This document shows positions 1-64,000 of a stretch of 64,000 nucleotides of DNA, one piece after another. Source of the DNA: Deltaproteobacteria bacterium (GTDB lineage: Bacteria; Desulfobacterota; Binatia; HRBIN30; CADEER01); assembly GCA_033764095.1 (NCBI GenBank), contig JANRJF010000458.1, positions 4,814 through 68,813 of the forward strand. Reading direction: 5' to 3'. The translations under genes and the position numbers were made by a program. Numbering within the stretch: position 1 is the first letter of the stretch; each line of letters begins with the position of its first letter. The notes below the pieces were generated by a model. The model made no database searches, was not told the DNA's origin, and saw only the letters and a list, made by a program, of their open reading frames with translations.

Positions 1-106
1 TTCCACGCCGTGCTCGATCGGTTCCTCCGCCGCGACTGATCGCCCCGCGGCCCGCACCGTCGCGGCGTGCGCGCCGCGCGCGCAGCGGTGGGCGGGTCAG
101 CTCTGC

Positions 107-1309
107 TCACGGCGCCGCATAGGTACGAAAGGCGAGATCCTCGCCGTTGAGGCGTCGGCCGGCGGCGATGCCGCCGCCGTTGGGCAGCGCCAGCGGACAC
201 TCGGGTCTGCCTTCGGTGCGGTTCCAGCTGACGTTCCCCCCGTCCGTCACCACGTCGATGGCATAGATCTGTCCGGGCGTGACGGTGACCGGAGCGGCGA
301 AGCGGAAATGGTACCAGTCTCTGCCGGCGCGGTCGCGCGTGGTGACCGACTGCTCCGCCAGCAGCGCGCCGGTAAGTGCGCCGGCGCGCAGCCGCAGCGT
401 GACCTGCTGCGGGCTGTCGTCCCACTGCAGGCCGAACAGCAGGTCGACCGCGGCTAGAGCGGGCACCGACGGCACGAACAGCTGACCGATCGGAGCGACG
501 ACGAGATTGATCGAGCCGGAGTCGTTGCAGGTCCCGGACTGACTGTCGATGGCGCCGACGCCCTCGAAGCGGCACTGCGCGTCGCAGCCATCGCCGGCGG
601 TCGAGTTGCCGTCGTCGCAGGTTTCGCCGCCGGTGGTCTCGCCGTCGCCGCAGAGGTCGGCCTTGAGCTGGACGCGGTCGGCGGCGCCCTCGCAGGGCGC
701 CGTCACCTCGAACAGGTAGCGCGTGCCGGCGGCGACCGGCAGCGAGATTGCGCCGGCCGGCTCCTCGTTGACGCGGCAGGCCAGCTCGCTGGTCGCACCG
801 CACACGCCGCCGAGGATTGCCAGCGCGTACCCCGCCTGCGGCGCGATCAGGCGCGCGTGCAGGACGCCGTCGGTTGGCGCGTCGTACGTGGCCCACACGG
901 TGTGCGGGCTCGCCGCGCAAGCGCACGACAGCGTCGGATCGGTGGCGTCGCGGCTGGAGTTGGCGAGCTGCAGCGTGAGGCCGCCACCGACGGGCGACGA
1001 GAGCAGCGGCGGCGCCTTGGCGCACTTGTCGCGGTTGAAGTGCGGCCCGCAGCCCTCAGAGGCGTTGAGCACGGCCAATAACAACTCGTCGATCGTCACC
1101 TGCTGGTCCTGATTGGGATCGAACGACGGGCAGGTCGACAGCGACGTGCCGCCCAGCGCGATGCTGACGCCGATGATGAGATCGGTGATCGACACCGCGC
1201 CTGAATCGTAACAGGTGCCGACGCAGTCCTGGCCGCGGCTGGCGGTCGGCGCCAGCCAGAACGCGACGCTCGCGACGAGCGATACCCAACGAGGACTGCT
1301 ACGCATCAT
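107..1309 (-). CDS. Secreted repeat protein with a signal peptide, two dockerin-like Ca-binding motifs (FDPNQDQQVTIDELLLAV...GC) and a Myxococcus-type cysteine-rich repeat (CGDGETTGGETCDDGNSTAGDGCDAQC). Start is placed at the MM pair (1309) that follows a GGAGGT RBS, not at the track start 1357.
   Basis: Hydrophobic N-terminus MMRSSPRWVSLVASVAFWLAPTASRG. DxNxDxxVTIDEL dockerin-like motifs. Cys-rich CxDG repeat. GGAGGT sits 4-5 nt upstream of the ATGATG. Confidence 0.6.
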   Translation of the reverse strand: MMRSSPRWVSLVASVAFWLAPTASRGQDCVGTCYDSGAVSITDLIIGVSIALGGTSLSTCPSFDPNQDQQVTIDELLLAVLNASEGCGPHFNRDKCAKAPPLLSSPVGGGLTLQLANSSRDATDPTLSCACAASPHTVWATYDAPTDGVLHARLIAPQAGYALAILGGVCGATSELACRVNEEPAGAISLPVAAGTRYLFEVTAPCEGAADRVQLKADLCGDGETTGGETCDDGNSTAGDGCDAQCRFEGVGAIDSQSGTCNDSGSINLVVAPIGQLFVPSVPALAAVDLLFGLQWDDSPQQVTLRLRAGALTGALLAEQSVTTRDRAGRDWYHFRFAAPVTVTPGQIYAIDVVTDGGNVSWNRTEGRPECPLALPNGGGIAAGRRLNGEDLAFRTYAAP

Positions 1310-1578
1310 TGACCTCCGCGCGAGACAAGGGTTGCGCTCAGCAGCCGGCCCGCGCAACCGCGACGGCGGCGATCAGCTCGTCGATCGTCGCCCGACCCTC
1401 GCCGCTGGCGTCGAACCGGCGCCCCTCCGGTGCGCCAGAGCTCGTAGCCGTGCACCCCGTCGGTGGCCGAGAAGTAGACGGTGCCGTTCAAGGGCGAGCG
1501 CCGATCGCGTGCCTGATTGGGTAGCCGGCCGAGCTCGGACAGGTGATCCTTCAGCTCGGCGATCTTGATCTGCTTCAT
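1306..1578 (-). pseudogene. Small ORF fragment starting MKQIKIAELKDHLSEL and carrying an ELWxxDG-type repeat (GTVYFSATDGVHGYELWRTGG). A +/-1 frame change after WRTGGAP continues as FDASGEGRATIDELIAAVAVARAGC*, a dockerin-like motif that echoes the downstream gene. Possible frameshifted remnant or a tiny coupled gene.
   Basis: Motif read directly from the translation. The alternate-frame continuation was reconstructed by hand from 1330-1420. The stop TGA overlaps the ATGATG start of the 107..1309 gene. Confidence 0.3.
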
Positions 1579-1832
1579 GGCCAGATCCAGCCATGTGGCA
1601 CTCGCCAGCGTAAAGCGAGCTCGACGTGGTGCGCGCCGGCGCATCAACAAGCTCGCCTACGAGCTCGGCAAGGAATCGCGGCGCGACCCTCCACGTGCTT
1701 TCGGCCTCTTGCACGATGCAGACCGAGCGTTGCTTTCAATTGTTGCGGATCGGTAGGTTGGACGCAGTGCGGTCGAGCTGGGGTCGCCTGGTGTTCGGAT
1801 CGCTTCAACTGACAGTTGCCGGGAGGCCCTCG

Positions 1833-2483
1833 ATGCCACATGCGCGCTTCGCGATACTGGTCGCCGCCCTCTTGACCGTCTCCGCATGTGGCGACGGCAG
1901 TGACGATGCGACGGAGCCGGGAGAAGTCGTCATCCACGACAACCTGATGGCATTTCTGCAGGCGCCGCCGCCGTCATGGCAGATGAGTCCGCCGCCGCAA
2001 CCGACGCTCTCGTTTCAGTTCGACTATGACAACCAGTACGTCGTGTCCTCCGGCCAACCATGGCAGGGAGTCAGCGCCGAGGGCGGCACGCCGGGCTCAC
2101 CGCTGGAGGTGACCGCCAGGGCCGGGCGCCACAAGACCGACCCACCGGCGGAGTGGTTCAACGACCGCTCGGCGCTGTTGCTCGGCTACGCGCTGGAGGA
2201 CAGCCGGCCGGACGAGCTGTATTTCGCCTTCTCCGGCACCCTGGTGATCAATGGCACATCGTACGTCGTGTACCTCGGTCAGGGCGGCGATCTGTTGGGC
2301 GACGACTGGTGGCTGGGCGTGCCCGCTACACAACCAGCGTGGACGCGAACCAGCGAGGGATATCTGCTCACCCCCGATGGCCAGTACATCGTCTGCAAGA
2401 AGAACGGCGGCTACCTGGGTGCAAGCAGCAACGCGTTCCAGGTGATCGTCCCGTCGCTGGCAGAAAACTGTGTCGAAGCCTGA
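1833..2483 (+). CDS. Lipoprotein of unknown function (lipobox LTVSAC). Start is placed at the internal Met 1833, after GGGAGG.
   Basis: MPHARFAILVAALLTVSACGDGS signal plus lipobox. GGGAGG lies 7 nt upstream. Local GC is ~62%, lower than the neighbouring genes. Confidence 0.6.
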   Translation: MPHARFAILVAALLTVSACGDGSDDATEPGEVVIHDNLMAFLQAPPPSWQMSPPPQPTLSFQFDYDNQYVVSSGQPWQGVSAEGGTPGSPLEVTARAGRHKTDPPAEWFNDRSALLLGYALEDSRPDELYFAFSGTLVINGTSYVVYLGQGGDLLGDDWWLGVPATQPAWTRTSEGYLLTPDGQYIVCKKNGGYLGASSNAFQVIVPSLAENCVEA

Positions 2484-2751
2484 GCGGAGTTGATCCGCCG
2501 TCGGCGTGCGGATGGCGAGAACCAGCAGTCGGCGACACAGCGGCCATCGCGCGGCAGATCCTCGAAGGTGTTCAGCCCGTCGGAGCGGTGCGCAGCACCG
2601 CCGTCTGCCGTGCAGCGCCTACGCGACGCCGGACGGAATCACGCACGACAACGAGCAACAGCGAAAGACGTTCGTGGTGGTGAACCGCGGTGGGCGATGG
2701 CTGATCCTGCACCAGCAGTTCACGACCATCGTCGCAGGGTGACGCGTCTGG

Positions 2752-4149
2752 CTACGCGCGCTCACCCTGGGCACTGCCGCGGCGCAGGTGGCGCGCGAAC
2801 GCGGCCATCACCAGCCAGTGCAGCGGCGCCTGGGTGGCGACATAGAGCGGCCAGGGCAGGCGTGGCGCGAAGCCGTGCACGGAGCACAGGGCGGCGTCGC
2901 CGCCGAGGACGCGGCGGAACTCGAAGCGGCCGACCTCACCGGGCGCGGCGAGCATGCCGCCGGCGATGGCGAAGACGATGCGATCGGCAGCCGTGTGCGC
3001 CGGGTCGGGGACGAAGCGCAGCAGCTCGGGGCCCTGCGGCGAGGCGAAGCGAGCACTCCAGCCGCGCACGCAATCGCCCGGCGTGTGGATCAGCGGGGCG
3101 AAGCGCGCCCCCAGCCAGCGGCGGTAGTCGTCGGCCAGCTGCCGCATGTCCGGCGCCGCCGGCAGGCGCTGCACCGAGCGCACCATGGGGCGCGCCGCGT
3201 CGGTGGCGGTGGTGTAGACGCCCGCCGGCGCCGCGCCGGGGTCGGCCAGCGCCGCGCGCAGTGCCTGCGCGACGCCGGCGCCGGGGACCCCGGCGCGCGC
3301 CTGCAGGCGGCGATCGGCGGCGACCATGGCATGCGCCAGACTCTCGATCAGCGGCTCGACCAGGGCGCGCGGCGCGCCGGTCACCAGGCTGACCCAGAGG
3401 CGTGACAGGCGCGGCGTCAGCAGCGGCACCGGGATGGTCAGCGCCGAGCGGCCGAGCGCCGCGGCGGTGGCACGCATCAGGGCGCGATAGGTGAGCACCT
3501 CGGGTCCACCGATGTCGTAGGTCTGGCCGAACGCCTCGGCGCGTCCCAGCACCCAGTCGAGCAGCGCCACCGTGTCGTCGAGGCCGATCGGCTGCGTCGG
3601 CGTGGCGGTCCAGCGCGGACAGATCATCAGCGGCAGGCGCCGCACCATGCGGCGCAGGATCTCGGTCGACGATCCACCGCGGCCGAGGACGATGCCGGCG
3701 CGCAGCACGGTCAGCGGCGTGCCGTAGTCGGCCAGCGCGCGCTCGACCTCGGCGCGGCTGCGCAGGTGGCGCGACAACTCCGCCGGCGGCGTGTCGGCCG
3801 GCAGCAGACCGCCCAGGTAGACGATCTGCCGCACGCCGTGCACGGCGGCGGCGCGGGCGAAGTTGTCGGCCGCCTGCAGATCGAGATCCTCGAAGCGCCC
3901 CTGCACGAGGCGATCCGACGGGCTCATCGAGTGCACCAGGTAGACGGCGTGATCGGCGCCGGCGAGGGCTGCCAGCGCGTCGCGATAGGAGAACAGGTCG
4001 GCGCGCCGCCACTCGACGCCGCCGGCCGCCGGGCGCGCCGCGCGCGACAGGGCGATCACCGCGCCGCGCCGCGCCAGGGCCGCGATCAGCGGTCGGCCGA
4101 CGAAGCCGCTGGCGCCGGCAACGGCGATGGTGAGCTGGTCGGCAGACAT
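2752..4149 (-). CDS. NAD(P)-binding SDR/NmrA-like epimerase/dehydratase family protein with a C-terminal DUF2867-like region
   Basis: N-terminal Rossmann motif MSADQLTIAVAGASGFVGRPLIAAL. The start is internal to the 618-aa track ORF, whose first 153 aa look like GC shadow. Confidence 0.65.
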   Translation of the reverse strand: MSADQLTIAVAGASGFVGRPLIAALARRGAVIALSRAARPAAGGVEWRRADLFSYRDALAALAGADHAVYLVHSMSPSDRLVQGRFEDLDLQAADNFARAAAVHGVRQIVYLGGLLPADTPPAELSRHLRSRAEVERALADYGTPLTVLRAGIVLGRGGSSTEILRRMVRRLPLMICPRWTATPTQPIGLDDTVALLDWVLGRAEAFGQTYDIGGPEVLTYRALMRATAAALGRSALTIPVPLLTPRLSRLWVSLVTGAPRALVEPLIESLAHAMVAADRRLQARAGVPGAGVAQALRAALADPGAAPAGVYTTATDAARPMVRSVQRLPAAPDMRQLADDYRRWLGARFAPLIHTPGDCVRGWSARFASPQGPELLRFVPDPAHTAADRIVFAIAGGMLAAPGEVGRFEFRRVLGGDAALCSVHGFAPRLPWPLYVATQAPLHWLVMAAFARHLRRGSAQGERA

Positions 4150-4378
4150 CGCCCCAGCATCGCACGGTATGTCGGCCCGACAAGCCGCCAACCGGTGGAT
4201 GACGCGAATCGTCGCAGGGGGCGACGCAGGGCTCGCCGCGGCTGGCGGCCGGCGTCGGCCACGTGAAGCGCACTCGCCTTGCCGCGCGCGCCGCGCGTCG
4301 ACTACGAAGGCGGCGTGCACCGCCCGCCATGCGCGGCACCAATGTGTCACATGGGCGGACGCGCGGCGGAGGTGGACC

Positions 4379-5094
4379 ATGCGAGTCGGCATCATCGGTG
4401 AGACGTTCCTCGAGCGCATCATCGCGCGCACCAACCTGCTGCCGTCGCCGCTGCTGGAGACCCAGATCGCCTTCAGCATGGCGCGCACGATCATGGCCGG
4501 CGTGAAGCTGGGCGTCTTCGAGGCAGTCGGCGGCGGCGCCACGACGCCGGCGCAGGTCGCGGCGGCGTGCACGACCGATCCGACGGCGACGACCAAGCTG
4601 ATGGACACCCTGGTCGCCTGCCGCTACCTGCGCCATCGTCGCGGGCGCTACCGCCTGACAGCCAAAGCGCGCCGGTGGCTGCTGCGCGACTCGCCACATT
4701 CGGTCGCCGACAAGCTGCTGTTCCAGTACGACGAGTGGGACATCGTCGCGAAGTACGAGGAGTACATCACCAGCGGCGCGCCGCTCGACCTGCACAATAC
4801 GCTCACCGACGCGGCGGCATGGAATCGCTATCAACGCGGCATGCGAGCGACGGCCGCCATCTCCGCCGACGAGGTCGCCGCACGCCTGCCGGTGCCGCCG
4901 GGCGCGACGGCGATGCTCGACATCGGTGGGTCGCACTGTTCGCGACCACCGGTGTGGCGCACGGCGCCGCGACCTGCGCCGATCTGCTGGTGCGCATGCC
5001 GGAGCGCACCTACCTGTGCACGGCGACCACCGACGACGGCGATTCCCTCTCCGTGCCGCTGACAGCGGTGCGCGCCGTGCGCGGCGGACGGTGA
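4379..5094 (+). pseudogene. Truncated or frameshifted class I SAM-dependent O-methyltransferase. The dimerisation domain and motif I (MLDIGGSH) are present, then the frame is lost and the next gene begins, so the catalytic Rossmann half is missing.
   Basis: N-terminal O-MTase dimerisation-like sequence and DIGG motif I at ~4920. No frame contains the ~160 aa that should follow. The 5161..6366 gene occupies that space. Confidence 0.4.
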
Positions 5095-5160
5095 GCCTGC
5101 CCTGGAATCCTCGACATTGCGCCCGGGTGATCGGTGGCCGGCGCGGGGCCTCCGCGCGGC

Positions 5161-6366
5161 TCAGGCGGCGTCGGCGCGCTGCTCGGCGGCGGCGTCCAGC
5201 GTGAAGTAGAAGCTGGCGCCGCGGCCGGGCTCGCCGCGCGCCCAGGTGCGGCCGCCGTGGCGCTGGATGATGCGCTGCACGGTGTGGAGGCCGACGCCGG
5301 TTCCCTCGAACTCGCTGTCATCGTGCAGGCGCTCGAAGGGGGCGAAGAGCCGCGCGGCCTGCGCCATGTCGAAGCCGGCGCCGTTGTCGCGCAACAGGAA
5401 GGCGTGGCCGCCGTCGTCGGCGCGGCGCAGCTCGATGCGCGCCGCCGGCGTATGCCGGGTGTACTTCCAGGCGTTGCTCAGCAGGTTCTCGAGCGCGAGG
5501 CGCAGCAGGGCCGGGTCGGCGTCGGCGCGCAGGTCGTCGGCGATGGCGATCTCGACGCGGCGCCCGGGCTCGCGCTCGCGCAGGGCCGCGCACAGCTCGC
5601 GCGCCAGCTCGCTCAGGTCGACCGCCGTACGCTGCAGGCCGCCCTGCTTGCTGCGCGCCAGGGCGAGCAGGTCGCGGATCATCTCGTCCATGCGCGTGCC
5701 GGCATCGGTGATCATCTGCAGGTAGTCGCGGCCGAGCTCGCCGAGCGCCGCGCCACAGTCCTCCAGCAGCGCCGTGCTGGCCATGCTGATCTGGCTCACC
5801 GGCGTGCGCAGGTCGTGCGACACCGAGGCGGAGAAGGCCTCCAACTCGCGGTTGGCGAGCGCCAGCTCCGCGGTGCGCTCCTGCACCGTCGCCTCCAGGC
5901 CGCGCAGGATGGCGACGTTCTCCATCGCCACCGAGGTGCTGTCGGCCAGCGCCTGCAGCTTCCACAGTTCGTCGTCGGTCGGCGCGTGGCGCCGCGCCCA
6001 ATAGCAGCCGATGGCGCCGATCGGCGCCATCTGACGGATCGGCACCATCGCCAGGCTCTGCACGAAGGTCGGCCGATAGGCATCGGCGGGCACGCGCGGA
6101 TCGGCGTAGATGTCCTCGATCACGACCGCGGACGCATGGCGCATGACCCACCCGCTGACACACGCCTCGAGCGGGAAGCGGCGCCCCTTCCACAGCGGTG
6201 CGATGGCGTCCTCGTCGAGGTAGTGGCACTGCTCGCCGTCGCGCAGGACGAAGGTCGCGCCGTCGGCGCCGCCCAGGCGGCGTGCGGCGTGACGGACGAT
6301 CTCGGCGATGCGCTCGACGCTGCGGGCCAGGGACAGCTCCTGTACGGCGATCAGCAACTCTCGCAT
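5161..6366 (-). CDS. Cytoplasmic GAF-domain sensor histidine kinase (GAF + HisKA + HATPase_c)
   Basis: H-box SHDLRTP. The N/G1/G2 boxes are present (LLSNAWKYT, RDNGAGF, GTGVGLHTVQ). Internal start MRELLIAVQ at 6366. Confidence 0.8.
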   Translation of the reverse strand: MRELLIAVQELSLARSVERIAEIVRHAARRLGGADGATFVLRDGEQCHYLDEDAIAPLWKGRRFPLEACVSGWVMRHASAVVIEDIYADPRVPADAYRPTFVQSLAMVPIRQMAPIGAIGCYWARRHAPTDDELWKLQALADSTSVAMENVAILRGLEATVQERTAELALANRELEAFSASVSHDLRTPVSQISMASTALLEDCGAALGELGRDYLQMITDAGTRMDEMIRDLLALARSKQGGLQRTAVDLSELARELCAALREREPGRRVEIAIADDLRADADPALLRLALENLLSNAWKYTRHTPAARIELRRADDGGHAFLLRDNGAGFDMAQAARLFAPFERLHDDSEFEGTGVGLHTVQRIIQRHGGRTWARGEPGRGASFYFTLDAAAEQRADAA

Positions 6367-6778
6367 GTAGCCCTTTCCGATGCGCCGCCCAGACCGCGAC
6401 GGCTGTCGTGTCCGACCCAGCAAACGCCATACCCGCGACAGGCCGGGCGTATAGAATTGCACGCCGGCGACCGGGCCGGCGTCAGCAAACGGGCGTTTCG
6501 AGCCCTCATGGGCATCGGCGGATCGGCTTGCCCGAGCAGGGTTGTTGGTTGGCCGGCACGCGCGCGTTCTCGCTGCTCGGCGGATTGCGTCGAATCGCGC
6601 CGCAAGCCCCGGCGACTGCATGCGTGGCCATGAGGCGTGGCTGGCCGTGTAGCGGTAGCGCGGCGCGCCGTCGCCGTCCGCCACTTTGGGGTCGCAGAGG
6701 TGGTGTGCGCCCGTACAGGCGTGTACGCGCTCCTCACCCTGGCGCTGATGTGCTGGTTCTGAGCCCGGCGAGATCCTG

Positions 6779-7069
6779 ATGCGCGACCGCAGCGCCGCGC
6801 CGTCGCTCGGCGTCTGGGCCGCCGCCGTGGGGGCGGCGGGCTTCGCCAGCGGCTTTCTGGGACCGATCGCGCTCGTCCCGGGCGCCAATCAGGGCCCGCT
6901 GCTCGGCCTGCTCATCACCGGTCCCGGCGCGGTGGCGCTCGGCCTGGCGGCCGGGATCGTCGCGCGGCTGCTGCCGCTGAGCGACGCGCAACGCTGGCGC
7001 GCGCTCAGCGCAGTCTGCGGCGCGACGGCGGTGATCATTCTCATCGGCTGCCTGCTCGGCCCGTGGTGA
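6779..7069 (+). CDS. Small hydrophobic (2-3 TM helix) hypothetical protein
   Basis: The ORF has Gly/Ala/Leu-rich TM-like segments. The RBS is weak. It lies in a long intergenic stretch. Confidence 0.3.
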   Translation: MRDRSAAPSLGVWAAAVGAAGFASGFLGPIALVPGANQGPLLGLLITGPGAVALGLAAGIVARLLPLSDAQRWRALSAVCGATAVIILIGCLLGPW

Positions 7070-7141
7070 CGGGTGCGGGACTCCCATCCTGCTCCCCGCG
7101 CGGTGCGGGGGAAGGTTGGGATGGGGGCCCCCGCCGCCCGC

Positions 7142-7618
7142 TTATTTCTCCAGGAAGGGGAGCAGATCGGTGTGGTGGCCGATCATCTTCCACGCGCCCT
7201 GTTCCTTGCGGAATACGTTGGTGGCGCGAATGGAAACCTTGGCGGGCTTGCCGCCGGCGTTGGTGTTCTCGCCCTCCTCGTAGTTGCTGACGACGGCGAG
7301 ATCGCCCGCGACGACGGTGTGCATCCGCGTCGGGTGCACGGCGCCGCCCAGCTTGCGCGCCGCCTGCGCCTCCCAGACCGCCGACACCTGTTCCCAGCCG
7401 ACCTGGAAGCCGCCGCCGGGGCCCATGTAGGTCACGTCGGGTTGATGCGACCACACGTCCTTCATCGGCGCCGCGTCGCCGGTGAACATCACGTTCAGGG
7501 CCGCGTAGAACCGTCCGGCGGCGTCGCCGACCGCCTTCTCCTCCGAGTCGGCGCGCGCCAGGTTCGCCGCGAGCAGCGCGACCAGGGCGCAGACGCCGAT
7601 CGACCAGTGCTTGCTCAT
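7142..7618 (-). CDS. Secreted SnoaL-like/NTF2-fold (DUF4440-like) protein
   Basis: Signal peptide MSKHWSIGVCALVALLAANLARA. NTF2-like length and composition. Confidence 0.6.
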   Translation of the reverse strand: MSKHWSIGVCALVALLAANLARADSEEKAVGDAAGRFYAALNVMFTGDAAPMKDVWSHQPDVTYMGPGGGFQVGWEQVSAVWEAQAARKLGGAVHPTRMHTVVAGDLAVVSNYEEGENTNAGGKPAKVSIRATNVFRKEQGAWKMIGHHTDLLPFLEK

Positions 7619-7975
7619 TCGCTACCTCCGAGTCGGTGGGCGGCCGGCCGCCGCCAGTCCTGACCGCGGCAGCAGGGCAAGTCCCGCGCCACCTGTCGAG
7701 CCGGCGATACCCCGGCGGATCCCCCTCGAAGGAGGCGACGGCGCCGTGGCGGATAGGCGCTGTCCGCCCGATTACACGATTCCCCGGGATCGGGAGTCCG
7801 GCCGCGTCGCCTCCCAAGTCCCGGAATCAACCGTCGGCGGTTCCCAGCCGTGCGAAAGCCCACGCCGGCCGGCTGCAGACTGGCATCCCCCGCGGCCGGG
7901 CACGCGGCCTGCTGAAGCGTGCCGGGTGTCGTCCCCGGCGCAGGCGCCGGCGCGCGAGGAGCGGAAGGAGAACCT

Positions 7976-9427
7976 ATGAGCAGCACGCCAGCGATGCCGG
8001 TGCCGTACGATTACCGGGTGGTGCGCCAGTTCTCGATCATGGCCCTGGTCTGGGGCGTGGTCGGCATGCTGGTCGGCGTCGTGCTTGCCGCCCAGCTCAC
8101 CTGGCCGGATCTCAACCCCGGCATCGCCTGGCTGACCTACTCGCGGCTGCGGCCGCTGCACACCAACGCGGTGATCTTCGCGTTCGGCGGCTCGGCGTTG
8201 TTCGCGACCGCGTACTACGTCGTCCAGCGCACCTGCGCGACGGCGCTGTTCCTGCCGCGCCTCGCCGGCTTCACCTTCTGGGGCTGGCAGGCGGTGATCG
8301 TCGCCGCGGCGATCACCCTGCCGCTCGGCTACACCACCGCCAAGGAGTACGCCGAGCTCGAGTGGCCGATCGACATCCTGATCGCCGTCGTCTGGGTGGC
8401 CTTCGCGGTGGTCTTCTTCGGCACCATCGCCAAGCGGCGGGTGCAGCACATCTACGTCGCCAACTGGTTCTACGGCGCCTTCATCATCACCATCGCGCTG
8501 CTGCACATCGTCAACAGCCTCGAGATCCCGGTCGCGCCGCTCAAGTCGTACTCGGTCTTCGCCGGCGCCACCGACGCCATGGTGCAGTGGTGGTACGGCC
8601 ACAACGCGGTCGGCTTCTTCCTCACCGCCGGCTTCCTCGGGATGATGTACTACTTCATCCCCAAGCAGGCGGAGCGGCCGATCTACTCGTACCGCCTGTC
8701 GGTGGTGCACTTCTGGGCGCTGATCGGCATCTACATGTGGGCCGGCCCGCATCATCTGCACTACAGCGCGCTGCCCGACTGGGCGCAGACGCTCGGCATG
8801 GTCTTCTCCGTGATCCTCTGGGCGCCGTCGTGGGGTGGGATGATCAACGGCATCATGACGCTCTCCGGCGCCTGGGAGAAGCTGCGCACCGACCCGATCC
8901 TGCGCTTCATGATCGTGGCGCTGTCCTTCTACGGCATGTCGACCTTCGAGGGGCCGATGATGTCGATCAAGACCGTCAACGCGCTCAGCCACGACACCGA
9001 CTGGACCATTGGCCACGTCCACTCCGGCAGTCTCGGCTGGGTGGCGCTGATCACCATGGGCTGCCTCTACACGCTGGTGCCGCGGCTGTACGGCCGCAAG
9101 CAGATGTACAGCGTGCCGCTGATCAACACCCACTTCTGGCTCTCGACCATCGGCATCGTTCTCTACATCTCGTCGATGTGGATCGCCGGCCTGATGCAGG
9201 GCCTGATGTGGCGCGCGGTCAACGACGACGGCACGCTCACCTACACCTTCATCGAGTCGATCAAGGCCACCTACCCCTACTACGTCGGCCGCCTCGCCGG
9301 CGGCACGATCTTCCTGATCGGCATGCTGGTGATGGTCTACAACATGGCTCGCACCATTCGCGCCGGCCGCGCCGTCGTCGAGACGGCCGCGCTGCCGAGC
9401 ACGACGCCGGTGGTGCACGCCGCCTGA
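7976..9427 (+). CDS. ccoN: cbb3-type cytochrome c oxidase subunit I (CcoN)
   Basis: Heme-copper oxidase TM helices with conserved His ligands. GGAAGGAG RBS. Followed by ccoO, ccoQ and ccoP. Confidence 0.93.
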
Positions 9428-9449
9428 GGCGGCGCGCGGGAGACGCAGC

Positions 9450-10067
9450 ATGGCCGCCACCGAACAACCCCTGGTCGAACGCAACATCGGGATCATGGGG
9501 ATCCTGATCTTCATCGTCGTCAGCTTCGCGGGACTCGCCGAGATCGTGCCGCTGCTGGCGGGCACCCAGGTGAACCAGCCGATCGAGGGCGTGCAGCCGC
9601 TCGAGCCGTTGGCCCTGGAGGGGCGCGACGTCTACATCCGCGACGGCTGCCACGTCTGCCACACGCAGATGATCCGGCCGCTGCGCGCCGAGGTCGAGCG
9701 CTACGGCCACTACTCGGTGGCCGGCGAATCGGTCTACGACCATCCCTTCCTGTTCGGCTCCAAGCGCACCGGACCCGACCTGGCGCGGGTCGGCGGCCGC
9801 TACTCGGACGAGTGGCACCGCATCCACCTGTTGAATCCGCGCGACCTGGTGCCGGAGTCGAACATGCCGCGCTTTCCGTGGCTGGCGACCAACACGCTCG
9901 ACAGCGACCTCACCGCCGACAAGATGCGCGCCCTGCGCACGGTCGGCGTCCCCTACACCGACGACCAGATCGCCGGCGCCAAGGCGGCGGTCGATGGCCG
10001 CACCGAGATGGACGCGCTCATCGCCTACCTGCAGCAGCTCGGCCTGGCCCTGAAAGGACGGCAGTAG
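9450..10067 (+). CDS. ccoO: cbb3-type cytochrome c oxidase subunit II, monoheme (CcoO)
   Basis: Single CHVCH heme motif and an N-terminal TM helix. Position after ccoN. Confidence 0.92.
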
Positions 10068-10069
10068 CC

Positions 10070-10255
10070 ATGGGCAGCGGTCTCTTCATCGCCATCGCCG
10101 ACGCGATCCTGTTCGTCGCCTTCGTCGTCTTCTGCGTGTGGGCCTTCAGCCCGGCGCAGAAGCGCCGTTGGCAGGAGTCCGCCGAGCTGCCCTTCCTCGA
10201 CGACGACGGAGGCCCGAGCGCACCGGCGGCGCAGGGAGGAGCCCGCCATGAGTGA
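10070..10255 (+). CDS. ccoQ: cbb3 oxidase subunit IV (CcoQ), 61 aa, single TM helix
   Basis: Small TM ORF between ccoO and ccoP. Its start is 3 nt after the ccoO stop. It overlaps the ccoP start. Confidence 0.75.
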   Translation: MGSGLFIAIADAILFVAFVVFCVWAFSPAQKRRWQESAELPFLDDDGGPSAPAAQGGARHE

Positions 10256-11135
10256 CGTGCTGAGCTGGTGGGTCATCCTGCTCACGCTGTCGAACATCTT
10301 CGCCTGCTTCGGCCTGCTGCTGTGGGCGCGCAGCAAGCGCGTCGCCGGCGCCGCGCACGAGACGCTCGGTCACGCGTACGACGGCATCCAGGAGCTCGAC
10401 ACGCCGCTGCCGCGCTGGTGGCTGTGGATCTTCATCGGCACCATCGTCTTCTCACTCGTCTACCTGGCGCTGTACCCGGGCCTGGGCAACTTCCCCGGCG
10501 TGCTCGGCTGGACCTCGTCCGGCCAGCTGCATCAGGAGATGGCGCGCGCCGACGCCGAGTACGGCCCGCTCTACGCCGCCTACGCCGCCAAGCCGATCCC
10601 CGAGCTGGTCCACGATGCCAAGGCGCTGCAGATGGGCCAGCGCCTGTTCGCCAACAACTGCGCGCAGTGCCACGGCTCCGACGCGCGCGGCGGCGTCGGC
10701 TTCCCCAACCTCACCGACAACGACTGGATCTGGGGCGGCGACCCCGACACCATCAAGACGACGATCCTCGCCGGCCGCAACGGCGTCATGCCGCCGTTCG
10801 CCCCCGCCATCGGCGGCGACGAAGGCATCCCGCTGGTCGTCGCCTACGTGCAGAGCCTGAGCGGCATGCAGGTGGACGCCGACAAGGCGGCCGCCGGCAA
10901 GGTCAAGTTCAACACCATCTGCATGGCCTGCCACGGTCTGGACGGGAAGGGGAACCAGACGCTGGGCGCGCCCAACCTCACCGACGACGTCTGGCTCTTC
11001 GGCAACGACGAGGCGAGCATCGCCGAGGGCCTGCGCAAGGGCCGCAACAGCAAGATGCCGGCGCACGCCGACATTCTCGGCGAGCAGAAGGCGCACGTCG
11101 TCGCCGCCTACGTCTACAGCCTGTCGCACCGGTGA
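10248..11135 (+). CDS. ccoP: cbb3 oxidase subunit III, diheme cytochrome c (CcoP)
   Basis: Two CxxCH motifs (CAQCH, CMACH). N-terminal TM helix. GGGAGGAG RBS. Confidence 0.92.
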   Translation: MSDVLSWWVILLTLSNIFACFGLLLWARSKRVAGAAHETLGHAYDGIQELDTPLPRWWLWIFIGTIVFSLVYLALYPGLGNFPGVLGWTSSGQLHQEMARADAEYGPLYAAYAAKPIPELVHDAKALQMGQRLFANNCAQCHGSDARGGVGFPNLTDNDWIWGGDPDTIKTTILAGRNGVMPPFAPAIGGDEGIPLVVAYVQSLSGMQVDADKAAAGKVKFNTICMACHGLDGKGNQTLGAPNLTDDVWLFGNDEASIAEGLRKGRNSKMPAHADILGEQKAHVVAAYVYSLSHR

Positions 11136-11162
11136 GGACGACGCCCGCGTCGAGGCAACGCC

Positions 11163-12632
11163 ATGACTCCATCCACCGCTCAGCGCGCCGGCAACCGCGA
11201 CAGCGCGCCGCCGGTCAGCGAGGTGTCGCTCTACGCCAAGCGCCAGCACATCTACCAACAGGAGGTGCAGGGGCCGTGGCAGCGGCGGCGCGCGCTGGCG
11301 CTCTTCCTCCTCGCCGGCGTGTTCTTCGCCGCGCCGTGGCTGACCTGGTCCGGACGGCAGGCGATCTGGTTCGATCTACCCAACCGCAAGTTCTATCTCT
11401 TCGCCCTCACCTTCTGGCCGCAGGACTTCATCTTCCTGTCCTGGATGCTGATGATCGCGGCCTTCAGCCTCTTCTTCTTCACCGCCCTCGCCGGCCGTCT
11501 GTGGTGCGGCTACGCCTGCCCGCAGACGGTGTGGACCAAGTTCTTCATGTGGATCGAGTGGCTGGTCGAGGGCGACCGCAATGACCGCATCCGCCTCGAC
11601 CGCAACCGCTGGAGCGCCGCCAAGCTGGCGCGCAAGGCCGGCAAGCACGGCGCCTGGCTGCTGCTGGCGCTGGCCGTGTCGCTCACCTTCCTCGGCTACT
11701 TCACGCCCATCCGCGCGCTGCTGCCGCGCTTCGCCAACGCCGGTCTCGGCGGCTGGGAGACCTTCTTCGCCGCCTTCTTCACCGCCGCGCTCTACCTCGA
11801 CGCCGGCTGGATGCGCGAGCAGATCTGCAAATACGCCTGCCCCTACGCCCGCTTCCAGGGCGCCATGTTCGACACCAACACGCTGACCATCTTCTACGAC
11901 GGCGGCCGCGGCGAGCCGCGCGGACACCGCGCCCGCGCGGCGGACCGCGGCGCCGGCGGTCTCGGCGACTGCATCGACTGCGGCCTCTGCGTGCGCGTCT
12001 GTCCGACCGGCATCGATATCCGCAACGGCACCCAGTACGAGTGCATCGGCTGCGCCGCCTGCATCGACGCCTGCGACGGCGTCATGGACGAGATGGGCTA
12101 CGCCAAGGGGCTGGTGCGCTACGCCAGCGAAACCAGCCTGCGCACCGGCCACCTGCGCATCCTGCGGCCGCGCGTCGTCGCCTACGGCGTGATCCTGGCG
12201 CTGATCACCAGCACCTTCGCCTACGCGCTGAGCCAGCGGGTGCCGCTGCGGGTGGACGTCCTGCACGACCGCGCCCGCCTCTACCGCATGACCCACGACG
12301 GGCTGGTCGAGAACACCTACACGCTGAAGATCATGAATCTCGATCAGCAGCCGCACGCCTACGCGATCGCCGCCGGCGGCCTCGAGCACCTGACGCTGGT
12401 CGCGCCCGGCGACATCCGCGTCGCGCCGGGCGAGATTGCCGACGTGCCGGTGCGCCTGCAGGCGCCGCCCGATCGGCGGGCGGAGCAGTCGCGCGACGTC
12501 CACTTCCGCATCAGCGCCCTCGACGCACCGGCGCTCGCCGTGCGCGAGACCAGTCGCTTCATCGCGCCCGCCCCGCCGCGCGAGGCGCACGAGGCGCACG
12601 AGGGGCACGAGGCGCACCCGGAGCACGAGTAG
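11163..12632 (+). CDS. ccoG: cbb3 oxidase accessory 4Fe-4S ferredoxin-type membrane protein (CcoG/FixG)
   Basis: Two ferredoxin Cys clusters (CIDCGLCVRVCP, CIGCAACIDAC) plus TM helices. Confidence 0.9.
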   Translation: MTPSTAQRAGNRDSAPPVSEVSLYAKRQHIYQQEVQGPWQRRRALALFLLAGVFFAAPWLTWSGRQAIWFDLPNRKFYLFALTFWPQDFIFLSWMLMIAAFSLFFFTALAGRLWCGYACPQTVWTKFFMWIEWLVEGDRNDRIRLDRNRWSAAKLARKAGKHGAWLLLALAVSLTFLGYFTPIRALLPRFANAGLGGWETFFAAFFTAALYLDAGWMREQICKYACPYARFQGAMFDTNTLTIFYDGGRGEPRGHRARAADRGAGGLGDCIDCGLCVRVCPTGIDIRNGTQYECIGCAACIDACDGVMDEMGYAKGLVRYASETSLRTGHLRILRPRVVAYGVILALITSTFAYALSQRVPLRVDVLHDRARLYRMTHDGLVENTYTLKIMNLDQQPHAYAIAAGGLEHLTLVAPGDIRVAPGEIADVPVRLQAPPDRRAEQSRDVHFRISALDAPALAVRETSRFIAPAPPREAHEAHEGHEAHPEHE

Positions 12633-12641
12633 GAGCCGCGC

Positions 12642-13193
12642 ATGCCTTGCGTCATCGCCCTGCCGTCGGCGGCGCCCCCGCCGCCCTGGTACCGCCAGTT
12701 CTGGCCCTGGTTCCTGATCGCGGTGCCGGGGCTCAGCGTCGTCGCCAGCCTCGCCATGCTGGTGATCGCCGTGCGCCACGCCGACTCGCTGGTGCGCGAC
12801 GACTACTACGCCGCCGGCCTGGCGATCGATCGCGACTTCGCCCTCGAGCGGGTTGCCGCCCAGCGCCACCTGGTCGCCACGCTGCACGACGACGACCACC
12901 GCCCCGAGCTGGCGCTCGAGCTGCGCGGCGAGGGCGTCGACCCGCACAGCGAGCTGACGCTCCTCCTCTCGCACCCGACCGACGCCGCGCGCGATCAGAC
13001 CCTGCGCCTGCGCGCCGGGGCGGACGGCATCTTCCGCGCCGCGCTCGCCGCGCCGCTGCGCGGTCCGTGGAACGCCGCCCTCGCTCCCGCCGGTGGCGGC
13101 TGGCGTCTCGCCGCGCGCATCGACTTCGACGCGCCCACCCCGCCGCAGCTCCCGGGCAGCGCCGCTGGCGCGCCGCGGCAGCCGGTTCCATGA
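12642..13193 (+). CDS. ccoH: FixH/CcoH family cbb3 assembly protein
   Basis: Single N-terminal TM helix. Position between ccoG and ccoI. 4-nt overlap with ccoI. Confidence 0.8.
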   Translation: MPCVIALPSAAPPPPWYRQFWPWFLIAVPGLSVVASLAMLVIAVRHADSLVRDDYYAAGLAIDRDFALERVAAQRHLVATLHDDDHRPELALELRGEGVDPHSELTLLLSHPTDAARDQTLRLRAGADGIFRAALAAPLRGPWNAALAPAGGGWRLAARIDFDAPTPPQLPGSAAGAPRQPVP

Positions 13194-15661
13194 CAGCGGC
13201 CGCACCCTGCGAGGTCTGCTTCCACTGCGGCCTGCCCATCCCGCCCGGACTCGACTGCTCCGCCGTCGTCGACGGCGCGGCGCGCGCGATGTGCTGCCCG
13301 GGCTGTGCCGCGGTCGCCGAGCTGATCGTCGCCAGCGGCCTCGCCGACTACTACCGCTATCGCCAGTCCCCCGGCGGTACCCCCGAGGCGTCCGCCGCGG
13401 CCGTGCGCGAGTTGCTGCGCTACGACCAGCCGGCGCTGCAGCGCGGCGTGGTCAGCGACGACGGCGACGGCGTCCGCCGCGTCACCCTCGCCCTGCGCGG
13501 CCTGCGCTGCGCGGCCTGCGCCTGGCTGATCGAACGCCACCTGCAGCGCCAGCCCGGCGTGCTGGAGATGCGCGTCAACCTCGCCAGCGAGCGCGCCGAG
13601 CTGCGCTGGCGCGAAGGCGACACCCGCCTCAGCACGCTGCTCGCCGAGATCGATCGCCTGGGCTACGACGCCCAGCCCTATCGCCCCGACGCCCAGGAGG
13701 CGGCGCGGCGCGAGGCGTACCGCGCCGCCCTGCGCCGCCTGGCGCTCGCCGGGCTCGGCGCCATGCAGGTGATGATGTTCGCCGTCGGCCTCTACGCCGG
13801 CGCCTGGCAGGACATCGCCCCGGTCTACCGCGACTACCTGCGCCTGGTCAGCGCGCTGGTGACGGCGCCGATCGTCGCCTACGCGGCACGCCCGTTCTTC
13901 AGCGCCGCGTGGCGCGACCTGCGCAACCGCCGCGTCGGCATGGATGTGCCGGTGGCGCTCGCCATCGTCGTCGCCTTCCTCGCCAGCCTGGTGGCGACGG
14001 GGCTGCGCCGCGGCGAGGTCTACTTCGACTCGGTGTGCATGTTCGTCTTCCTGCTCTCGCTGGCGCGCTTCCTCGAAATGCGCGCCCGCCACCGTGCCCA
14101 GGCGGCCGTCGAGGGTGCCCTGCGGCGACCGCCGGCGCACGCCACGCTGATGCGCGACGGCGGCAGCGAGGTGGTGGCGGCGGCCGAGTTGCAGCCCGGC
14201 GACCGCGTCCTGGTGCGGCCGGGGGAGACGCTGCCCGCCGATGGCGTGGTGGCGAGCGGCCAGGGCTGGGTCAACGAGGCGATGCTCACCGGCGAGCAGT
14301 GGCCGCGCGCCCGCCGGCCCGGCGATCGCGTCATCGGCGGCACCCAGAACGGCGAGAGCCCGCTCGAGGTGCTCGTCGAGCGCGCCGGGGCCGACGGCAT
14401 CCTCGCCGGCATCCAGCGCCTGGTGGATCGCGCCGGCGCCGAGAAGCCGCCGGTGGCGCGGCTCGCCGATCGCGTCGCCCGCGTCTTCGTCCCCGGCGTG
14501 CTGCTGCTGGCGCTGGTCGTCGCCGCCGCCTGGTGGCCGTTCGGTGCCGAGCGCGCCCTGTGGGTGACGCTCGCGGTGCTGGTGGTCAGCTGCCCGTGCG
14601 CACTGTCGCTGGCGACGCCGGCGGCACTCACCGCCGCCACCGGCGGGCTGCTCGGCCGCGGTCTGCTGATCACCCGCCCGCACGTGCTCGAGGGCCTCCA
14701 CGCCGTCACCCACGTCGTCTTCGACAAGACCGGCACGCTCACCGAGGGCCGCTTCCGCCTGACGCGGACGGTGCCGCTGGCGGGGCGCGACGCCGGCGCG
14801 GCGTTGGCCGCGGCGCGGGCGCTGGAGAGCCGCTCCGGGCACCCGATCGCGCGCGCCTTCGCCGGCGCGGCCGCGCCCGCGGTCGCCGACGCGGTCGCCG
14901 TCGCCGGCCTCGGCGTCGAGGGCGTCATCGGCGGCACCCGCTACCGCATCGGCAATCCCGACTGGGTGTTGGAGCTCGCCGGCGCGGCCGGCGCCACGCC
15001 GCCGGAGGCGGACGCGATGTGGATCCTGCTCGGCGATGCGGGCGGCGCCGTCGCCTGGTTCGCGCTCGAGGATACGACGCGCCGCGAGGCGCCGCGCGCC
15101 GTGCGCGCGCTGCGCCAGCGCGGCGTCGTCGTGCAGCTGCTGAGCGGTGATCCCTCGCCGGCGGTGACGCGCCTGGCCGAGCGGCTCGGCATCGACGTCG
15201 CCGTGCGCGGCGCGTCGCCGGAGGACAAGCTGCGCCACGTGCGCGCCCTGCAGGCGCGTGGGGCGGTGGTGCTGATGGTCGGCGACGGCGTCAACGACGC
15301 CCCGGTGCTCGGCGCCGCGCAGGTCTCGGTGGCGATGGGCGGCGGGACCGACCTGGCGATGAGCCGCGCCGACGCCGTGCTGCTGCGCGAGGACCTGGCG
15401 GTGCTGCCGGACGCGTTGGCGCTCGCCCACCGCACCCGGCGTATCCTGCACCAGAACCTCGGCTGGGCGGTCGCATACAATGCCGTCGCGCTGCCGCTCG
15501 CCGCGCTCGGTTGGGTGACGCCGCTGTGGGCGGCGCTCGGCATGTCGGCCAGCTCCCTGGTGGTGGTGCTCAACGCCCTCCGCCTCGGCACGCCGCCGTC
15601 GCCCGCCGCGCCGGTGCCGGCGCGGCCGGCGATCGCGCGCCGCCTGGAGCAGCCGGCATGA
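13190..15661 (+). CDS. ccoI: Copper-translocating P1B-type ATPase (CcoI/FixI)
   Basis: N-terminal Cys-rich metal-binding region. CPC motif in the TM region (SCPCALSLATP). DKTGT phosphorylation motif. MVGDGVNDAP hinge. The track ORF is 5'-extended; start is placed at ATG 13190 (ATGA overlap with ccoH). Confidence 0.9.
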   Translation: MTAAAPCEVCFHCGLPIPPGLDCSAVVDGAARAMCCPGCAAVAELIVASGLADYYRYRQSPGGTPEASAAAVRELLRYDQPALQRGVVSDDGDGVRRVTLALRGLRCAACAWLIERHLQRQPGVLEMRVNLASERAELRWREGDTRLSTLLAEIDRLGYDAQPYRPDAQEAARREAYRAALRRLALAGLGAMQVMMFAVGLYAGAWQDIAPVYRDYLRLVSALVTAPIVAYAARPFFSAAWRDLRNRRVGMDVPVALAIVVAFLASLVATGLRRGEVYFDSVCMFVFLLSLARFLEMRARHRAQAAVEGALRRPPAHATLMRDGGSEVVAAAELQPGDRVLVRPGETLPADGVVASGQGWVNEAMLTGEQWPRARRPGDRVIGGTQNGESPLEVLVERAGADGILAGIQRLVDRAGAEKPPVARLADRVARVFVPGVLLLALVVAAAWWPFGAERALWVTLAVLVVSCPCALSLATPAALTAATGGLLGRGLLITRPHVLEGLHAVTHVVFDKTGTLTEGRFRLTRTVPLAGRDAGAALAAARALESRSGHPIARAFAGAAAPAVADAVAVAGLGVEGVIGGTRYRIGNPDWVLELAGAAGATPPEADAMWILLGDAGGAVAWFALEDTTRREAPRAVRALRQRGVVVQLLSGDPSPAVTRLAERLGIDVAVRGASPEDKLRHVRALQARGAVVLMVGDGVNDAPVLGAAQVSVAMGGGTDLAMSRADAVLLREDLAVLPDALALAHRTRRILHQNLGWAVAYNAVALPLAALGWVTPLWAALGMSASSLVVVLNALRLGTPPSPAAPVPARPAIARRLEQPA

Positions 15662-15822
15662 ACATCATCTTCGTCCTCATCCCGCTGGCGCTGCTGCTGC
15701 TCGTGGTGGCGATCGCCGCCTTCTTCTGGGCGGTGCAGCACGAGCAGTTCGACGACCTCGACTCGCCGGCGACGCGCATCCTGTTCGACGACGACGAGCC
15801 CGGCGGGGAGGAGAGGCGGTGA
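15658..15822 (+). CDS. ccoS: cbb3 oxidase maturation protein CcoS/FixS (54 aa)
   Basis: Small single-TM protein. ATGA overlap with the ccoI stop. Typical operon position. Confidence 0.75.
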   Translation: MNIIFVLIPLALLLLVVAIAAFFWAVQHEQFDDLDSPATRILFDDDEPGGEERR

Positions 15823-16553
15823 CGCCGCCGCTCGACGCCGTCAGCCTGCTCGGCGGCCTCGGCCTCGGCGCGCTGGGCAGCGCCCACTGCGTCGCCATGT
15901 GCGGCGGCATCGCAGGTGCGCTCGCCCTGGCGCCGGGGGCCACCGGCGCCGCCGCGGCGGTCGCTCGCCAGACCGCCTACAACGTCGGACGGATCACCAG
16001 CTACGCCGTCGCCGGCGCGCTCGCCGGCGCCCTCGGCGTCGCCCTCGCCGGGCTCTTCGGCGGCACCGGCATCGCCCTGCTGCGCGCGCTCGCCGCGCTG
16101 TTGCTGCTGGCGCTCGGCCTCTATCTCTCCGGCTGGTGGTCCGGCCTCGTCCGCCTCGAGCGCTTGGGCGCGCGCCTCTGGCGGCGTATCGCGCCGCTCG
16201 CCGCGCGCCTGCGGCCAGGCCGTTCCATCGGCGGCGCCCTGGCGCTCGGTATGCTGTGGGGCTGGCTGCCGTGCGGGCTCGTCTACAGTGCCCTGGCGCT
16301 GGCGGCGACCGCCGGTGACTGGCGCCACGGCGCGCTGCTGATGGCCGGTTTCGGCCTCGGCACCCTGCCGGCGATGCTCGCCACCGGTCTCGTCGCCGGT
16401 CGTGTCGGCGGCCTCGCACGCCGCGCCGCCCCGCGTCGCGTCGCCGGGATCCTGCTGATCGGCTTCGGCCTGTGGACGTTTGCCGCCAGCGGCGCCGTCG
16501 CCCATCTCCGCGGCGCCGCGCCGGCCCCCTGCCACGACCACGGCGCGCCCTGA
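15819..16553 (+). CDS. TauE/SafE-like membrane protein with HCxxMCGG motif, closing the cco cluster
   Basis: SAHCVAMCGG motif. 6-7 TM helices. GTGA overlap with ccoS. Strong GGGGAGGAGAGG RBS. Confidence 0.75.
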   Translation: MTPPLDAVSLLGGLGLGALGSAHCVAMCGGIAGALALAPGATGAAAAVARQTAYNVGRITSYAVAGALAGALGVALAGLFGGTGIALLRALAALLLLALGLYLSGWWSGLVRLERLGARLWRRIAPLAARLRPGRSIGGALALGMLWGWLPCGLVYSALALAATAGDWRHGALLMAGFGLGTLPAMLATGLVAGRVGGLARRAAPRRVAGILLIGFGLWTFAASGAVAHLRGAAPAPCHDHGAP

Positions 16554-16664
16554 GCGCCGCGCGGCCGGGACACACCACCGCCGCGGCGCCTTTGCCGTTC
16601 GCGGGTCCGCGGTGACGGTCACCGGCGACGGACGGATCGGCGCATGCCCTGGCGTCCGCGCCGG

Positions 16665-17030
16665 TCAATCGTCGCGTGACTCGTCGGCACGCGTCGGCGT
16701 GCGCGTCGCGCGCGGCGTCGGTGTGCGAGTCGGCGCGGCGGTCGGCGTGCGGGTCAGCGTCGGCCGCCGCGTCGGCGTCGGCGTGCGCGTCGCGGTTGGC
16801 CGCCGCGTCGGCGTGCGGGTCGGCAGGCGCGTCGAGGTGGCGGTGGCGCGCCGCGTTGCCGTCGGCGTCACCCGCGCCGTGACCGTCGGCGTGCGTGAGC
16901 GCAGCGTCGCGGTAGGCGTGCCCGGTCGCGCGCTGGCCGTCGGCGTCGCCCGCGTCGGCGTCCTGGTGACCGCGAGGGTCGGGGTGGGGCTGGCTGATGG
17001 CGTCGCGCTCGCCGCGCGCGGCGTGCCGCC
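16665..17030 (-). repeat. Degenerate tandem DNA repeat (GTCGGCGTGCGxGTCG-like units) encoding the TPTR/PT-rich C-terminal tail of the multiheme cytochrome
   Basis: Visible periodicity of gtcggcgtgcgcgtcgc units in 16680-16960. Confidence 0.6.
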
Positions 17031-18953
17031 GATCGTCAGCGACACGACGCCGAGGTTGGAGTTGGTCGAGCCGTCCCAGGCCGCGTAGGTGAAGGCGTCG
17101 GCGCCGCTGAAGCCGGCGTCGGGCAGGAAGGTGGCGACACCGTTGGCGAGCCCCACCGTGCCATGCGCCGGTTGCGAGACGATGCGCAGCGTCAGCCCAT
17201 TCAGGTCGGCATCGGTGGCGCTGAGCGCGATCGGCAGCGGGACATCGACCGCCGTCGTGCGACTCAGGTTGACCACCACCGGGGCGCGATTCGGGTTGCG
17301 CTCCTCGCTGTTGGGACCAGCGTGACACAGGAAGCACCCGACCTGGAATCCGCGCCAGAGGACCTTCGATCCCAATTCGCTCTGCAGCACGCGATCGGCC
17401 TGCGCGCGCGACAGCTCGGTGCCGCGGTAGTCGCTGCCGTGACAGTCGCGGCAGCGCCCGGCGCCGCGCTGCTCGACCGCGTCCGGATGACGCTGCACCC
17501 AGGCGTTGCCGATCGGATGCATGCCGTGCGGTCCGCCGTCGATGGTGGTCACGCCACCCGGGTGGCAGCTGACGCACTCCACCAGCATGCCGGGATGCCC
17601 CTGCAACTGGATGCTCTGGAGGTTGTCGTTGCGGTGCGAGGCCGGAAACTCGGCGTGCGTCGAGCCGTGGCAGGCTTCGCATTTGAGACCGCCGTGTCCG
17701 GTGGAGAAGCGATACAGCGACAGTCCGGCGGCCGGCGCATCGGGTGTGGTGGCGAAGGTGTCGTTCACCGCCCGACGGCGCGCGCCGGAGGCGTCGAACA
17801 CCGAGGTGAAGCGGATGGCACCGTTGTTCTGCACCGCGGTGCCCGTGTGGCAGTTCTGGCAGGTTGGCTCGTCGAGCCAGCCGACGCGGGTCGCCGCGCC
17901 GACATCGCGCATGGTGCCATGGCAGCTCTGGCACTGCATGGCCAGGGTGCCGTCCGCCGCCACCGCCGAGCCCATGGCGCCGCGCAGGCAGCGCGTGACC
18001 GACCCCGGATGGCAGCGGTAGCAGGCCGCGCGGCCCTGATCGATGTCGTCGAGCAACGCATGGCGCGTGTGCACCGCCGCGGTCAGCGGCGTGATGCCCG
18101 TCTGGCCGCTGCCGGGCAGCGCCTCGGAGGCATGGCAGGTGGCGCACAGCACCGCCCGACCCGCCAGCGCGCTCGGCAGCAGCCCGCGCGCATCGTAGCC
18201 GCCGGCGGCCAGTGCCGCCGCGTACGCTACCTGGTCGCGGTGGCGGTCGTCGTGCAGCTGCAGCACGTTGCGGCGGAAGTCGCGTTCGGGGTCCATCTCG
18301 AACGCCCAGCCGCTGGGCGGTTGCGCCGCCGGCAGGCCGCCCGATCCGTGGCAGCCCTTGCAGCTCAGCTCATCGGAGACCGGTAGCACGATATCGGTCC
18401 GCGCCAGCTCGACGCCGTTGCGGTCGCGCGCCACCAGACGCATTAGCGGGTAGTAGTTCTTGCGGCCGGCGTCGTCGTAGGGCGTGATCGGAATGCCCTC
18501 GCCGATGAACCACTGCGCGGCCGCGTCCCAGCGCATCGCCTGCGGCGTGTTGGCAGCGCCCGGCATGGCAAACCCCGCGAGGCCGCCGTCGCTCGGGAAC
18601 ATCGCGCCGAACAGCGCCGGCGCGTGCTGCCAGAAGTTGGACTTGCCGACGGAGGTGGTGTTGATCGAGCCGTCCGGATCGGCGACCGCCTGATAGGTGA
18701 CGGTGATGCCGGCCGCCGCCGGGTCGGTGACCAGCCGGCCCTGCGCATCGGTGAGCTGTGCGTGGATGGTGTTGAAGGGCGGCAGGATGGCGAACAGAGA
18801 GAAGTCGGCGTCCATGCAGTGCATGCCGAGGTTGTTCCAGCCGACCAACGTCCACGCCGCAGCCCACGCCGGTGCCGCAACCAGTAACACCAGCGCCACG
18901 GTGCAGATGCCTTGCCATCGCACCGCTTCGCCTCGATCCGATCCCTGCGACAT
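16665..18953 (-). CDS. Secreted nine-heme c-type cytochrome: haem-free N-terminal domain, nine CxxCH motifs, Ig-like (Big/cadherin-like) domain and a Pro/Thr-rich repeat tail
   Basis: Signal peptide at MSQGSDRGEAVRWQGICTVALVLLVAAPAWAAA. Nine CxxCH: CKGCH, CATCH, CYRCH, CQSCH, CQNCH, CEACH, CVSCH, CRDCH, CFLCH. GGAGGG RBS. The 1207-aa track ORF is 5'-extended by GC shadow. Confidence 0.8.
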   Translation of the reverse strand: MSQGSDRGEAVRWQGICTVALVLLVAAPAWAAAWTLVGWNNLGMHCMDADFSLFAILPPFNTIHAQLTDAQGRLVTDPAAAGITVTYQAVADPDGSINTTSVGKSNFWQHAPALFGAMFPSDGGLAGFAMPGAANTPQAMRWDAAAQWFIGEGIPITPYDDAGRKNYYPLMRLVARDRNGVELARTDIVLPVSDELSCKGCHGSGGLPAAQPPSGWAFEMDPERDFRRNVLQLHDDRHRDQVAYAAALAAGGYDARGLLPSALAGRAVLCATCHASEALPGSGQTGITPLTAAVHTRHALLDDIDQGRAACYRCHPGSVTRCLRGAMGSAVAADGTLAMQCQSCHGTMRDVGAATRVGWLDEPTCQNCHTGTAVQNNGAIRFTSVFDASGARRRAVNDTFATTPDAPAAGLSLYRFSTGHGGLKCEACHGSTHAEFPASHRNDNLQSIQLQGHPGMLVECVSCHPGGVTTIDGGPHGMHPIGNAWVQRHPDAVEQRGAGRCRDCHGSDYRGTELSRAQADRVLQSELGSKVLWRGFQVGCFLCHAGPNSEERNPNRAPVVVNLSRTTAVDVPLPIALSATDADLNGLTLRIVSQPAHGTVGLANGVATFLPDAGFSGADAFTYAAWDGSTNSNLGVVSLTIGGTPRAASATPSASPTPTLAVTRTPTRATPTASARPGTPTATLRSRTPTVTARVTPTATRRATATSTRLPTRTPTRRPTATRTPTPTRRPTLTRTPTAAPTRTPTPRATRTPTRADESRDD

Positions 18954-19391
18954 CGCGCCCTCCGCAATTTCCGCGTCGCCGTTCGGTGCAGATCGAAGGC
19001 CGTACGGCGTGACGCTCAGCGAGATGCGCGACGGGTCTGCAAATGCTGCCGCAGCGTGGGTGAATTCGCGCGCGCTGCGCGTTTTCCCATGTCGCACAAC
19101 GGCGCGCCGCACATTCGTCGCAGCGATCGGAATCGCGTCGACCAACCGTCGCACGTTCCGCCACACGTGCATCGTTCTCGCCGGGGTGCCGTCGCAGTGC
19201 TGGGAATGCGGCCAGCCGTGCCGCGCGCCGGGGTTGGGTGCCGCCACGCCGCCGCCCTCGACCACACTCCGCCCGACGTGGCGATTGGTGCGGCGGCCGC
19301 GGCCGCGGTATGCGAGCGGCCCTGCCGGCCGGCGCGGCCGATTCGGGCTGCGGCGGCGATGCGGTTCGGCGGCGCGCCGAGGAGTCGGGTC

Positions 19392-20243
19392 ATGATGACG
19401 ACGCGTACGAAGATCGCTCTCGCCCGCATCGTCCACCGCGTCATTGCGCGCGGCCGGCGCCTGGCTGGTCGGGGCAGCTCGACGGTCGCGGCGCGCGGCG
19501 GCATTCGCTACCACCTCGACCTCGACGAGGGGATCGACTTCTCGCTCTATCTGCTCGGCGCCTTCGAGCCGCGCACACGCCGCGCGCTGCGGCGGCTGGT
19601 CAGGCGCGGCGACGTGGTGTTCGACATCGGCGCGAACATCGGCGCCCACACGCTCGACCTGGCGCGGGCGGTCGGCAGCGCCGGCCACGTCTACGCGTTC
19701 GAGCCGGCCGACCTCGCCTTCGCCAAGCTGCAGCGCAACCTGGCGCTGAACCCGCCGCTGGCCGCGCGCACCTCGGCCAGCCGCATGTTCCTCGCCGCGG
19801 TGTCGAGCGGCGCGCGCGCGCCGGACACCTATGCGAGCTGGCCGCTCGTCGCATGCACCGCAGTGCACCCGACGTTGCGCGGCCAACTGGCGTCCACCGC
19901 CGGGGCGGCGATCGCGTCGCTCGACGACTTCGTCAGCCGCCAGCGCGTCGCCCGACTCGACCTGATCAAGATCGACGTCGACGGCCACGAGCTGCCGGTG
20001 CTGCAGGGTGCCGCGGCGACGCTGCGCCGCTTCCGACCGACGCTGGTCATGGAGCTGGCGCCCTACCTGCACGCCGAGGCGCGGCATCGATTCGCCGACT
20101 TCATCGCGCTGCTGCGTCGCGCCGACTACTCGCTCCGCCCGCTCGGCGGGGGGCGGCCGCTGCCGCTCGACGCGGCCCGCCTCGCCCGCGCCATTCCCGA
20201 CGGCGCCAGCCGCAACGTCATCGCGCGCGCCGGGGGTGGATGA
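19392..20243 (+). CDS. FkbM-family SAM-dependent methyltransferase
   Basis: VVFDIGANIGAHTL motif I. FkbM-like length. GAGGAG RBS 8 nt upstream. Confidence 0.75.
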   Translation: MMTTRTKIALARIVHRVIARGRRLAGRGSSTVAARGGIRYHLDLDEGIDFSLYLLGAFEPRTRRALRRLVRRGDVVFDIGANIGAHTLDLARAVGSAGHVYAFEPADLAFAKLQRNLALNPPLAARTSASRMFLAAVSSGARAPDTYASWPLVACTAVHPTLRGQLASTAGAAIASLDDFVSRQRVARLDLIKIDVDGHELPVLQGAAATLRRFRPTLVMELAPYLHAEARHRFADFIALLRRADYSLRPLGGGRPLPLDAARLARAIPDGASRNVIARAGGG

Positions 20244-20360
20244 AGCGCGAAAGCGCGCGTCACCCGCGCCGCCCCGGCAGGCGTCCATACGCGCGGCGCG
20301 GGAGGCATGGCGCCGGGCGCGCCATGCCTCCCGTTGTTCAGGCGAAGCGACGTGCGCGTG

Positions 20361-22658
20361 TCAACTCGCGCTCGGCGCCGCCACCGCGGTGATCGGCTCC
20401 TCGGCCGCCGCTGCGGTCGGCTCGTACGACCAGCCGAACTTGAGGCCGGCGATGAACCAGGCGAAGGCGGCGACGCCGATCAGGAAGGTGCTGTCGCCGA
20501 CCAGGCGCATCCAGCGCAGCGTCACCAGCAGTGGCGTCTGCATGAACTCGGCGCTGCGCGCGAACCACAGGCCGTGCTCGATGCTGGCGCCGGCCTGCAG
20601 CAGTCCGATCGGCAGCAGGCTGAGCGCGACCATCAGGCCGAGGCCGACGTTCATCCCCCAGAAGGCGACGCGCAGCCAGCCCTCGCGCCAGGCGCCGAGC
20701 GGGGAGAGGCGGCGCAGCACCAGCAGAATGAGGCCGAGCGACAGCAGACCGTAGACCCCGAACAGCGCGGTGTGCGCGTGCACCGGCGTCGTGTTGAGCC
20801 CCTGCATGTAATACAGCGCCACCGGCGGATTGATCAGAAAACCGAAGACGCCGGCGCCGATCAGGTTCCAGAACGCGACGCCGAGGAAGAAGCGGATCGG
20901 CCACCGATAGCGTTCCATCCACGGCGCCCGCCGCCCGGCGTGCACGGTATCGAACGCCTCGAAGCCGATCAGCGCCAGCGGCACCACCTCGAGCGCGCTG
21001 AAGCTGGCGCCCACCGCCATCACCGACACCGGCGTGCCGCTGAAGTACAGGTGATGGAAGGTGCCGGGGATGCCGCCGAGCAGGAAGATGGCGGTCGAGA
21101 AGAGCGCCGCACTGGTCGCACTGGCCGGCCGCACCAGGCCGAGGCGGGCGAAGAGGAACGCCATCGCGGCGGTGGCGAAGACCTCCATGAACCCTTCGAC
21201 CCAGAGGTGGACCACCCACCAGCGCCAGTACTCCATCACCGACAGGTGGGTGCGCGCGCCGTAGAAGAAGCCGGCGGCGTAGAAGAGGCCGATCGCGCCG
21301 GCGGAGCCGGCGAACAGGGTCACCAGCGGGCGCATCTGGTCGCGCCGGCGCAACGCCGGCCAGAAGCCGCGCAAGGTCAGCACCAGCCACAGCACCAGGC
21401 CGACGAACAACGCGATCTGCCAGGCGCGCCCGAGGTCGACGTACTCGTACCCCTGATGCCCGAACCAGAAGCTCCAGCCGAGGCCGAGTCGGTTCTGCAC
21501 CGACAGCCATTCGCCGCCGAGCGAGCCGGCGACCACCGCCACCAGCGCCGCGAACAGCACGTTCACACCGAGCTTCTGGAAGCGCGGCTCCTGCCCGCCG
21601 ACCGCCGGAGCCAGGAACAGTCCGGCCGCGAGGAAGGCGGTGGCGATCCAGAACACGGCGAGCTGCAGATGCCAGGTGCGACTGACCGCGTACGGCAGCC
21701 ACGTCGCGAGCGGCAGGCCGAAGAAGGCGTCGCCCTCCACCGTGTAGTGCGCGGTGAGCGCACCGAGCAGCACCTGGACGACGAACATGGCGACGACGAC
21801 GTAGGCGAACTTGCCGACGGCGCGCATCGACGGCGTCAGCGCGATGCCGTCGAGCGGATCGCGCGCCGGCGGCTCGGGTGCCTCCTCGACGCGGTCGCGC
21901 GCCACCTTGTACCAGACCAGGGCGCCGATGCCGGCGATCAGCAGCACGATGCTGATCATCGACCAGATGAGGTTGGCGGCGGTCGGCTGATTGCCGACCA
22001 GCGGCTCGTGCGGCCAGTTGTTGGTGTACGTGACGGTGCTGTCCGGGCGCTCGGTGGTGCACGCCCAGGCGGTCCAGAAGAAGAAGCGGGTCAGCGCGGC
22101 GCGATCGCTGGGCTCCGGGACCGCGTCGTCCTGCAGGGCATAGGCGCGGCGCAAGCCGTCGAGCGACGCATCGCCGGCGAATAGCGCCGCATAGTGGGCG
22201 GCGGTCGCGGCGATCGCCGTGCCGCGCGCCTCGGAGATGGTCACCGTCTGGCTGGCGGCATCGTAGGTGTTGGTGCGCAGCTCGCGGCGTACGCGCGCCT
22301 CGACCGCGGCGCGCTGCTCGGGCGGCAACGCCGCCGCATCGACCCCGTACGCCTCGCGCGCGTACAGAGCGTTCAGCGCCGTCGCCTCGCGGTGCAGCCA
22401 GTCCGCCGACCAGTCCGGTGCCTGATACGCGCCGTGTCCCCAGATCGACCCGACCTGCTGGCCGCCGAGGCGCTGCCACACCTCCTGCCCATCCAGGATG
22501 GAGTCGTGCGTCGCGATCTCGACCCCGCTCGCGGTCACCACGCGGGCCGGAATCGGCGGCGCCTGGCGGTACACCTCGCGACCGAAGAAGCCCAGCACGC
22601 CGAAGCAGCCGAGCACGACCGCACCCAGCCCCAACCACAATCTCGTCGTCTCTTTCAT
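20361..22658 (-). CDS. norZ: Quinol-dependent nitric oxide reductase, single-subunit (qNOR, NorZ)
   Basis: ~765 aa. N-terminal TM plus periplasmic extension followed by a 12-TM heme-copper-oxidase core with conserved His. GGAGCG RBS. Confidence 0.88.
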   Translation of the reverse strand: MKETTRLWLGLGAVVLGCFGVLGFFGREVYRQAPPIPARVVTASGVEIATHDSILDGQEVWQRLGGQQVGSIWGHGAYQAPDWSADWLHREATALNALYAREAYGVDAAALPPEQRAAVEARVRRELRTNTYDAASQTVTISEARGTAIAATAAHYAALFAGDASLDGLRRAYALQDDAVPEPSDRAALTRFFFWTAWACTTERPDSTVTYTNNWPHEPLVGNQPTAANLIWSMISIVLLIAGIGALVWYKVARDRVEEAPEPPARDPLDGIALTPSMRAVGKFAYVVVAMFVVQVLLGALTAHYTVEGDAFFGLPLATWLPYAVSRTWHLQLAVFWIATAFLAAGLFLAPAVGGQEPRFQKLGVNVLFAALVAVVAGSLGGEWLSVQNRLGLGWSFWFGHQGYEYVDLGRAWQIALFVGLVLWLVLTLRGFWPALRRRDQMRPLVTLFAGSAGAIGLFYAAGFFYGARTHLSVMEYWRWWVVHLWVEGFMEVFATAAMAFLFARLGLVRPASATSAALFSTAIFLLGGIPGTFHHLYFSGTPVSVMAVGASFSALEVVPLALIGFEAFDTVHAGRRAPWMERYRWPIRFFLGVAFWNLIGAGVFGFLINPPVALYYMQGLNTTPVHAHTALFGVYGLLSLGLILLVLRRLSPLGAWREGWLRVAFWGMNVGLGLMVALSLLPIGLLQAGASIEHGLWFARSAEFMQTPLLVTLRWMRLVGDSTFLIGVAAFAWFIAGLKFGWSYEPTAAAAEEPITAVAAPSAS

Positions 22659-22686
22659 CTCACGCTCCGTTCCGCTGCCCGCCCGC

Positions 22687-23343
22687 TCAGCCGTTCAGCA
22701 CCGCCGGGAAGAGGACGTTGTTCTCCAGGTGGACGTGCCGCATCAGGTCGAGCTCCAACTCGCGCAGGCCGTCGTACAGCGCCCGCCAGGTTCCGCAGGC
22801 ATCGCTCGGTGCGACCAGATCCGCGGTCAGCGCCCGCGTGCGCCGCAGGTTCTCCGCATGATCCTCGTGCTCGGCCATCATCATCGTGATCGGCATGTGC
22901 GCGCGGGGGCCAAAGCCGGCGCGGATCATCGGGAAGAGGATCTGCTCCTCCTTCGCCATGTGCTCGCAGAGGCCGTCGCGCATGTCGGCGACGTGCAGCG
23001 CCAGCCCGACCGGGCAGGACGGTTTGTCGCGGTGCACGCGCTCGACCTTGCCGGCCATCTGCACCAGGCGAGTCAGCTCTTCGCGCAGCGGCTCGTGGAA
23101 GCGGGCGATGATGAAGTCCACCAGCGCCACCGGCGCCAATGACTCGGGCCGCACATCCATCTCCGCCGGCCGCGACTCGATCTCGGCCAACAAGACCTGC
23201 GGGTCGATGCCACGCTCGGCACAGGCCTCCTCCAGCGACCGGCGACCGCCACAACAGAAGTCCAACCGGTGGCGCTGCAGCACCCGCGCCGCGGCCGGTC
23301 CGGCCGCCGCCAACTCAGCCAATGTGGTTCTGGTCATTTCCAT
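22687..23343 (-). CDS. ytfE: Iron-sulfur cluster repair di-iron protein (RIC; YtfE/ScdA/DnrN family): ScdA_N (DFCCGG) plus hemerythrin-like domain
   Basis: LDFCCGG motif. Hemerythrin H/E ligands. AAGGGAG RBS. 28 nt upstream of norZ on the same strand, so a probable ric-norZ operon. Confidence 0.85.
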   Translation of the reverse strand: MEMTRTTLAELAAAGPAAARVLQRHRLDFCCGGRRSLEEACAERGIDPQVLLAEIESRPAEMDVRPESLAPVALVDFIIARFHEPLREELTRLVQMAGKVERVHRDKPSCPVGLALHVADMRDGLCEHMAKEEQILFPMIRAGFGPRAHMPITMMMAEHEDHAENLRRTRALTADLVAPSDACGTWRALYDGLRELELDLMRHVHLENNVLFPAVLNG

Positions 23344-23375
23344 GGAACGCTCCCTTCGTTCGGCGTGCTGCCCAC

Positions 23376-23392
23376 GGCTCAACGCAAGCCAC
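23376..23392 (-). promoter_or_regulatory. Candidate sigma-54 (-24/-12) promoter for ric-norZ: TGGCTTGCGTTGAGC read on the minus strand, GG-N10-GC spacing
   Basis: GG and GC are separated by 10 nt, ~33 nt upstream of the ric ATG. The -24 TGGC is good. The -12 element is imperfect. Confidence 0.4.
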
Positions 23393-23449
23393 GAACCACT
23401 CGCCATCGGGACCGCACGCGTCCGTTTCCCACCCTCTGGTGCGATTTGC

Positions 23450-23488
23450 ACAACAGGACCTCGTTGTGAGACACACAACGCCGTTGTA
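23450..23488. promoter_or_regulatory. Three overlapping inverted repeats built from GTTGT/ACAAC half-sites (CACAAC-N8-GTTGTG; GTTGTG-N5-CACAAC; ACAAC-N3-GTTGT). Candidate NorR enhancer (UAS) sites in the ric/norR divergent region.
   Basis: Read directly from the sequence. NorR-type sites are GT-N7-AC inverted repeats in triplicate upstream of sigma-54 promoters. The location is 60-100 bp upstream of the candidate -24/-12. Confidence 0.5.
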
Positions 23489-23499
23489 GGAATCGCAGC

Positions 23500-25055
<1,556 letters not shown>

Positions 25056-25059
<4 letters not shown>

Positions 25060-25628
25060 CGCGGCGCGCGCGTTTCACCCCTGCCGCGCTCGCGGCGTTC
25101 CGCGGTGCGCCGGTGGACGACGTCGTCGGGCGCGGCCTGCGCCTGCTCTTCGTCGGCATCAACCCCGGACTGTGGACGGCGGCGGTGAACGCGCACTTCG
25201 CCCGGCGCGGCAATCGCTTCTGGCCGGCGCTGCACGCGGCCGGCATCACCCCGACGCTGGTCGATGCCAGCGACGGCATGTCGCGCGCGGACCTCGCTAT
25301 GCTGCGCGGGCTCGGCGTCGGCATCACCAACATCGTGCCGACCGCCAGCGCGCGGGCCGACGAGCTGACGCTCGAGCAGCTGCGCGCCGGCGCGGCGGCA
25401 CTGGAAGCGAAGGTGCAGCGGCTGCGCCCGCGCGTCGTGGCGGTGCTCGGCCTCACCGCCTATCGCCAGGCCTTCGCCCGCCCGCGGGCGGGCGCCGGAC
25501 GGCAGTCCGACCGCCTCGCCGGCGCCGAGTTGTGGGTGTTGCCCAATCCGAGCGGCCTCAACGCGCACGACACCGTCGCCAGCCTGGCCGCCGCCTACCG
25601 CGCCGCCTGGGACGCGGGGCAGGCGTGA
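25056..25628 (+). CDS. mug: G/U mismatch-specific (Mug/TDG-family) uracil-DNA glycosylase
   Basis: GINPGL motif. ~190 aa. ATGA overlap with the norR stop, so probably cotranscribed. Confidence 0.8.
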
Positions 25629-25639
25629 GAAACCAGGGA

Positions 25640-25707
25640 GTGGTGGCCCTCCGCGGCCGCCGTCCCGCCAGCCCGGCCCGCACGGCGGCCACGGAGGGCC
25701 GCCACCA
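25640..25707 (+). terminator. Long GC-rich imperfect hairpin (about 25-bp arms GTGGTGGCCCTCCGCGGCCGCCGT / ACGGCGGCCACGGAGGGCCGCCACCAC) after mug, followed by CCGGTCCCCGGTTTG. Probable transcription terminator.
   Basis: The inverted repeat is read from the sequence, between the mug stop and the next gene start. Confidence 0.45.
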
Positions 25708-25758
25708 CGACCGGTCCCCGGTTTGAATCCCACCACTCGGGTTTGCGAAAGGTAGCGC

Positions 25759-27486
25759 ATGCTCGACACGCTGATTCGCAACGGCACGGTGGTGGACGGA
25801 ACCGGGGCGCCGGGGGTGCGCGCCGACGTCGGCATTCTGGACGGTCGCATCGTCTCGCTCGGGCGCACGACGGAAGCGGCGACGCGCACCATCGACGCCG
25901 ACGGGCTGGTGGTCGCGCCGGGTTTCATCGACCCGCACACGCACTACGACGCGCAGCTGTTCTGGGATCCGTTCGCCAGTCCCTCCAACCTGCACGGGGT
26001 GACCACCGTCATCGGCGGCAACTGCGGCTTCACGCTGGCGCCGCTCGGCGCCAACGACGCCGACTACATGCGGCGGCTGATGTCGAAGGTCGAGGGCATG
26101 CCGCTGGTGGCGCTGGAGACCGGCATCGAGTGGAACTGGTCGAGCTTCGCCGAGTACCTCGACCGGCTCGACGGCCGCATCGGCGTCAACGCCGGCTTCC
26201 TGGTCGGCCACTGCGCGCTGCGCCGCACGGTGATGGGCGAGGAGGCGGTCGGCGGCGCGGCGACCCTGGAGCAGACGCACGACATGGTGCGCCTGCTCGA
26301 CCAGTGCCTGGCCGCCGGCGGGCTCGGCTTCTCCTCCTCGCAGGCCTTCACGCATGTCGACGGCGACAACAACCCGGTGCCGTCGCGCTGCGCCTCGCGC
26401 GAGGAAACCCTGGCGCTCGCCGCCGCGGTGCGGCGCCACCCCGGCACGACGCTGGAGTTCATCATCGACGGCTGCCTGAACCAGTTCCAGGACAGCGAGA
26501 TCGGGCTGATGATCGCCATGTCGCTGGCCGCCAACCGGCCGCTCAACTGGAACGTCATGCAGGTCAGCGCGCTCAACCGGGCGCGTTACGAGCATCAGCT
26601 GTCGGCCGGCACCAAGGCGAAAGCGGCGGGGGCGAAGATCGTCGCGCTGACCATGCCGACGCTGGTCGGGCTGAAGATGAGCTTCCTCGACTACTGCGCG
26701 CTGAACTCGATCCCCGAGTGGGGACCGATCCTGGCGCTGCCGGTGCCCGAGCGCATCCGCGCGCTGCGCGATCCGGCGGTGCGCGAGCGCATGCGCGAGG
26801 GCGGCCGGCGCCCCGAGGCGGGCGTCTTCGGCGGGCTCGCCAAGGGCGAGCGTTTCCAGATCGGCGAGACGTTCGCGCCGGCCAACCAGGGCTTTGCCGG
26901 CCGCAAGGTGGCGGACATCGCCGCCGAGATCGGCCGCTCGCCGTTCGACACGCTGCTCGACATCGTCGTCGCCGACGAGCTGCGCACCGCGCTGTGGCCG
27001 TTGCCGACCGACGACGACGTCGACTCGTGGAAGTTGCGCGTCGACGTGTGGCGCGACGAGCGCGCGATGATCGGCGGCTCGGACGCCGGCGCCCACCTCG
27101 ATCGCATGTGCGGCTCCGGCTACCCGACCGGCCTGCTCGGCGAGGTGGTGCGCGAGCGCCAGCTGCTGCCGTTGGAAGAGGCCGTGCACATGCTCACCGG
27201 TGCACCGGCGGCGCTGTTCGGCCTGCACGAGCGCGGGCGCATCGCGCCGGGCCTGTGCGCCGACCTGGTGCTGTTCGACCCGAAGACCGTCGGCAGCGGG
27301 CAGATCCACACCCGCTTCGATCTGCCCGGCGGCGCCGACCGCATGTTCGTCGCCGCCAACGGCGTCGCGCGGGTGCTGGTCAACGGCCGCGACATCGTCG
27401 TCGACGGCGAGCCCACCGGCGAACTGCCCGGCCGCGTGCTGCGCTCCGGGCGCGACACCCAGACGGTCACCGTTCCTGGTGGGTGA
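25759..27486 (+). CDS. N-acyl-D-amino-acid deacylase (D-aminoacylase) family amidohydrolase
   Basis: FIDPHTHYD metal-binding motif. ~575 aa, typical of D-aminoacylases. Confidence 0.85.
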   Translation: MLDTLIRNGTVVDGTGAPGVRADVGILDGRIVSLGRTTEAATRTIDADGLVVAPGFIDPHTHYDAQLFWDPFASPSNLHGVTTVIGGNCGFTLAPLGANDADYMRRLMSKVEGMPLVALETGIEWNWSSFAEYLDRLDGRIGVNAGFLVGHCALRRTVMGEEAVGGAATLEQTHDMVRLLDQCLAAGGLGFSSSQAFTHVDGDNNPVPSRCASREETLALAAAVRRHPGTTLEFIIDGCLNQFQDSEIGLMIAMSLAANRPLNWNVMQVSALNRARYEHQLSAGTKAKAAGAKIVALTMPTLVGLKMSFLDYCALNSIPEWGPILALPVPERIRALRDPAVRERMREGGRRPEAGVFGGLAKGERFQIGETFAPANQGFAGRKVADIAAEIGRSPFDTLLDIVVADELRTALWPLPTDDDVDSWKLRVDVWRDERAMIGGSDAGAHLDRMCGSGYPTGLLGEVVRERQLLPLEEAVHMLTGAPAALFGLHERGRIAPGLCADLVLFDPKTVGSGQIHTRFDLPGGADRMFVAANGVARVLVNGRDIVVDGEPTGELPGRVLRSGRDTQTVTVPGG

Positions 27487-27577
27487 GCTCCTTCACAGGA
27501 GGCGCGGAGTCACGGAGTGTTCGGACAAGAGGCCCACAACGAACCTGCGTGTCTCCGCGTCTCCGTCTGAAGGGCTT

Positions 27578-28318
27578 CTACGGCGCGCCGGCCGCCGCGC
27601 GCACGGTGGGATGCGGATCGTCGCGCAGACGCTGGAGTACGGCCGGATTCCTGAGGCTCGGGTCCTGCTGCATCCGCTCGACGACGTAGAGGCGCACCCA
27701 CCAGGTTTCGTGGCGCGCCAGCCGTTCGAGGTCGGCGCTGCTGCGCGTACCGGTCAATAGCGCGCGGCGCGCCTCGGCATCGGTGACGTAGGTGTCGGCG
27801 AGCAGCGCGAGTCCGAGCTCGGGCGCGGTGTCCAGCATGTAGGCGATCAGCACGGTCGGCTCAGCGCCGCCGCCGCGCAACACGGCGGCGAACGCGGTGA
27901 AGTCCGGCGGTTCAGCGGCGGAGCCGCCGTCGAGCTGGTCGAACAGGTTGCGCAGCTCGCGCTGCAGCGCCGCATCGGGGGTGGCGAGGTAGGGGACGAC
28001 GGCCCGCAACTGTTGTTGCGGGGTGATGTGCAGCCGGTCGACGATCACCGCCGGCGCCATGCCGGCGCGCACGTCGGTGGCGCGCATGGAGAAGTAGAGC
28101 AGCTGCGGCACCAGCAGGCTGAAGTCGTCGCCACCCTTCGCCTTGAGGAGAATCAGCGGGCCGTTCAGCGCCGCTTCGCTGGTCGCCGTGGCGACGCGAG
28201 CGATCGCCTGCTGCATCGCCGCATCGGGGGTGACGGTGTCCAGGGCCGCGGCGCGGCGTTCGCCGGCGACCAGCGCCGCGCACAGCGCCAGACCGATGAG
28301 CCGCGGCCGGGGCCGCAC
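27578..28318 (-). CDS. Hypothetical secreted protein with HEAT/PBS-lyase-like repeats. The likely GTG start (28318) is translationally coupled to the upstream hydrolase gene.
   Basis: Signal-like N-terminus RPRPRLIGLALCAALVAG when started at GTG. C-terminal DPHPTVRAAA HEAT-like motif. The start is uncertain (ATG 28414 alternative). Confidence 0.45.
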   Translation of the reverse strand: MRPRPRLIGLALCAALVAGERRAAALDTVTPDAAMQQAIARVATATSEAALNGPLILLKAKGGDDFSLLVPQLLYFSMRATDVRAGMAPAVIVDRLHITPQQQLRAVVPYLATPDAALQRELRNLFDQLDGGSAAEPPDFTAFAAVLRGGGAEPTVLIAYMLDTAPELGLALLADTYVTDAEARRALLTGTRSSADLERLARHETWWVRLYVVERMQQDPSLRNPAVLQRLRDDPHPTVRAAAGAP

Positions 28319-28320
28319 GA

Positions 28321-30510
28321 TCAGCGCGGCACCCGCAGCAGCAGTGGATCGAGCACGCCGCTGCGCACGTTGGCGTGATCGTCGATGCTGGTGTGGACCA
28401 GCCCGCCGCCCCACGACTGGTTGTTCACGTTCACGTCGACCTCGGCGCCGCCGGTGGTGATCGAGTTGCCCTTAATCAGGAAGTCGCCGCGCTGGTAGTA
28501 GTTGACGTGGTAGGCGCTGCCGAGCGGCCGCCGCCGTTCCGAGTCGAGGTCGATGTCGGAGTCGTTCTCGATGCCGTCGATGTAGGCGGAGTACGGCATG
28601 GTGAAGGTGCCGATGCTGGCGCGGTTGATGTCGAGGCGCTCGGACAGGTCGTAGGTCGAGCCGCCGCCGTGGCTGTAGCCGAAGATCGAGACGATGCCGA
28701 TGCCGCGCTGCTGCACGGCGCGCACCACCTCGTCGTAAGCCGCGCCGGCGCCGCTGCTGCTGACATTGTCCTCGTCGTACATGTGGACGTCGTAGCCTTG
28801 CGTGTAGAGCGTCTTGGCGATGTTGAACACGCCGTGGTTCGAGTCCGGCGGGTCGCTCGGGCCCTGCCCCTCGCCGCCGAGCGCGATGATGACGCTGGTG
28901 AACGGGTAGAAGTGGATGGTGTCGTTGGCCAGTGTCGCACCGCCGCCGGCCGGACGCGCGCGCAGCTCGAGATCGGCGGCACCGCCGTTGGGGCTCTCGA
29001 TCCACACCGTGCGCGTGCCGCTGCCGTCGAAGGTCAGCACCTGCTCGGTGCCGGTGGTGAGGATCGCGGTCCCCTTCCCGTCGGCGCTCCAGACCTTGAT
29101 GTTGGCATTGCCGCGCACCAGCACGTACTCGAAGCCGAGCGGCGCGGTGGCCGGGCTGACCGCCAGCGTCACCTCGATCAGGTCGTTCTCGCCGCCGACC
29201 GTGCCGGTGTCGTCGCGGTCCACCGTGCCGTTGCCGTTGTCGTCATCGCCGTTGGCGCGGATCCCGGCGCCCGGGCTCTCCTCGCTGCCGTCGGGGACGG
29301 CGAGACGCTGGAACGGCGAGCCGTAGCTCTCCGAGCGCTGGCGATAGGCGGTCATCTGGATGCTGAACGACGGCGGCGTCGCCGTTGCGGTCGGCGTCGG
29401 CGTGGTCGTCTGCGTGGCGGTGAGGGTAGGAGTCGCCGTCAGCGTCGCGGTGTGCGTCGCCGTGTCGGCGGCGGTGGCGGTCGCGGTCGGCGTTTCGGTC
29501 GGTGTGTCCGTCGGCGTGGCGGTGGCGGTTGGGATCGCCGTCTCGGTGTCGGTCGCGGTGGGACTGGGGAGCGGCGTGTCGGTGTCGGTCGGGGTGCTGC
29601 TGGCCGTCGGGGTGGCGGTCGGTGTCGCGCTCGCCGTCGCACTGGGGGTCGCGGTCGGCGTGTCCGGCGCGGTCGGCAGCGGCGTGTGCGTCGGCGACGG
29701 CGTCGGGGTCGGCGTCGGGGTCGGCGGTGCGGGGTTGTAGACCGCGTCGAAGAGGACGTCGGCGGCGAGGTCGGCTGCGGCCGCGACGCATGCCTGCTCG
29801 CCAGCGACCTCGGCGGCGCAGCTGTCGAGCGCGGCGAGCCCGGACGCATCGCACGCCGCGATGGCCGTCTGCGCGCGCGCCAGGGCGGCGGCGACCTTGT
29901 CCAGCTGGTCGGCGGTCTGGCAGTCGACGCCGATCGGCGCGCGATCCTCGCCGAGCTGGCATTTCTGCTGATCCTTCACCCGCGCGATCAGGTAGCGGCG
30001 CAGCGCGTTGCCAATGTCGCGCTGGCAGCGCGCCGCCTCGGTGCTCGCCGGCAGCGCCGGCGCGCCGAGGATCTCGCTCAGCGCGGTGCCGGTGTGGGCC
30101 TCGGCCAGGCAGGCCATGCACTCGGCCACGCCGGCGTAGTCGTTGATGACGACGCTGCCGCACGGCGTCGGGCAGACCAGATAGCCGTTGTCGGACGGGA
30201 CGCTGTCGCGGCAGCCGCGCTGCGTCAGGCGAGCCAGGATGTCGCGCGCGTGCGCGACCTTCGCGCCGAGCCCGCTCGGGTCGTTGCAGTCCGCGGCCGG
30301 CGTGCCCGCCAGGCGCGCGTCGTGGCACTTGAGGCTGGCCTTGAGGATCGCGTCGGAGAGTCGCCGCACACCGCCGCCGATGCTCTTGCGGCACTTGATG
30401 CTCTCCTTGGAGAGCGCGTTCGCCGGCAGTGGAGCGGCGAGTACAGACGACGCCGCGACCAGTACCAACACCGCGCGGCTCAGCCGCCCCCAGGTCGACC
30501 TTGCGCTCAC
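28321..30510 (-). CDS. Secreted multidomain protein: Cys-rich N-terminal domain, PT-rich linker, and a C-terminal alpha/beta-hydrolase-like domain with a GYSHG nucleophile elbow (putative lipase/esterase)
   Basis: Signal peptide STWGRLSRAVLVLVAASSVLAAPLPANA. IFGYSHGGGSTYDL GxSxG motif. The start is ambiguous (TTG 30558 or GTG 30510). Confidence 0.6.
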   Translation of the reverse strand: MSARSTWGRLSRAVLVLVAASSVLAAPLPANALSKESIKCRKSIGGGVRRLSDAILKASLKCHDARLAGTPAADCNDPSGLGAKVAHARDILARLTQRGCRDSVPSDNGYLVCPTPCGSVVINDYAGVAECMACLAEAHTGTALSEILGAPALPASTEAARCQRDIGNALRRYLIARVKDQQKCQLGEDRAPIGVDCQTADQLDKVAAALARAQTAIAACDASGLAALDSCAAEVAGEQACVAAAADLAADVLFDAVYNPAPPTPTPTPTPSPTHTPLPTAPDTPTATPSATASATPTATPTASSTPTDTDTPLPSPTATDTETAIPTATATPTDTPTETPTATATAADTATHTATLTATPTLTATQTTTPTPTATATPPSFSIQMTAYRQRSESYGSPFQRLAVPDGSEESPGAGIRANGDDDNGNGTVDRDDTGTVGGENDLIEVTLAVSPATAPLGFEYVLVRGNANIKVWSADGKGTAILTTGTEQVLTFDGSGTRTVWIESPNGGAADLELRARPAGGGATLANDTIHFYPFTSVIIALGGEGQGPSDPPDSNHGVFNIAKTLYTQGYDVHMYDEDNVSSSGAGAAYDEVVRAVQQRGIGIVSIFGYSHGGGSTYDLSERLDINRASIGTFTMPYSAYIDGIENDSDIDLDSERRRPLGSAYHVNYYQRGDFLIKGNSITTGGAEVDVNVNNQSWGGGLVHTSIDDHANVRSGVLDPLLLRVPR
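29371..29733 (-). repeat. Low-complexity DNA encoding the Pro/Thr (TPTATPT...) linker of the secreted hydrolase
   Basis: The protein segment PAPPTPTPTPTPSPTHTPLPT...ATATPPS maps here. The DNA is GTCGGCGT-rich. Confidence 0.6.
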
Positions 30511-30569
30511 GTTCCCCCCGGTCGCGGACCGTACTAGACATGGGCGACCGCTGTCCAAGAGTTTCTGCG

Positions 30570-31364
30570 ATGACCATGACCTTCCGACAGATGATGACCC
30601 TTGAGCCGCATGGGCCGGACACCTACGTGGCGAGCGGGCCGCAGTATCCCTGGGGCGGGCTGTACGGCGGCCAGATCATCGCCCAGGCGCTGCGCGCCGC
30701 GACCCTGACCGTCGACGCGCCGTTCCAGTTGCACTCCTTACACGCCTACTTCATCCGCCTCGGCGACGCCGCCGAGCCGATCCGCCTGGAGGTCGATCGC
30801 ATCCGCAACGGCCGCAGCTTCCTCACCCGGCGCGTCGTCGCGCGCCAGGCGGTCGGTGCCATCCTCACCCTGGCCGCCTCCTTCCAGGTGCCGGAGCACG
30901 GCGCCGACGTGCAGATCGAGCAGATGCCGGCGGTGGCGCCGGCCGATGCGCTGCGCTCGGATGGGTGGAGCCCGCTGATCGAGCGCCGCCTGCTGCGCGA
31001 GGACATCGGCCCGGGTCGGGTCGGGGCATGGATGCGGCTCGCCGAGCCGCTCGGCGACGATCCGGTGCTCAACGCCTGCGCGCTCGCCTACCTGTCGGAC
31101 GACCTGCCGAGCGACGCGGTGGTCGCCGCGCACCCCGACCGACCGCCGCGCGGCACGCTGGAGCGGCGCTTCTGGAACGCCAGCCTCGACCACGCCATCT
31201 GGTTCCACCGCCCGCTGCGCGCCGACGCGTGGCATCTGCACGACGTCACCTGTCGTGCCCTGTTCAGCAGCCGCGGCCTGTCGACCGGCAGCGTCTTCGA
31301 CCACACCGGCCGCCAGGTGGCGACGCTGTCGCAGGAGGTCCTGATCCGCCCGGTGCGCGCCTGA
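30570..31364 (+). CDS. tesB: Acyl-CoA thioesterase II (TesB family)
   Basis: Double hot-dog TesB-like sequence. ~264 aa. Confidence 0.8.
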   Translation: MTMTFRQMMTLEPHGPDTYVASGPQYPWGGLYGGQIIAQALRAATLTVDAPFQLHSLHAYFIRLGDAAEPIRLEVDRIRNGRSFLTRRVVARQAVGAILTLAASFQVPEHGADVQIEQMPAVAPADALRSDGWSPLIERRLLREDIGPGRVGAWMRLAEPLGDDPVLNACALAYLSDDLPSDAVVAAHPDRPPRGTLERRFWNASLDHAIWFHRPLRADAWHLHDVTCRALFSSRGLSTGSVFDHTGRQVATLSQEVLIRPVRA

Positions 31365-31377
31365 GCGGCGCGCGCGC

Positions 31378-31806
31378 TCAGGCGCGCGGCAACGCGCCGG
31401 CGGGAGCGACGTCGCGCGGACCGACCGGCTCGCGGCAGTGATCGCAGACCAGCGTCGGCTGCATGGCGTGGCCGCACTGCCTGTGCAGCAAGGTCAGCGG
31501 CGGGCCGGCGTCATCGACCATCCAGCGATCGCCCCAGCGCAGCAACGAGACGATGACCGGGTGCAGGTCGCGCCCCTTCTCGGTCAGCCGATACTCGTAG
31601 CGCGCCGGCTTCTCCTGGTAGCGCACCTTCTCCAGGATTCCGGCGTCGACCAGCTTGCGCAGCCGGTCGGCGAGCAGATGGCGGGTGACGCCGAGCTGGC
31701 GCTGGAAGTCCTCGAAGCGCCGTGTGCGCAGGAAGGCGTCGCGCAGCACCAGCAGCGTCCAGCGGTCGCCGATCACCGACAGGGTCCGCGCGACCGAGCA
31801 CTGCAT
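31378..31806 (-). CDS. HxlR-family winged-helix transcriptional regulator
   Basis: CSVARTLSVIGDRWTLLVLRD is the canonical HxlR N-terminus. Divergent from the molybdopterin oxidoreductase. Confidence 0.8.
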   Translation of the reverse strand: MQCSVARTLSVIGDRWTLLVLRDAFLRTRRFEDFQRQLGVTRHLLADRLRKLVDAGILEKVRYQEKPARYEYRLTEKGRDLHPVIVSLLRWGDRWMVDDAGPPLTLLHRQCGHAMQPTLVCDHCREPVGPRDVAPAGALPRA

Positions 31807-31867
31807 GCCCCTGATCTCGTCCCAACGCACGCCCCTTCCCTACACGATTCACTTGCGTTCTGAAAGA

Positions 31868-31897
31868 GAACTAACTAGTTCCAATTCGGAACTAACT
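31868..31897. promoter_or_regulatory. AT-rich operator-like element: perfect 6-2-6 inverted repeat GAACTA-AC-TAGTTC plus a downstream direct repeat GAACTAACT, between hxlR and the oxidoreductase gene
   Basis: Read from the sequence. It overlaps the -35/-10 region expected for the 31912 gene (GGAGGA RBS at 31899). Confidence 0.45.
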
Positions 31898-31911
31898 CAC
31901 GGAGGACCGCC

Positions 31912-34260
31912 ATGCCGAGCCGAGCCGTCGATCCGTCGATCTCCGCCACGCCGCTCCCCACCGACGCCGAGAACCTCGCCACCGTCTGCGTCCTGTGCAG
32001 CCACAACTGCGGCCTGCGCGTCGACGTCGCCGACAACCGCATCGTCAACGTGCGCGCCGACCACGCGAGCCCGATCACGCACGGCTACGTCTGCAACAAG
32101 GGCTTCTCGATCGCCCACTACGTCGAGCACGCGCAACGCGTCGAGCATCCGCTCAAGCGCCGGCCGGACGGGACGTTCGAGCGCATCGGCTGGGAGCAGG
32201 CGATCGGCGAGATTGCCGCACGGCTGGGCGACATCCGCGCCGCGCACTCGCCGCGCGCGATCGGCCTGGTCGGCATCGGCGGGCAGGCCAACCACATGGA
32301 CGCGCCGTATGGCCTCACCTTCCTCTCGGCGCTCGGCTCGAAGCGCTGGTTCAACGCCTTCGCGCAGGAGAAGACGCAGCACTTCCTGGTCGACCAGTGG
32401 ATGTTCGACGCGCCGCCGTCGACCTTCTTCCACCCCGACATCGCCGCGACGCGCTTCCTGCTGATGCTCGGCACCAACCCGAAGATCTCCAACCGCGGCC
32501 ACAACGCCACCGAGACCTTCAAGGCATTCGCCGCCAATCCGGACCAGACGCTGGTGGTGCTCGATCCGCGCGAGACCGAGACGACGCGCACCGCCGACCG
32601 CCACCTGCGCATCAAGCCGGGCTCCGACGCCTACGTGCTGCTCGGCATGGCGGCGGCGATCGTGTCGAGCGAGGGCCTGGTGAACGCGCAGTTCGTCGAG
32701 CAGCAGACGGTCGGCTTCGAGGCGCTGCGCCGCGCGCTCGCCGAGGTGGACATCGACGAGATGGCGCGCCGCGCCGGCATCGCGCCCGCCGAGTTGCTCA
32801 CCCTGGCGCGCGAGTTCGCGCAGGCCGACTCGGCGGCGATCATGTTCGACCTCGCCATCGAGCACAATCTGTTCTCGACGCTCACCTCGTACCTCATCCA
32901 CGTGCTCTCGGTGCTGACCGGCAACGCCGGCCGGCGCGGCGGCAACATCTTCATGGAGGCGCTGACGCCGCCCGAGCACAGCCCGAAGCGCCACGCCGAG
33001 CCGGAGCGCGCGCTGGCCTCCGGCATTCCCGCCATCAGCGCGATGGGCGGCTTCGGCATGTTCTCGCCGACGCTGGTGCCGGAGGAGATTCTGCTCGACC
33101 ACCCGCAGCGCCTGCGCGCGCTGATCGTCGAGGGTGCCAATCCACTGCTGTCCTTCTCCGATACCCAGCGCTGGCTGGAGGCGCGCGAGCAGCTCGACCT
33201 GCTGGTCGTCATCGAGCCGGCGATGACCGAGACCGCGCAGATCGCCGACTACGTGCTGCCGACGCCGGTCGGCTATGAGAAGTGGGAGATCGCCGGGTTC
33301 CCGAAGGGCTATCCGGAGGTCTACACGCAGCTGCGGCCGCCGGTCGTCGCCGGTCCGCCGCACGCGCTGCCCGAGCCGGAGATCTACGTCCGCCTCGCCG
33401 AGGCGATGCAGCTCATCCCACCGGTGCCCGAATCGCTCATCGCCCTGGCGCCGCACGCGCTCGAGCCCGACGGCGCCGCCGCCTACATGGCGGAGGCGAT
33501 GACCGCGGCCGCCGGCAGCCAGGCCAACCTGCTGTTCTGGAGTTATCGCGCGCTCGGCCCGCACCTGCCGTCGCCGGCGGTCACCGCGGTCTGGGCGCAG
33601 GTGCACGCCAACGCCTTCGTCCGCTTCGACACGCTGATCCGGACGCTCGGCGAGGAGTGGCGCGAGCGCGGACCGTTCGCGGTGGCGCACGAGATATTTC
33701 GGCGCATTCTCGCCCATCCCGAAGGGGTCGAGATCGGGCGCGTCGATCCGGCGCGCGGCCTCGCCGACACCATCGGCTTCGACGACAAGAAGATCCGCCT
33801 GGCGCCGCCGCCGATGCTCGACGAGATCGGTCGCGCCGCGCGCACCGACCGGCCGACCGATCCCGACTTCCCGCTGGTGCTCGCCGCCGGGCTGCGCACG
33901 CAGTGGACCGCCAACACGATCCAACGCGATCCGGCCTGGCGGAAGGGACGCGGCCCGCACTGCGCGCTCAACCTGAGTCCGCAGGACGCGACGGCGCTCG
34001 GCATCAGCGCCGGCGAGCAGGTCCGCCTGGTGACGCGCCGCGGCGCCCTGGAGCTGCCGGCGGCGATCGACAAGCGCCTGCAGCCCGGCCACGTCTGGGT
34101 GCCGAACGGGTTCGGCACGCGTTATCCGAGCCGCGACAGCGGCGCGCTCGAAGCCGCCGGCGTCAACCTCAACCTGCTCACCAGCAGCGACGAGCGCGAT
34201 CCGTTCACCGGCTGCCCGCAACACAAGTACACCCTGTGCCGGGTGGAACGCTGCGGCTGA
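31912..34260 (+). CDS. Molybdopterin-dependent oxidoreductase catalytic subunit (MopB superfamily, formate-dehydrogenase/assimilatory nitrate-reductase-like) with an N-terminal 4Fe-4S Cys motif
   Basis: CVLCSHNCGLRV...C cluster. ~780 aa molybdopterin oxidoreductase architecture. GGAGGA RBS. Confidence 0.8.
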   Translation: MPSRAVDPSISATPLPTDAENLATVCVLCSHNCGLRVDVADNRIVNVRADHASPITHGYVCNKGFSIAHYVEHAQRVEHPLKRRPDGTFERIGWEQAIGEIAARLGDIRAAHSPRAIGLVGIGGQANHMDAPYGLTFLSALGSKRWFNAFAQEKTQHFLVDQWMFDAPPSTFFHPDIAATRFLLMLGTNPKISNRGHNATETFKAFAANPDQTLVVLDPRETETTRTADRHLRIKPGSDAYVLLGMAAAIVSSEGLVNAQFVEQQTVGFEALRRALAEVDIDEMARRAGIAPAELLTLAREFAQADSAAIMFDLAIEHNLFSTLTSYLIHVLSVLTGNAGRRGGNIFMEALTPPEHSPKRHAEPERALASGIPAISAMGGFGMFSPTLVPEEILLDHPQRLRALIVEGANPLLSFSDTQRWLEAREQLDLLVVIEPAMTETAQIADYVLPTPVGYEKWEIAGFPKGYPEVYTQLRPPVVAGPPHALPEPEIYVRLAEAMQLIPPVPESLIALAPHALEPDGAAAYMAEAMTAAAGSQANLLFWSYRALGPHLPSPAVTAVWAQVHANAFVRFDTLIRTLGEEWRERGPFAVAHEIFRRILAHPEGVEIGRVDPARGLADTIGFDDKKIRLAPPPMLDEIGRAARTDRPTDPDFPLVLAAGLRTQWTANTIQRDPAWRKGRGPHCALNLSPQDATALGISAGEQVRLVTRRGALELPAAIDKRLQPGHVWVPNGFGTRYPSRDSGALEAAGVNLNLLTSSDERDPFTGCPQHKYTLCRVERCG

Positions 34261-34359
34261 GACAAGGGGGTTAGGGATTAGGGAACAGAGACCAGTTCCG
34301 ACCTCAACTCAGTCCCCAACCCCCAACCCCATAGCCCCCCAACCCCCAAGGGATCCCAC
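34261..34359. repeat. G-tract/C-tract imperfect inverted repeat with telomere-like units (GGGGGTTAGGGATTAGGG ... CCCCAACCCCCAACCCC...CCCCCCAACCCCC). Potential hairpin or G-quadruplex/i-motif former in an intergenic region.
   Basis: Read from the sequence. It lies between the oxidoreductase stop and the next gene start. Confidence 0.5.
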
Positions 34360-34941
34360 ATGCGACTCGAGTACTTCTTCGACTACGTCAGCCCGTTCGC
34401 CTACCTCGCCGACACGCAGCTGCCGGCGCTGCTCGAGCGCACCGGGGCGGAGATCGTCTACCGGCCGTTCTTCCTCGGCGGCGTCATGCAGGCGTCGCAG
34501 AACTCGCCGCCGATCAACGTGCCGAACAAGGGGCGCTACATGTTCCGCGACCTCGAGCGCTGGTCGCGTCGCTACGGCGTGACGACCAACCCGAATCCGC
34601 ACTTTCCGGTGAACACCCTGGCCGTGATGCGCGCCGCGGTGGCGGCGCTCGACGACCCGCGCTTCGCCGATTTCCATCGCGCCATGTTCCGCGCCGTCTG
34701 GGTCGACGGGCAGAACCTCGGCGACGCGGCGGTCCTGCGCGCCGCCATCGCCGCCGCCGGGCTCGACGCCGACGCGGTGCTGGCGCGCGCCGCCGACCCC
34801 GACGTGAAGGCGACGCTGCGCCACAACAGCGAGCAGGCGGTCGAGCGCGGCGCCTTCGGTGCGCCGACGTTTTTCGTCGGCGACGAGATGTTCTGGGGCA
34901 ACGACCGGCTCGAGTTCGTCGAGCAGGCGCTGCGCGGCTGA
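34360..34941 (+). CDS. 2-hydroxychromene-2-carboxylate isomerase / DsbA-like thioredoxin-fold protein
   Basis: DsbA-family HCCA isomerase-like sequence (FFDYVSPFAYLA N-terminus). AAGGGA RBS. Confidence 0.75.
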   Translation: MRLEYFFDYVSPFAYLADTQLPALLERTGAEIVYRPFFLGGVMQASQNSPPINVPNKGRYMFRDLERWSRRYGVTTNPNPHFPVNTLAVMRAAVAALDDPRFADFHRAMFRAVWVDGQNLGDAAVLRAAIAAAGLDADAVLARAADPDVKATLRHNSEQAVERGAFGAPTFFVGDEMFWGNDRLEFVEQALRG

Positions 34942-34949
34942 GCAACCCG

Positions 34950-35678
34950 ATGAGTGCTCCGGGCGTCGCGCTGGTGGTCGGCGCCGGCGACGGGCTCGGC
35001 TCCGCCATCGCGCGGCGCTTCGCCCGCGCCGGCCATCACGTCTGTGTCGCGCGGCGCCACGCCGAGCCGCTCGCGCCGCTGTGCGGCACCATCGCGGAGG
35101 CAGGCGGCAAGGCCAGCGCCTTCGGTGTCGACGCGCGGCAGGAGGACGCGGTCATCGCGCTGTTCGACCGCATCGAGTCGGAGATCGGGCCGATCGAGGT
35201 CGCGGTGCACAACATCGGCGCCAACGTCTGGTTTCCGATTCGCGAGACGACGGTGCGCAAGTACACCAAGGTGTGGGAGATGGCCTGCCTGTCCCTCTTC
35301 CTGGTCGGTCGCGAGGCCGCCCGCCGCATGGGGCCGCGCGGGCGCGGCACCATCCTCTTCACCGGCGCCACCGCCAGCCTGCGCGGGCGCGCCCAGCTGG
35401 CCGCCTTCGCCGGCGCCAAGCACGCGCTGCGCGCGCTGGCGCAGAGCATGGCGCGCGAGCTCGGCCCGGAGGGCATCCACGTCGTCCACGTGGTCATCGA
35501 CGGCCCGATCGACATGCCGTGGATCCGCCAGAACTTTCCCGACCTGGTCGCGCAACGCCCGGCCGACGGCCTGCTCAACCCCGACGACATCGCCGAGACC
35601 TACTTCGCCCTGCACCAACAGGCGCGCAGCGCCTGGAGCTTCGAGATCGACCTGCGCCCCTGGGTCGAGCCCTGGTGA
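34950..35678 (+). CDS. SDR-family NAD(P)-dependent oxidoreductase
   Basis: VVGAGDGLGSAIARRFA Rossmann motif. YxxxK-type region (GAKHALRAL). Confidence 0.8.
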   Translation: MSAPGVALVVGAGDGLGSAIARRFARAGHHVCVARRHAEPLAPLCGTIAEAGGKASAFGVDARQEDAVIALFDRIESEIGPIEVAVHNIGANVWFPIRETTVRKYTKVWEMACLSLFLVGREAARRMGPRGRGTILFTGATASLRGRAQLAAFAGAKHALRALAQSMARELGPEGIHVVHVVIDGPIDMPWIRQNFPDLVAQRPADGLLNPDDIAETYFALHQQARSAWSFEIDLRPWVEPW

Positions 35679-35824
35679 GGCAGGGACCCGGTCGGGCGAT
35701 GCGACCGTCGAAGCCGGCGACCGGGCGTATGATCGCCCGACCGCGCTGGTCGTCGGCAGGATGATTCAGGTACGCGCGGACTCCTCCGACCGCGACGAGT
35801 CAGCGGATGGCGCTGCAGCGCGGC

Positions 35825-35980
35825 TCAGCTGTCGCCGCGGTCCTGCTGCTCGGTGATCGTGGGCCTGCGCTCAGCGTAGGGCTGGCCCGAATCCTCCGGC
35901 ACGATGCTCGAAGCCTTCGTCGCCTTCGGGAGCGACGGGACATACGTCGCTTTGCCGCTGTCGTTGATCCTGAAGAGCAT
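35825..35980 (-). CDS. Micro-ORF (51 aa, hydrophilic, Ser/Lys/Pro-rich: MLFRINDSGKATYVPSLPKATKASSIVPEDSGQPYAERRPTITEQQDRGDS) translationally coupled to the upstream metallophosphoesterase gene
   Basis: The ATG is 3 nt after the upstream TGA (TGACGGATG). A GGAGAGG RBS is embedded in the upstream gene's 3' end. GC3 is ~88%, matching genome coding bias. Below the 60-aa track cutoff. Confidence 0.45.
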   Translation of the reverse strand: MLFRINDSGKATYVPSLPKATKASSIVPEDSGQPYAERRPTITEQQDRGDS

Positions 35981-35983
35981 CCG

Positions 35984-38134
35984 TCACACCTCTCCGGGCG
36001 CTGTGCTTAGCATAGCTAGCACGGCTTGAGAAAGCATGTTTCGTATCCTTTCACCCTGGTTCGGATGAAGCAAAGCGGTTGTCGAGTCGGTCTGACTCTT
36101 GATGCCGATACGTAGCACGGCCCAGGGTGCGCCACTGATCCAGCTGAGTCCGAACCGGACGGGGACTGCCAGAAGCGCGGTTTCTCCAGGCAGGTAACCG
36201 AGCTCGAGATCGGCCGTCGAGTTGCCCTGGCGAGAGATGGAGACCGCTCCGTACCACGCCTGAGCCAGCATCGTACTGGTGTCGCGCAGCGTTACCTCCG
36301 GGGCGGGACGGTCGGTGCTCGGCGTCCCATCGGCGTCGAGAAAAGCGACCATGCCGAGGGTGTGTTGCCCGCTCGGGAGGTAGAGCGCGAAGGTCGCGTT
36401 GTGCAGCGGGCTAGCGGACAGCGCTTGGCGGAACGTGCCCAGGAGTTCGATACCGCGCTGACGCGCCACGGCCTGGAAGCGGGCGGCCTCGGGTGAGGCG
36501 TGTCCGGGCGGCGGCTTCCACACGATGGCATATCGGAAGCCCTTCCACGGATACGGGATCGTCACCGCGAACGAACTGTCGGTGAGTCTCTGCAGTCGAT
36601 GCGAGATCTCCGGTCGTTCTTCGGGCTGGCTGCCGGATTGGGCGACGTCCTGGACCAATACGCGGACGCTGTTGGGATCGGGGGCGAACTCGGGCGGCAG
36701 CCGAATCGCGAGCGTGAGAGCGGCGAACGATCCGCGCGGCAAGAGGCCCATGTATTCCAGCCCCTGGCGGCGAAACGGCCCGGCGCGAGAAAGATCGAGC
36801 GACGACATCTCCTCTTGGGTGAGGATCCCGCCTCCCAGCCAGCGGTACCAGAACTCGATCCGCTGGGGTTCAGCGGCGACGTCGTCCGGAACTTCACAGG
36901 CGAACCGCCAGGAGAAGTCGTCGTTGGGGGCCCGCTCGAACTTCAGATCGCCGGGCGGAGACCATCGGGAGCCGTGGCGGTTGGTGAATGTCACGCGCAG
37001 GTCCACCGGCACGCCGGTGGCGTTCTTGACCTCCAACGCCCACTTGTTGTTGTTGATCTTCCAATCGCTGCGGGTGCCGTGGACGAGCGCATCGCGTTCG
37101 CGCGTCACCTCCAGGTACATCATGACCTGGCTCGACGCCGGCCGGTCGAGATCCTTGCCGAACTGCCGCTGGAAGCGCGAGCGGCGCAGCTCATCCGCGT
37201 CGAGAAGGCCGATGCTCCGCGACTGCCACTTGGTGCCGTCGCGCGTCAGCACCTGCAAGATCACCTCACGCCGAGGTGTGAGGCGAAAGACGTTGAACGA
37301 CATATCCTGGGCGAGACACCCGCGCAGGGTCTCGTGTCCGGTGGCTGATCCTGCGCCAACCACCACGGACTGCCCGCCGCCCCCCTGCAGGGAGCCATAG
37401 CGTGCCCAGTTGGCGGCGTGCTCGTGTCCATGCAGGAGCAGGTCGATATGCGCCGAGGTCACGGTTTCGAGCAGCGACCCCGCGTTCACCAACGTCGTCA
37501 GGTTGAAGAGATCCTTGGTGCGGTTCTGCCTGGCCTCCTCGAGCGAACGAACCGGGAGCGGGTGATGGTGCGCGAGAAGGATGCCGAGATCGACCGCGTC
37601 CGCATCCTTCATCGCATGCTGCAGCGCTTCGCGGGTCGCGAGATCGACGAATCCGCGCGCCGCCGCGTCTGCCCGGGCCGACGTGTCGATACCCAGGATG
37701 CGCACGCGCCATCGGTTGCGGCCCTGGATCAGCTCGCGCTCGGTAAACGGGGCTTTCGACGCAGGTATCTGGTCCCGGAACTGGGCGTCGAACCACGCCG
37801 ACACGCGCGTCGGGCCCGCCCACCGCGCCCGCGCCGCCTCGAGCCAGCCGACCGACGCGATCGAGTTCCCGACTTGGTGCCGGTCATGGTTCCCCGGGCA
37901 GACGAAGAAGGGAATGTCGAGCCCGTCGAGCTCGTTCCATGCCTGTTTGTAGGCGGCCTGCGACGGTGAATCGACGATGTCGCCGGTCGCCAGTACCAGG
38001 TCGAAGTGCTCGTCCTTCAGGTAGCGCTTGAGTGATTTCCAGGTCTCGTCCTGGTGCGCGACGCCGAAATGGAGGTCGCTGATGTGGGCGATCAGCACGT
38101 CTTCACGCGGGGCGGTCGGGTTGGCCATGTTCAT
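35984..38134 (-). CDS. Calcineurin-like metallophosphoesterase (N-terminal ~290 aa: GDIVD, GNHD, GHEH motifs) fused to a ~430-aa C-terminal domain with no recognisable motifs
   Basis: MPE motifs I-V are visible (DLHFG, GDIVD, GNHD, GHEH). The C-terminal portion is beta-rich and W/K/N/F-containing with no motif I can name. Local GC is ~63-65% versus ~72% around it. Confidence 0.75.
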   Translation of the reverse strand: MNMANPTAPREDVLIAHISDLHFGVAHQDETWKSLKRYLKDEHFDLVLATGDIVDSPSQAAYKQAWNELDGLDIPFFVCPGNHDRHQVGNSIASVGWLEAARARWAGPTRVSAWFDAQFRDQIPASKAPFTERELIQGRNRWRVRILGIDTSARADAAARGFVDLATREALQHAMKDADAVDLGILLAHHHPLPVRSLEEARQNRTKDLFNLTTLVNAGSLLETVTSAHIDLLLHGHEHAANWARYGSLQGGGGQSVVVGAGSATGHETLRGCLAQDMSFNVFRLTPRREVILQVLTRDGTKWQSRSIGLLDADELRRSRFQRQFGKDLDRPASSQVMMYLEVTRERDALVHGTRSDWKINNNKWALEVKNATGVPVDLRVTFTNRHGSRWSPPGDLKFERAPNDDFSWRFACEVPDDVAAEPQRIEFWYRWLGGGILTQEEMSSLDLSRAGPFRRQGLEYMGLLPRGSFAALTLAIRLPPEFAPDPNSVRVLVQDVAQSGSQPEERPEISHRLQRLTDSSFAVTIPYPWKGFRYAIVWKPPPGHASPEAARFQAVARQRGIELLGTFRQALSASPLHNATFALYLPSGQHTLGMVAFLDADGTPSTDRPAPEVTLRDTSTMLAQAWYGAVSISRQGNSTADLELGYLPGETALLAVPVRFGLSWISGAPWAVLRIGIKSQTDSTTALLHPNQGERIRNMLSQAVLAMLSTAPGEV

Positions 38135-38318
38135 TCAGCGTCGTTGCACGCAGGGCTTCCGATGGAGCGCGAGCACGCCTACCCTAGGGAATGGCCGGCG
38201 TCGTGAACAACTCGGGAATTTCCCGTACATCGCGATGAGCCGGAGGCGGCGCGCGTCCCTCGACCGCGGGGACCGGAGGTGCTGGACTGCCAGGGTATCG
38301 CCGGCATAGCGTCGCGCG

Positions 38319-39110
38319 ATGACCGGACGGCTGAGCGCGGAGCAGGTCGACGCCTACTGGCGCGACGGCTTCGTCTGCGTGCGCGGGCTGTTCGACGGCG
38401 AAGAGATCGCGCCGTGGCTGGCGCGCACGCGCGCGCTGGCGAGTGGCGCCGTGACGCCGCCGGCGCCGATGCAGCTGGTGCGCGACGTCATGGTCGCGTG
38501 CGGCGTGGTGAAGCCGCTGACGCCGGAGCACGCGGTCTGCAAGATCAACTTCTTCGAGAACGACGACACGCTGATGACCTATGCGCGCCATGCGCGTCTG
38601 CTCGACTGTGTCGAGTCGCTGCTCGGCGAGGCGCTGCTGTTCGTCAACAGCATGCTGATCACCAAGCCGCCCGGCGTCGACGCGCGTCATCCGCTGCACC
38701 AGGATCTGCTCTACTTCGGCTTCCGCCCCGGCGACGAGGTGGTCGGCACCTGGACGGCGCTGGAGCCGGTGACGCGCGACAACGGCTGCCTGTCGGTGCT
38801 GCCCGGTAGCCACCGCGGCGAGCTGCTGGAGCACGAGGTGCCGGATTGGGAGCACGTCAACTTCGGCTTCCTCGGCGCCAGCGGCGTCGGCGCCGACAGC
38901 GAGCGGGTGCACGTCGAGATGGCGCCGGGCGACACGCTGCTCTTCCACTCGCTGCTGCTGCACGGCTCGGGCAGCAACCGCACCACCGGTTTTCGCCGCG
39001 CCATCTCGGCGCACTATGCGCGCCACGGCGCGAACGATCTGTGGGGCGGGCGCGACCAGCTTGCCAATCGCCCCTGGCTGCCGGTGCGCGGCGCCGCCGC
39101 GTCGGCCTAG
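38319..39110 (+). CDS. Phytanoyl-CoA dioxygenase (PhyH) family Fe(II)/2-oxoglutarate oxygenase
   Basis: HxD...H facial-triad context ([10 protein letters not shown] ... LHGSGSN). PhyH-like length. Confidence 0.75.
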
Positions 39111-40108
39111 TCGGCCGGCGTCGCGGCGCCGCCGTGCGGGAGTGCCGTCGCGGTCAGCTCGACCGAGCGCAGGCGCGCCTCCAGCGTCGGCGACGGGTGG
39201 ACGGTGATGAGCTCGTCGGCGTCGGCGTGGCGGGCGAACTTGGCGAGGTAGTCGCGCACCTCGGCCGCCGTGCCGACCGCCGAGTAGCGCGCCATGGACT
39301 GCAGGTGCCGCCCCTCCGGCGATTCGAGCAGCCCATCCACGTCGGCGTCGGTCAGCGCGCGCCCGCGGCCGAGCAGGGCGCGCACGCGGGCGCGGCGCAC
39401 GCTGGCGAACTGCGCCGCCGCGTCGGCCGCGTCATCCGCCGCGACGACGTTGACGCCGGCGATCACGTAGGGGTGGGCGAGCTGGGCGGACGGTTTGAAC
39501 GTCCGGCGGTAGAGGGCGACCGCCTCCTCCAGCGCGCCGGGCGCGAAGTTGGACGCGAAGGCAAACGGCAGTCCGAGCGTCGCGGCGAGCTGCGCGCCGA
39601 ACAGCGACGAGCCGAGCATGTAGAGCGGCACGTGCGCGCCCTTGCCGGGAATGGCGATGACCCCGGGGAACGGCGGTTCGTCGCCGAGGAACGCCTGCAG
39701 CTCGACGACGTCCTGTGGGAACGAATCGGCGGCGTGTGGCGTGCGGCGCAAGGCGCGCAGCGTGGTCTGGTCGGTGCCGGGCGCGCGCCCGAGCGCCAGG
39801 TCGATGCGGCCCGGGTGCAGGCTCTCGAGGGTGCCGAACTGCTCGGCGATCTGCAGCGGGGTGTGGTTGGGCAGCATGATGCCGCCCGCCCCGATGCGGA
39901 TACGGGTGGTCTGTGCGGCGATGTGCGCGATCACCACGCTGGTCGCCGACGAGGCGATGCTGGGGATGTTGTGGTGCTCGGCGTACCAGACGCGCGTGTA
40001 GCCGAGCCGCTCGGCCAGCTGGGCCAGTGCGACGCTGCCGGCGAAGGCATCGCCCGCCGTCTGGCCCGGACCGACGAACGCGAGGTCGAGAATCGACAGC
40101 GACACCAT
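39107..40108 (-). CDS. LLM-class (luciferase-like) flavin-dependent oxidoreductase
   Basis: TIM-barrel LLM sequence ([15 protein letters not shown]... WYAEHHN). Internal start at 40108. Confidence 0.75.
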
Positions 40109-40154
40109 GCGTTCGCATAGCACCGCTGCTGCCGCCGGCAAGCCGGCCCGGTAC

Positions 40155-40634
40155 TCAGCCCGCCGCGGCGCGCTCGATGGCGGCGATGTCGATGCGCTTC
40201 ATCTGCATCATCGCTTCCATCGTGCGCCTGGCGCGGGCGGTGTCGGGATCGGCCATCAACTCGATCAGGCGACGCGGCGCGATCTGCCAGGAGAGGCCGA
40301 ACTTGTCTTTCACCCAGCCGCACTGCTCGGCTTCCGGCACGGCGGACAGCGCATCGGTGAGGCGGTCGTTCTCTTCCTGGCTGTCGGTGAAGATCTGGAA
40401 GCTCACCGCCTCGGTGAACTTGAAATGTGGGCCGCCGTTCAGGCCGACGAAATGGATGCCGGCGATGGTGAACTCGACCGTCAGCACGTCGCCCGCCTTG
40501 CCGTTGGGATAGGCGGACGGGGCGCGATGGACGGCATCGACGTGGGCGTCGGGTAGCACCGCGGCGTAGAAGTGCGCGGCCTCCTCGGCGTTGCCGTCGA
40601 ACCAGAGGCAGGGGCTCAACTTGTGGCTGAACAT
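40155..40634 (-). CDS. VOC/glyoxalase-superfamily protein (PhnB-like)
   Basis: PhnB/VOC-like sequence starting [23 protein letters not shown]. Confidence 0.7.
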
Positions 40635-40653
40635 GACGCTCGGATCTCCTTCG

Positions 40654-41406
40654 TCACTTGCGCGGGCCGACCATGGCGAACATCGTGCCGTGCGGGTCGC
40701 TGGCCTGGATGATCCAGCGATCGCCCGGCACCTCGGCCGGGCCGTGCAGGACCTGGCCGCGCTGCTCGGTCAGCCGCCGATGCGCGGCGTCGATGTCGTC
40801 GACGTTGAAGTAGAACAGCCATGACGGCGCGACGTTCGGGCTGTTGAACATGGCGCCGATCGGCTCGCCGTTGAAGCCGACGAGCTGGTAGGTGCCCATC
40901 GGCCCCATGTCCATCGCCTGGATCTTCTCCCAGCCGAACAGGCGCGAGTAGAACGCGAAGGCGCGTTCCCAGTCGCTGGTGTGCAGCTCGTTCCAGCCGA
41001 TGTGACCGGGCGCGTTGGCCTTGAAGGCTTCGGGCGGGGCGTGATCGGGCACCGAGCCGCGCAGCAGCATGAAGCGCACGCCCTGCGGGTCGGCGACGAC
41101 CGCGAAGCGGCCGACGCCGGGGATGTCGTCCGGCGCCCGCACGACGGCGCCGCCGGCCTCGCGGATCTGGGCGGCGGTGCGGTCGACGTCGTCGACGCCG
41201 ACATAGCCGCTCCAGCCAGGCCGCGCCCAGGCTTCCGGCGGCGGCGTGCCGATGCCGCCCACCTGGCCGTCCGGCGCCCCGAGCACGGTGTAGTCCATGC
41301 CGCCGCCGTGGCCCTGCATGCCCCAGCCGACGACCGCCTTGTAGAACGCCTCGGCGGCCGGCTTGTCGGCGGCGGCCAGCTCGTACCAGATGAATCCGTT
41401 CGCCAT
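40654..41406 (-). CDS. Two-domain VOC (glyoxalase/bleomycin-resistance/dioxygenase) family protein
   Basis: Tandem VOC modules. Internal start MANGFIWYEL at 41406. Confidence 0.7.
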   Translation of the reverse strand: MANGFIWYELAAADKPAAEAFYKAVVGWGMQGHGGGMDYTVLGAPDGQVGGIGTPPPEAWARPGWSGYVGVDDVDRTAAQIREAGGAVVRAPDDIPGVGRFAVVADPQGVRFMLLRGSVPDHAPPEAFKANAPGHIGWNELHTSDWERAFAFYSRLFGWEKIQAMDMGPMGTYQLVGFNGEPIGAMFNSPNVAPSWLFYFNVDDIDAAHRRLTEQRGQVLHGPAEVPGDRWIIQASDPHGTMFAMVGPRK

Positions 41407-41525
41407 GCGTCTCTCTCCTTGCCCGGTAGTCGATCGGGCGCGAGTCCGATCGACCGACCGTCGACATTTTTTGCGGCCCGTCACGGCGCCGGCGCGGTGG
41501 CGACCCCTAGGCTGGGTTGGCGACC

Positions 41526-41750
41526 TCAGTCGACGACGCGCCAGGCGGTCAGGAACAGCTCGGCGGCGCGCACCTCGCCCTCGGCGTCGATGGTCTTGCC
41601 GACCAGTGCCTCCAGCGCTTCGTCGCGATAGGCGCCGCCGGGCCGACGCAGCAGGTACTCGCGCTCGCCGCTGCGCAGCAGTACCGCCGTGCGCGCGCTC
41701 TTCGAGCCACGCGCGACGCGATGCCGCACCACCTCGCCGCGAATCCGCAT
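41526..41750 (-). CDS. Small hypothetical protein (74 aa) downstream of the peptidase-like gene. Its sequence pattern resembles the C-terminal ~80 aa of that gene.
   Basis: The ORF has ~88% GC3. No clear SD. Rated low. Confidence 0.35.
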   Translation of the reverse strand: MRIRGEVVRHRVARGSKSARTAVLLRSGEREYLLRRPGGAYRDEALEALVGKTIDAEGEVRAAELFLTAWRVVD

Positions 41751-41795
41751 CGCACGGCATTATCGCCGGCCGCGCGTGCGATCGCCACGCCGATC

Positions 41796-43370
41796 TCAGC
41801 GGCTGTGCAGGCGGCGCAGGCGGACGATGCGACCGCGCTCGACGGTCGCCGAGATCAGCACGATGCGCTTGACGCCGTCGCGCTTCGCATGGTGCGAGGC
41901 GATCGCGGTGTGCACGGCGGTCGGCGTCGCCCCCCGCCGCCTGGTCGCGCGGCGCAATCGCTCGGCGGCGGGATCGTGAACGGCGTACGAGGTGAAGCGC
42001 AGCCGATCGCTACGGATGCCGGCGTCGCGCGCCGCCGCGCTGAGCACCCGGCGGACGCTCTGCGGCGGCCGTTTCCTGGCGCGGCGCACGCTGCCGACGG
42101 TTTCCTCCAGCAGCACGCCGGTGCGCAGCAGGCGATCGCGCCGCAGTCCGCGCCCGGGCGGCAGCGCCCCGGCGTCGGCGAGCGCCTTGTGGAAGAGCGG
42201 GGTCTTCTCCAGCCCCTGCGGCATGCGGCCGACGGCGTGGATCGACGGATCGCCGAGCAGGGTGAACTGCGCCAGCGTCTTGAGGTCCTCGCCCTGCATG
42301 ACCGACATGCCGAGGGTGTAGCGGTGGCGCGCTTCCAGCAGCGCGCGACCGAGCGAGGCGCCGCGGAGCACCTCTTCGAGGAAGTAGCGGCACAGCAGGT
42401 CGGCCCAGCCGTTGCCGCTGCTCGGCCCGTAGGCGATGGTCGTGCTGCCGAGATACCCATACGCGCCGCCGCCCAGGTACGCGTAGCAGAGGCCGGGTTG
42501 ATCGTCGGCGCGCGCCGGGTCGTACAGATCGGCGCCGTAGCAGCACTCGGCGGCCACCACCGCACCGTCGCTGACGCGCTCGTGGATGCGGTCGGCGCGG
42601 TGCGCATCCGGGTACTCGTCGCTGTCCTCGTGGCTCTGCCCGACGAAAGTCGGGTCGGCGGCACGCCCGTGGCAGTTGATGAAGTGGATGCGCGGCGCCA
42701 GGTCGGTGCGCGTCCAGTCGGGTCCCTGCGGCGGCGAGGTCTTCAGCCCGTCGCTGCTGCCGAACAGCGTGCGCAGCGTGAGGCCGGTCGAGGCGCGCCA
42801 CCAGTACACGCTGAGGCCGAAGTAGCTGTCGTAGGCATCGCGCGAGCGGGTGCGGTAGCGCGCCGCGGTGCGCAGCAGGCCGAGCAGATACTCGGGATCG
42901 CGTGCGCCGGTGAGGTCGGGCAGCCGCCCGACGACGCGGGTCGGGCCGCGAAAGTCGCGGATCGAGCGGCTGTACGGCGCCTCGCAGGCGTAGGGCAGGT
43001 CGCTCGGCACCGTCCGATCGGTGTCGCTCTCCTCGTCGCTGGGATCGAAGAGCGGGTTGGCCAGGCTCTGGTGCGGAATCACGTCGATCGAGCCGAGCAG
43101 CAGCAGATAGTCGGGCGTGACGGCGCGGTACGCGGCGTCGATGGCGTCCTTGTTCTCGCGCCGGTGATCGGCATCGACCACCGCCCGGCCGCGCAGCGCC
43201 CGCATCTGCGCGCGGCTGCTCAGGTCGATGACGCGGGTGACGAGCCCGCGCTCGGCATCGGCGACGATCAACCCGGCCAGCGCCGTGCGGATCTCCGCCA
43301 GACCATCCGTGCCGTACTTGGTCCGCAGCGCGGCGACGTTGGTGACGATCAACTTGTCGATCTTGGGCAT
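41796..43370 (-). CDS. Cytoplasmic clan-CD (caspase/gingipain/legumain-fold) cysteine-peptidase-like protein: His in FINCHG and Cys in VVAAECCYGADL about 45 aa downstream, with N- and C-terminal extensions of unknown function
   Basis: The catalytic dyad spacing and surrounding motifs are read from the translation. No signal peptide. Confidence 0.5.
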   Translation of the reverse strand: MPKIDKLIVTNVAALRTKYGTDGLAEIRTALAGLIVADAERGLVTRVIDLSSRAQMRALRGRAVVDADHRRENKDAIDAAYRAVTPDYLLLLGSIDVIPHQSLANPLFDPSDEESDTDRTVPSDLPYACEAPYSRSIRDFRGPTRVVGRLPDLTGARDPEYLLGLLRTAARYRTRSRDAYDSYFGLSVYWWRASTGLTLRTLFGSSDGLKTSPPQGPDWTRTDLAPRIHFINCHGRAADPTFVGQSHEDSDEYPDAHRADRIHERVSDGAVVAAECCYGADLYDPARADDQPGLCYAYLGGGAYGYLGSTTIAYGPSSGNGWADLLCRYFLEEVLRGASLGRALLEARHRYTLGMSVMQGEDLKTLAQFTLLGDPSIHAVGRMPQGLEKTPLFHKALADAGALPPGRGLRRDRLLRTGVLLEETVGSVRRARKRPPQSVRRVLSAAARDAGIRSDRLRFTSYAVHDPAAERLRRATRRRGATPTAVHTAIASHHAKRDGVKRIVLISATVERGRIVRLRRLHSR

Positions 43371-43550
43371 GGGCCCCCCGGAGACGGTGGCCGTCCCTGC
43401 GCCGCCGCAGCGGCTACCTATGCGAAGCGTCTTGGCCGGCGACAGTTGGGAATTCCCCCAATGCCGCGCCGGGAAGCCCAGGCCGGCCGAGCGATGCGTC
43501 GCGAGATCCGCCGGCGTGGGCCGGCACCGCCGAGCGCGCGAGGTGGGTCC

Positions 43551-45560
43551 TCAGCGTGCGCGCACCTCGGCGCGGCGGTAGACCGGCGTGCCGCTCGGAT
43601 CGGTCGGGCCCCAGCTCCAGCCATGCATCGGGATGACGTCCTGCAGATCGCTGATCCACTGCGGCGAGTCGTTCGAGTCGCCGGCCGATGGCCACACCAG
43701 GATCACCGTGCAGAACCGCTGACAGCGACCGGCGGCAATCGCCTCGCGAATCTCGCTCTGGTCCTTCACATAGCTGACCTGCGGCAGCGTGAAGCTGCCC
43801 CAGTACGCTTCTGCCGTACCGGGCGAGGCGTAGACGAACACCGGCCCGGCCACCGCCGCCTCGCGTACGGCGTGAATCAGGTGGACCCTGTTGATGCCGA
43901 ACTCGCCGTGCCAGTCGAGCAAGCGTCCATAGTAGTACGTCCGGATCGCGGCGAAGTTCAGCACCATCGCGGCGCTCGCCAGGGTGAGCATCAGCGCGGC
44001 CCGATGGCGCACGCTGGCGACGCGCTCGGCGACCACCAGCGCGCCGATGGCGGCCAGCCAGGCGACGAACATGCTGCTGCTGGTCATGCGTCGCGCCACC
44101 GTCAGTGTGCCGCCGACCTCTTCCGGATACGACGCACTGGCGGGGAGGATGAAGATGAACAGACCAGCCAGGGCGATGCGTGCGCCGCGCTCGCGAATGC
44201 GCCACAAGGACGCGCAGATGCCGATGGTGAACAGGGCGGAGACGATCGGATCGAGTGCGGCGTGGTTCCAGCGCACGCCGTAGCGGCCGGCGTGCCCCTG
44301 GGTGACCTGCAGCAGGTTGAACGCGCCGACGGTGCCGCGCGCGATGCCCTCGACGCGCGACATCCCCGCCTGCTCCAGCAATTGGTCGCGCCGCGCCGCG
44401 ACCGAGCGCGCCAGGGTGAAGGTCTTCGGGTCGTGTGCGAACTGTGCCGCGATCGGCGCGATGCCGATCAGCAGGGCGATGCCGAACGCCAGCGCCAGCG
44501 GCACGACGCGGCGTCCGCGGCGCGGCGGCAGCAGGGCGTGGTCGGCGAGCAGTGCGACCGCCCAGGGTGCGGCGAACAGGGCGGCTTTGAGCCAGGCGGC
44601 GCCGATCGCGGCGCTGACGCCGGCCGCCGCCAGACACGACAGGCGGTTGGTGGCGAAGCCGAACAGGACCAGCGCCGTCGTCGCGCCGATCCAGAACATG
44701 TCGCCGGCATACTGGTAGTTGAGGCGACTCGTGATCCACGGCAGGCCGGCCCAGATCATGAACAGCGCCGCGGTCGCGGCGCTGGCGCGCGAGCCGAACA
44801 GCCGCACCGCGCAGTACAGCGCGCCGACCGCCAGCGCGCCGAAGAGCACGCCGGGGAGCTTGGCCGTCTGCAGGGTGTCGAGCCCGAGCCAGCCGAAGTA
44901 GGTGATGAAGAAGACGCTGATGTAGTGAAACACGCCGGTCAACGCGAGGTGGTCGACCCCGAAGCCGGGAAGGGCTGCGGATCGCAGCGTCTCCAGGGTG
45001 ATGGCGAACACGCCGCCTTCGTCCTGCGCCAAGCCCGGCGGCCCGGTGGCGAGATCGGTGCCGCGCGCCAGCGCGGCGAGCGCGATCACACCGCCCGCGG
45101 TCAGCCAATCGCCACGCGTCCACCCGAGCGCGATCGTCGCGCGCCCGCGGTCGCATAGATGCGCGGCGAGGATCACGCATGCCGCCGCCCCGCCCCAGGC
45201 GGTCAGCTGACGGAGGCCGAGCCCCGGAGCCGGCGGCTCGAACACGCTGAGCGTGGTGCGAACGGCGAGCACGACGGCGACGCAGAGCAGGCCGACCGCT
45301 AACTGCGCGGCGCGCGTGGACGTCAGCGGCGTACCGCCCTCCATGCGCGGCGAGATTGCGAGCAGCGCGATGCTACAGGCGATCAAGAGCCCGAGCGCTC
45401 GGAACGGCGTATCGCTGCCGTCGAGAAAGAACGCCGCCAGCAGTGCGGAGCCAGTCAGGCACACGGCCAATACTTGGCGCACGGCGGCTGGCTCTATCAC
45501 TCGCGCCGCGCCAGACAACCGGTCGCGGCGATCAGCCTGCCGTGTACGTCGTGCGACCAC
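43551..45560 (-). CDS. GT-C fold membrane glycosyltransferase, family 39 / ArnT-PMT-like (about 12 TM helices)
   Basis: Polytopic membrane protein with an AQDEGG-type first-loop acidic motif. GTG start. The large antisense ORFs across it were rejected. Confidence 0.6.
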   Translation of the reverse strand: MVARRTRQADRRDRLSGAARVIEPAAVRQVLAVCLTGSALLAAFFLDGSDTPFRALGLLIACSIALLAISPRMEGGTPLTSTRAAQLAVGLLCVAVVLAVRTTLSVFEPPAPGLGLRQLTAWGGAAACVILAAHLCDRGRATIALGWTRGDWLTAGGVIALAALARGTDLATGPPGLAQDEGGVFAITLETLRSAALPGFGVDHLALTGVFHYISVFFITYFGWLGLDTLQTAKLPGVLFGALAVGALYCAVRLFGSRASAATAALFMIWAGLPWITSRLNYQYAGDMFWIGATTALVLFGFATNRLSCLAAAGVSAAIGAAWLKAALFAAPWAVALLADHALLPPRRGRRVVPLALAFGIALLIGIAPIAAQFAHDPKTFTLARSVAARRDQLLEQAGMSRVEGIARGTVGAFNLLQVTQGHAGRYGVRWNHAALDPIVSALFTIGICASLWRIRERGARIALAGLFIFILPASASYPEEVGGTLTVARRMTSSSMFVAWLAAIGALVVAERVASVRHRAALMLTLASAAMVLNFAAIRTYYYGRLLDWHGEFGINRVHLIHAVREAAVAGPVFVYASPGTAEAYWGSFTLPQVSYVKDQSEIREAIAAGRCQRFCTVILVWPSAGDSNDSPQWISDLQDVIPMHGWSWGPTDPSGTPVYRRAEVRAR

Positions 45561-45632
45561 CCGCGGTGGCCGACTCCGAGCACGGCGCGGTACACGGGCG
45601 GCGCGGCGTCGCGCCGCCGCCCGTCCGCCGGC

Positions 45633-46325
45633 TCACGCGAGGCCGGTCTCGCGCACGGTGATACTGAGGCGGCCCGGCGGCAGGCCGAGGTCGTCGGGTC
45701 CGCTGCCCGCCGCGACCCGCGGCACGCCGTGGAAGACGCGCCGGTTCGGGCCGCCGAAGACGATCAGATCGCCGGAGCACATCTCGACGTCGGTGAACGG
45801 CGCGCCGCGCCGGTCGACGCCGGCGAGGCGGAAGCAGCAGCGGTCGCCGATCGCGATCGTCACCACCGGCGCCTCGCTCGGTTCCTCGCCATCCTGGTGC
45901 AGGCCGAGCCGCGCGCCGGGAGCGTAGAAGTTGACGATCGCCGCGTCGGGGCGGAAGCGCATCGCCGCGGCGCTGCCGGCGCCGTATGCGGCGTCGACCG
46001 CGGCGCAGGCGAGCGCGGCGAGCGATGCCGGCAGCGGCTTGACCGGCGCGCCGTCGGTGTCGTCGGCGGTGCGCGAGTACACGTAGGGCTGCCAGTGCCA
46101 GCCGAGGCAGACCGACTGCACGCTCATCAGGTGTCCGGTGGGCATGCGCGGATGCCGCAGGCCGGCCGGCGGCGCCGCCCAGACGCGGAACTGCCGCACC
46201 AGCGCGCGCTGCGCGGCGCGGTCGAGCCAGTCGCCGACCTGCACGACGCCCGGCAGGACCTCGCGCCGGCCGCGCGGCGCGCTCGTCGCCAGCAGCGTGA
46301 GCTGCCCGCTCCGACCAACGGTCAT
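45633..46325 (-). CDS. alkB: Alpha-ketoglutarate/Fe(II)-dependent dioxygenase AlkB (alkylated DNA/RNA repair)
   Basis: AlkB fold motifs (FYAPGARLGLHQD...; H-x-D...H). Internal start at 46325. Confidence 0.75.
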   Translation of the reverse strand: MTVGRSGQLTLLATSAPRGRREVLPGVVQVGDWLDRAAQRALVRQFRVWAAPPAGLRHPRMPTGHLMSVQSVCLGWHWQPYVYSRTADDTDGAPVKPLPASLAALACAAVDAAYGAGSAAAMRFRPDAAIVNFYAPGARLGLHQDGEEPSEAPVVTIAIGDRCCFRLAGVDRRGAPFTDVEMCSGDLIVFGGPNRRVFHGVPRVAAGSGPDDLGLPPGRLSITVRETGLA

Positions 46326-46523
46326 CTCCGGCAGCGTCGTCGGGACCCCTCGTACGCCGCCGCGCGGCGCGCCATCGCGTCGGACGGTGCCCTGCGAACC
46401 CATGCGCCGCAGCGTAGCACGGGTGGCGCGGTGGGACTGGCTATCGGCGGACGTCGATCCGCGGCGCTGGCGGGTGCGGGACAGTCCCGGCGGCCGGAAC
46501 GGGATCCGGCCGCCGGGCGGGGG

Positions 46524-48605
46524 TCAGGCGCTCGGCGCAGTGAGCCGCGCTTCGATCGCGCGGCGCACATCGACCGCCGTCGGGCTCGGTGACGTGCCGG
46601 CGACGGCCGCCTCGCCGAGCTTGTCCGAGAGCAGCAGGGCGAACAGCGCCTGCAGCAACGAGCCGCTGCCGCCGAGCTGGTCACCGCCGCCGCTGGCGGG
46701 GCCGGCGGCGCCGCCGCCGATGAGGATCTTCGGCACGACGTCGACGCGCGCCTGCTCGATCGCCGCGGCGAAGCGGGTCATCACCTGCTGGGTGAGCTGG
46801 AAGCGCGGCCCGCCGTAGGCGCGCACCTGTTCCTCGATCGCCATGGCCTCGGCGATCCCGACGCGGGCGGCGCGCTCGGCCTCGGCCCCGGCCAGCGCGG
46901 CGATCTTGCGCGCCTCGCCCTCGCCGAGCAGGCGGATCTTCTCCGCCTCGGCCGTCGCGAGCGCCTGGATCTGCGCCGCCTGCTGCTGGGCGCGGGCGTA
47001 CTCGGCCTTTCCCTGGTTGGCCTGTACCTGGATCGAGAGCTCGGCTTCGGTGATGTGCGTCTGCTGCCTGGCGCGCGCTTCCGCCTCGCGCAGCTCGCGC
47101 TCCTTCACCGCCGCCTGCTGCTGGCGGTCGTAGGTCTCGATCTGCTCGGCGGCGATCTGTCGCGAGCGCAGCTGGGCGAGGATCTGGTCGATCTGTACGT
47201 CGCCCTTGCCGGACGACGGCGTGCCGATCAGCACCTCCTGCAGGTCGAGGTTGTAGCGCGCGAACTTCTCGCGCATCTCCTCGGCCGAGCGCTGCTGGAT
47301 CTCGCTGCGCTCCTGCAGCAGCTCGATGAGCGTGCGGGTCTGCGCGACGTTCTTGAAGTACGCCGACACCATCGGGTCGAGCGTCTGCTCGACCAGGCGC
47401 TTGATGTCGCCGAAGCGCTGCACGACCAGCGGCGCCTTGCGGTAGTCGATGTGCACCACCACCGACAGCGGCAGGGTCGGCTCGAACGCGTCCTTGGTGA
47501 TCAGCGACACCTCCGCCAGGTTCTCGTCGAAGCGGTGTGCGCCGCTCTCCTCGCGCACCCACTTCAGGATGAAGTTGGTGGTCGGCACGATGTTCACCTT
47601 GCCGGCGTACGTGTTGAACGCGTACTTGCCGGGCAGCAGCGGCGTCTTCCACACGCCGCGGCGGTCGACGTCGACCAGCTCGCCGTGCGCGTACTCCTCG
47701 CCCGACAGGTCGGCGCCGGCCTCGCCGGTGTACGACACCACCACGCCGACGTTGCCGACCTCGACGACGGTCTTGGCGATCGTCTCGACGGTGGCGAACA
47801 GGCGGTTGACGAAGTACGTTCCCTCGACCAGCACCTGCAGCTGCCGGCCACGGCGGCCGCCGGCGGCGAGGAAGCGCTCCGGATCCTGGAAGTTGTTGTG
47901 GTAGCGCGGCTCGTCGGTCGGATCGTTGCCGACCGTTGGGGCGATGATCTGCCCGGCGGCCAGCGACGGACCGTCGTGCACGGTGACGATGCCGACCAGG
48001 TCGCCGGTGAGGATGACCGGGGTGAAGCCGGCGCGTTCCTCGACCAGCTGCGCCATGCGGGTGAGCACCGCCTCCTCCGCCGTAACCAACGGCAGGCAGA
48101 AGACGCCGTCGTCGGTGATGACGACGAACTGCGCCAGATTGATCGCGTAGGTTCCTTCGCGCAGCACCTGGCGCTGCGGGCCGCGCTGGCCGCCGCTGCG
48201 CAGGAAGGTCGCCGCGTCGCTGAAGTCGGTGCCGGCGACGTTGCCCGCCAGCGCCTGCGTCGCCGGCAGCGGCTGGCCGTCGCGCGCGAAGACGTAGCCG
48301 AGGTGCCCCTGGGCGATCGTCACCAGTGGGACGATGTGGATGCGATACTGCAGCGGCACCATGAAGTGCAGGCCACCGCGCAGTACGTCGGGCTGGTAAC
48401 CGGCCTCGCCGTCGAGCGCGATCAGGCCGTTCACCACCGAGCCGCGCTGGCTCCAGAGCTTTTCGACGATGCCGACGCGGCTGTTGGGAATGTACCGCAC
48501 CGCGCCGACCAGCCACAGCAGCGCCACGAGGCCGAGCGGCACGGCCAGGTAGCTGGCGATGAGCCACGACCACTGGCGGGTTTCGGGATCGAGAAACGGA
48601 AGCAT
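46524..48605 (-). CDS. Flotillin-family SPFH/band-7 membrane scaffold protein (FloT-like) with a long coiled-coil/EA-rich C-terminus
   Basis: N-terminal TM helix, SPFH domain and a flotillin EA repeat region (AEAEKIRLLGEGEARKIAALAGAEAERAARV). Confidence 0.8.
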   Translation of the reverse strand: MLPFLDPETRQWSWLIASYLAVPLGLVALLWLVGAVRYIPNSRVGIVEKLWSQRGSVVNGLIALDGEAGYQPDVLRGGLHFMVPLQYRIHIVPLVTIAQGHLGYVFARDGQPLPATQALAGNVAGTDFSDAATFLRSGGQRGPQRQVLREGTYAINLAQFVVITDDGVFCLPLVTAEEAVLTRMAQLVEERAGFTPVILTGDLVGIVTVHDGPSLAAGQIIAPTVGNDPTDEPRYHNNFQDPERFLAAGGRRGRQLQVLVEGTYFVNRLFATVETIAKTVVEVGNVGVVVSYTGEAGADLSGEEYAHGELVDVDRRGVWKTPLLPGKYAFNTYAGKVNIVPTTNFILKWVREESGAHRFDENLAEVSLITKDAFEPTLPLSVVVHIDYRKAPLVVQRFGDIKRLVEQTLDPMVSAYFKNVAQTRTLIELLQERSEIQQRSAEEMREKFARYNLDLQEVLIGTPSSGKGDVQIDQILAQLRSRQIAAEQIETYDRQQQAAVKERELREAEARARQQTHITEAELSIQVQANQGKAEYARAQQQAAQIQALATAEAEKIRLLGEGEARKIAALAGAEAERAARVGIAEAMAIEEQVRAYGGPRFQLTQQVMTRFAAAIEQARVDVVPKILIGGGAAGPASGGGDQLGGSGSLLQALFALLLSDKLGEAAVAGTSPSPTAVDVRRAIEARLTAPSA

Positions 48606-48969
48606 GGACGGACTCCTTCAGGGCGACAGACGAACGCGGCGTGCCCGCGAGGTGCAGGGCACGTGGTCGGACCCGCCCGGGCCCGACGCCGGGGCGCGCC
48701 GCGCGCGGCGCGGCGCCCTATGCGCGACTCGCGATGGCGCTCGAAGCGGAGCGCGCGCGACAGCCGAACGGTGAGCGGATGATGACGATCATCTCGTGCC
48801 CTCTCCCACTCTCGACGTCCACGCTAACGCACGGCGCCGCGGCGACAAGCGGGCGTCGCGCGACGCTCGTGGAAGCCGTCGGCACGGCCGCGCACCGGGA
48901 GAAAGGGCACGCGCCTTCACCGGCGGCCTCTGCTAGGCTACGGAGCCGCGACTCGGGGAGCCCAGCCTG

Positions 48970-51954
48970 TTGAGCCTGCTCGGCTTCATTGCCTTCATCC
49001 TCGCGCTGATCGCCTGGCGCCGTACGCGCCGCCGCGACGATCTCGCCGAACGGGTCGAGCGTCTGGAGCGCGAGCTCGCGACGCTGCGCGAGCAGCTGAG
49101 CGCGGCCGGCGTCGCTGCGCCGGCGGTCGCCGCACCGCTGGTCGTAGCGAGCGCTACCGCGACGCCGCTGGCGGTGGACGCGCCGGAACTGCTCGCCGAG
49201 GCCGAGCCGGCCGCCGCCGCGGCGGACGACGCGGCGCGGCCGACCCTGGAGGATCTGCTCGCCCCCGCCGCCGCGCCGCCGCCCGCGGCGCCCGCCGCGC
49301 CGGCGGCGTGGCAGAGCATCGACTGGGAGCGGCTCTTCGGCGTGCGCGCCGCCGCGGTGCTGGGCGGCATCGCCCTGGCGCTCGCCGGCCTGCTGTTCTT
49401 CAAGTACTCGATCGAGCACGGCCTGATCCCGCCGTGGCTGCGCGTCGTGCTCGGCACCCTGGTCGGCATCGGCTGCATCGGTGGCGGCGAGTGGACCTTG
49501 CGCCGGCGTTACGCGGTGACCGCCGACGCGCTCGCCGGCGGCGGCCTGGTGATCCTCTACGCCGCCTTCTGGGCGGCGAGCGTGCGCTACGACCTGGTGC
49601 CGATCGGCGTCGGCTTCGGGCTGATGATCGCGGTCACCGCCACCGGCTGCGCGCTGGCGGCGCGCCACCGGGCGCTGGTGACGGCGCTGATCGGCCTGAT
49701 CGGCGGCTTCGCGACGCCGCTGCTGCTCTCGACCGGCAGCGATCGCCCGCTCGGCCTGTTCGGCTACGTACTGCTGCTCGACACGGCGCTGCTGGTGCTG
49801 GCGCAGCGCGGCCGCTGGCCGTGGCTGGCGGCGCTGAGCTTCGCCGCGACGCTCTTCTACCAGGCACTGTGGATCGGCACCCGCATGGGGCCCGACCGGC
49901 TGGCGCTCGGGCTCGTCATTCTCGGCGTGTTTGCGCTGCTGTTCGCGGTCGCCAGTCGACTGGCGCCCACCGAGCAGCGACGCGGCTGGTGGTGGACGGC
50001 GGCGGCCGCGGTGCTGGCGCCGTTCGCGTTCGCGCTCTACTTCGCCGTCGACGCCGACTTCGGCCCGTCGCTCAATCCGGTCGCGGCGCTGCTGGTGTTG
50101 CTCTCGTTCGCCGCCGCCTGGCTGGCGCGCGAACAGGATCAGCCGGGCCTCGCGGTCGGCGCTGCCGCCGCCAGCCTCGGCGTCTTCGCCGTGTGGGTGG
50201 CGGTCCGCGTCGACGGCGACGGCATCCAGCCGTGGCAACTGACCCTCTGGTGCGTGGCGCTCGCGGCGGCGTTTCACCTCTTCGTCGAGCTGGAGGGGAC
50301 CGAAGACATACCGCCTGGCAGCCCTTCGCCGCAGGCGGGCGGAGCCGATGTGCGCGGCCCGATGCCGGCCGCCGTGCTCGCCGCCGGCGGCGGCTTCGTG
50401 CTCACCATCGCCGCGTCGCAGGCGGCGCAGAGCCTGGCGCCGTGGCTGGTCGGTTGGACGCTGCTGGCGGCGCTGCTGATCCGCCACGCCGGCCGGCCCG
50501 GCCGCGCGCCGTTGCACCTGGTCGCGGCGCTCGGGGTCGGTTTCGCGCTCTGCGTGCTGCGCAACGCGCACGACGGCGAGGCGTGGTTTCCGTCGCTGAC
50601 GGTGTACCTGCCGCTGACCATTCTCGCCGCCGGCGCCTTCCAGGCGGTGGCGCTGACCCGCGTCGAGGCCGCGGCGCAGCGCTTCGCCGAACATGCCGCG
50701 GCGCTGCTGCCGGTCGTCCTGCTGCTCTACCTCGAGGGCGATCCGCAGGCCCCGGCGGTGCCCTTCCTGCTCGGCACGCTGATCCTCGGCCTGCTCGCCG
50801 CCTTTGCCGGCACCCGCCTCGGCCTCGGTGTCTGGCTGTGCGTCGCGGTGGCGGTCACCGCGCTGGCGCACGACACCTGGAGCCGCGCGCTGCTGCTCGG
50901 CGACGATCCCGCCGCGCTCGCCGGGCGCGCGCTGCTTCTGCAAGCGGTGGCGGTGCTCGCGTTCACCGCCTGGCCCTTCCTGGTCGCCCGTCGCTACCCC
51001 CTCGACCGCCTCGCCTGGCCGGCCGCGGCACTGGCGGCACCGGCCTGGTTCCTGTCGCTGCGCCGGCTGTTCGAGCTGTGCTTCGGCGACGGCGCGATCG
51101 GGGCGCTGCCGGTGGCACTCGGCGTCGTGGCCGTGCTGGCGCTGCGCCAGGCGCGCGCGCTCGGCCCGCGCGAGGAGCCGCTGCGCACCGAGGTGCTCGC
51201 CTGGTTCGGCGCCGTCGCGCTCAGCTTCGTCACCCTCGCCAGCCCGCTGCAGCTGGCGCGCGAGTGGATCACCATCGGCTGGGCGCTCGAAGGCGTCGCC
51301 GTGCTGTGGCTCTGGCGGCGTCTCGATCACCCCGGCCTCAAGTACTTCGGCCTCGCGCTGCTGCTCGCCGTCGCCGTGCGCCTGATCGCCAACCCGGCGG
51401 TGCTCGACTACTACCCGCGCCCCGCCTGGCGCGTCGTCAACTGGCTCCTCTACACCTACCTCGTCCCGGCGGCGGCGCTGCTCGGCGCCAGCAGCATCCT
51501 CGCCGAGCTGGAGCTTCCGCGGCTGCGCGACTGGGAGCGCGTCGGCTACGCGCGCGGCCGCGCCTGGGGCGCGATCGCCACCGGCCTCGGCGGGTTGGCG
51601 GTGATCTTCGTCTGGATCAACCTCGCCATCGCCGACTGGTTCAGCGCCGGCCCGAGCCTGGTGGTGAGCTTCGAGCGCCTGCCGGCGCGCGACCTCACCA
51701 CCTCGATCGCCTGGGCGGTCTACGCGCTCGTGCTGTTGGTGTTGGGTGTACTGCGCCGCAGCATCGGCCTGCGCTGGGCGAGTCTCGGCCTGCTGCTGGT
51801 CACCATCGCCAAGGTCTTCCTGCACGACCTCGGCGAGCTGCGCGATCTGTATCGCGTCGCCTCGCTGCTCGGCCTCGCCATCTCGCTGATCCTGGTGTCG
51901 CTCGCCTATCAGCGCTTCGTCTTCGGCCCCGACGAGGCGGAGCAGCGCTCGTGA
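48970..51954 (+). CDS. DUF2339-family large polytopic membrane protein (N-terminal TM helix, coiled-coil RVERLERELATLREQL, Ala/Pro-rich linker, then >25 TM helices)
   Basis: Architecture read from the translation. TTG start as given by the track. Divergent from flotillin. Confidence 0.7.
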   Translation: MSLLGFIAFILALIAWRRTRRRDDLAERVERLERELATLREQLSAAGVAAPAVAAPLVVASATATPLAVDAPELLAEAEPAAAAADDAARPTLEDLLAPAAAPPPAAPAAPAAWQSIDWERLFGVRAAAVLGGIALALAGLLFFKYSIEHGLIPPWLRVVLGTLVGIGCIGGGEWTLRRRYAVTADALAGGGLVILYAAFWAASVRYDLVPIGVGFGLMIAVTATGCALAARHRALVTALIGLIGGFATPLLLSTGSDRPLGLFGYVLLLDTALLVLAQRGRWPWLAALSFAATLFYQALWIGTRMGPDRLALGLVILGVFALLFAVASRLAPTEQRRGWWWTAAAAVLAPFAFALYFAVDADFGPSLNPVAALLVLLSFAAAWLAREQDQPGLAVGAAAASLGVFAVWVAVRVDGDGIQPWQLTLWCVALAAAFHLFVELEGTEDIPPGSPSPQAGGADVRGPMPAAVLAAGGGFVLTIAASQAAQSLAPWLVGWTLLAALLIRHAGRPGRAPLHLVAALGVGFALCVLRNAHDGEAWFPSLTVYLPLTILAAGAFQAVALTRVEAAAQRFAEHAAALLPVVLLLYLEGDPQAPAVPFLLGTLILGLLAAFAGTRLGLGVWLCVAVAVTALAHDTWSRALLLGDDPAALAGRALLLQAVAVLAFTAWPFLVARRYPLDRLAWPAAALAAPAWFLSLRRLFELCFGDGAIGALPVALGVVAVLALRQARALGPREEPLRTEVLAWFGAVALSFVTLASPLQLAREWITIGWALEGVAVLWLWRRLDHPGLKYFGLALLLAVAVRLIANPAVLDYYPRPAWRVVNWLLYTYLVPAAALLGASSILAELELPRLRDWERVGYARGRAWGAIATGLGGLAVIFVWINLAIADWFSAGPSLVVSFERLPARDLTTSIAWAVYALVLLVLGVLRRSIGLRWASLGLLLVTIAKVFLHDLGELRDLYRVASLLGLAISLILVSLAYQRFVFGPDEAEQRS

Positions 51955-53981
51955 TCCGCACGCTGTTCACCTGTGTGCTGCTGGTCGCCGGCGTGGCGCA
52001 CGCCGACGTCCCCGACCTGCGCCGGTTGTTTCCCTTCGAGCGGACGGTCGACGTGGCGCAGCCGGGCGTGGTGCGCCTCGCGCTGCCCGCCGAGGTCCTG
52101 CGCGCGACCCGGCCCGACCTGTCCGACGTGCGGCTGTTCGACGCCGACGGCCGCGAGGTGCCCTTCCTGATCGACACCGGCGAGCCGCGCGGCGAGCGCG
52201 TCGAACGCCGCCTCGAGCCGACCGTGCTCGATGCGCGCCGCGAGCAGATCGAGCGCGCCGATGCCCCGCCGCTCTACCGCGAGACCTATGTCCTCGCCGC
52301 GCCACCCGACGACGCGCCGGCCTGGGAGTTGCTGTTCGACGTCGAGCAGGCGGAGTTTCTGCGCCGCCTGACCGTCGAGGCGGTCGACGCCGACGGCAGC
52401 CGCCGACCGCTGCTGAAGGACGACGCCATCTTCCGCCTGCGCAAGCCGCTGTCGGCGAAGCTGCGCGTCGCGCTGCCGCTGCGCGGCGCGGCGCCGTGGC
52501 CGAGCCGCATTGCGGTGACGCTGGAGGGCGAGGACGGCCAGTACCTGCGCCCGCGACTCGCGCTGCAGAGCACCCGCGACCTGGCGGCGAACCCGCCGGT
52601 CGCGGTCGAGCTCGAGCCGATCAGCGTCGAGACGCGCGACGGGCGCTCGGTCATCGAGCTGGCCCGCCCCGGCGGTCTGGTGCCGGATGCGCTGCGCCTC
52701 GACAGCCGCACGGCGGCGTTCTCGCGCGACGTCACCGTCTGGGATGAGCAGCCGGGGCAGCCGGCGACGCAGATCGGAGCCGCAACACTGGTGCGGCTGC
52801 GCGGCGCCACCGGCGAGCGCGAGCGCGAGGTGGCGCTGCGCGCCGCCCGCGGCGACCGCCTGCGCCTGGAGATCACCGACGGCGACAGTCCGGCGCTGGT
52901 CAATCCGCGCGTCATCGCGCTGGTGCGCCAGCCGGTCCTGGTGTTCGCCGCCGACGCCAGCGGCGCCTTCACGCTGCGCTATGGCGGCGGCCGCGCCCAC
53001 GCACCGCGCTACGACCTGGCGGCGCTGCGCCCGCGGCCCAATACGCCGCTCGACGCGGCGCGCGCCGCGCTGGTCGCGCCGGCCGACCCGCCTGCCGCGC
53101 CGGCGACGCTCGGGCCGCAGGGTGACAATCCGGCCTACGATGGCGCCCCGGCGCTGGGGTTCGCGCTGCGCCCGGGCGCCGCGCTGGATGCGCGCGCATG
53201 GGCGCTGCGGCGCCGCCTGGCGGTGCCGCAATCGCCCGACGGGCTGACCCGCCTGCGCCTGGCACCGGAGGACGCGGCCGCGGCACGCCCCGATCTCGCC
53301 GATCTGCGGATCGTCGACGCGCAGGGGCAGCAATGGCCGTACCTGCTGCAGCGCGACGCCGGGCGCTTCTGGCAGGAGCTCGAGGTCGATCGACCGCGGC
53401 GCGACGGGCGCCGCTCGACGGTGGCCCTGCGCCTGCCGGTCGCGCCGCTGACCATCGACCAGCTGGCGCTGGAGAGCGACGCGACGTTCGTCGACCGTCC
53501 GTTCCGCCTGCGCGGCAAGGCGCCGGACGAGACCGAGGTCGTGCTCGCCGACGGCCGCCTGACGCTGCGCGCCGAACGCCCGCAACCGCTCACCATCGCC
53601 TTTGCGCCGCAGCGGCTGAGCGAGCTGACGCTGGAGATCGACGACGGTGACGAGGCGCCGCTCGCCTGGCGCGCGGCGCGGGCGCGCAGCGTCGCGGCGG
53701 AGCTCTTCCTGGTCGCCCCGGCCGGCGCGTACTCGCTGCTGGTCGGCGCCGCCGACGCCGAGCCGCCGACCTACGACATCGAGCGGGTGCGCGACGTCGT
53801 CTTCGCCGTGCGCGGCGGCACTGCCGCGGTGGGCGCGCTGGAGGCGAACCCGGTGCACACGCTCGGCATCAGCGCGCGCGGGGGCTGGGCGACGCTGCTG
53901 CCGCGCCTGCTGCTCTGGGCGGCGCTGATCGCCGCCGTGCTGGTGCTCGGCGTGGTGACCCTGCGCACCGTGCGGCGCTGA
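51951..53981 (+). CDS. DUF3999-family protein (signal peptide, large periplasmic beta-rich region, C-terminal TM anchor), translationally coupled (GTGA) to the DUF2339 gene
   Basis: Signal peptide IRTLFTCVLLVAGVAHA. C-terminal WATLLPRLLLWAALIAAVLVLGVV TM helix. DUF2339/DUF3999 co-occurrence is a known conserved pairing. Confidence 0.65.
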   Translation: MIRTLFTCVLLVAGVAHADVPDLRRLFPFERTVDVAQPGVVRLALPAEVLRATRPDLSDVRLFDADGREVPFLIDTGEPRGERVERRLEPTVLDARREQIERADAPPLYRETYVLAAPPDDAPAWELLFDVEQAEFLRRLTVEAVDADGSRRPLLKDDAIFRLRKPLSAKLRVALPLRGAAPWPSRIAVTLEGEDGQYLRPRLALQSTRDLAANPPVAVELEPISVETRDGRSVIELARPGGLVPDALRLDSRTAAFSRDVTVWDEQPGQPATQIGAATLVRLRGATGEREREVALRAARGDRLRLEITDGDSPALVNPRVIALVRQPVLVFAADASGAFTLRYGGGRAHAPRYDLAALRPRPNTPLDAARAALVAPADPPAAPATLGPQGDNPAYDGAPALGFALRPGAALDARAWALRRRLAVPQSPDGLTRLRLAPEDAAAARPDLADLRIVDAQGQQWPYLLQRDAGRFWQELEVDRPRRDGRRSTVALRLPVAPLTIDQLALESDATFVDRPFRLRGKAPDETEVVLADGRLTLRAERPQPLTIAFAPQRLSELTLEIDDGDEAPLAWRAARARSVAAELFLVAPAGAYSLLVGAADAEPPTYDIERVRDVVFAVRGGTAAVGALEANPVHTLGISARGGWATLLPRLLLWAALIAAVLVLGVVTLRTVRR

Positions 53982-54058
53982 ATTCCGCCTGGCAGGCTGA
54001 CAGCACTTTCGTCTGTCGATTCGGCATAGCGCTGCGCTATGGTCGCCCCGTTCGCGCC

Positions 54059-56218
54059 ATGTTCCAGCCGTCTGATGATGCGGTCCGCAACTCGCCGGAG
54101 GTCGGCGCGGCCTTCAACCGCCTGCTGATCCGCCGCGCTCGCGTCGGTCTTCTGCTCGGCTGCGCCGCGGTGGTCGCCTTCGTCACCGTGAATCATCTCG
54201 GGCGGACGCCGATGCCGAGGTGGACCGACGTGATGAACCTGTCGGTCGCGCTGGGTCTGGCGGCGGCGTTGATCGCCACCACCTACGCGGCAGTGCAACG
54301 CCACATCATCGCGCTGATGATGCTGGCCGTCACGCTGGCCAGCGCCGTGCGTGCCCTGGCGGGCACCTGGCATGGGGACGTGGCGCCGAGCGCCATCTTC
54401 CTGGTCGTCATGGCGATGACCGCCGCGTCGATCCTCGCCTGGGGCTTCTGGCCGCAGATCTTCACCGCCGTCGTCGCCGGCATCGCGGCAGCGTTGAACG
54501 CCTATCTGGTCACCGGCGGTTTCGGCCCACCGCCCGGGCATGCCGCGGCGGCGGTCGCGCTCGGCCTCGCCGGCTCGGTGATCCTGGCGGTCGAGATGCG
54601 CCGCCATCACCTGCAGTTGTTCGTCGACAACCTGCGCCGGCGGCAGGCCGAGGCGGCGCTCGCGCAGCTCAACGCCCAGCTCGAGCAGCGCGTCGAAGAG
54701 CGCACCGCGCAGCTTGCCGCCGCGACCCGCGACCTGGAGCGCGAGGTGCACGAGCGCCAACAGGCGGCGGCGGACCTGCGCGAGAGCCAGCGGCGCCTGC
54801 AGGCCGTGCTCGATCACGCCGACGTCGCCATCTACCTGCGCGACCTCGACGGGCGCTACCTGGTGGTCAACCGCTACTGGTTGGCGCTGGCGGGCCGCAC
54901 GGCCGAGGAGGTGATCGGGCTCCGCATGGAGGAGGTGCTGCCGCCCGACGTCGTGGCCGGGTTGCGCGCGCACGACGACGAGGTGCTCGCCGCGCCGCAT
55001 TCGCTGCAGTTCGAGGAGAGCATCCCGCAGCTCGACGGGTGGCACACCTTCGTCTCGGTGAAGTTCGCCTGGCACCGCGACGACGGCACGCCGGTCGGCA
55101 TCTGGGGACTGTCCACCGACATCACCGAGCGCAAGCACGCCGAGGCCGAGCTGCGGCGCTCCGAAGCGGCACTGACGGCGGTGCTGGAGAACACCAGCGA
55201 CGCGATCTGGGCGCTCGACCGGCACGGGGCGGTGACGGTGATGAACGCGGCGGCGCGTCGTCGCTTTGCCGCCCGCGAGGCCGGCGTCCCGGTGGTGCCG
55301 AGCGGCGACGCCGGCGGCGAGTTCGGGCAGCTCTATGCGCGCGCCCTCGCCGGCCATCACGTCGAGCTCGGCTACACCGTGCCGGGCGCCGGCGGCGACG
55401 AGAGCTATCTGACCGCCGCCAATCCGATCGTCGAGGACGGCGCGGTGGTCGGGGTGACGGTGATCAGCAAGGACATCACCCAACTGCGGCGCGCCGAGCA
55501 GGCGGCGCGCGAGCACCAGGCCGAGCTGGCGCACGTGCTGCGGCTGAGCACGATGGGCGAGATGGCCTCCGGCCTGGCGCACGAGATCAACCAACCGCTC
55601 GGCGCCATCGCCAACTACGCGCAGGGCTGTGCCCGCCGGCTGCGCAACGGCACCGCCGACGTCGAGACGCTGCTGCCGGTGATCGACAAGATCGGCGCCG
55701 AGGCGCTGCGGGCCGGCGAGGTGATCCGCCGCCTGCGCGACCTGGTGCGCAAGGAGGAGCCGCGCCAGGCGCCGGCCGATCTCAACCTGCTGGTGCGCGA
55801 GACGCTGCGCCTGGTCGAACCGGAAGCGCGCGAGCGCAACGTCCGCATCCAGCTCGAGCTGGCGCCGGCGCTGCCGCCGATCTCCTGCAACGACATCCAG
55901 ATCGAGCAGGTGCTGCTCAATCTGCTGCTCAACGGCGTCGAGGCGGTGGAGGCCTCGCCCAACGGCGTGCGGCGCGTCACCGTCGCCACCGCGGCGGTGC
56001 CCAACGGGGTCGAAGTGGCGGTGAGCGACAGCGGCGCCGGGCTGCCCGATCCGCCGGTGGACGTGTTCAAGCCGTTCTTCACCACCAAGCCGGACGGGCT
56101 CGGCATGGGCCTGTCGATCAGCCGCTCGATCATCGAGGCGCACGGCGGCCAGCTGTCGGCGACCCGCAACCCGGAGCGCGGCAGCACCTTTCGCTTCGTC
56201 CTTCCGCACCGCGCGTGA
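54059..56218 (+). CDS. Membrane-bound PAS-domain sensor histidine kinase
   Basis: N-terminal TM helices, two PAS-like regions, H-box HEINQPLGAI and a HATPase_c domain. Confidence 0.85.
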   Translation: MFQPSDDAVRNSPEVGAAFNRLLIRRARVGLLLGCAAVVAFVTVNHLGRTPMPRWTDVMNLSVALGLAAALIATTYAAVQRHIIALMMLAVTLASAVRALAGTWHGDVAPSAIFLVVMAMTAASILAWGFWPQIFTAVVAGIAAALNAYLVTGGFGPPPGHAAAAVALGLAGSVILAVEMRRHHLQLFVDNLRRRQAEAALAQLNAQLEQRVEERTAQLAAATRDLEREVHERQQAAADLRESQRRLQAVLDHADVAIYLRDLDGRYLVVNRYWLALAGRTAEEVIGLRMEEVLPPDVVAGLRAHDDEVLAAPHSLQFEESIPQLDGWHTFVSVKFAWHRDDGTPVGIWGLSTDITERKHAEAELRRSEAALTAVLENTSDAIWALDRHGAVTVMNAAARRRFAAREAGVPVVPSGDAGGEFGQLYARALAGHHVELGYTVPGAGGDESYLTAANPIVEDGAVVGVTVISKDITQLRRAEQAAREHQAELAHVLRLSTMGEMASGLAHEINQPLGAIANYAQGCARRLRNGTADVETLLPVIDKIGAEALRAGEVIRRLRDLVRKEEPRQAPADLNLLVRETLRLVEPEARERNVRIQLELAPALPPISCNDIQIEQVLLNLLLNGVEAVEASPNGVRRVTVATAAVPNGVEVAVSDSGAGLPDPPVDVFKPFFTTKPDGLGMGLSISRSIIEAHGGQLSATRNPERGSTFRFVLPHRA

Positions 56219-56274
56219 CCGCCGCGCGGATTCGCCGCGTGGTGCAATCCGGCCGATTGTGGTGAGCTGCGCCG

Positions 56275-57786
56275 GTGAACCTGTTCGGGCTGCTGCTCGA
56301 CCAACCGCGCGAGCGCGTCGCGCTCGCCTCCGACGACGCGACGTGGACCTACGGCGGCCTGGCCGACGCCAGCCTGCGGGTCGCGGCGGGGCTGGGTCGG
56401 CTCGGGCTGCAGCCGGGCGACCGGGTCGCCTACTTCCTGCCCAACTGCGTCGAGCTGGTGCTCGGTTACTTCGGCGCCTTCGCGGCGGGGGTGATCGGCG
56501 TTCCGCTCAACCCGCGCTACCAGGGCGCCGAGGTCGAGCACGCGGTGGCCGACAGTCGGCCGCGCGCGCTGATCGCCGACGCCGCCCTGCTGGCGCGGCT
56601 CGACGGCGCCCGCCTCGCCGCGCTCGGCATCGAGGCGGTGTTCGTGCGCGGCGGCCTCGCGCCGCCGGGAACCCGGCCCTTCGCTGCGCTGACCGCGCCA
56701 GCGCCGCGCGCGGCGCCGGCAACCGTCGCGCCGGCGGCCGACGCGGTGATCCTCTACACCTCCGGCTCGACCGCGGCGCCGAAGGGCGTCACCCACACGC
56801 ACGGCGGCCTGCACAACGCCGTGCGCCATCAGGTCGCGACGCAGCAACTCACGGCGACCGACGTGCAGCTCGCCTGGATGGGCATCGCCTACATCGCGGC
56901 GTTCTGCGGCCAGCTGCTGCCCAGCCTGGCGCTCGGCGGTCGCACCGTGCTGCTCGGGCGCTTCGCGCCGGAGGCGGTGCTCGATGCGATCGCGCGCCAG
57001 CGGGTGACGCGGCTGCAGAGCGGACCGACCGACCTGCGCGACCTGCTCGACGCGCCCGGCCTCGCCGCCGCCGACCTGACCTCGCTGCGCGCCTGCATCG
57101 CCGGCGGCGAACAGATCCACCGCGAGCTGCACGAGCGCTTCGCCGCCCGCACCGGTTTCGCGCTCACCGAGGCGTGCGGCATGACCGAGCTCTACAACTA
57201 CGCGAGCAATCCGCCGTTCGGCGCCAAACGGCTGGGCTCGATCGGCCACCCGACCGACGGCGTCGACATGCGGCTGGTGGATCGCGACGGCCGTGAAGCC
57301 GACGAAGGCGAGATCCACGTGCGCAGCGACGCATTGATGCGCGGCTACTGGAACAATCTCGAGGCGACCGCCGCGGTGCTGCGCGACGGCTGGCTGGCGA
57401 CCGGCGATCTGGCGCGCCGCGATGCCGACGGCTGGTACTGGTTCATCGGGCGCCGCAAGCACCTCATCATCCGCGGCGCCTCGAACATCGCGCCGGGCGA
57501 GGTCGAGGCGGTACTGGTTGCACACCCGGCGGTCGCCAACGCCGGCGTGGTCGGCGCGCCGGATCGGCGCGAGGGGCACGTGCCGGTGGCGTTCGTTCAG
57601 CTGCGGCCCGGTGCGACCGTCGATGCCGAGACGCTGCGCGCCTTCGCCGCCGAGCGGCTCGCCGCCTACAAGGTGCCGGTGCGCATCGCGATCGTCGCGG
57701 CGCTGCCGCTCACCGCCACCGGCAAGGTCGATCGCGCCCGGCTGCCAATCTCCCCGAGCAAACCCCCCTTTGAAAGCGGGGGGTGA
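56275..57786 (+). CDS. AMP-dependent synthetase/ligase (acyl-CoA or aryl-CoA ligase, ANL superfamily)
   Basis: YTSGSTAAPKGV AMP-binding motif. ~500 aa. GTG start. Confidence 0.85.
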   Translation: MNLFGLLLDQPRERVALASDDATWTYGGLADASLRVAAGLGRLGLQPGDRVAYFLPNCVELVLGYFGAFAAGVIGVPLNPRYQGAEVEHAVADSRPRALIADAALLARLDGARLAALGIEAVFVRGGLAPPGTRPFAALTAPAPRAAPATVAPAADAVILYTSGSTAAPKGVTHTHGGLHNAVRHQVATQQLTATDVQLAWMGIAYIAAFCGQLLPSLALGGRTVLLGRFAPEAVLDAIARQRVTRLQSGPTDLRDLLDAPGLAAADLTSLRACIAGGEQIHRELHERFAARTGFALTEACGMTELYNYASNPPFGAKRLGSIGHPTDGVDMRLVDRDGREADEGEIHVRSDALMRGYWNNLEATAAVLRDGWLATGDLARRDADGWYWFIGRRKHLIIRGASNIAPGEVEAVLVAHPAVANAGVVGAPDRREGHVPVAFVQLRPGATVDAETLRAFAAERLAAYKVPVRIAIVAALPLTATGKVDRARLPISPSKPPFESGG

Positions 57787-57842
57787 GGGGGGATTTTCGA
57801 AACGATCAGCGCCCGCGGGCAGGTCGTTTGGAAAATCCCCCC
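57787..57842. terminator. 18-bp-arm hairpin GGGGGGATTTTCGAAACG-N20-CGTTTGGAAAATCCCCCC (one mismatch) between convergent genes. Flanked by a second hairpin CCCCCCTTTGAAAGCGGGGGG (57763..57783) that overlaps the ligase stop.
   Basis: Read from the sequence. Probable bidirectional terminator or REP-like element. Confidence 0.5.
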
Positions 57843-58750
57843 TGGCCGCCCTTTTTCAACGCGGGGGCTTTCAGCGAGGAGCGCGCCGCGGTCCTGGCGT
57901 AGCGCGTCACCGCTTCGCGATACGCCTTCTGCAGCTTGCGCGTCACGTTGCCGGGCTTGCCGGAGCCGAGCGTGCCCTCGTCGACCTGCGTGATCGGCAC
58001 GATCTCGATCATCGACGAGGTGAGGAAGGCCTCGTCGGCGAGGCGCAGGTGGGTGGTGGTGATGTCCTGCTCGGCGATGCGCAGGCCGAGGCGCGCGGCG
58101 AGGTCGAGCACGATGGCGCGCGTCACGCCGGGTAGGATGCCGCCCTGCGGCGCGGTCATCAGCACGCCGTCGCGCACCACGAACACCGACGTCGTCGTGC
58201 CTTCCGTCAGCACGTGGTCGGCGCGCACGAAGATGCCCTCGTAGGCGCCGTGGTAGGAGGCCAGCACCTTGCCGACCACCGCCGGCAGGTAGTTGAGCGA
58301 CTTGTGCTCGGGAATGAAGCCGTGGCGCGAGAAGGGCAGGAGCGCGACCTTCACGCCGCGCTTCTGGTGCGTCTCGATCTGCGGGTCGAGGGCGCGCACC
58401 ATCACCATGGTGGTGGGCTTGGCGAGGTCGGGCGGCAGCACGCGCGGTTCGGCCGGCCCGCGCGTGATCGTCAACCGCACCCAGGCGTCGCGTTTGGCGA
58501 GCCCGTTCTTCGCCAGCAGCTCGCGGATGATCGCCGGCCAGTCGAGGTGCGGGATCGGCAGGCCGAGGATGTCGGCCGAGGTGCGCAGGCGGTGGAAGTG
58601 CTCCTCGATGCAGAAGGCGACGCCGCCGTAGGCGCGCATGGTTTCGAACAGGCCGTCGCCGTAGAGCAGGCCGCGGTCGTAGACGCTGACGGTGGCCTTG
58701 CGCGATTCGACGATGCGGCCGTTCAGGAACACGAAGCCGTTCTGCGTCAT
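57806..58750 (-). CDS. pabC: Class IV (fold type IV) PLP-dependent aminotransferase; by context probably aminodeoxychorismate lyase (PabC)
   Basis: Fold-IV aminotransferase sequence. ATGA overlap with pabB upstream. The 3' tail runs through the hairpins, so the exact stop is uncertain. Confidence 0.6.
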   Translation of the reverse strand: MTQNGFVFLNGRIVESRKATVSVYDRGLLYGDGLFETMRAYGGVAFCIEEHFHRLRTSADILGLPIPHLDWPAIIRELLAKNGLAKRDAWVRLTITRGPAEPRVLPPDLAKPTTMVMVRALDPQIETHQKRGVKVALLPFSRHGFIPEHKSLNYLPAVVGKVLASYHGAYEGIFVRADHVLTEGTTTSVFVVRDGVLMTAPQGGILPGVTRAIVLDLAARLGLRIAEQDITTTHLRLADEAFLTSSMIEIVPITQVDEGTLGSGKPGNVTRKLQKAYREAVTRYARTAARSSLKAPALKKGGQGGFSKRPARGR

Positions 58751-60078
58751 GCTGCGCTCCTCTCCAGCGTCGCCAGCGCCTGCGCCAGCGTCTCGACCTT
58801 CAACCAGGATTCGGCGTACTCGCGCTCGGCGTCGGAGTCGGCGACGATGCCGCCGCCGCTCCAGGCGCGCATGCCGCCGGCGGTGAGCGTCGCGCTGCGG
58901 ATGGCGATGTTGAACGTCGCGCCGCGCGTGCAGTCGATCCAGCCGACGGCGCCGGTGTAGATGCCGCGCGGCGCCGGCTCGAGCTCGTCGATGATCTGCA
59001 TGGCGCGCACCTTCGGGGCGCCGGTGATCGAGCCGCCGGGGAAGACGGCGCGCAACAGCGCAGCGAGCGTCACGCCGGGGCGCAGGCGACCGCGCACCTC
59101 GGAGACCAGGTGGGCGACGCCGGGAAAGCGGTGCACGCCGCCGAACGCCGGTACGTGCACCGAACCGGTGGCGCAGACGCGGCCCAGGTCGTTGCGCTCC
59201 AGGTCGACGATCATGACGTGCTCGGCCTGCTCCTTGGCGTCGTCGGGCAGCTCGCTGGCGCGCTCCGGCTGGCGCGTGCCCTTGATCGGGAAGGTGGCGA
59301 CCGCGTCGCCGTCGAGCTGCAGCAGGCACTCGGGTGAGTTCGACACCACCGTCCAGCCGTCGCCCTCGACCAGCGCCGCGTACGGCATCGGGTAGCGCTC
59401 GCACCAGGCGGCGACCAGGGCGGCGGCCGCCGCCGGCGTCAGCGGCGCGTCGAACGGCTGTGCCAGGTTGACCTGGTAGATGTCGCCGGCGGCGATGTAG
59501 CGCTGCGCGCGCTCCAGCATGGCGAGGTACCGCGGCTTGCCGATCGCCGGGGTCAACGCCAGCGAGGGCGCCGCCAGGCGCGGCGCCGGCGCCTCGCCGC
59601 TCAGGCTGGCGCGGCGCCGCTCCAGGTCGTTGCGTTCGGCCGCCTCCAGCCAGGCGCCGCCGCGGCGGTGATCGACGCGCACCGACCAGTCGTACAGCGC
59701 GGCGAACAGCAGCGGGGTGTCGGGCCATGCCAGGCGGCGTGGCAGGCGCTCGATGGCATGCTTGAGGTCGTACGACAGCACCGCGGCGATGCCGGCGCCG
59801 TCGGCGCCGCGGTAGCGGGCGCGCGCCGCGTCGACGAACTGCTGCAGGGCGTCGAACGGGTCGCTCCACTGCCAGCGCGGCACCCCGTCGCCCTGCCAAC
59901 GGCTCCAACCCGAGGCATGGACGGTCAGCGTCGCGACCGGATCGTCGGCGTAGCGTCCCGTTCCGTCGCCCCACGACGTCGGTCCGCCGCCGTCGAACCA
60001 TGCCCGGTGCGGGTGCCGGGCGCCGCGCCCGAGCAGCGCCGAGAGGCGCGCGGCGCGGACGATTTCTTGCGTCGGCAT
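58747..60078 (-). CDS. pabB: Aminodeoxychorismate synthase component I (PabB) / anthranilate-synthase-component-I family chorismate-binding enzyme
   Basis: Chorismate-binding domain motifs (PIKGT, MIVDLERND, FPGGSITGAPK, GIYTGAVGW). Internal start MPTQEIV at 60078. Confidence 0.8.
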   Translation of the reverse strand: MPTQEIVRAARLSALLGRGARHPHRAWFDGGGPTSWGDGTGRYADDPVATLTVHASGWSRWQGDGVPRWQWSDPFDALQQFVDAARARYRGADGAGIAAVLSYDLKHAIERLPRRLAWPDTPLLFAALYDWSVRVDHRRGGAWLEAAERNDLERRRASLSGEAPAPRLAAPSLALTPAIGKPRYLAMLERAQRYIAAGDIYQVNLAQPFDAPLTPAAAAALVAAWCERYPMPYAALVEGDGWTVVSNSPECLLQLDGDAVATFPIKGTRQPERASELPDDAKEQAEHVMIVDLERNDLGRVCATGSVHVPAFGGVHRFPGVAHLVSEVRGRLRPGVTLAALLRAVFPGGSITGAPKVRAMQIIDELEPAPRGIYTGAVGWIDCTRGATFNIAIRSATLTAGGMRAWSGGGIVADSDAEREYAESWLKVETLAQALATLERSAA

Positions 60079-60171
60079 CTGTTTCCTGCTTTGACCGGTG
60101 CCCTCCGCTCTATCGGGCGACCCGGACTGGCGCAACCGGCTGGTCGCGCAAAACGAGCGGCGACTGGGCCG

Positions 60172-61071
60172 ATGAACGCGTCGCTCTCCCTTCTCCAGTC
60201 GGTGCTGCCGGCGAGCGTCGGTCTGCGCGTCAAGATTCCCGACGCACACCCCTCGGCGCAGATCCTCGGTACCGACCGCATGGGCTCCGGCGTGCTGGTC
60301 GATCCGAGCGGCATCATCCTGACGGTCAACTACATCGGACTCGGTGCCGAGACGGTCGAGGTGACCCTGCTCGACGAGACGCGTCTGGCCGGCCAGGTGA
60401 TCGCGCAGGACTTCTACAGCGGGCTGTCGGCGGTGAAGGTTCCCGGCACCGGCTATCCCGCCGTGCGGCCCGGCAGCTCGGAGAGTCTGCAGGTCGGCCA
60501 AGAGGTCTTCCTGCTCGCCTCCGCCGGCGGCAGCCAGCGGCGCGTCAACAACGGTGGCATCTCCTCGCTCGGCCCGTTCGACGCGTTCTGGGAGTTCCGC
60601 CTCGAGCGCGCCATCGTCACCACGGCGATGAACCCCGGCCTCGGGGGTGGCGGCCTGTTCACCAACACCGGCGCGTTGGTCGGCGTCGTCTCGCTCGACC
60701 TCAACGAGGTCGGCCGCTTCACCCTGGCGATTCCGTCCGAGCACTGGTTCGCGCATCGCGACGAGCTGCTGCGCGAAGGGCGCCGCACCTCGCGTCCGGC
60801 GCGCGCCTGGGTGGGCTTCTACTGCTACACGCTGCGCGAGCACGTGGTGGTCGCCGGGGTGCTGCCCGGGACGCCGGGCGAGCGCGGCGGCCTGCGGCCC
60901 GGCGACGTCATCGTCTCGATCGACGACCAGGAGATCGCCAGCCGCGCCGATCTCTACGCCCGCCTGTGGACACACCGCCCCGGCGACAGCATCCGCTTCC
61001 ACGTCTTCCGTGACGACTCGGTGCGGCAGGTGACGGTCGAGAGCACCGACGCCGAAACATTCTTCGCGTGA
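60172..61071 (+). CDS. S1C (DegP/HtrA-like) trypsin-fold serine protease with a C-terminal PDZ domain, short form
   Basis: Trypsin-like core with GSGVL / GLGGGGLF motifs and a PDZ-like tail (GVLPGTPGERGGLRPGDVIVSID). Confidence 0.7.
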   Translation: MNASLSLLQSVLPASVGLRVKIPDAHPSAQILGTDRMGSGVLVDPSGIILTVNYIGLGAETVEVTLLDETRLAGQVIAQDFYSGLSAVKVPGTGYPAVRPGSSESLQVGQEVFLLASAGGSQRRVNNGGISSLGPFDAFWEFRLERAIVTTAMNPGLGGGGLFTNTGALVGVVSLDLNEVGRFTLAIPSEHWFAHRDELLREGRRTSRPARAWVGFYCYTLREHVVVAGVLPGTPGERGGLRPGDVIVSIDDQEIASRADLYARLWTHRPGDSIRFHVFRDDSVRQVTVESTDAETFFA

Positions 61072-61081
61072 GGAGGATTCA

Positions 61082-61152
61082 CCACAGAGACACAGAGCGC
61101 ACAGAGAGGAATTTTGAACTTCGTCTTTCTCCGTGCCTCTGTGTCTCTGTGG
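61082..61152. repeat. Perfect 16-bp inverted repeat CCACAGAGACACAGAG / CTCTGTGTCTCTGTGG around a 39-nt AT-rich loop that contains a third partial copy (CACAGAGAGG). It sits between the protease stop and the decarboxylase start.
   Basis: Read from the sequence. Local AT-rich island. Not followed by a T-run. Confidence 0.6.
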
Positions 61153-61165
61153 TGAGTCTTCTCCG

Positions 61166-62821
61166 ATGACACGGCGCATGGCGCTCGGCGACTTTCTGGT
61201 CGCCTACCTGCAGAAGATCGGCGTCACGCATCTGTTCGGCATCCCCGGCGACCTGGTGATGACGCTGTTCCTGCGCTTCGGGCGCAAGCGCGGGCTGCAG
61301 ATCGTCACCATGTCGCACGAGCCGGGCGTCGGCTTTGCCGCCGACGGCTACGCGCGCGCCACCGGACGCCTGGGCGTGGTGTGCGTCACCTACGGCGCCG
61401 GCGGCCACAACATGGTGAACCCGGTGGCCGGGTCGTTCTCGGAGCGCGTGCCGCTGCTGGTCATCAGCGGCGGGCCCGGGGAGGAGGAGCGCAAGCTCGG
61501 CGTGCTCATCCACCACCAGGCCAAGGCGATCGAGTCGCAGCAGCGCATCTACCAGGAGCTCACCTGCGCGGCGAAGGTGATCGAGTCGACCGCCACCGCC
61601 GCCGAGGACATCGATGCCGTGGTCCGCGCCATCTGGACCAACCGGCGGCCCGGCTACCTGGAGATCCACCGCGACATGGTCGAGCGCCGCATCGAGGTGC
61701 CCGAGCATCTGCTCGCGTGGAACGGTCGCCTGCCGGAGCGCCACTCCGACCCGCGCAAGGTGCGCGAGGCGGCGCGCGAGACGGCGGCATGGCTCAACCG
61801 CGCGCGCGCGCCGCTGATCATCGCCGGCATCGAGAGCCACCGCTACCAACTGCTCGAGCCGGTGCGCGAGCTGATCGAGCGCACCGGCGCGGCGTGCGCC
61901 ACCACCGCGCTGTCGAAAGGCGCGGTGCCGATGGATCACCCGCAGTACCTCGGCGTGTTCATCGGACCGATCAGCCCGGCGCCGATCCGCCGGCGCGTCG
62001 CGCGCGCCGACGTGGTGGTCAACCTCGGTACGCTGCTCACCGACATGGACTGGATGGCGCGGCGGCCGACCATGCGCCGCGAGCGCACCGTGTGGGCGGT
62101 GGAGGATCGCGTCGACGTCAGCTTCCATTCCTACAACCAGGTGACGCTGCGCGACTTCGTCCAGGCGCTGCTCGACCAGCCGCTGCGCCGCCATCGCGAG
62201 CGGGTGCACTACGCCGACAACCTGCCGGCGCCGCCGCGCGGGCTCGGCCGCGCCATCCGCGTCACCGATCTGCTGCTCGAGGTGAACCGCTTCCTGCGCG
62301 GCCGCCGCGATCTGGTCGTCGTCGCCGAGGCCGGCGACGCGCTGTTCGCCGGGCTCGACGTGCGCGTCGAGGGTGACGCCGCCTACCTGGCGCAGGCCTA
62401 CTACGCTTCGATGGGCTTCGGCGTGCCGGGCGCCATCGGCGCGCAGATCGGCACCGGCAAGCGCACCCTGGTGCTGTGCGGCGACGGCGCCTTCCAGATG
62501 ACCGGCACCGAGCTGGCGCAGGCGCCGCGCCATGGCGCCAACCCGATCGTGGTGCTGATCAACAACGGCGGCTGGGGCATCTTCCGCCCGGTCGCCGACG
62601 GGCAGGAGGACCTGCTCGACATCCCGCCCTGGCCCTACGCCGACCTCGGCCGCGCCTGGGGCGGCTTTGGCGTGCGCGTCGAGCACGTCGGCGCGCTGCG
62701 CCAGGCGCTCGCCGCGGCGGCCGCCCAGCCGCGCTTCGCGGTCATCGAGGTGATGATCGAGCCCGGGTCGCTTTCACCCGTCACCCGCAAGTACATTGCC
62801 GCCTCGGTGCGCGCACGATGA
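61166..62821 (+). CDS. Thiamine-pyrophosphate-dependent 2-keto-acid decarboxylase (indolepyruvate/phenylpyruvate decarboxylase family)
   Basis: TPP_N/M/C architecture. GDGAFQMTGTELAQ TPP-binding motif. ~550 aa. Confidence 0.8.
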   Translation: MTRRMALGDFLVAYLQKIGVTHLFGIPGDLVMTLFLRFGRKRGLQIVTMSHEPGVGFAADGYARATGRLGVVCVTYGAGGHNMVNPVAGSFSERVPLLVISGGPGEEERKLGVLIHHQAKAIESQQRIYQELTCAAKVIESTATAAEDIDAVVRAIWTNRRPGYLEIHRDMVERRIEVPEHLLAWNGRLPERHSDPRKVREAARETAAWLNRARAPLIIAGIESHRYQLLEPVRELIERTGAACATTALSKGAVPMDHPQYLGVFIGPISPAPIRRRVARADVVVNLGTLLTDMDWMARRPTMRRERTVWAVEDRVDVSFHSYNQVTLRDFVQALLDQPLRRHRERVHYADNLPAPPRGLGRAIRVTDLLLEVNRFLRGRRDLVVVAEAGDALFAGLDVRVEGDAAYLAQAYYASMGFGVPGAIGAQIGTGKRTLVLCGDGAFQMTGTELAQAPRHGANPIVVLINNGGWGIFRPVADGQEDLLDIPPWPYADLGRAWGGFGVRVEHVGALRQALAAAAAQPRFAVIEVMIEPGSLSPVTRKYIAASVRAR

Positions 62822-64000
62822 TCGTCCTGCTCTATGGCCGCACGGCCGACCCCTGGGTGACGCCGATCATCCAGGACCTGCAGGCGGCGGCCGCCGCGCA
62901 GCGGCGCGAGATCCACGCCCTGGCGATCGAGACCGCGCTGCGCTCGCCGCGCCAGTGGCAGAGCGTCGAACGCCTCTACGTGCTGCCCTTCGACCTGCCC
63001 GTGGCGCTGCCGGACGGCTTCTCCAGCGCCACCCCGCGCCTGTTGGCCGAGCTCTTTCCCACCGCCGAGGTGGTGAACCCGGCGGCGGCGCACGAGCTGG
63101 TCTGGGACAAGATCGCCACCGCGCATCGCCTGCTGGAGCGCGGTGTGCCGATGCCGGAGACGCTGATCACCGACGACCCGCACGAGGCGCAGGCCTTCGT
63201 CCGCCGCCATCAGCAGGCCATTCTCAAGGAGCCGCGCGCCTGCGGCGGCCATGGCCATGTCGTGCTGCTCGCCGGCGACGACGGCGCGCTGGCCGGCGAG
63301 GTGGCGAGCGGCCGGCGCTACGCCGTCGAGCTCGAGGCGGCCGGGCTCGGGCGCCGCCTGCAGCACGGCGTGCTGGCGCTGCCGCCGCCGTTCTATCTGC
63401 AGCGCTTGGTGACCGGCGTCGGCCGCGGCGGCGTGCTGAGCCAGGCGCAGGTGCTGCGCGCCTACATCATCGACGGGCAGATCGCGTTCTGGACCGAGCG
63501 TACGCGCGACAAGATCCGGCGGCCGGCGGACTTCATCGTCAGCGCCACCTTCGGCGCCCGTTACCGCTTTGTCCGCGCGGTGGGTGACGCCCTCGCCGCC
63601 GTGGCGCGGCGCGCCGCCGAGGCGCTCGGGCTGCGCGTCGGCGTCGTCGACCTGCTGCGCGCCGGCGACGACGGCCCGTTCGTGCTGGAGGCCGACAGCG
63701 ACGGCCAGCACATGCTGATCGATCGCAGCTTCAAACACATTCCCGAGTACCGCGACGTCTTCGATATCGACCGCATGATCGCCGACGTCCTGATGACTCC
63801 CGCCGCGCCGGCGGCACGTCCGCTGCCGCGGCGGCCGCCGCTGGCGCGCCGCGATGCGCCGCGTGAACGGCGCGATGATCCGCGCGTCGAACGCCGCCCG
63901 CGCGCATCAGGTCCGCGGCCAGCGAAGCCGTATGCGGCGCGCCCGCGCCCGGATGGACCGCGCGCTGCCGGCCCGCGATCGGGTGGCCCGCGCCCCGGTG
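62818..64000 (+). CDS. ATP-grasp domain protein (RimK/glutathione-synthetase-like), 5' partial: it runs off the window end and is not in the ORF track
   Basis: Hand translation from ATG 62818 (ATGA overlap with the decarboxylase stop) gives MIVLLYGRTADPW... ILKEPRACGGHGHVVLL, an ATP-grasp-like core, then a Pro/Arg-rich tail. Confidence 0.5.
   Translation, partial: MIVLLYGRTADPWVTPIIQDLQAAAAAQRREIHALAIETALRSPRQWQSVERLYVLPFDLPVALPDGFSSATPRLLAELFPTAEVVNPAAAHELVWDKIATAHRLLERGVPMPETLITDDPHEAQAFVRRHQQAILKEPRACGGHGHVVLLAGDDGALAGEVASGRRYAVELEAAGLGRRLQHGVLALPPPFYLQRLVTGVGRGGVLSQAQVLRAYIIDGQIAFWTERTRDKIRRPADFIVSATFGARYRFVRAVGDALAAVARRAAEALGLRVGVVDLLRAGDDGPFVLEADSDGQHMLIDRSFKHIPEYRDVFDIDRMIADVLMTPAAPAARPLPRRPPLARRDAPRERRDDPRVERRPRASGPRPAKPYAARPRPDGPRAAGPRSGGPRPG

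What the first reader, a model, noticed from the sequence alone, without database searches (positions are those of the whole stretch)
35825..38134. Metallophosphoesterase fused to a large unknown domain, with a tightly coupled 51-aa micro-ORF, in a lower-GC pocket
The 716-aa protein has a complete calcineurin-like phosphoesterase core (DLHFG, GDIVD, GNHD, GHEH) in its first ~290 aa. The following ~430-aa beta-rich extension has no motif I can assign to any family. Three nucleotides after its stop, a 51-aa hydrophilic ORF starts, with an SD (GGAGAGG) embedded in the upstream coding sequence and ~88% GC3, so it looks translated and coupled. The two-gene unit is ~8% lower in GC than its flanks and sits between unrelated housekeeping oxidoreductases, as an acquired module would. 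MPE effectors fused to unknown sensor-like domains plus a tiny partner are reminiscent of stress or defence modules, but this precise architecture is not one I can name.
Basis: partly seen in the sequence, partly recalled or inferred. Interest (0 to 1): 0.7.

Follow-up and report, generated by a model that had tools for sequence, protein, structure and literature searches.

The report
Phosphoesterase-sensor gene with conserved micro-protein
A rare, apparently imported two-gene cassette pairs a phosphoesterase (of the type known from anti-phage immunity, fused to a GAF-like sensor region) with a tiny, translationally coupled partner gene, and it is probably an uncharacterised bacterial defence module.

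Summary
A 716-aa ORF (35984-38134, minus strand) carries a complete metallophosphoesterase (MPE) core. A 51-aa ORF (35825-35980) starts 3 nt after its stop, 8 nt downstream of GGAGAGG. The pair is the lowest-GC 2.3 kb of the window.

The "unknown" C-terminus has no Pfam match. It models confidently (pLDDT 92) as a linker helix, two Ig-like beta-sandwiches and a GAF-like domain.

The micro-ORF is real. All 14 distinct homologue loci carry a same-strand small ORF at the MPE stop, against a 32% background. A profile built without the window peptide recovers it at E=5e-6.

The family is rare: 253 clusters among 1.84 billion representatives. The C-terminal module is always attached to this MPE. The MPE's best curated match is DS-9A, the anti-phage "Calcineurin-CE" phosphoesterase, but far below that model's cut-off.

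Rare variants add TIR or caspase domains, the caspase ones with an EACC1-like upstream gene. Several loci lie beside toxin-antitoxin, OLD-nuclease, integrase or helicase genes. No PADLOC or NCBIfam system model matches.

Best reading (about 0.55): a horizontally acquired conflict or defence module, with a nucleotide-targeting MPE effector, an Ig-Ig-GAF sensor and a stoichiometric micro-protein regulator. It would be a new variant of a known kind. It is untested experimentally.

The parts
35984..38134 (-). Gene for the 716-aa MPE / Ig-Ig / GAF-like protein (large subunit)
   Evidence: ORF. 100% identical to an NCBI MAG protein annotated 'metallophosphoesterase'. About 57 full-length homologues at 28-40% identity. 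AF2 model pLDDT 89.6, pTM 0.87.
37235..38098 (-). Metallophosphoesterase catalytic domain (residues ~13-300), Calcineurin-CE-like
   Evidence: Pfam Metallophos E=1.5e-14. Best NCBIfam match is NF053862 DS9_1_antiphage, 61.6 bits over the whole domain, profile positions 192-477. Catalytic residues are invariant. Nearest solved folds are Lmo2642, Rv0805 and GpdQ, then YydB, then Mre11/SbcD.
37151..37198 (-). Arg-rich linker helix (residues 313-328; R317 nearly invariant, R323 invariant)
   Evidence: DSSP on the models. Conservation.
36836..37129 (-). First Ig-like beta-sandwich (residues ~336-433)
36515..36817 (-). Second beta-sandwich (residues ~440-540; invariant E460, P480, P529, Y535, W539)
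36002..36493 (-). Long helix plus GAF-like alpha/beta domain (residues ~548-711)
35989..35995 (-). Shine-Dalgarno-like GGAGAGG inside the 3' end of the large gene, 8 nt upstream of the micro-ORF ATG
   Evidence: Sequence. SD-like purine runs recur at the equivalent junction in homologue loci.
35825..35980 (-). 51-aa micro-protein gene (MLFRINDSGKATYVPSLPKATKASSIVPEDSGQPYAERRPTITEQQDRGDS), translationally coupled
   Evidence: 3-nt gap. GC3 0.885 in this frame against 0.59-0.67 for the overlapping alternative ORFs. Positional counterpart in 14/14 loci. Leave-one-out profile hit E=5.4e-6. The L081/L089 pair shows 21 synonymous-only against 14 non-synonymous codon differences. Motif G-x-P-[FYWLMI] in 9/13 against 4.1% background.
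35689..35743 (.). Inverted repeat (12-bp perfect arms, 31-nt loop) between the convergent SDR gene and the micro-ORF; possible shared terminator (weak)
   Evidence: The fold is -34.8 kcal/mol but z = -0.98 against shuffles, so it is not statistically distinctive in this GC-rich DNA.

Best explanation
The two genes form a self-contained, horizontally acquired conflict (anti-phage or abortive-infection type) module.

Large protein. It combines a catalytically intact metallophosphoesterase of the 'Calcineurin-CE' type with a C-terminal regulatory and sensor region. This is the MPE clade that acts as the nucleotide-targeting effector in Metis/PUA-Cal-HAD (DS-9) and DS-8. The regulatory region consists of a linker helix, two Ig-like sandwiches and a GAF-like domain.

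Small protein. The mostly disordered micro-protein is made in fixed ratio by translational coupling. It binds the large protein as a regulatory subunit, through its N-terminal hydrophobic strand and its G-x-P-aromatic motif.

Proposed sequence of events (inferred). In the resting state the enzyme is held off. An infection-associated cue releases it, probably through higher-order assembly. The cue would be either a ligand in the GAF-like pocket or loss or displacement of the micro-protein. The MPE then hydrolyses an essential nucleotide pool (NAD+, dNDP/dNTP or a related phosphodiester), arresting the cell or the invader.

Shown here: the anatomy, fold assignments, catalytic-residue conservation, obligate MPE-module linkage, micro-ORF conservation, compositional foreignness, and effector accretion in variants.

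Inferred: defence function, substrate, trigger, oligomerisation, and the micro-protein's role.
For: (a) MPE clade. DS9_1_antiphage (NF053862) is the top NCBIfam hit and covers the whole MPE domain. It scores 61.6 bits for the window protein and 55-73 bits for every relative tested. DS8_antiphage is second or third. CpdA, SbcD and LpxG models match only short motif stretches. DS-9A and DS-8 need their MPE catalytic residues for phage defence (PMC13092281). PUA-Cal/MisA cleaves NAD+ or dNDP.

(b) Catalytic residues are invariant in 49 homologues.

(c) The C-terminus is a GAF-like sensor fold.

(d) The family is rare: 253 clusters at E<=1e-3 among 1.84e9 representatives. It is phyletically patchy (a Deltaproteobacteria-labelled MAG, Binataceae, Comamonadaceae, Pseudomonas soli, Nitrosospira lacus). 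Every locus has a different context.

(e) The unit has the lowest GC and a depressed GC3 in the window.

(f) Variants add classic immune effectors N-terminally. P0095 has TIR_2. P0121 has caspase C14, and P0140 a weak caspase hit. The caspase-type variants have an EACC1-like gene immediately upstream. EACC1-caspase pairs are protease-activated pore effectors normally fused to sensors.

(g) Sister proteins P0060-62 keep the same MPE (39-41% identity) with an unrelated C-terminus. This is effector/sensor shuffling.

(h) Neighbours in homologue loci:
- integrase, Phage_GPA and an OLD/GajA-like nuclease (L086)
- CapP-like peptidase, DUF2442 and ParE (L088)
- a DrmD/BrxH-like helicase, an ankyrin protein and a UvrD_C protein (L090)
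- DUF4365 and PrlF/YhaV (L084)
- BrnT/BrnA (L089)
- TPR-S-patatin (P0095 locus)
.

(i) The micro-ORF is present in 14/14 loci. Thirteen start -28 to +17 nt from the stop. The background rate is 31.6%. Sequence homology is shown, and purifying selection.
Against: - There is no experimental evidence for any member.
- In the window, and in several homologue loci (L081, L083, L091), the neighbours are ordinary metabolic genes, with no integrase or defence gene nearby.
- I did not compute a formal defence-island enrichment. Only about 6 of 14 loci show suggestive neighbours.
- No PADLOC model matches beyond a 24-bit N-terminal motif hit. The DS-9A score is far below its 420-bit cut-off.
- The nearest solved folds of the MPE domain are housekeeping-type class III phosphodiesterases: Rv0805, GpdQ and Lmo2642.
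- GAF similarity is structural only.
- No member was found on 72,556 plasmids, 50,697 phage genomes or IMG/VR contigs, so the route of mobility is unknown.
- Half of the positional small ORFs are not detectably homologous to the window peptide by HMM.
- The G-x-P motif was defined post hoc.
- The micro-protein's binding and role are entirely inferred, because no multimer prediction could be run.
Confidence: 0.55

Rival explanations
1. Physiological signalling enzyme. On this reading it is a GAF-regulated class III (cyclic) nucleotide or glycerophospho-diesterase used in ordinary second-messenger or phosphate metabolism. The small ORF would be an accessory or chaperone-like subunit. The low GC would simply reflect an old transfer.
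Against: - The CpdA model (NF008359) matches only residues 40-85, at 34.8 bits against a cut-off of 225. The anti-phage DS-9A model covers the whole domain.
- The family is extremely rare and patchy, with no conserved neighbourhood.
- TIR and caspase/EACC1 fusions are not expected for a housekeeping phosphodiesterase.
- GC3 is depressed relative to the host genes.
Confidence: 0.2
2. Selfish toxin-antitoxin-like addiction module without an immune role. The MPE would be a toxic nuclease or nucleotide hydrolase. The micro-protein would be its proteic antitoxin, and the cassette would persist by post-segregational killing.
For: The architecture is a tightly coupled two-gene unit with a small, fast-evolving, largely disordered partner. 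It co-locates with other toxin-antitoxin pairs in L084, L088 and L089. Mre11/SbcD nucleases are secondary structural matches.
Against: The small gene is downstream and translationally coupled, giving stoichiometric rather than excess antitoxin. No DNA-binding domain is present for autoregulation. No members are found on plasmids. The elaborate Ig-Ig-GAF region and the added TIR/caspase effectors imply signal sensing rather than simple addiction. Toxin-antitoxin and defence roles are also not mutually exclusive.
Confidence: 0.15
3. The micro-ORF is a chance open frame in GC-rich DNA and only the large gene is functional.
For: About 32% of control genes in these loci have a 50-95-aa same-strand ORF at their 3' end by chance. 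Half of the positional ORFs lack HMM-detectable similarity. There is no Pfam match.
Against: - 14/14 loci carry it, which is about 1e-7 by chance when computed from the rate.
- The leave-one-out profile hit is E=5.4e-6, with the next background hit at 0.055.
- Close pairs show a synonymous-biased substitution pattern.
- GC3 is 0.885 in this frame only.
- An SD sits at the correct spacing.
- The motif is enriched.
- Independent gene callers annotate it.
Confidence: 0.03

Closest known systems
Metis type I / PUA-Cal-HAD / DefensePredictor DS-9 (MisA/DS-9A: PUA-like sensor + Calcineurin-CE MPE; MisB/DS-9B: HAD phosphatase)
   Same: The MPE domain is the closest curated relative: NF053862 is the top hit over the entire catalytic domain for every family member tested. 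Both are two-gene units in which a sensor domain is fused to the MPE and a second, co-translated partner follows. In the known system the effector logic is nucleotide-pool attack (NAD+ or dNDP hydrolysis) after ligand sensing, with filament or oligomer activation.
   Different: Domain order is reversed here: the MPE is N-terminal and the sensor C-terminal. There is no PUA-like domain, and the sensor is Ig-Ig-GAF-like. The partner is a 51-90-aa non-enzymatic micro-protein, not a HAD phosphatase. The score is 61.6 bits against a 420-bit cut-off. Substrate and trigger are unknown.
DS-8 (MPE + NACHT single-protein anti-phage system)
   Same: Related MPE: NF053861 is the second- or third-best NCBIfam hit. 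The N-terminal MPE effector is followed by a large regulatory region. Catalytic residues are required for defence.
   Different: No NACHT or P-loop NTPase is present here. The match covers the N-terminal motifs only, at 22 bits against a 790-bit cut-off.
Class III cyclic-nucleotide / glycerophospho-diesterases (Rv0805, CpdA, GpdQ, Lmo2642)
   Same: These are the best solved-structure matches to the MPE domain, at Foldseek E 1e-13 to 1e-11. They share the same dimetal motif set.
   Different: Sequence similarity is marginal: PDB phmmer E ~0.06, and the CpdA model scores 34.8 against 225 bits. These enzymes lack the Ig-Ig-GAF region and the micro-protein.
GAF-regulated phosphodiesterases (e.g. 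mammalian PDE2/5/6) and peptide-binding GAF-like domains (plant MYC3-JAZ)
   Different: The catalytic fold is unrelated (HD-type in PDE2/5/6). No sequence-level GAF signature is present. Ligand or peptide binding here is untested.
EACC1-caspase protease-effector defence modules
   Same: The variants P0121 and P0130 carry an EACC1-like 115-117-aa gene directly upstream. P0121 also has an N-terminal caspase-like domain, and P0130 has an unassigned N-terminal extension of about 290 aa. Known EACC1-caspase pairs are fused to sensors.
   Different: The window copy has neither EACC1 nor a caspase domain. The EACC1 hits are weak (15.6 bits against a 23.6-bit cut-off).
Type II toxin-antitoxin pairs
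   Same: A compact two-gene unit with a small, rapidly diverging proteic partner, often found beside other toxin-antitoxin loci.
   Different: The small gene is downstream and coupled. It has no DNA-binding fold. Toxicity and neutralisation are untested.

Membership tests
Calcineurin-like metallophosphoesterase superfamily (Pfam PF00149) | Score above the gathering threshold, and the five metal-binding motifs DxH / GD / GNH(D/E) / H / GHxH | tested here: met
   55.3 bits against a 21.5-bit cut-off. DLH (D20, H22), GD (D52), GNHD (N82-D84), HHH (189-191) and GHEH (H237, H239) are invariant in 49 homologues.
DS-9A / MisA anti-phage phosphoesterase (NCBIfam NF053862, equivalog) | Whole-protein score of at least 420 bits | tested here: not met
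   61.6 bits. Only profile positions 192-477, the MPE part, are matched.
DS-9A / MisA anti-phage phosphoesterase (Metis, PUA-Cal-HAD) | N-terminal PUA-like modified-nucleotide sensor domain | tested here: not met
   The MPE starts at residue ~13. No PUA hit in Pfam or NCBIfam. The sensor region is C-terminal and Ig-Ig-GAF-like.
DS-9 / Metis two-gene system | Adjacent HAD phosphatase partner (MisB / DS-9B) | tested here: not met
   The downstream gene is a 51-aa peptide without any Pfam, NCBIfam or PADLOC match. The flanking genes are SDR and PhyH.
Calcineurin-CE clade (Nicastro et al. 2023, as cited in bioRxiv 10.64898/2026.01.15.699771) | MPE domain closer to conflict-system MPEs than to housekeeping MPE families | tested here: met
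   DS9_1 is the top NCBIfam hit, with full-domain coverage, for the window protein, P0017, P0042, P0095 and sister proteins P0060/62/63/65. CpdA, SbcD, LpxG and YaeI models give only partial, weaker matches. The defining paper itself could not be read, so clade-specific signature residues were not checked.
DS-8 (NCBIfam NF053861) | Score of at least 790 bits, and a NACHT NTPase domain | tested here: not met
   22.1 bits over residues 17-85 only. No P-loop or NACHT in Pfam or in the fold search.
Any system in PADLOC-DB v2.0.0 | Significant full-length match to a system protein model | tested here: not met
   Only PDC-S60 (24 bits, residues 15-87) and a CBASS endonuclease effector (12.6 bits) match. 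The micro-protein has no hit.
GAF domain | GAF fold: antiparallel sheet flanked by N- and C-terminal helices | tested here: met
GAF domain | Sequence-level membership (Pfam GAF, GAF_2, GAF_3) | tested here: not met
   No GAF family at E<=1 in any of 16 C-terminal sequences.
GAF domain | Small-molecule or peptide binding in the pocket | not testable with these tools
   No ligand docking or multimer prediction is available.
Class III cNMP phosphodiesterase CpdA (NF008359) | Score of at least 225 bits | tested here: not met
   34.8 bits, residues 40-85 only.
Mre11/SbcD nuclease (TIGR00619) | Score of at least 77.65 bits, a capping domain, and an SbcC/Rad50 partner | tested here: not met
   25.6 bits. 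No ATPase partner in the window. Structural matches are weaker than those to the phosphodiesterases.
5'-nucleotidase (MPE + 5_nucleotid_C) | C-terminal 5'-nucleotidase substrate-binding domain | tested here: not met
Type II toxin-antitoxin system | Toxicity of the large protein, neutralised by direct binding of the small one | not testable with these tools
   This requires expression and interaction experiments.

The most novel reading that the evidence does not exclude
This would be a previously unrecognised anti-phage or abortive-infection system. A fast-evolving micro-protein carries a short linear motif: an N-terminal beta-strand plus G-x-P-aromatic. It would act as a guard, decoy or latch on an Ig-Ig-GAF-like sensor. 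Release of the latch would drive oligomerisation and switch on whichever effector sits N-terminally. That effector is a Calcineurin-CE phosphoesterase in the minimal form. Elaborated forms add TIR or caspase/EACC1. The Ig-Ig-GAF plus micro-protein pair would then be a new, portable sensor cassette for bacterial immunity.
Probability: 0.3. Interest if true: 0.75.

Novelty: new variant of a known kind. Interest (0 to 1): 0.6.

Why it matters
Metallophosphoesterase effectors have only recently been validated in anti-phage immunity (DS-8, DS-9/Metis/PUA-Cal-HAD), and so far with PUA or NACHT sensors. This cassette would add a third, structurally distinct sensor solution: Ig-Ig-GAF-like plus an obligate micro-protein.

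It would also add to the few cases in which a sub-100-aa, gene-caller-fragile peptide is an integral part of a conflict system. Gene callers missed the micro-ORF in several of the loci examined.

The fusions with TIR and with EACC1-caspase give a ready-made genetic argument for how the sensor works.

The family is small, has a cultured carrier (Pseudomonas soli) and has a clear catalytic-dead control, so it is directly testable.

Tried and rejected
(1) The genome-contig scan with the full-length alignment was swamped by generic MPE motifs. Only L001 and L002 were usable family loci, with L049 and L059 as more distant relatives.

(2) Scans with the 16-sequence C-terminal alignment failed for lack of a conserved 7-10-residue stretch. 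A 5-sequence alignment gave only 3 metagenome loci, one of them useful, and no viral loci.

(3) The afdb50 fold library was unavailable, so I could not look for the C-terminal module in UniProt-wide models.

(4) tblastn of the C-terminal region against plasmids and phages found nothing. BFVD gave only generic MPE-domain matches.

(5) The HMM of the clear micro-protein subgroup does not reach the divergent positional ORFs of L083, L084, L087, L002 and L098. Their relatedness therefore rests on position and on a post-hoc motif.

(6) The intergenic hairpin at 35689-35743 is not energetically distinctive. No sigma-70-like promoter or intrinsic terminator is associated with the unit, and no flanking direct repeats mark an insertion.

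(7) The paper defining Calcineurin-CE (Nicastro et al. 2023) is not in the library. I cannot say whether this exact architecture is already listed there.

(8) A 5'-nucleotidase-type C-domain, a NACHT domain, a PUA domain and transmembrane partners were considered and excluded.
Full report
**Observation.** The window holds a 716-aa ORF at 35984..38134 and a 51-aa ORF at 35825..35980, both on the minus strand. The junction reads GGAGAGG-tg-TGA-cgg-ATG. That gives a 3-nt gap and an SD-like heptamer 8 nt before the ATG. Pfam places a calcineurin-like phosphoesterase at residues 15-240 (E=1.5e-14). Nothing significant from Pfam, NCBIfam or PADLOC covers residues ~310-716 or the 51-aa peptide.

The pair has 65.6% GC. 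The five immediately flanking genes have 70.6-73.4%. Only 0.24% of 2.3-kb stretches in the window are as low, and all of them overlap this unit. GC3 is 0.815 for the large gene and 0.885 for the micro-ORF, against 0.93-0.95 for those flanking genes. The flanks are a molybdopterin oxidoreductase, a DSBA-like protein, an SDR, a PhyH dioxygenase, a luciferase-like monooxygenase and glyoxalase-type proteins. Every factual element of the finding is therefore confirmed. The '8%' GC difference is better stated as 5-8 points.

**The large protein.** The window is from an NCBI MAG labelled Deltaproteobacteria, where the protein is annotated 'metallophosphoesterase'. About 57 full-length homologues at 28-40% identity exist. 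They include copies in Pseudomonas soli, Nitrosospira lacus, a Binataceae MAG and a Comamonadaceae genome. In a 49-sequence alignment all dimetal-site residues are invariant: D20, H22, D52, N82, H83, H189-191, H237 and H239. So are family-specific positions such as E199 and N217, and C-terminal residues R323, W432, E460, Y535 and W539.

No Pfam GAF model is hit by sequence in any of 16 members, so the assignment is structural only.

Foldseek of the full model against the PDB puts the MPE domain nearest Lmo2642, Rv0805 and GpdQ, then YydB, then Mre11/SbcD.

By profile, the best curated match is NF053862, 'DS9_1 anti-phage phosphoesterase'. It scores 61.6 bits and covers the entire MPE part of that model. 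The same model is the top hit for every family member and sister protein tested, at 55-73 bits, with DS-8 second or third. The CpdA, SbcD, LpxG and YaeI models match only short motif stretches.

DS-8 and DS-9 are validated anti-phage systems whose MPE catalytic residues are essential (PMC13092281). DS-9 shares the architecture of Metis / PUA-Cal-HAD. In that system a 'Calcineurin-CE' MPE is fused to a PUA sensor. It hydrolyses NAD+ or dNDPs after sensing m6dAMP, and in one study it acts as a filament. The window protein is well below the DS-9A cut-off of 420 bits. It lacks both the PUA domain and the HAD partner. It therefore works with a related effector domain but is not a member of that system.

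**Family structure.** A profile of the C-terminal region alone was searched against 1.84 billion representative proteins. It finds only 253 clusters at E<=1e-3, of which 138 are below 1e-30. Of 134 proteins that cover more than 300 profile positions, 123 have the family MPE upstream. The other 11 are N-terminally truncated fragments. The module is thus obligately tied to this MPE.

Four longer variants carry extra N-terminal domains:
- P0095 has a TIR_2 domain (E=3e-22) that resembles the TIRs of ThsB and SAVED-TIR effector proteins.
- P0121 has a caspase C14 domain.
- P0140 has a weak caspase hit.
- P0130 has an unassigned extension of about 290 aa.

P0121 and P0130 also have a 115-117-aa EACC1-like gene immediately upstream. 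The hits are weak: 15.6 bits here, and a precomputed 'weak' hit. EACC1-caspase pairs are protease-activated pore-forming effectors that are normally fused to sensors (bioRxiv 10.1101/2025.11.14.688446).

Conversely, sister proteins P0060-62 keep a 39-41% identical MPE, including the family-specific HHHLL..R.LE and TTLVNAGS stretches. Their ~190-aa C-terminus is unrelated and unannotated.

This pattern of a constant effector with swapped sensors, plus accretion of TIR and caspase, is the combinatorial signature of conflict systems.

**The micro-ORF.** In all 14 distinct loci for which downstream DNA was available, a same-strand ORF of 51-90 aa sits at the MPE stop. The loci are the window, L081, L083, L084, L086, L087, L088, L089, L090, L091, L093, L098, L001 and L002. 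In 13 of them the ORF starts between -28 and +17 nt of the stop, often as ATGA overlaps. In L086 it starts at +70. Gene callers had missed it in several loci.

Among 692 control genes in the same DNA, 31.6% have such an ORF by chance. Fourteen of fourteen therefore corresponds to about 1e-7.

A profile built from four other small ORFs, leaving the window out, recovers the window peptide at E=5.4e-6 among 23,853 ORF pieces. The next background hit is at 0.055.

A database search adds three more close relatives and shows that NCBI annotates the window peptide as a hypothetical protein.

L081 and L089 differ at 21 codons synonymously and at 14 non-synonymously. The changes concentrate in the tail, which indicates purifying selection on the first ~48 residues.

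The shared features are:
- An N-terminal hydrophobic strand: MLFRINDSGK in the window, MLVLINHSGK in L093, MLVIFENNGK in L098 and FILYRITS in L081.
- A Pro-rich middle.
- A G-x-P-[FYWLMI] motif, present in 9 of 13 against 4.1% of background ORFs. The motif was defined after seeing the data.

I take that as fast evolution of a largely disordered partner, but it remains an assumption.

**Context and mobility.** Neighbourhoods differ at every locus. Some are defence-, toxin-antitoxin- or mobile-element-like:
- L086 has an integrase, Phage_GPA and an OLD/GajA-like ATPase-nuclease.
- L088 has a CapP-like peptidase, DUF2442 and ParE.
- L090 has a DrmD/BrxH-like SNF2 helicase, an ankyrin protein and a UvrD_C protein.
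- L084 has DUF4365 and PrlF/YhaV.
- L089 has BrnT/BrnA.
- The P0095 locus has a TPR-S-patatin gene.

Others, including the window, are purely metabolic. No member was found on plasmids, in phage genomes or in IMG/VR contigs. Viral structure hits are generic MPEs. Around the window copy there are no insertion repeats, promoter-like or terminator-like sites of note.

**Interpretation.** The best-supported explanation (about 0.55) is a compact, horizontally acquired conflict module in three parts:
- A Calcineurin-CE-like MPE effector that attacks a nucleotide pool.
- An Ig-Ig-GAF-like region that senses a cue.
- A stoichiometrically co-translated micro-protein that regulates the complex.

TIR NADases, caspases and the PUA-Cal MPE are all activated by proximity or oligomerisation. 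The same C-terminal module sits behind each of these in this family. I therefore infer that the module works by trigger-dependent assembly. This step is an inference, not a result.

The main rival (0.2) is a physiological GAF-regulated phosphodiesterase. It is favoured by the structural neighbours and the metabolic flanks. It is disfavoured by the rarity and patchiness of the family, by the DS-9A affinity and by the immune-domain fusions. A pure addiction toxin-antitoxin module (0.15) and a spurious micro-ORF (0.03) are less likely.

**Novelty.** No PADLOC-DB v2 or NCBIfam (2026) system model captures the unit. Literature searches found no description of an MPE-GAF-micro-protein system. The paper that defined Calcineurin-CE could not be read, so prior listing of this architecture cannot be excluded. 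I rate it a new variant of a known kind: an MPE-effector conflict system with a new sensor and a new partner. It is of moderate-to-good interest, and it is unproven without experiments.

Noticed in passing
L093:1051-1404 (+) and L098:1277-1624 (+): A 115-117-aa EACC1-like gene lies 8-16 nt upstream of the variants of this family that carry an N-terminal extension: P0121 (caspase C14) and P0130 (unassigned extension). The Pfam EACC1 hit is 15.6 bits against a 23.6-bit cut-off, plus a precomputed weak hit. These loci also keep the downstream micro-ORF. This would place MPE-Ig-Ig-GAF in the 'sensor slot' of an EACC1-caspase pore module.
   Followed up: partly
L087:3302-6004 (+): A 900-aa ORF with no Pfam or PADLOC match overlaps the start of the MPE gene by 4 nt in one homologue locus (a 4.3-Mb contig). 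It may be a third component in that lineage.
   Followed up: partly
Proteins P0060, P0061, P0062; P0062 is on a 1.1-Mb contig: These sister proteins of ~475 aa share a 39-41% identical MPE domain, and DS9_1 is also their best NCBIfam hit. Their ~190-aa C-terminus is unrelated and unannotated. The same effector appears to be attached to a different putative sensor.
   Followed up: partly
Protein P0159 (1088 aa): This family member has two MPE domains. The extra N-terminal one matches PADLOC candidate PDC-S60 (68.7 bits) and a CBASS-type endonuclease effector model.
   Followed up: no
L086:3031-4253 and 8223-10722: The Nitrosospira-type copy lies between a split integrase (Arm-DNA-bind_3 and Phage_integrase called as two genes), a Phage_GPA fragment and a 673-aa OLD/GajA-like ATPase-nuclease. 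This looks like a P4-like defence hotspot.
   Followed up: partly
window 38221-38244: A palindrome centred on ATCGCGAT lies in the 184-bp divergent intergenic region between the MPE gene and the PhyH gene. It is a possible operator site.
   Followed up: no
window 35689-35743: A 12-bp perfect inverted repeat with a 31-nt loop lies between the convergent SDR gene and the micro-ORF. It folds at -34.8 kcal/mol but is not better than shuffles (z = -0.98).
   Followed up: yes
window 16001-17000, 29001-30000 and 50001-52000: These 1-kb bins have unusually strong negative AT skew (-0.49, -0.35, and -0.36 to -0.40). The bin at 16-17 kb also has the highest GC in the window, 0.788. They are unrelated to this finding.
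   Followed up: no
window 1001-2000, 8001-9000 and 40001-41000: Other 1-kb bins with GC of 0.66-0.68. They are shorter dips than the MPE unit. The 40-41 kb dip coincides with the 3-dmu-9_3-mt (PhnB-like) gene, which has GC 0.662 but a normal GC3 of 0.906.
   Followed up: partly
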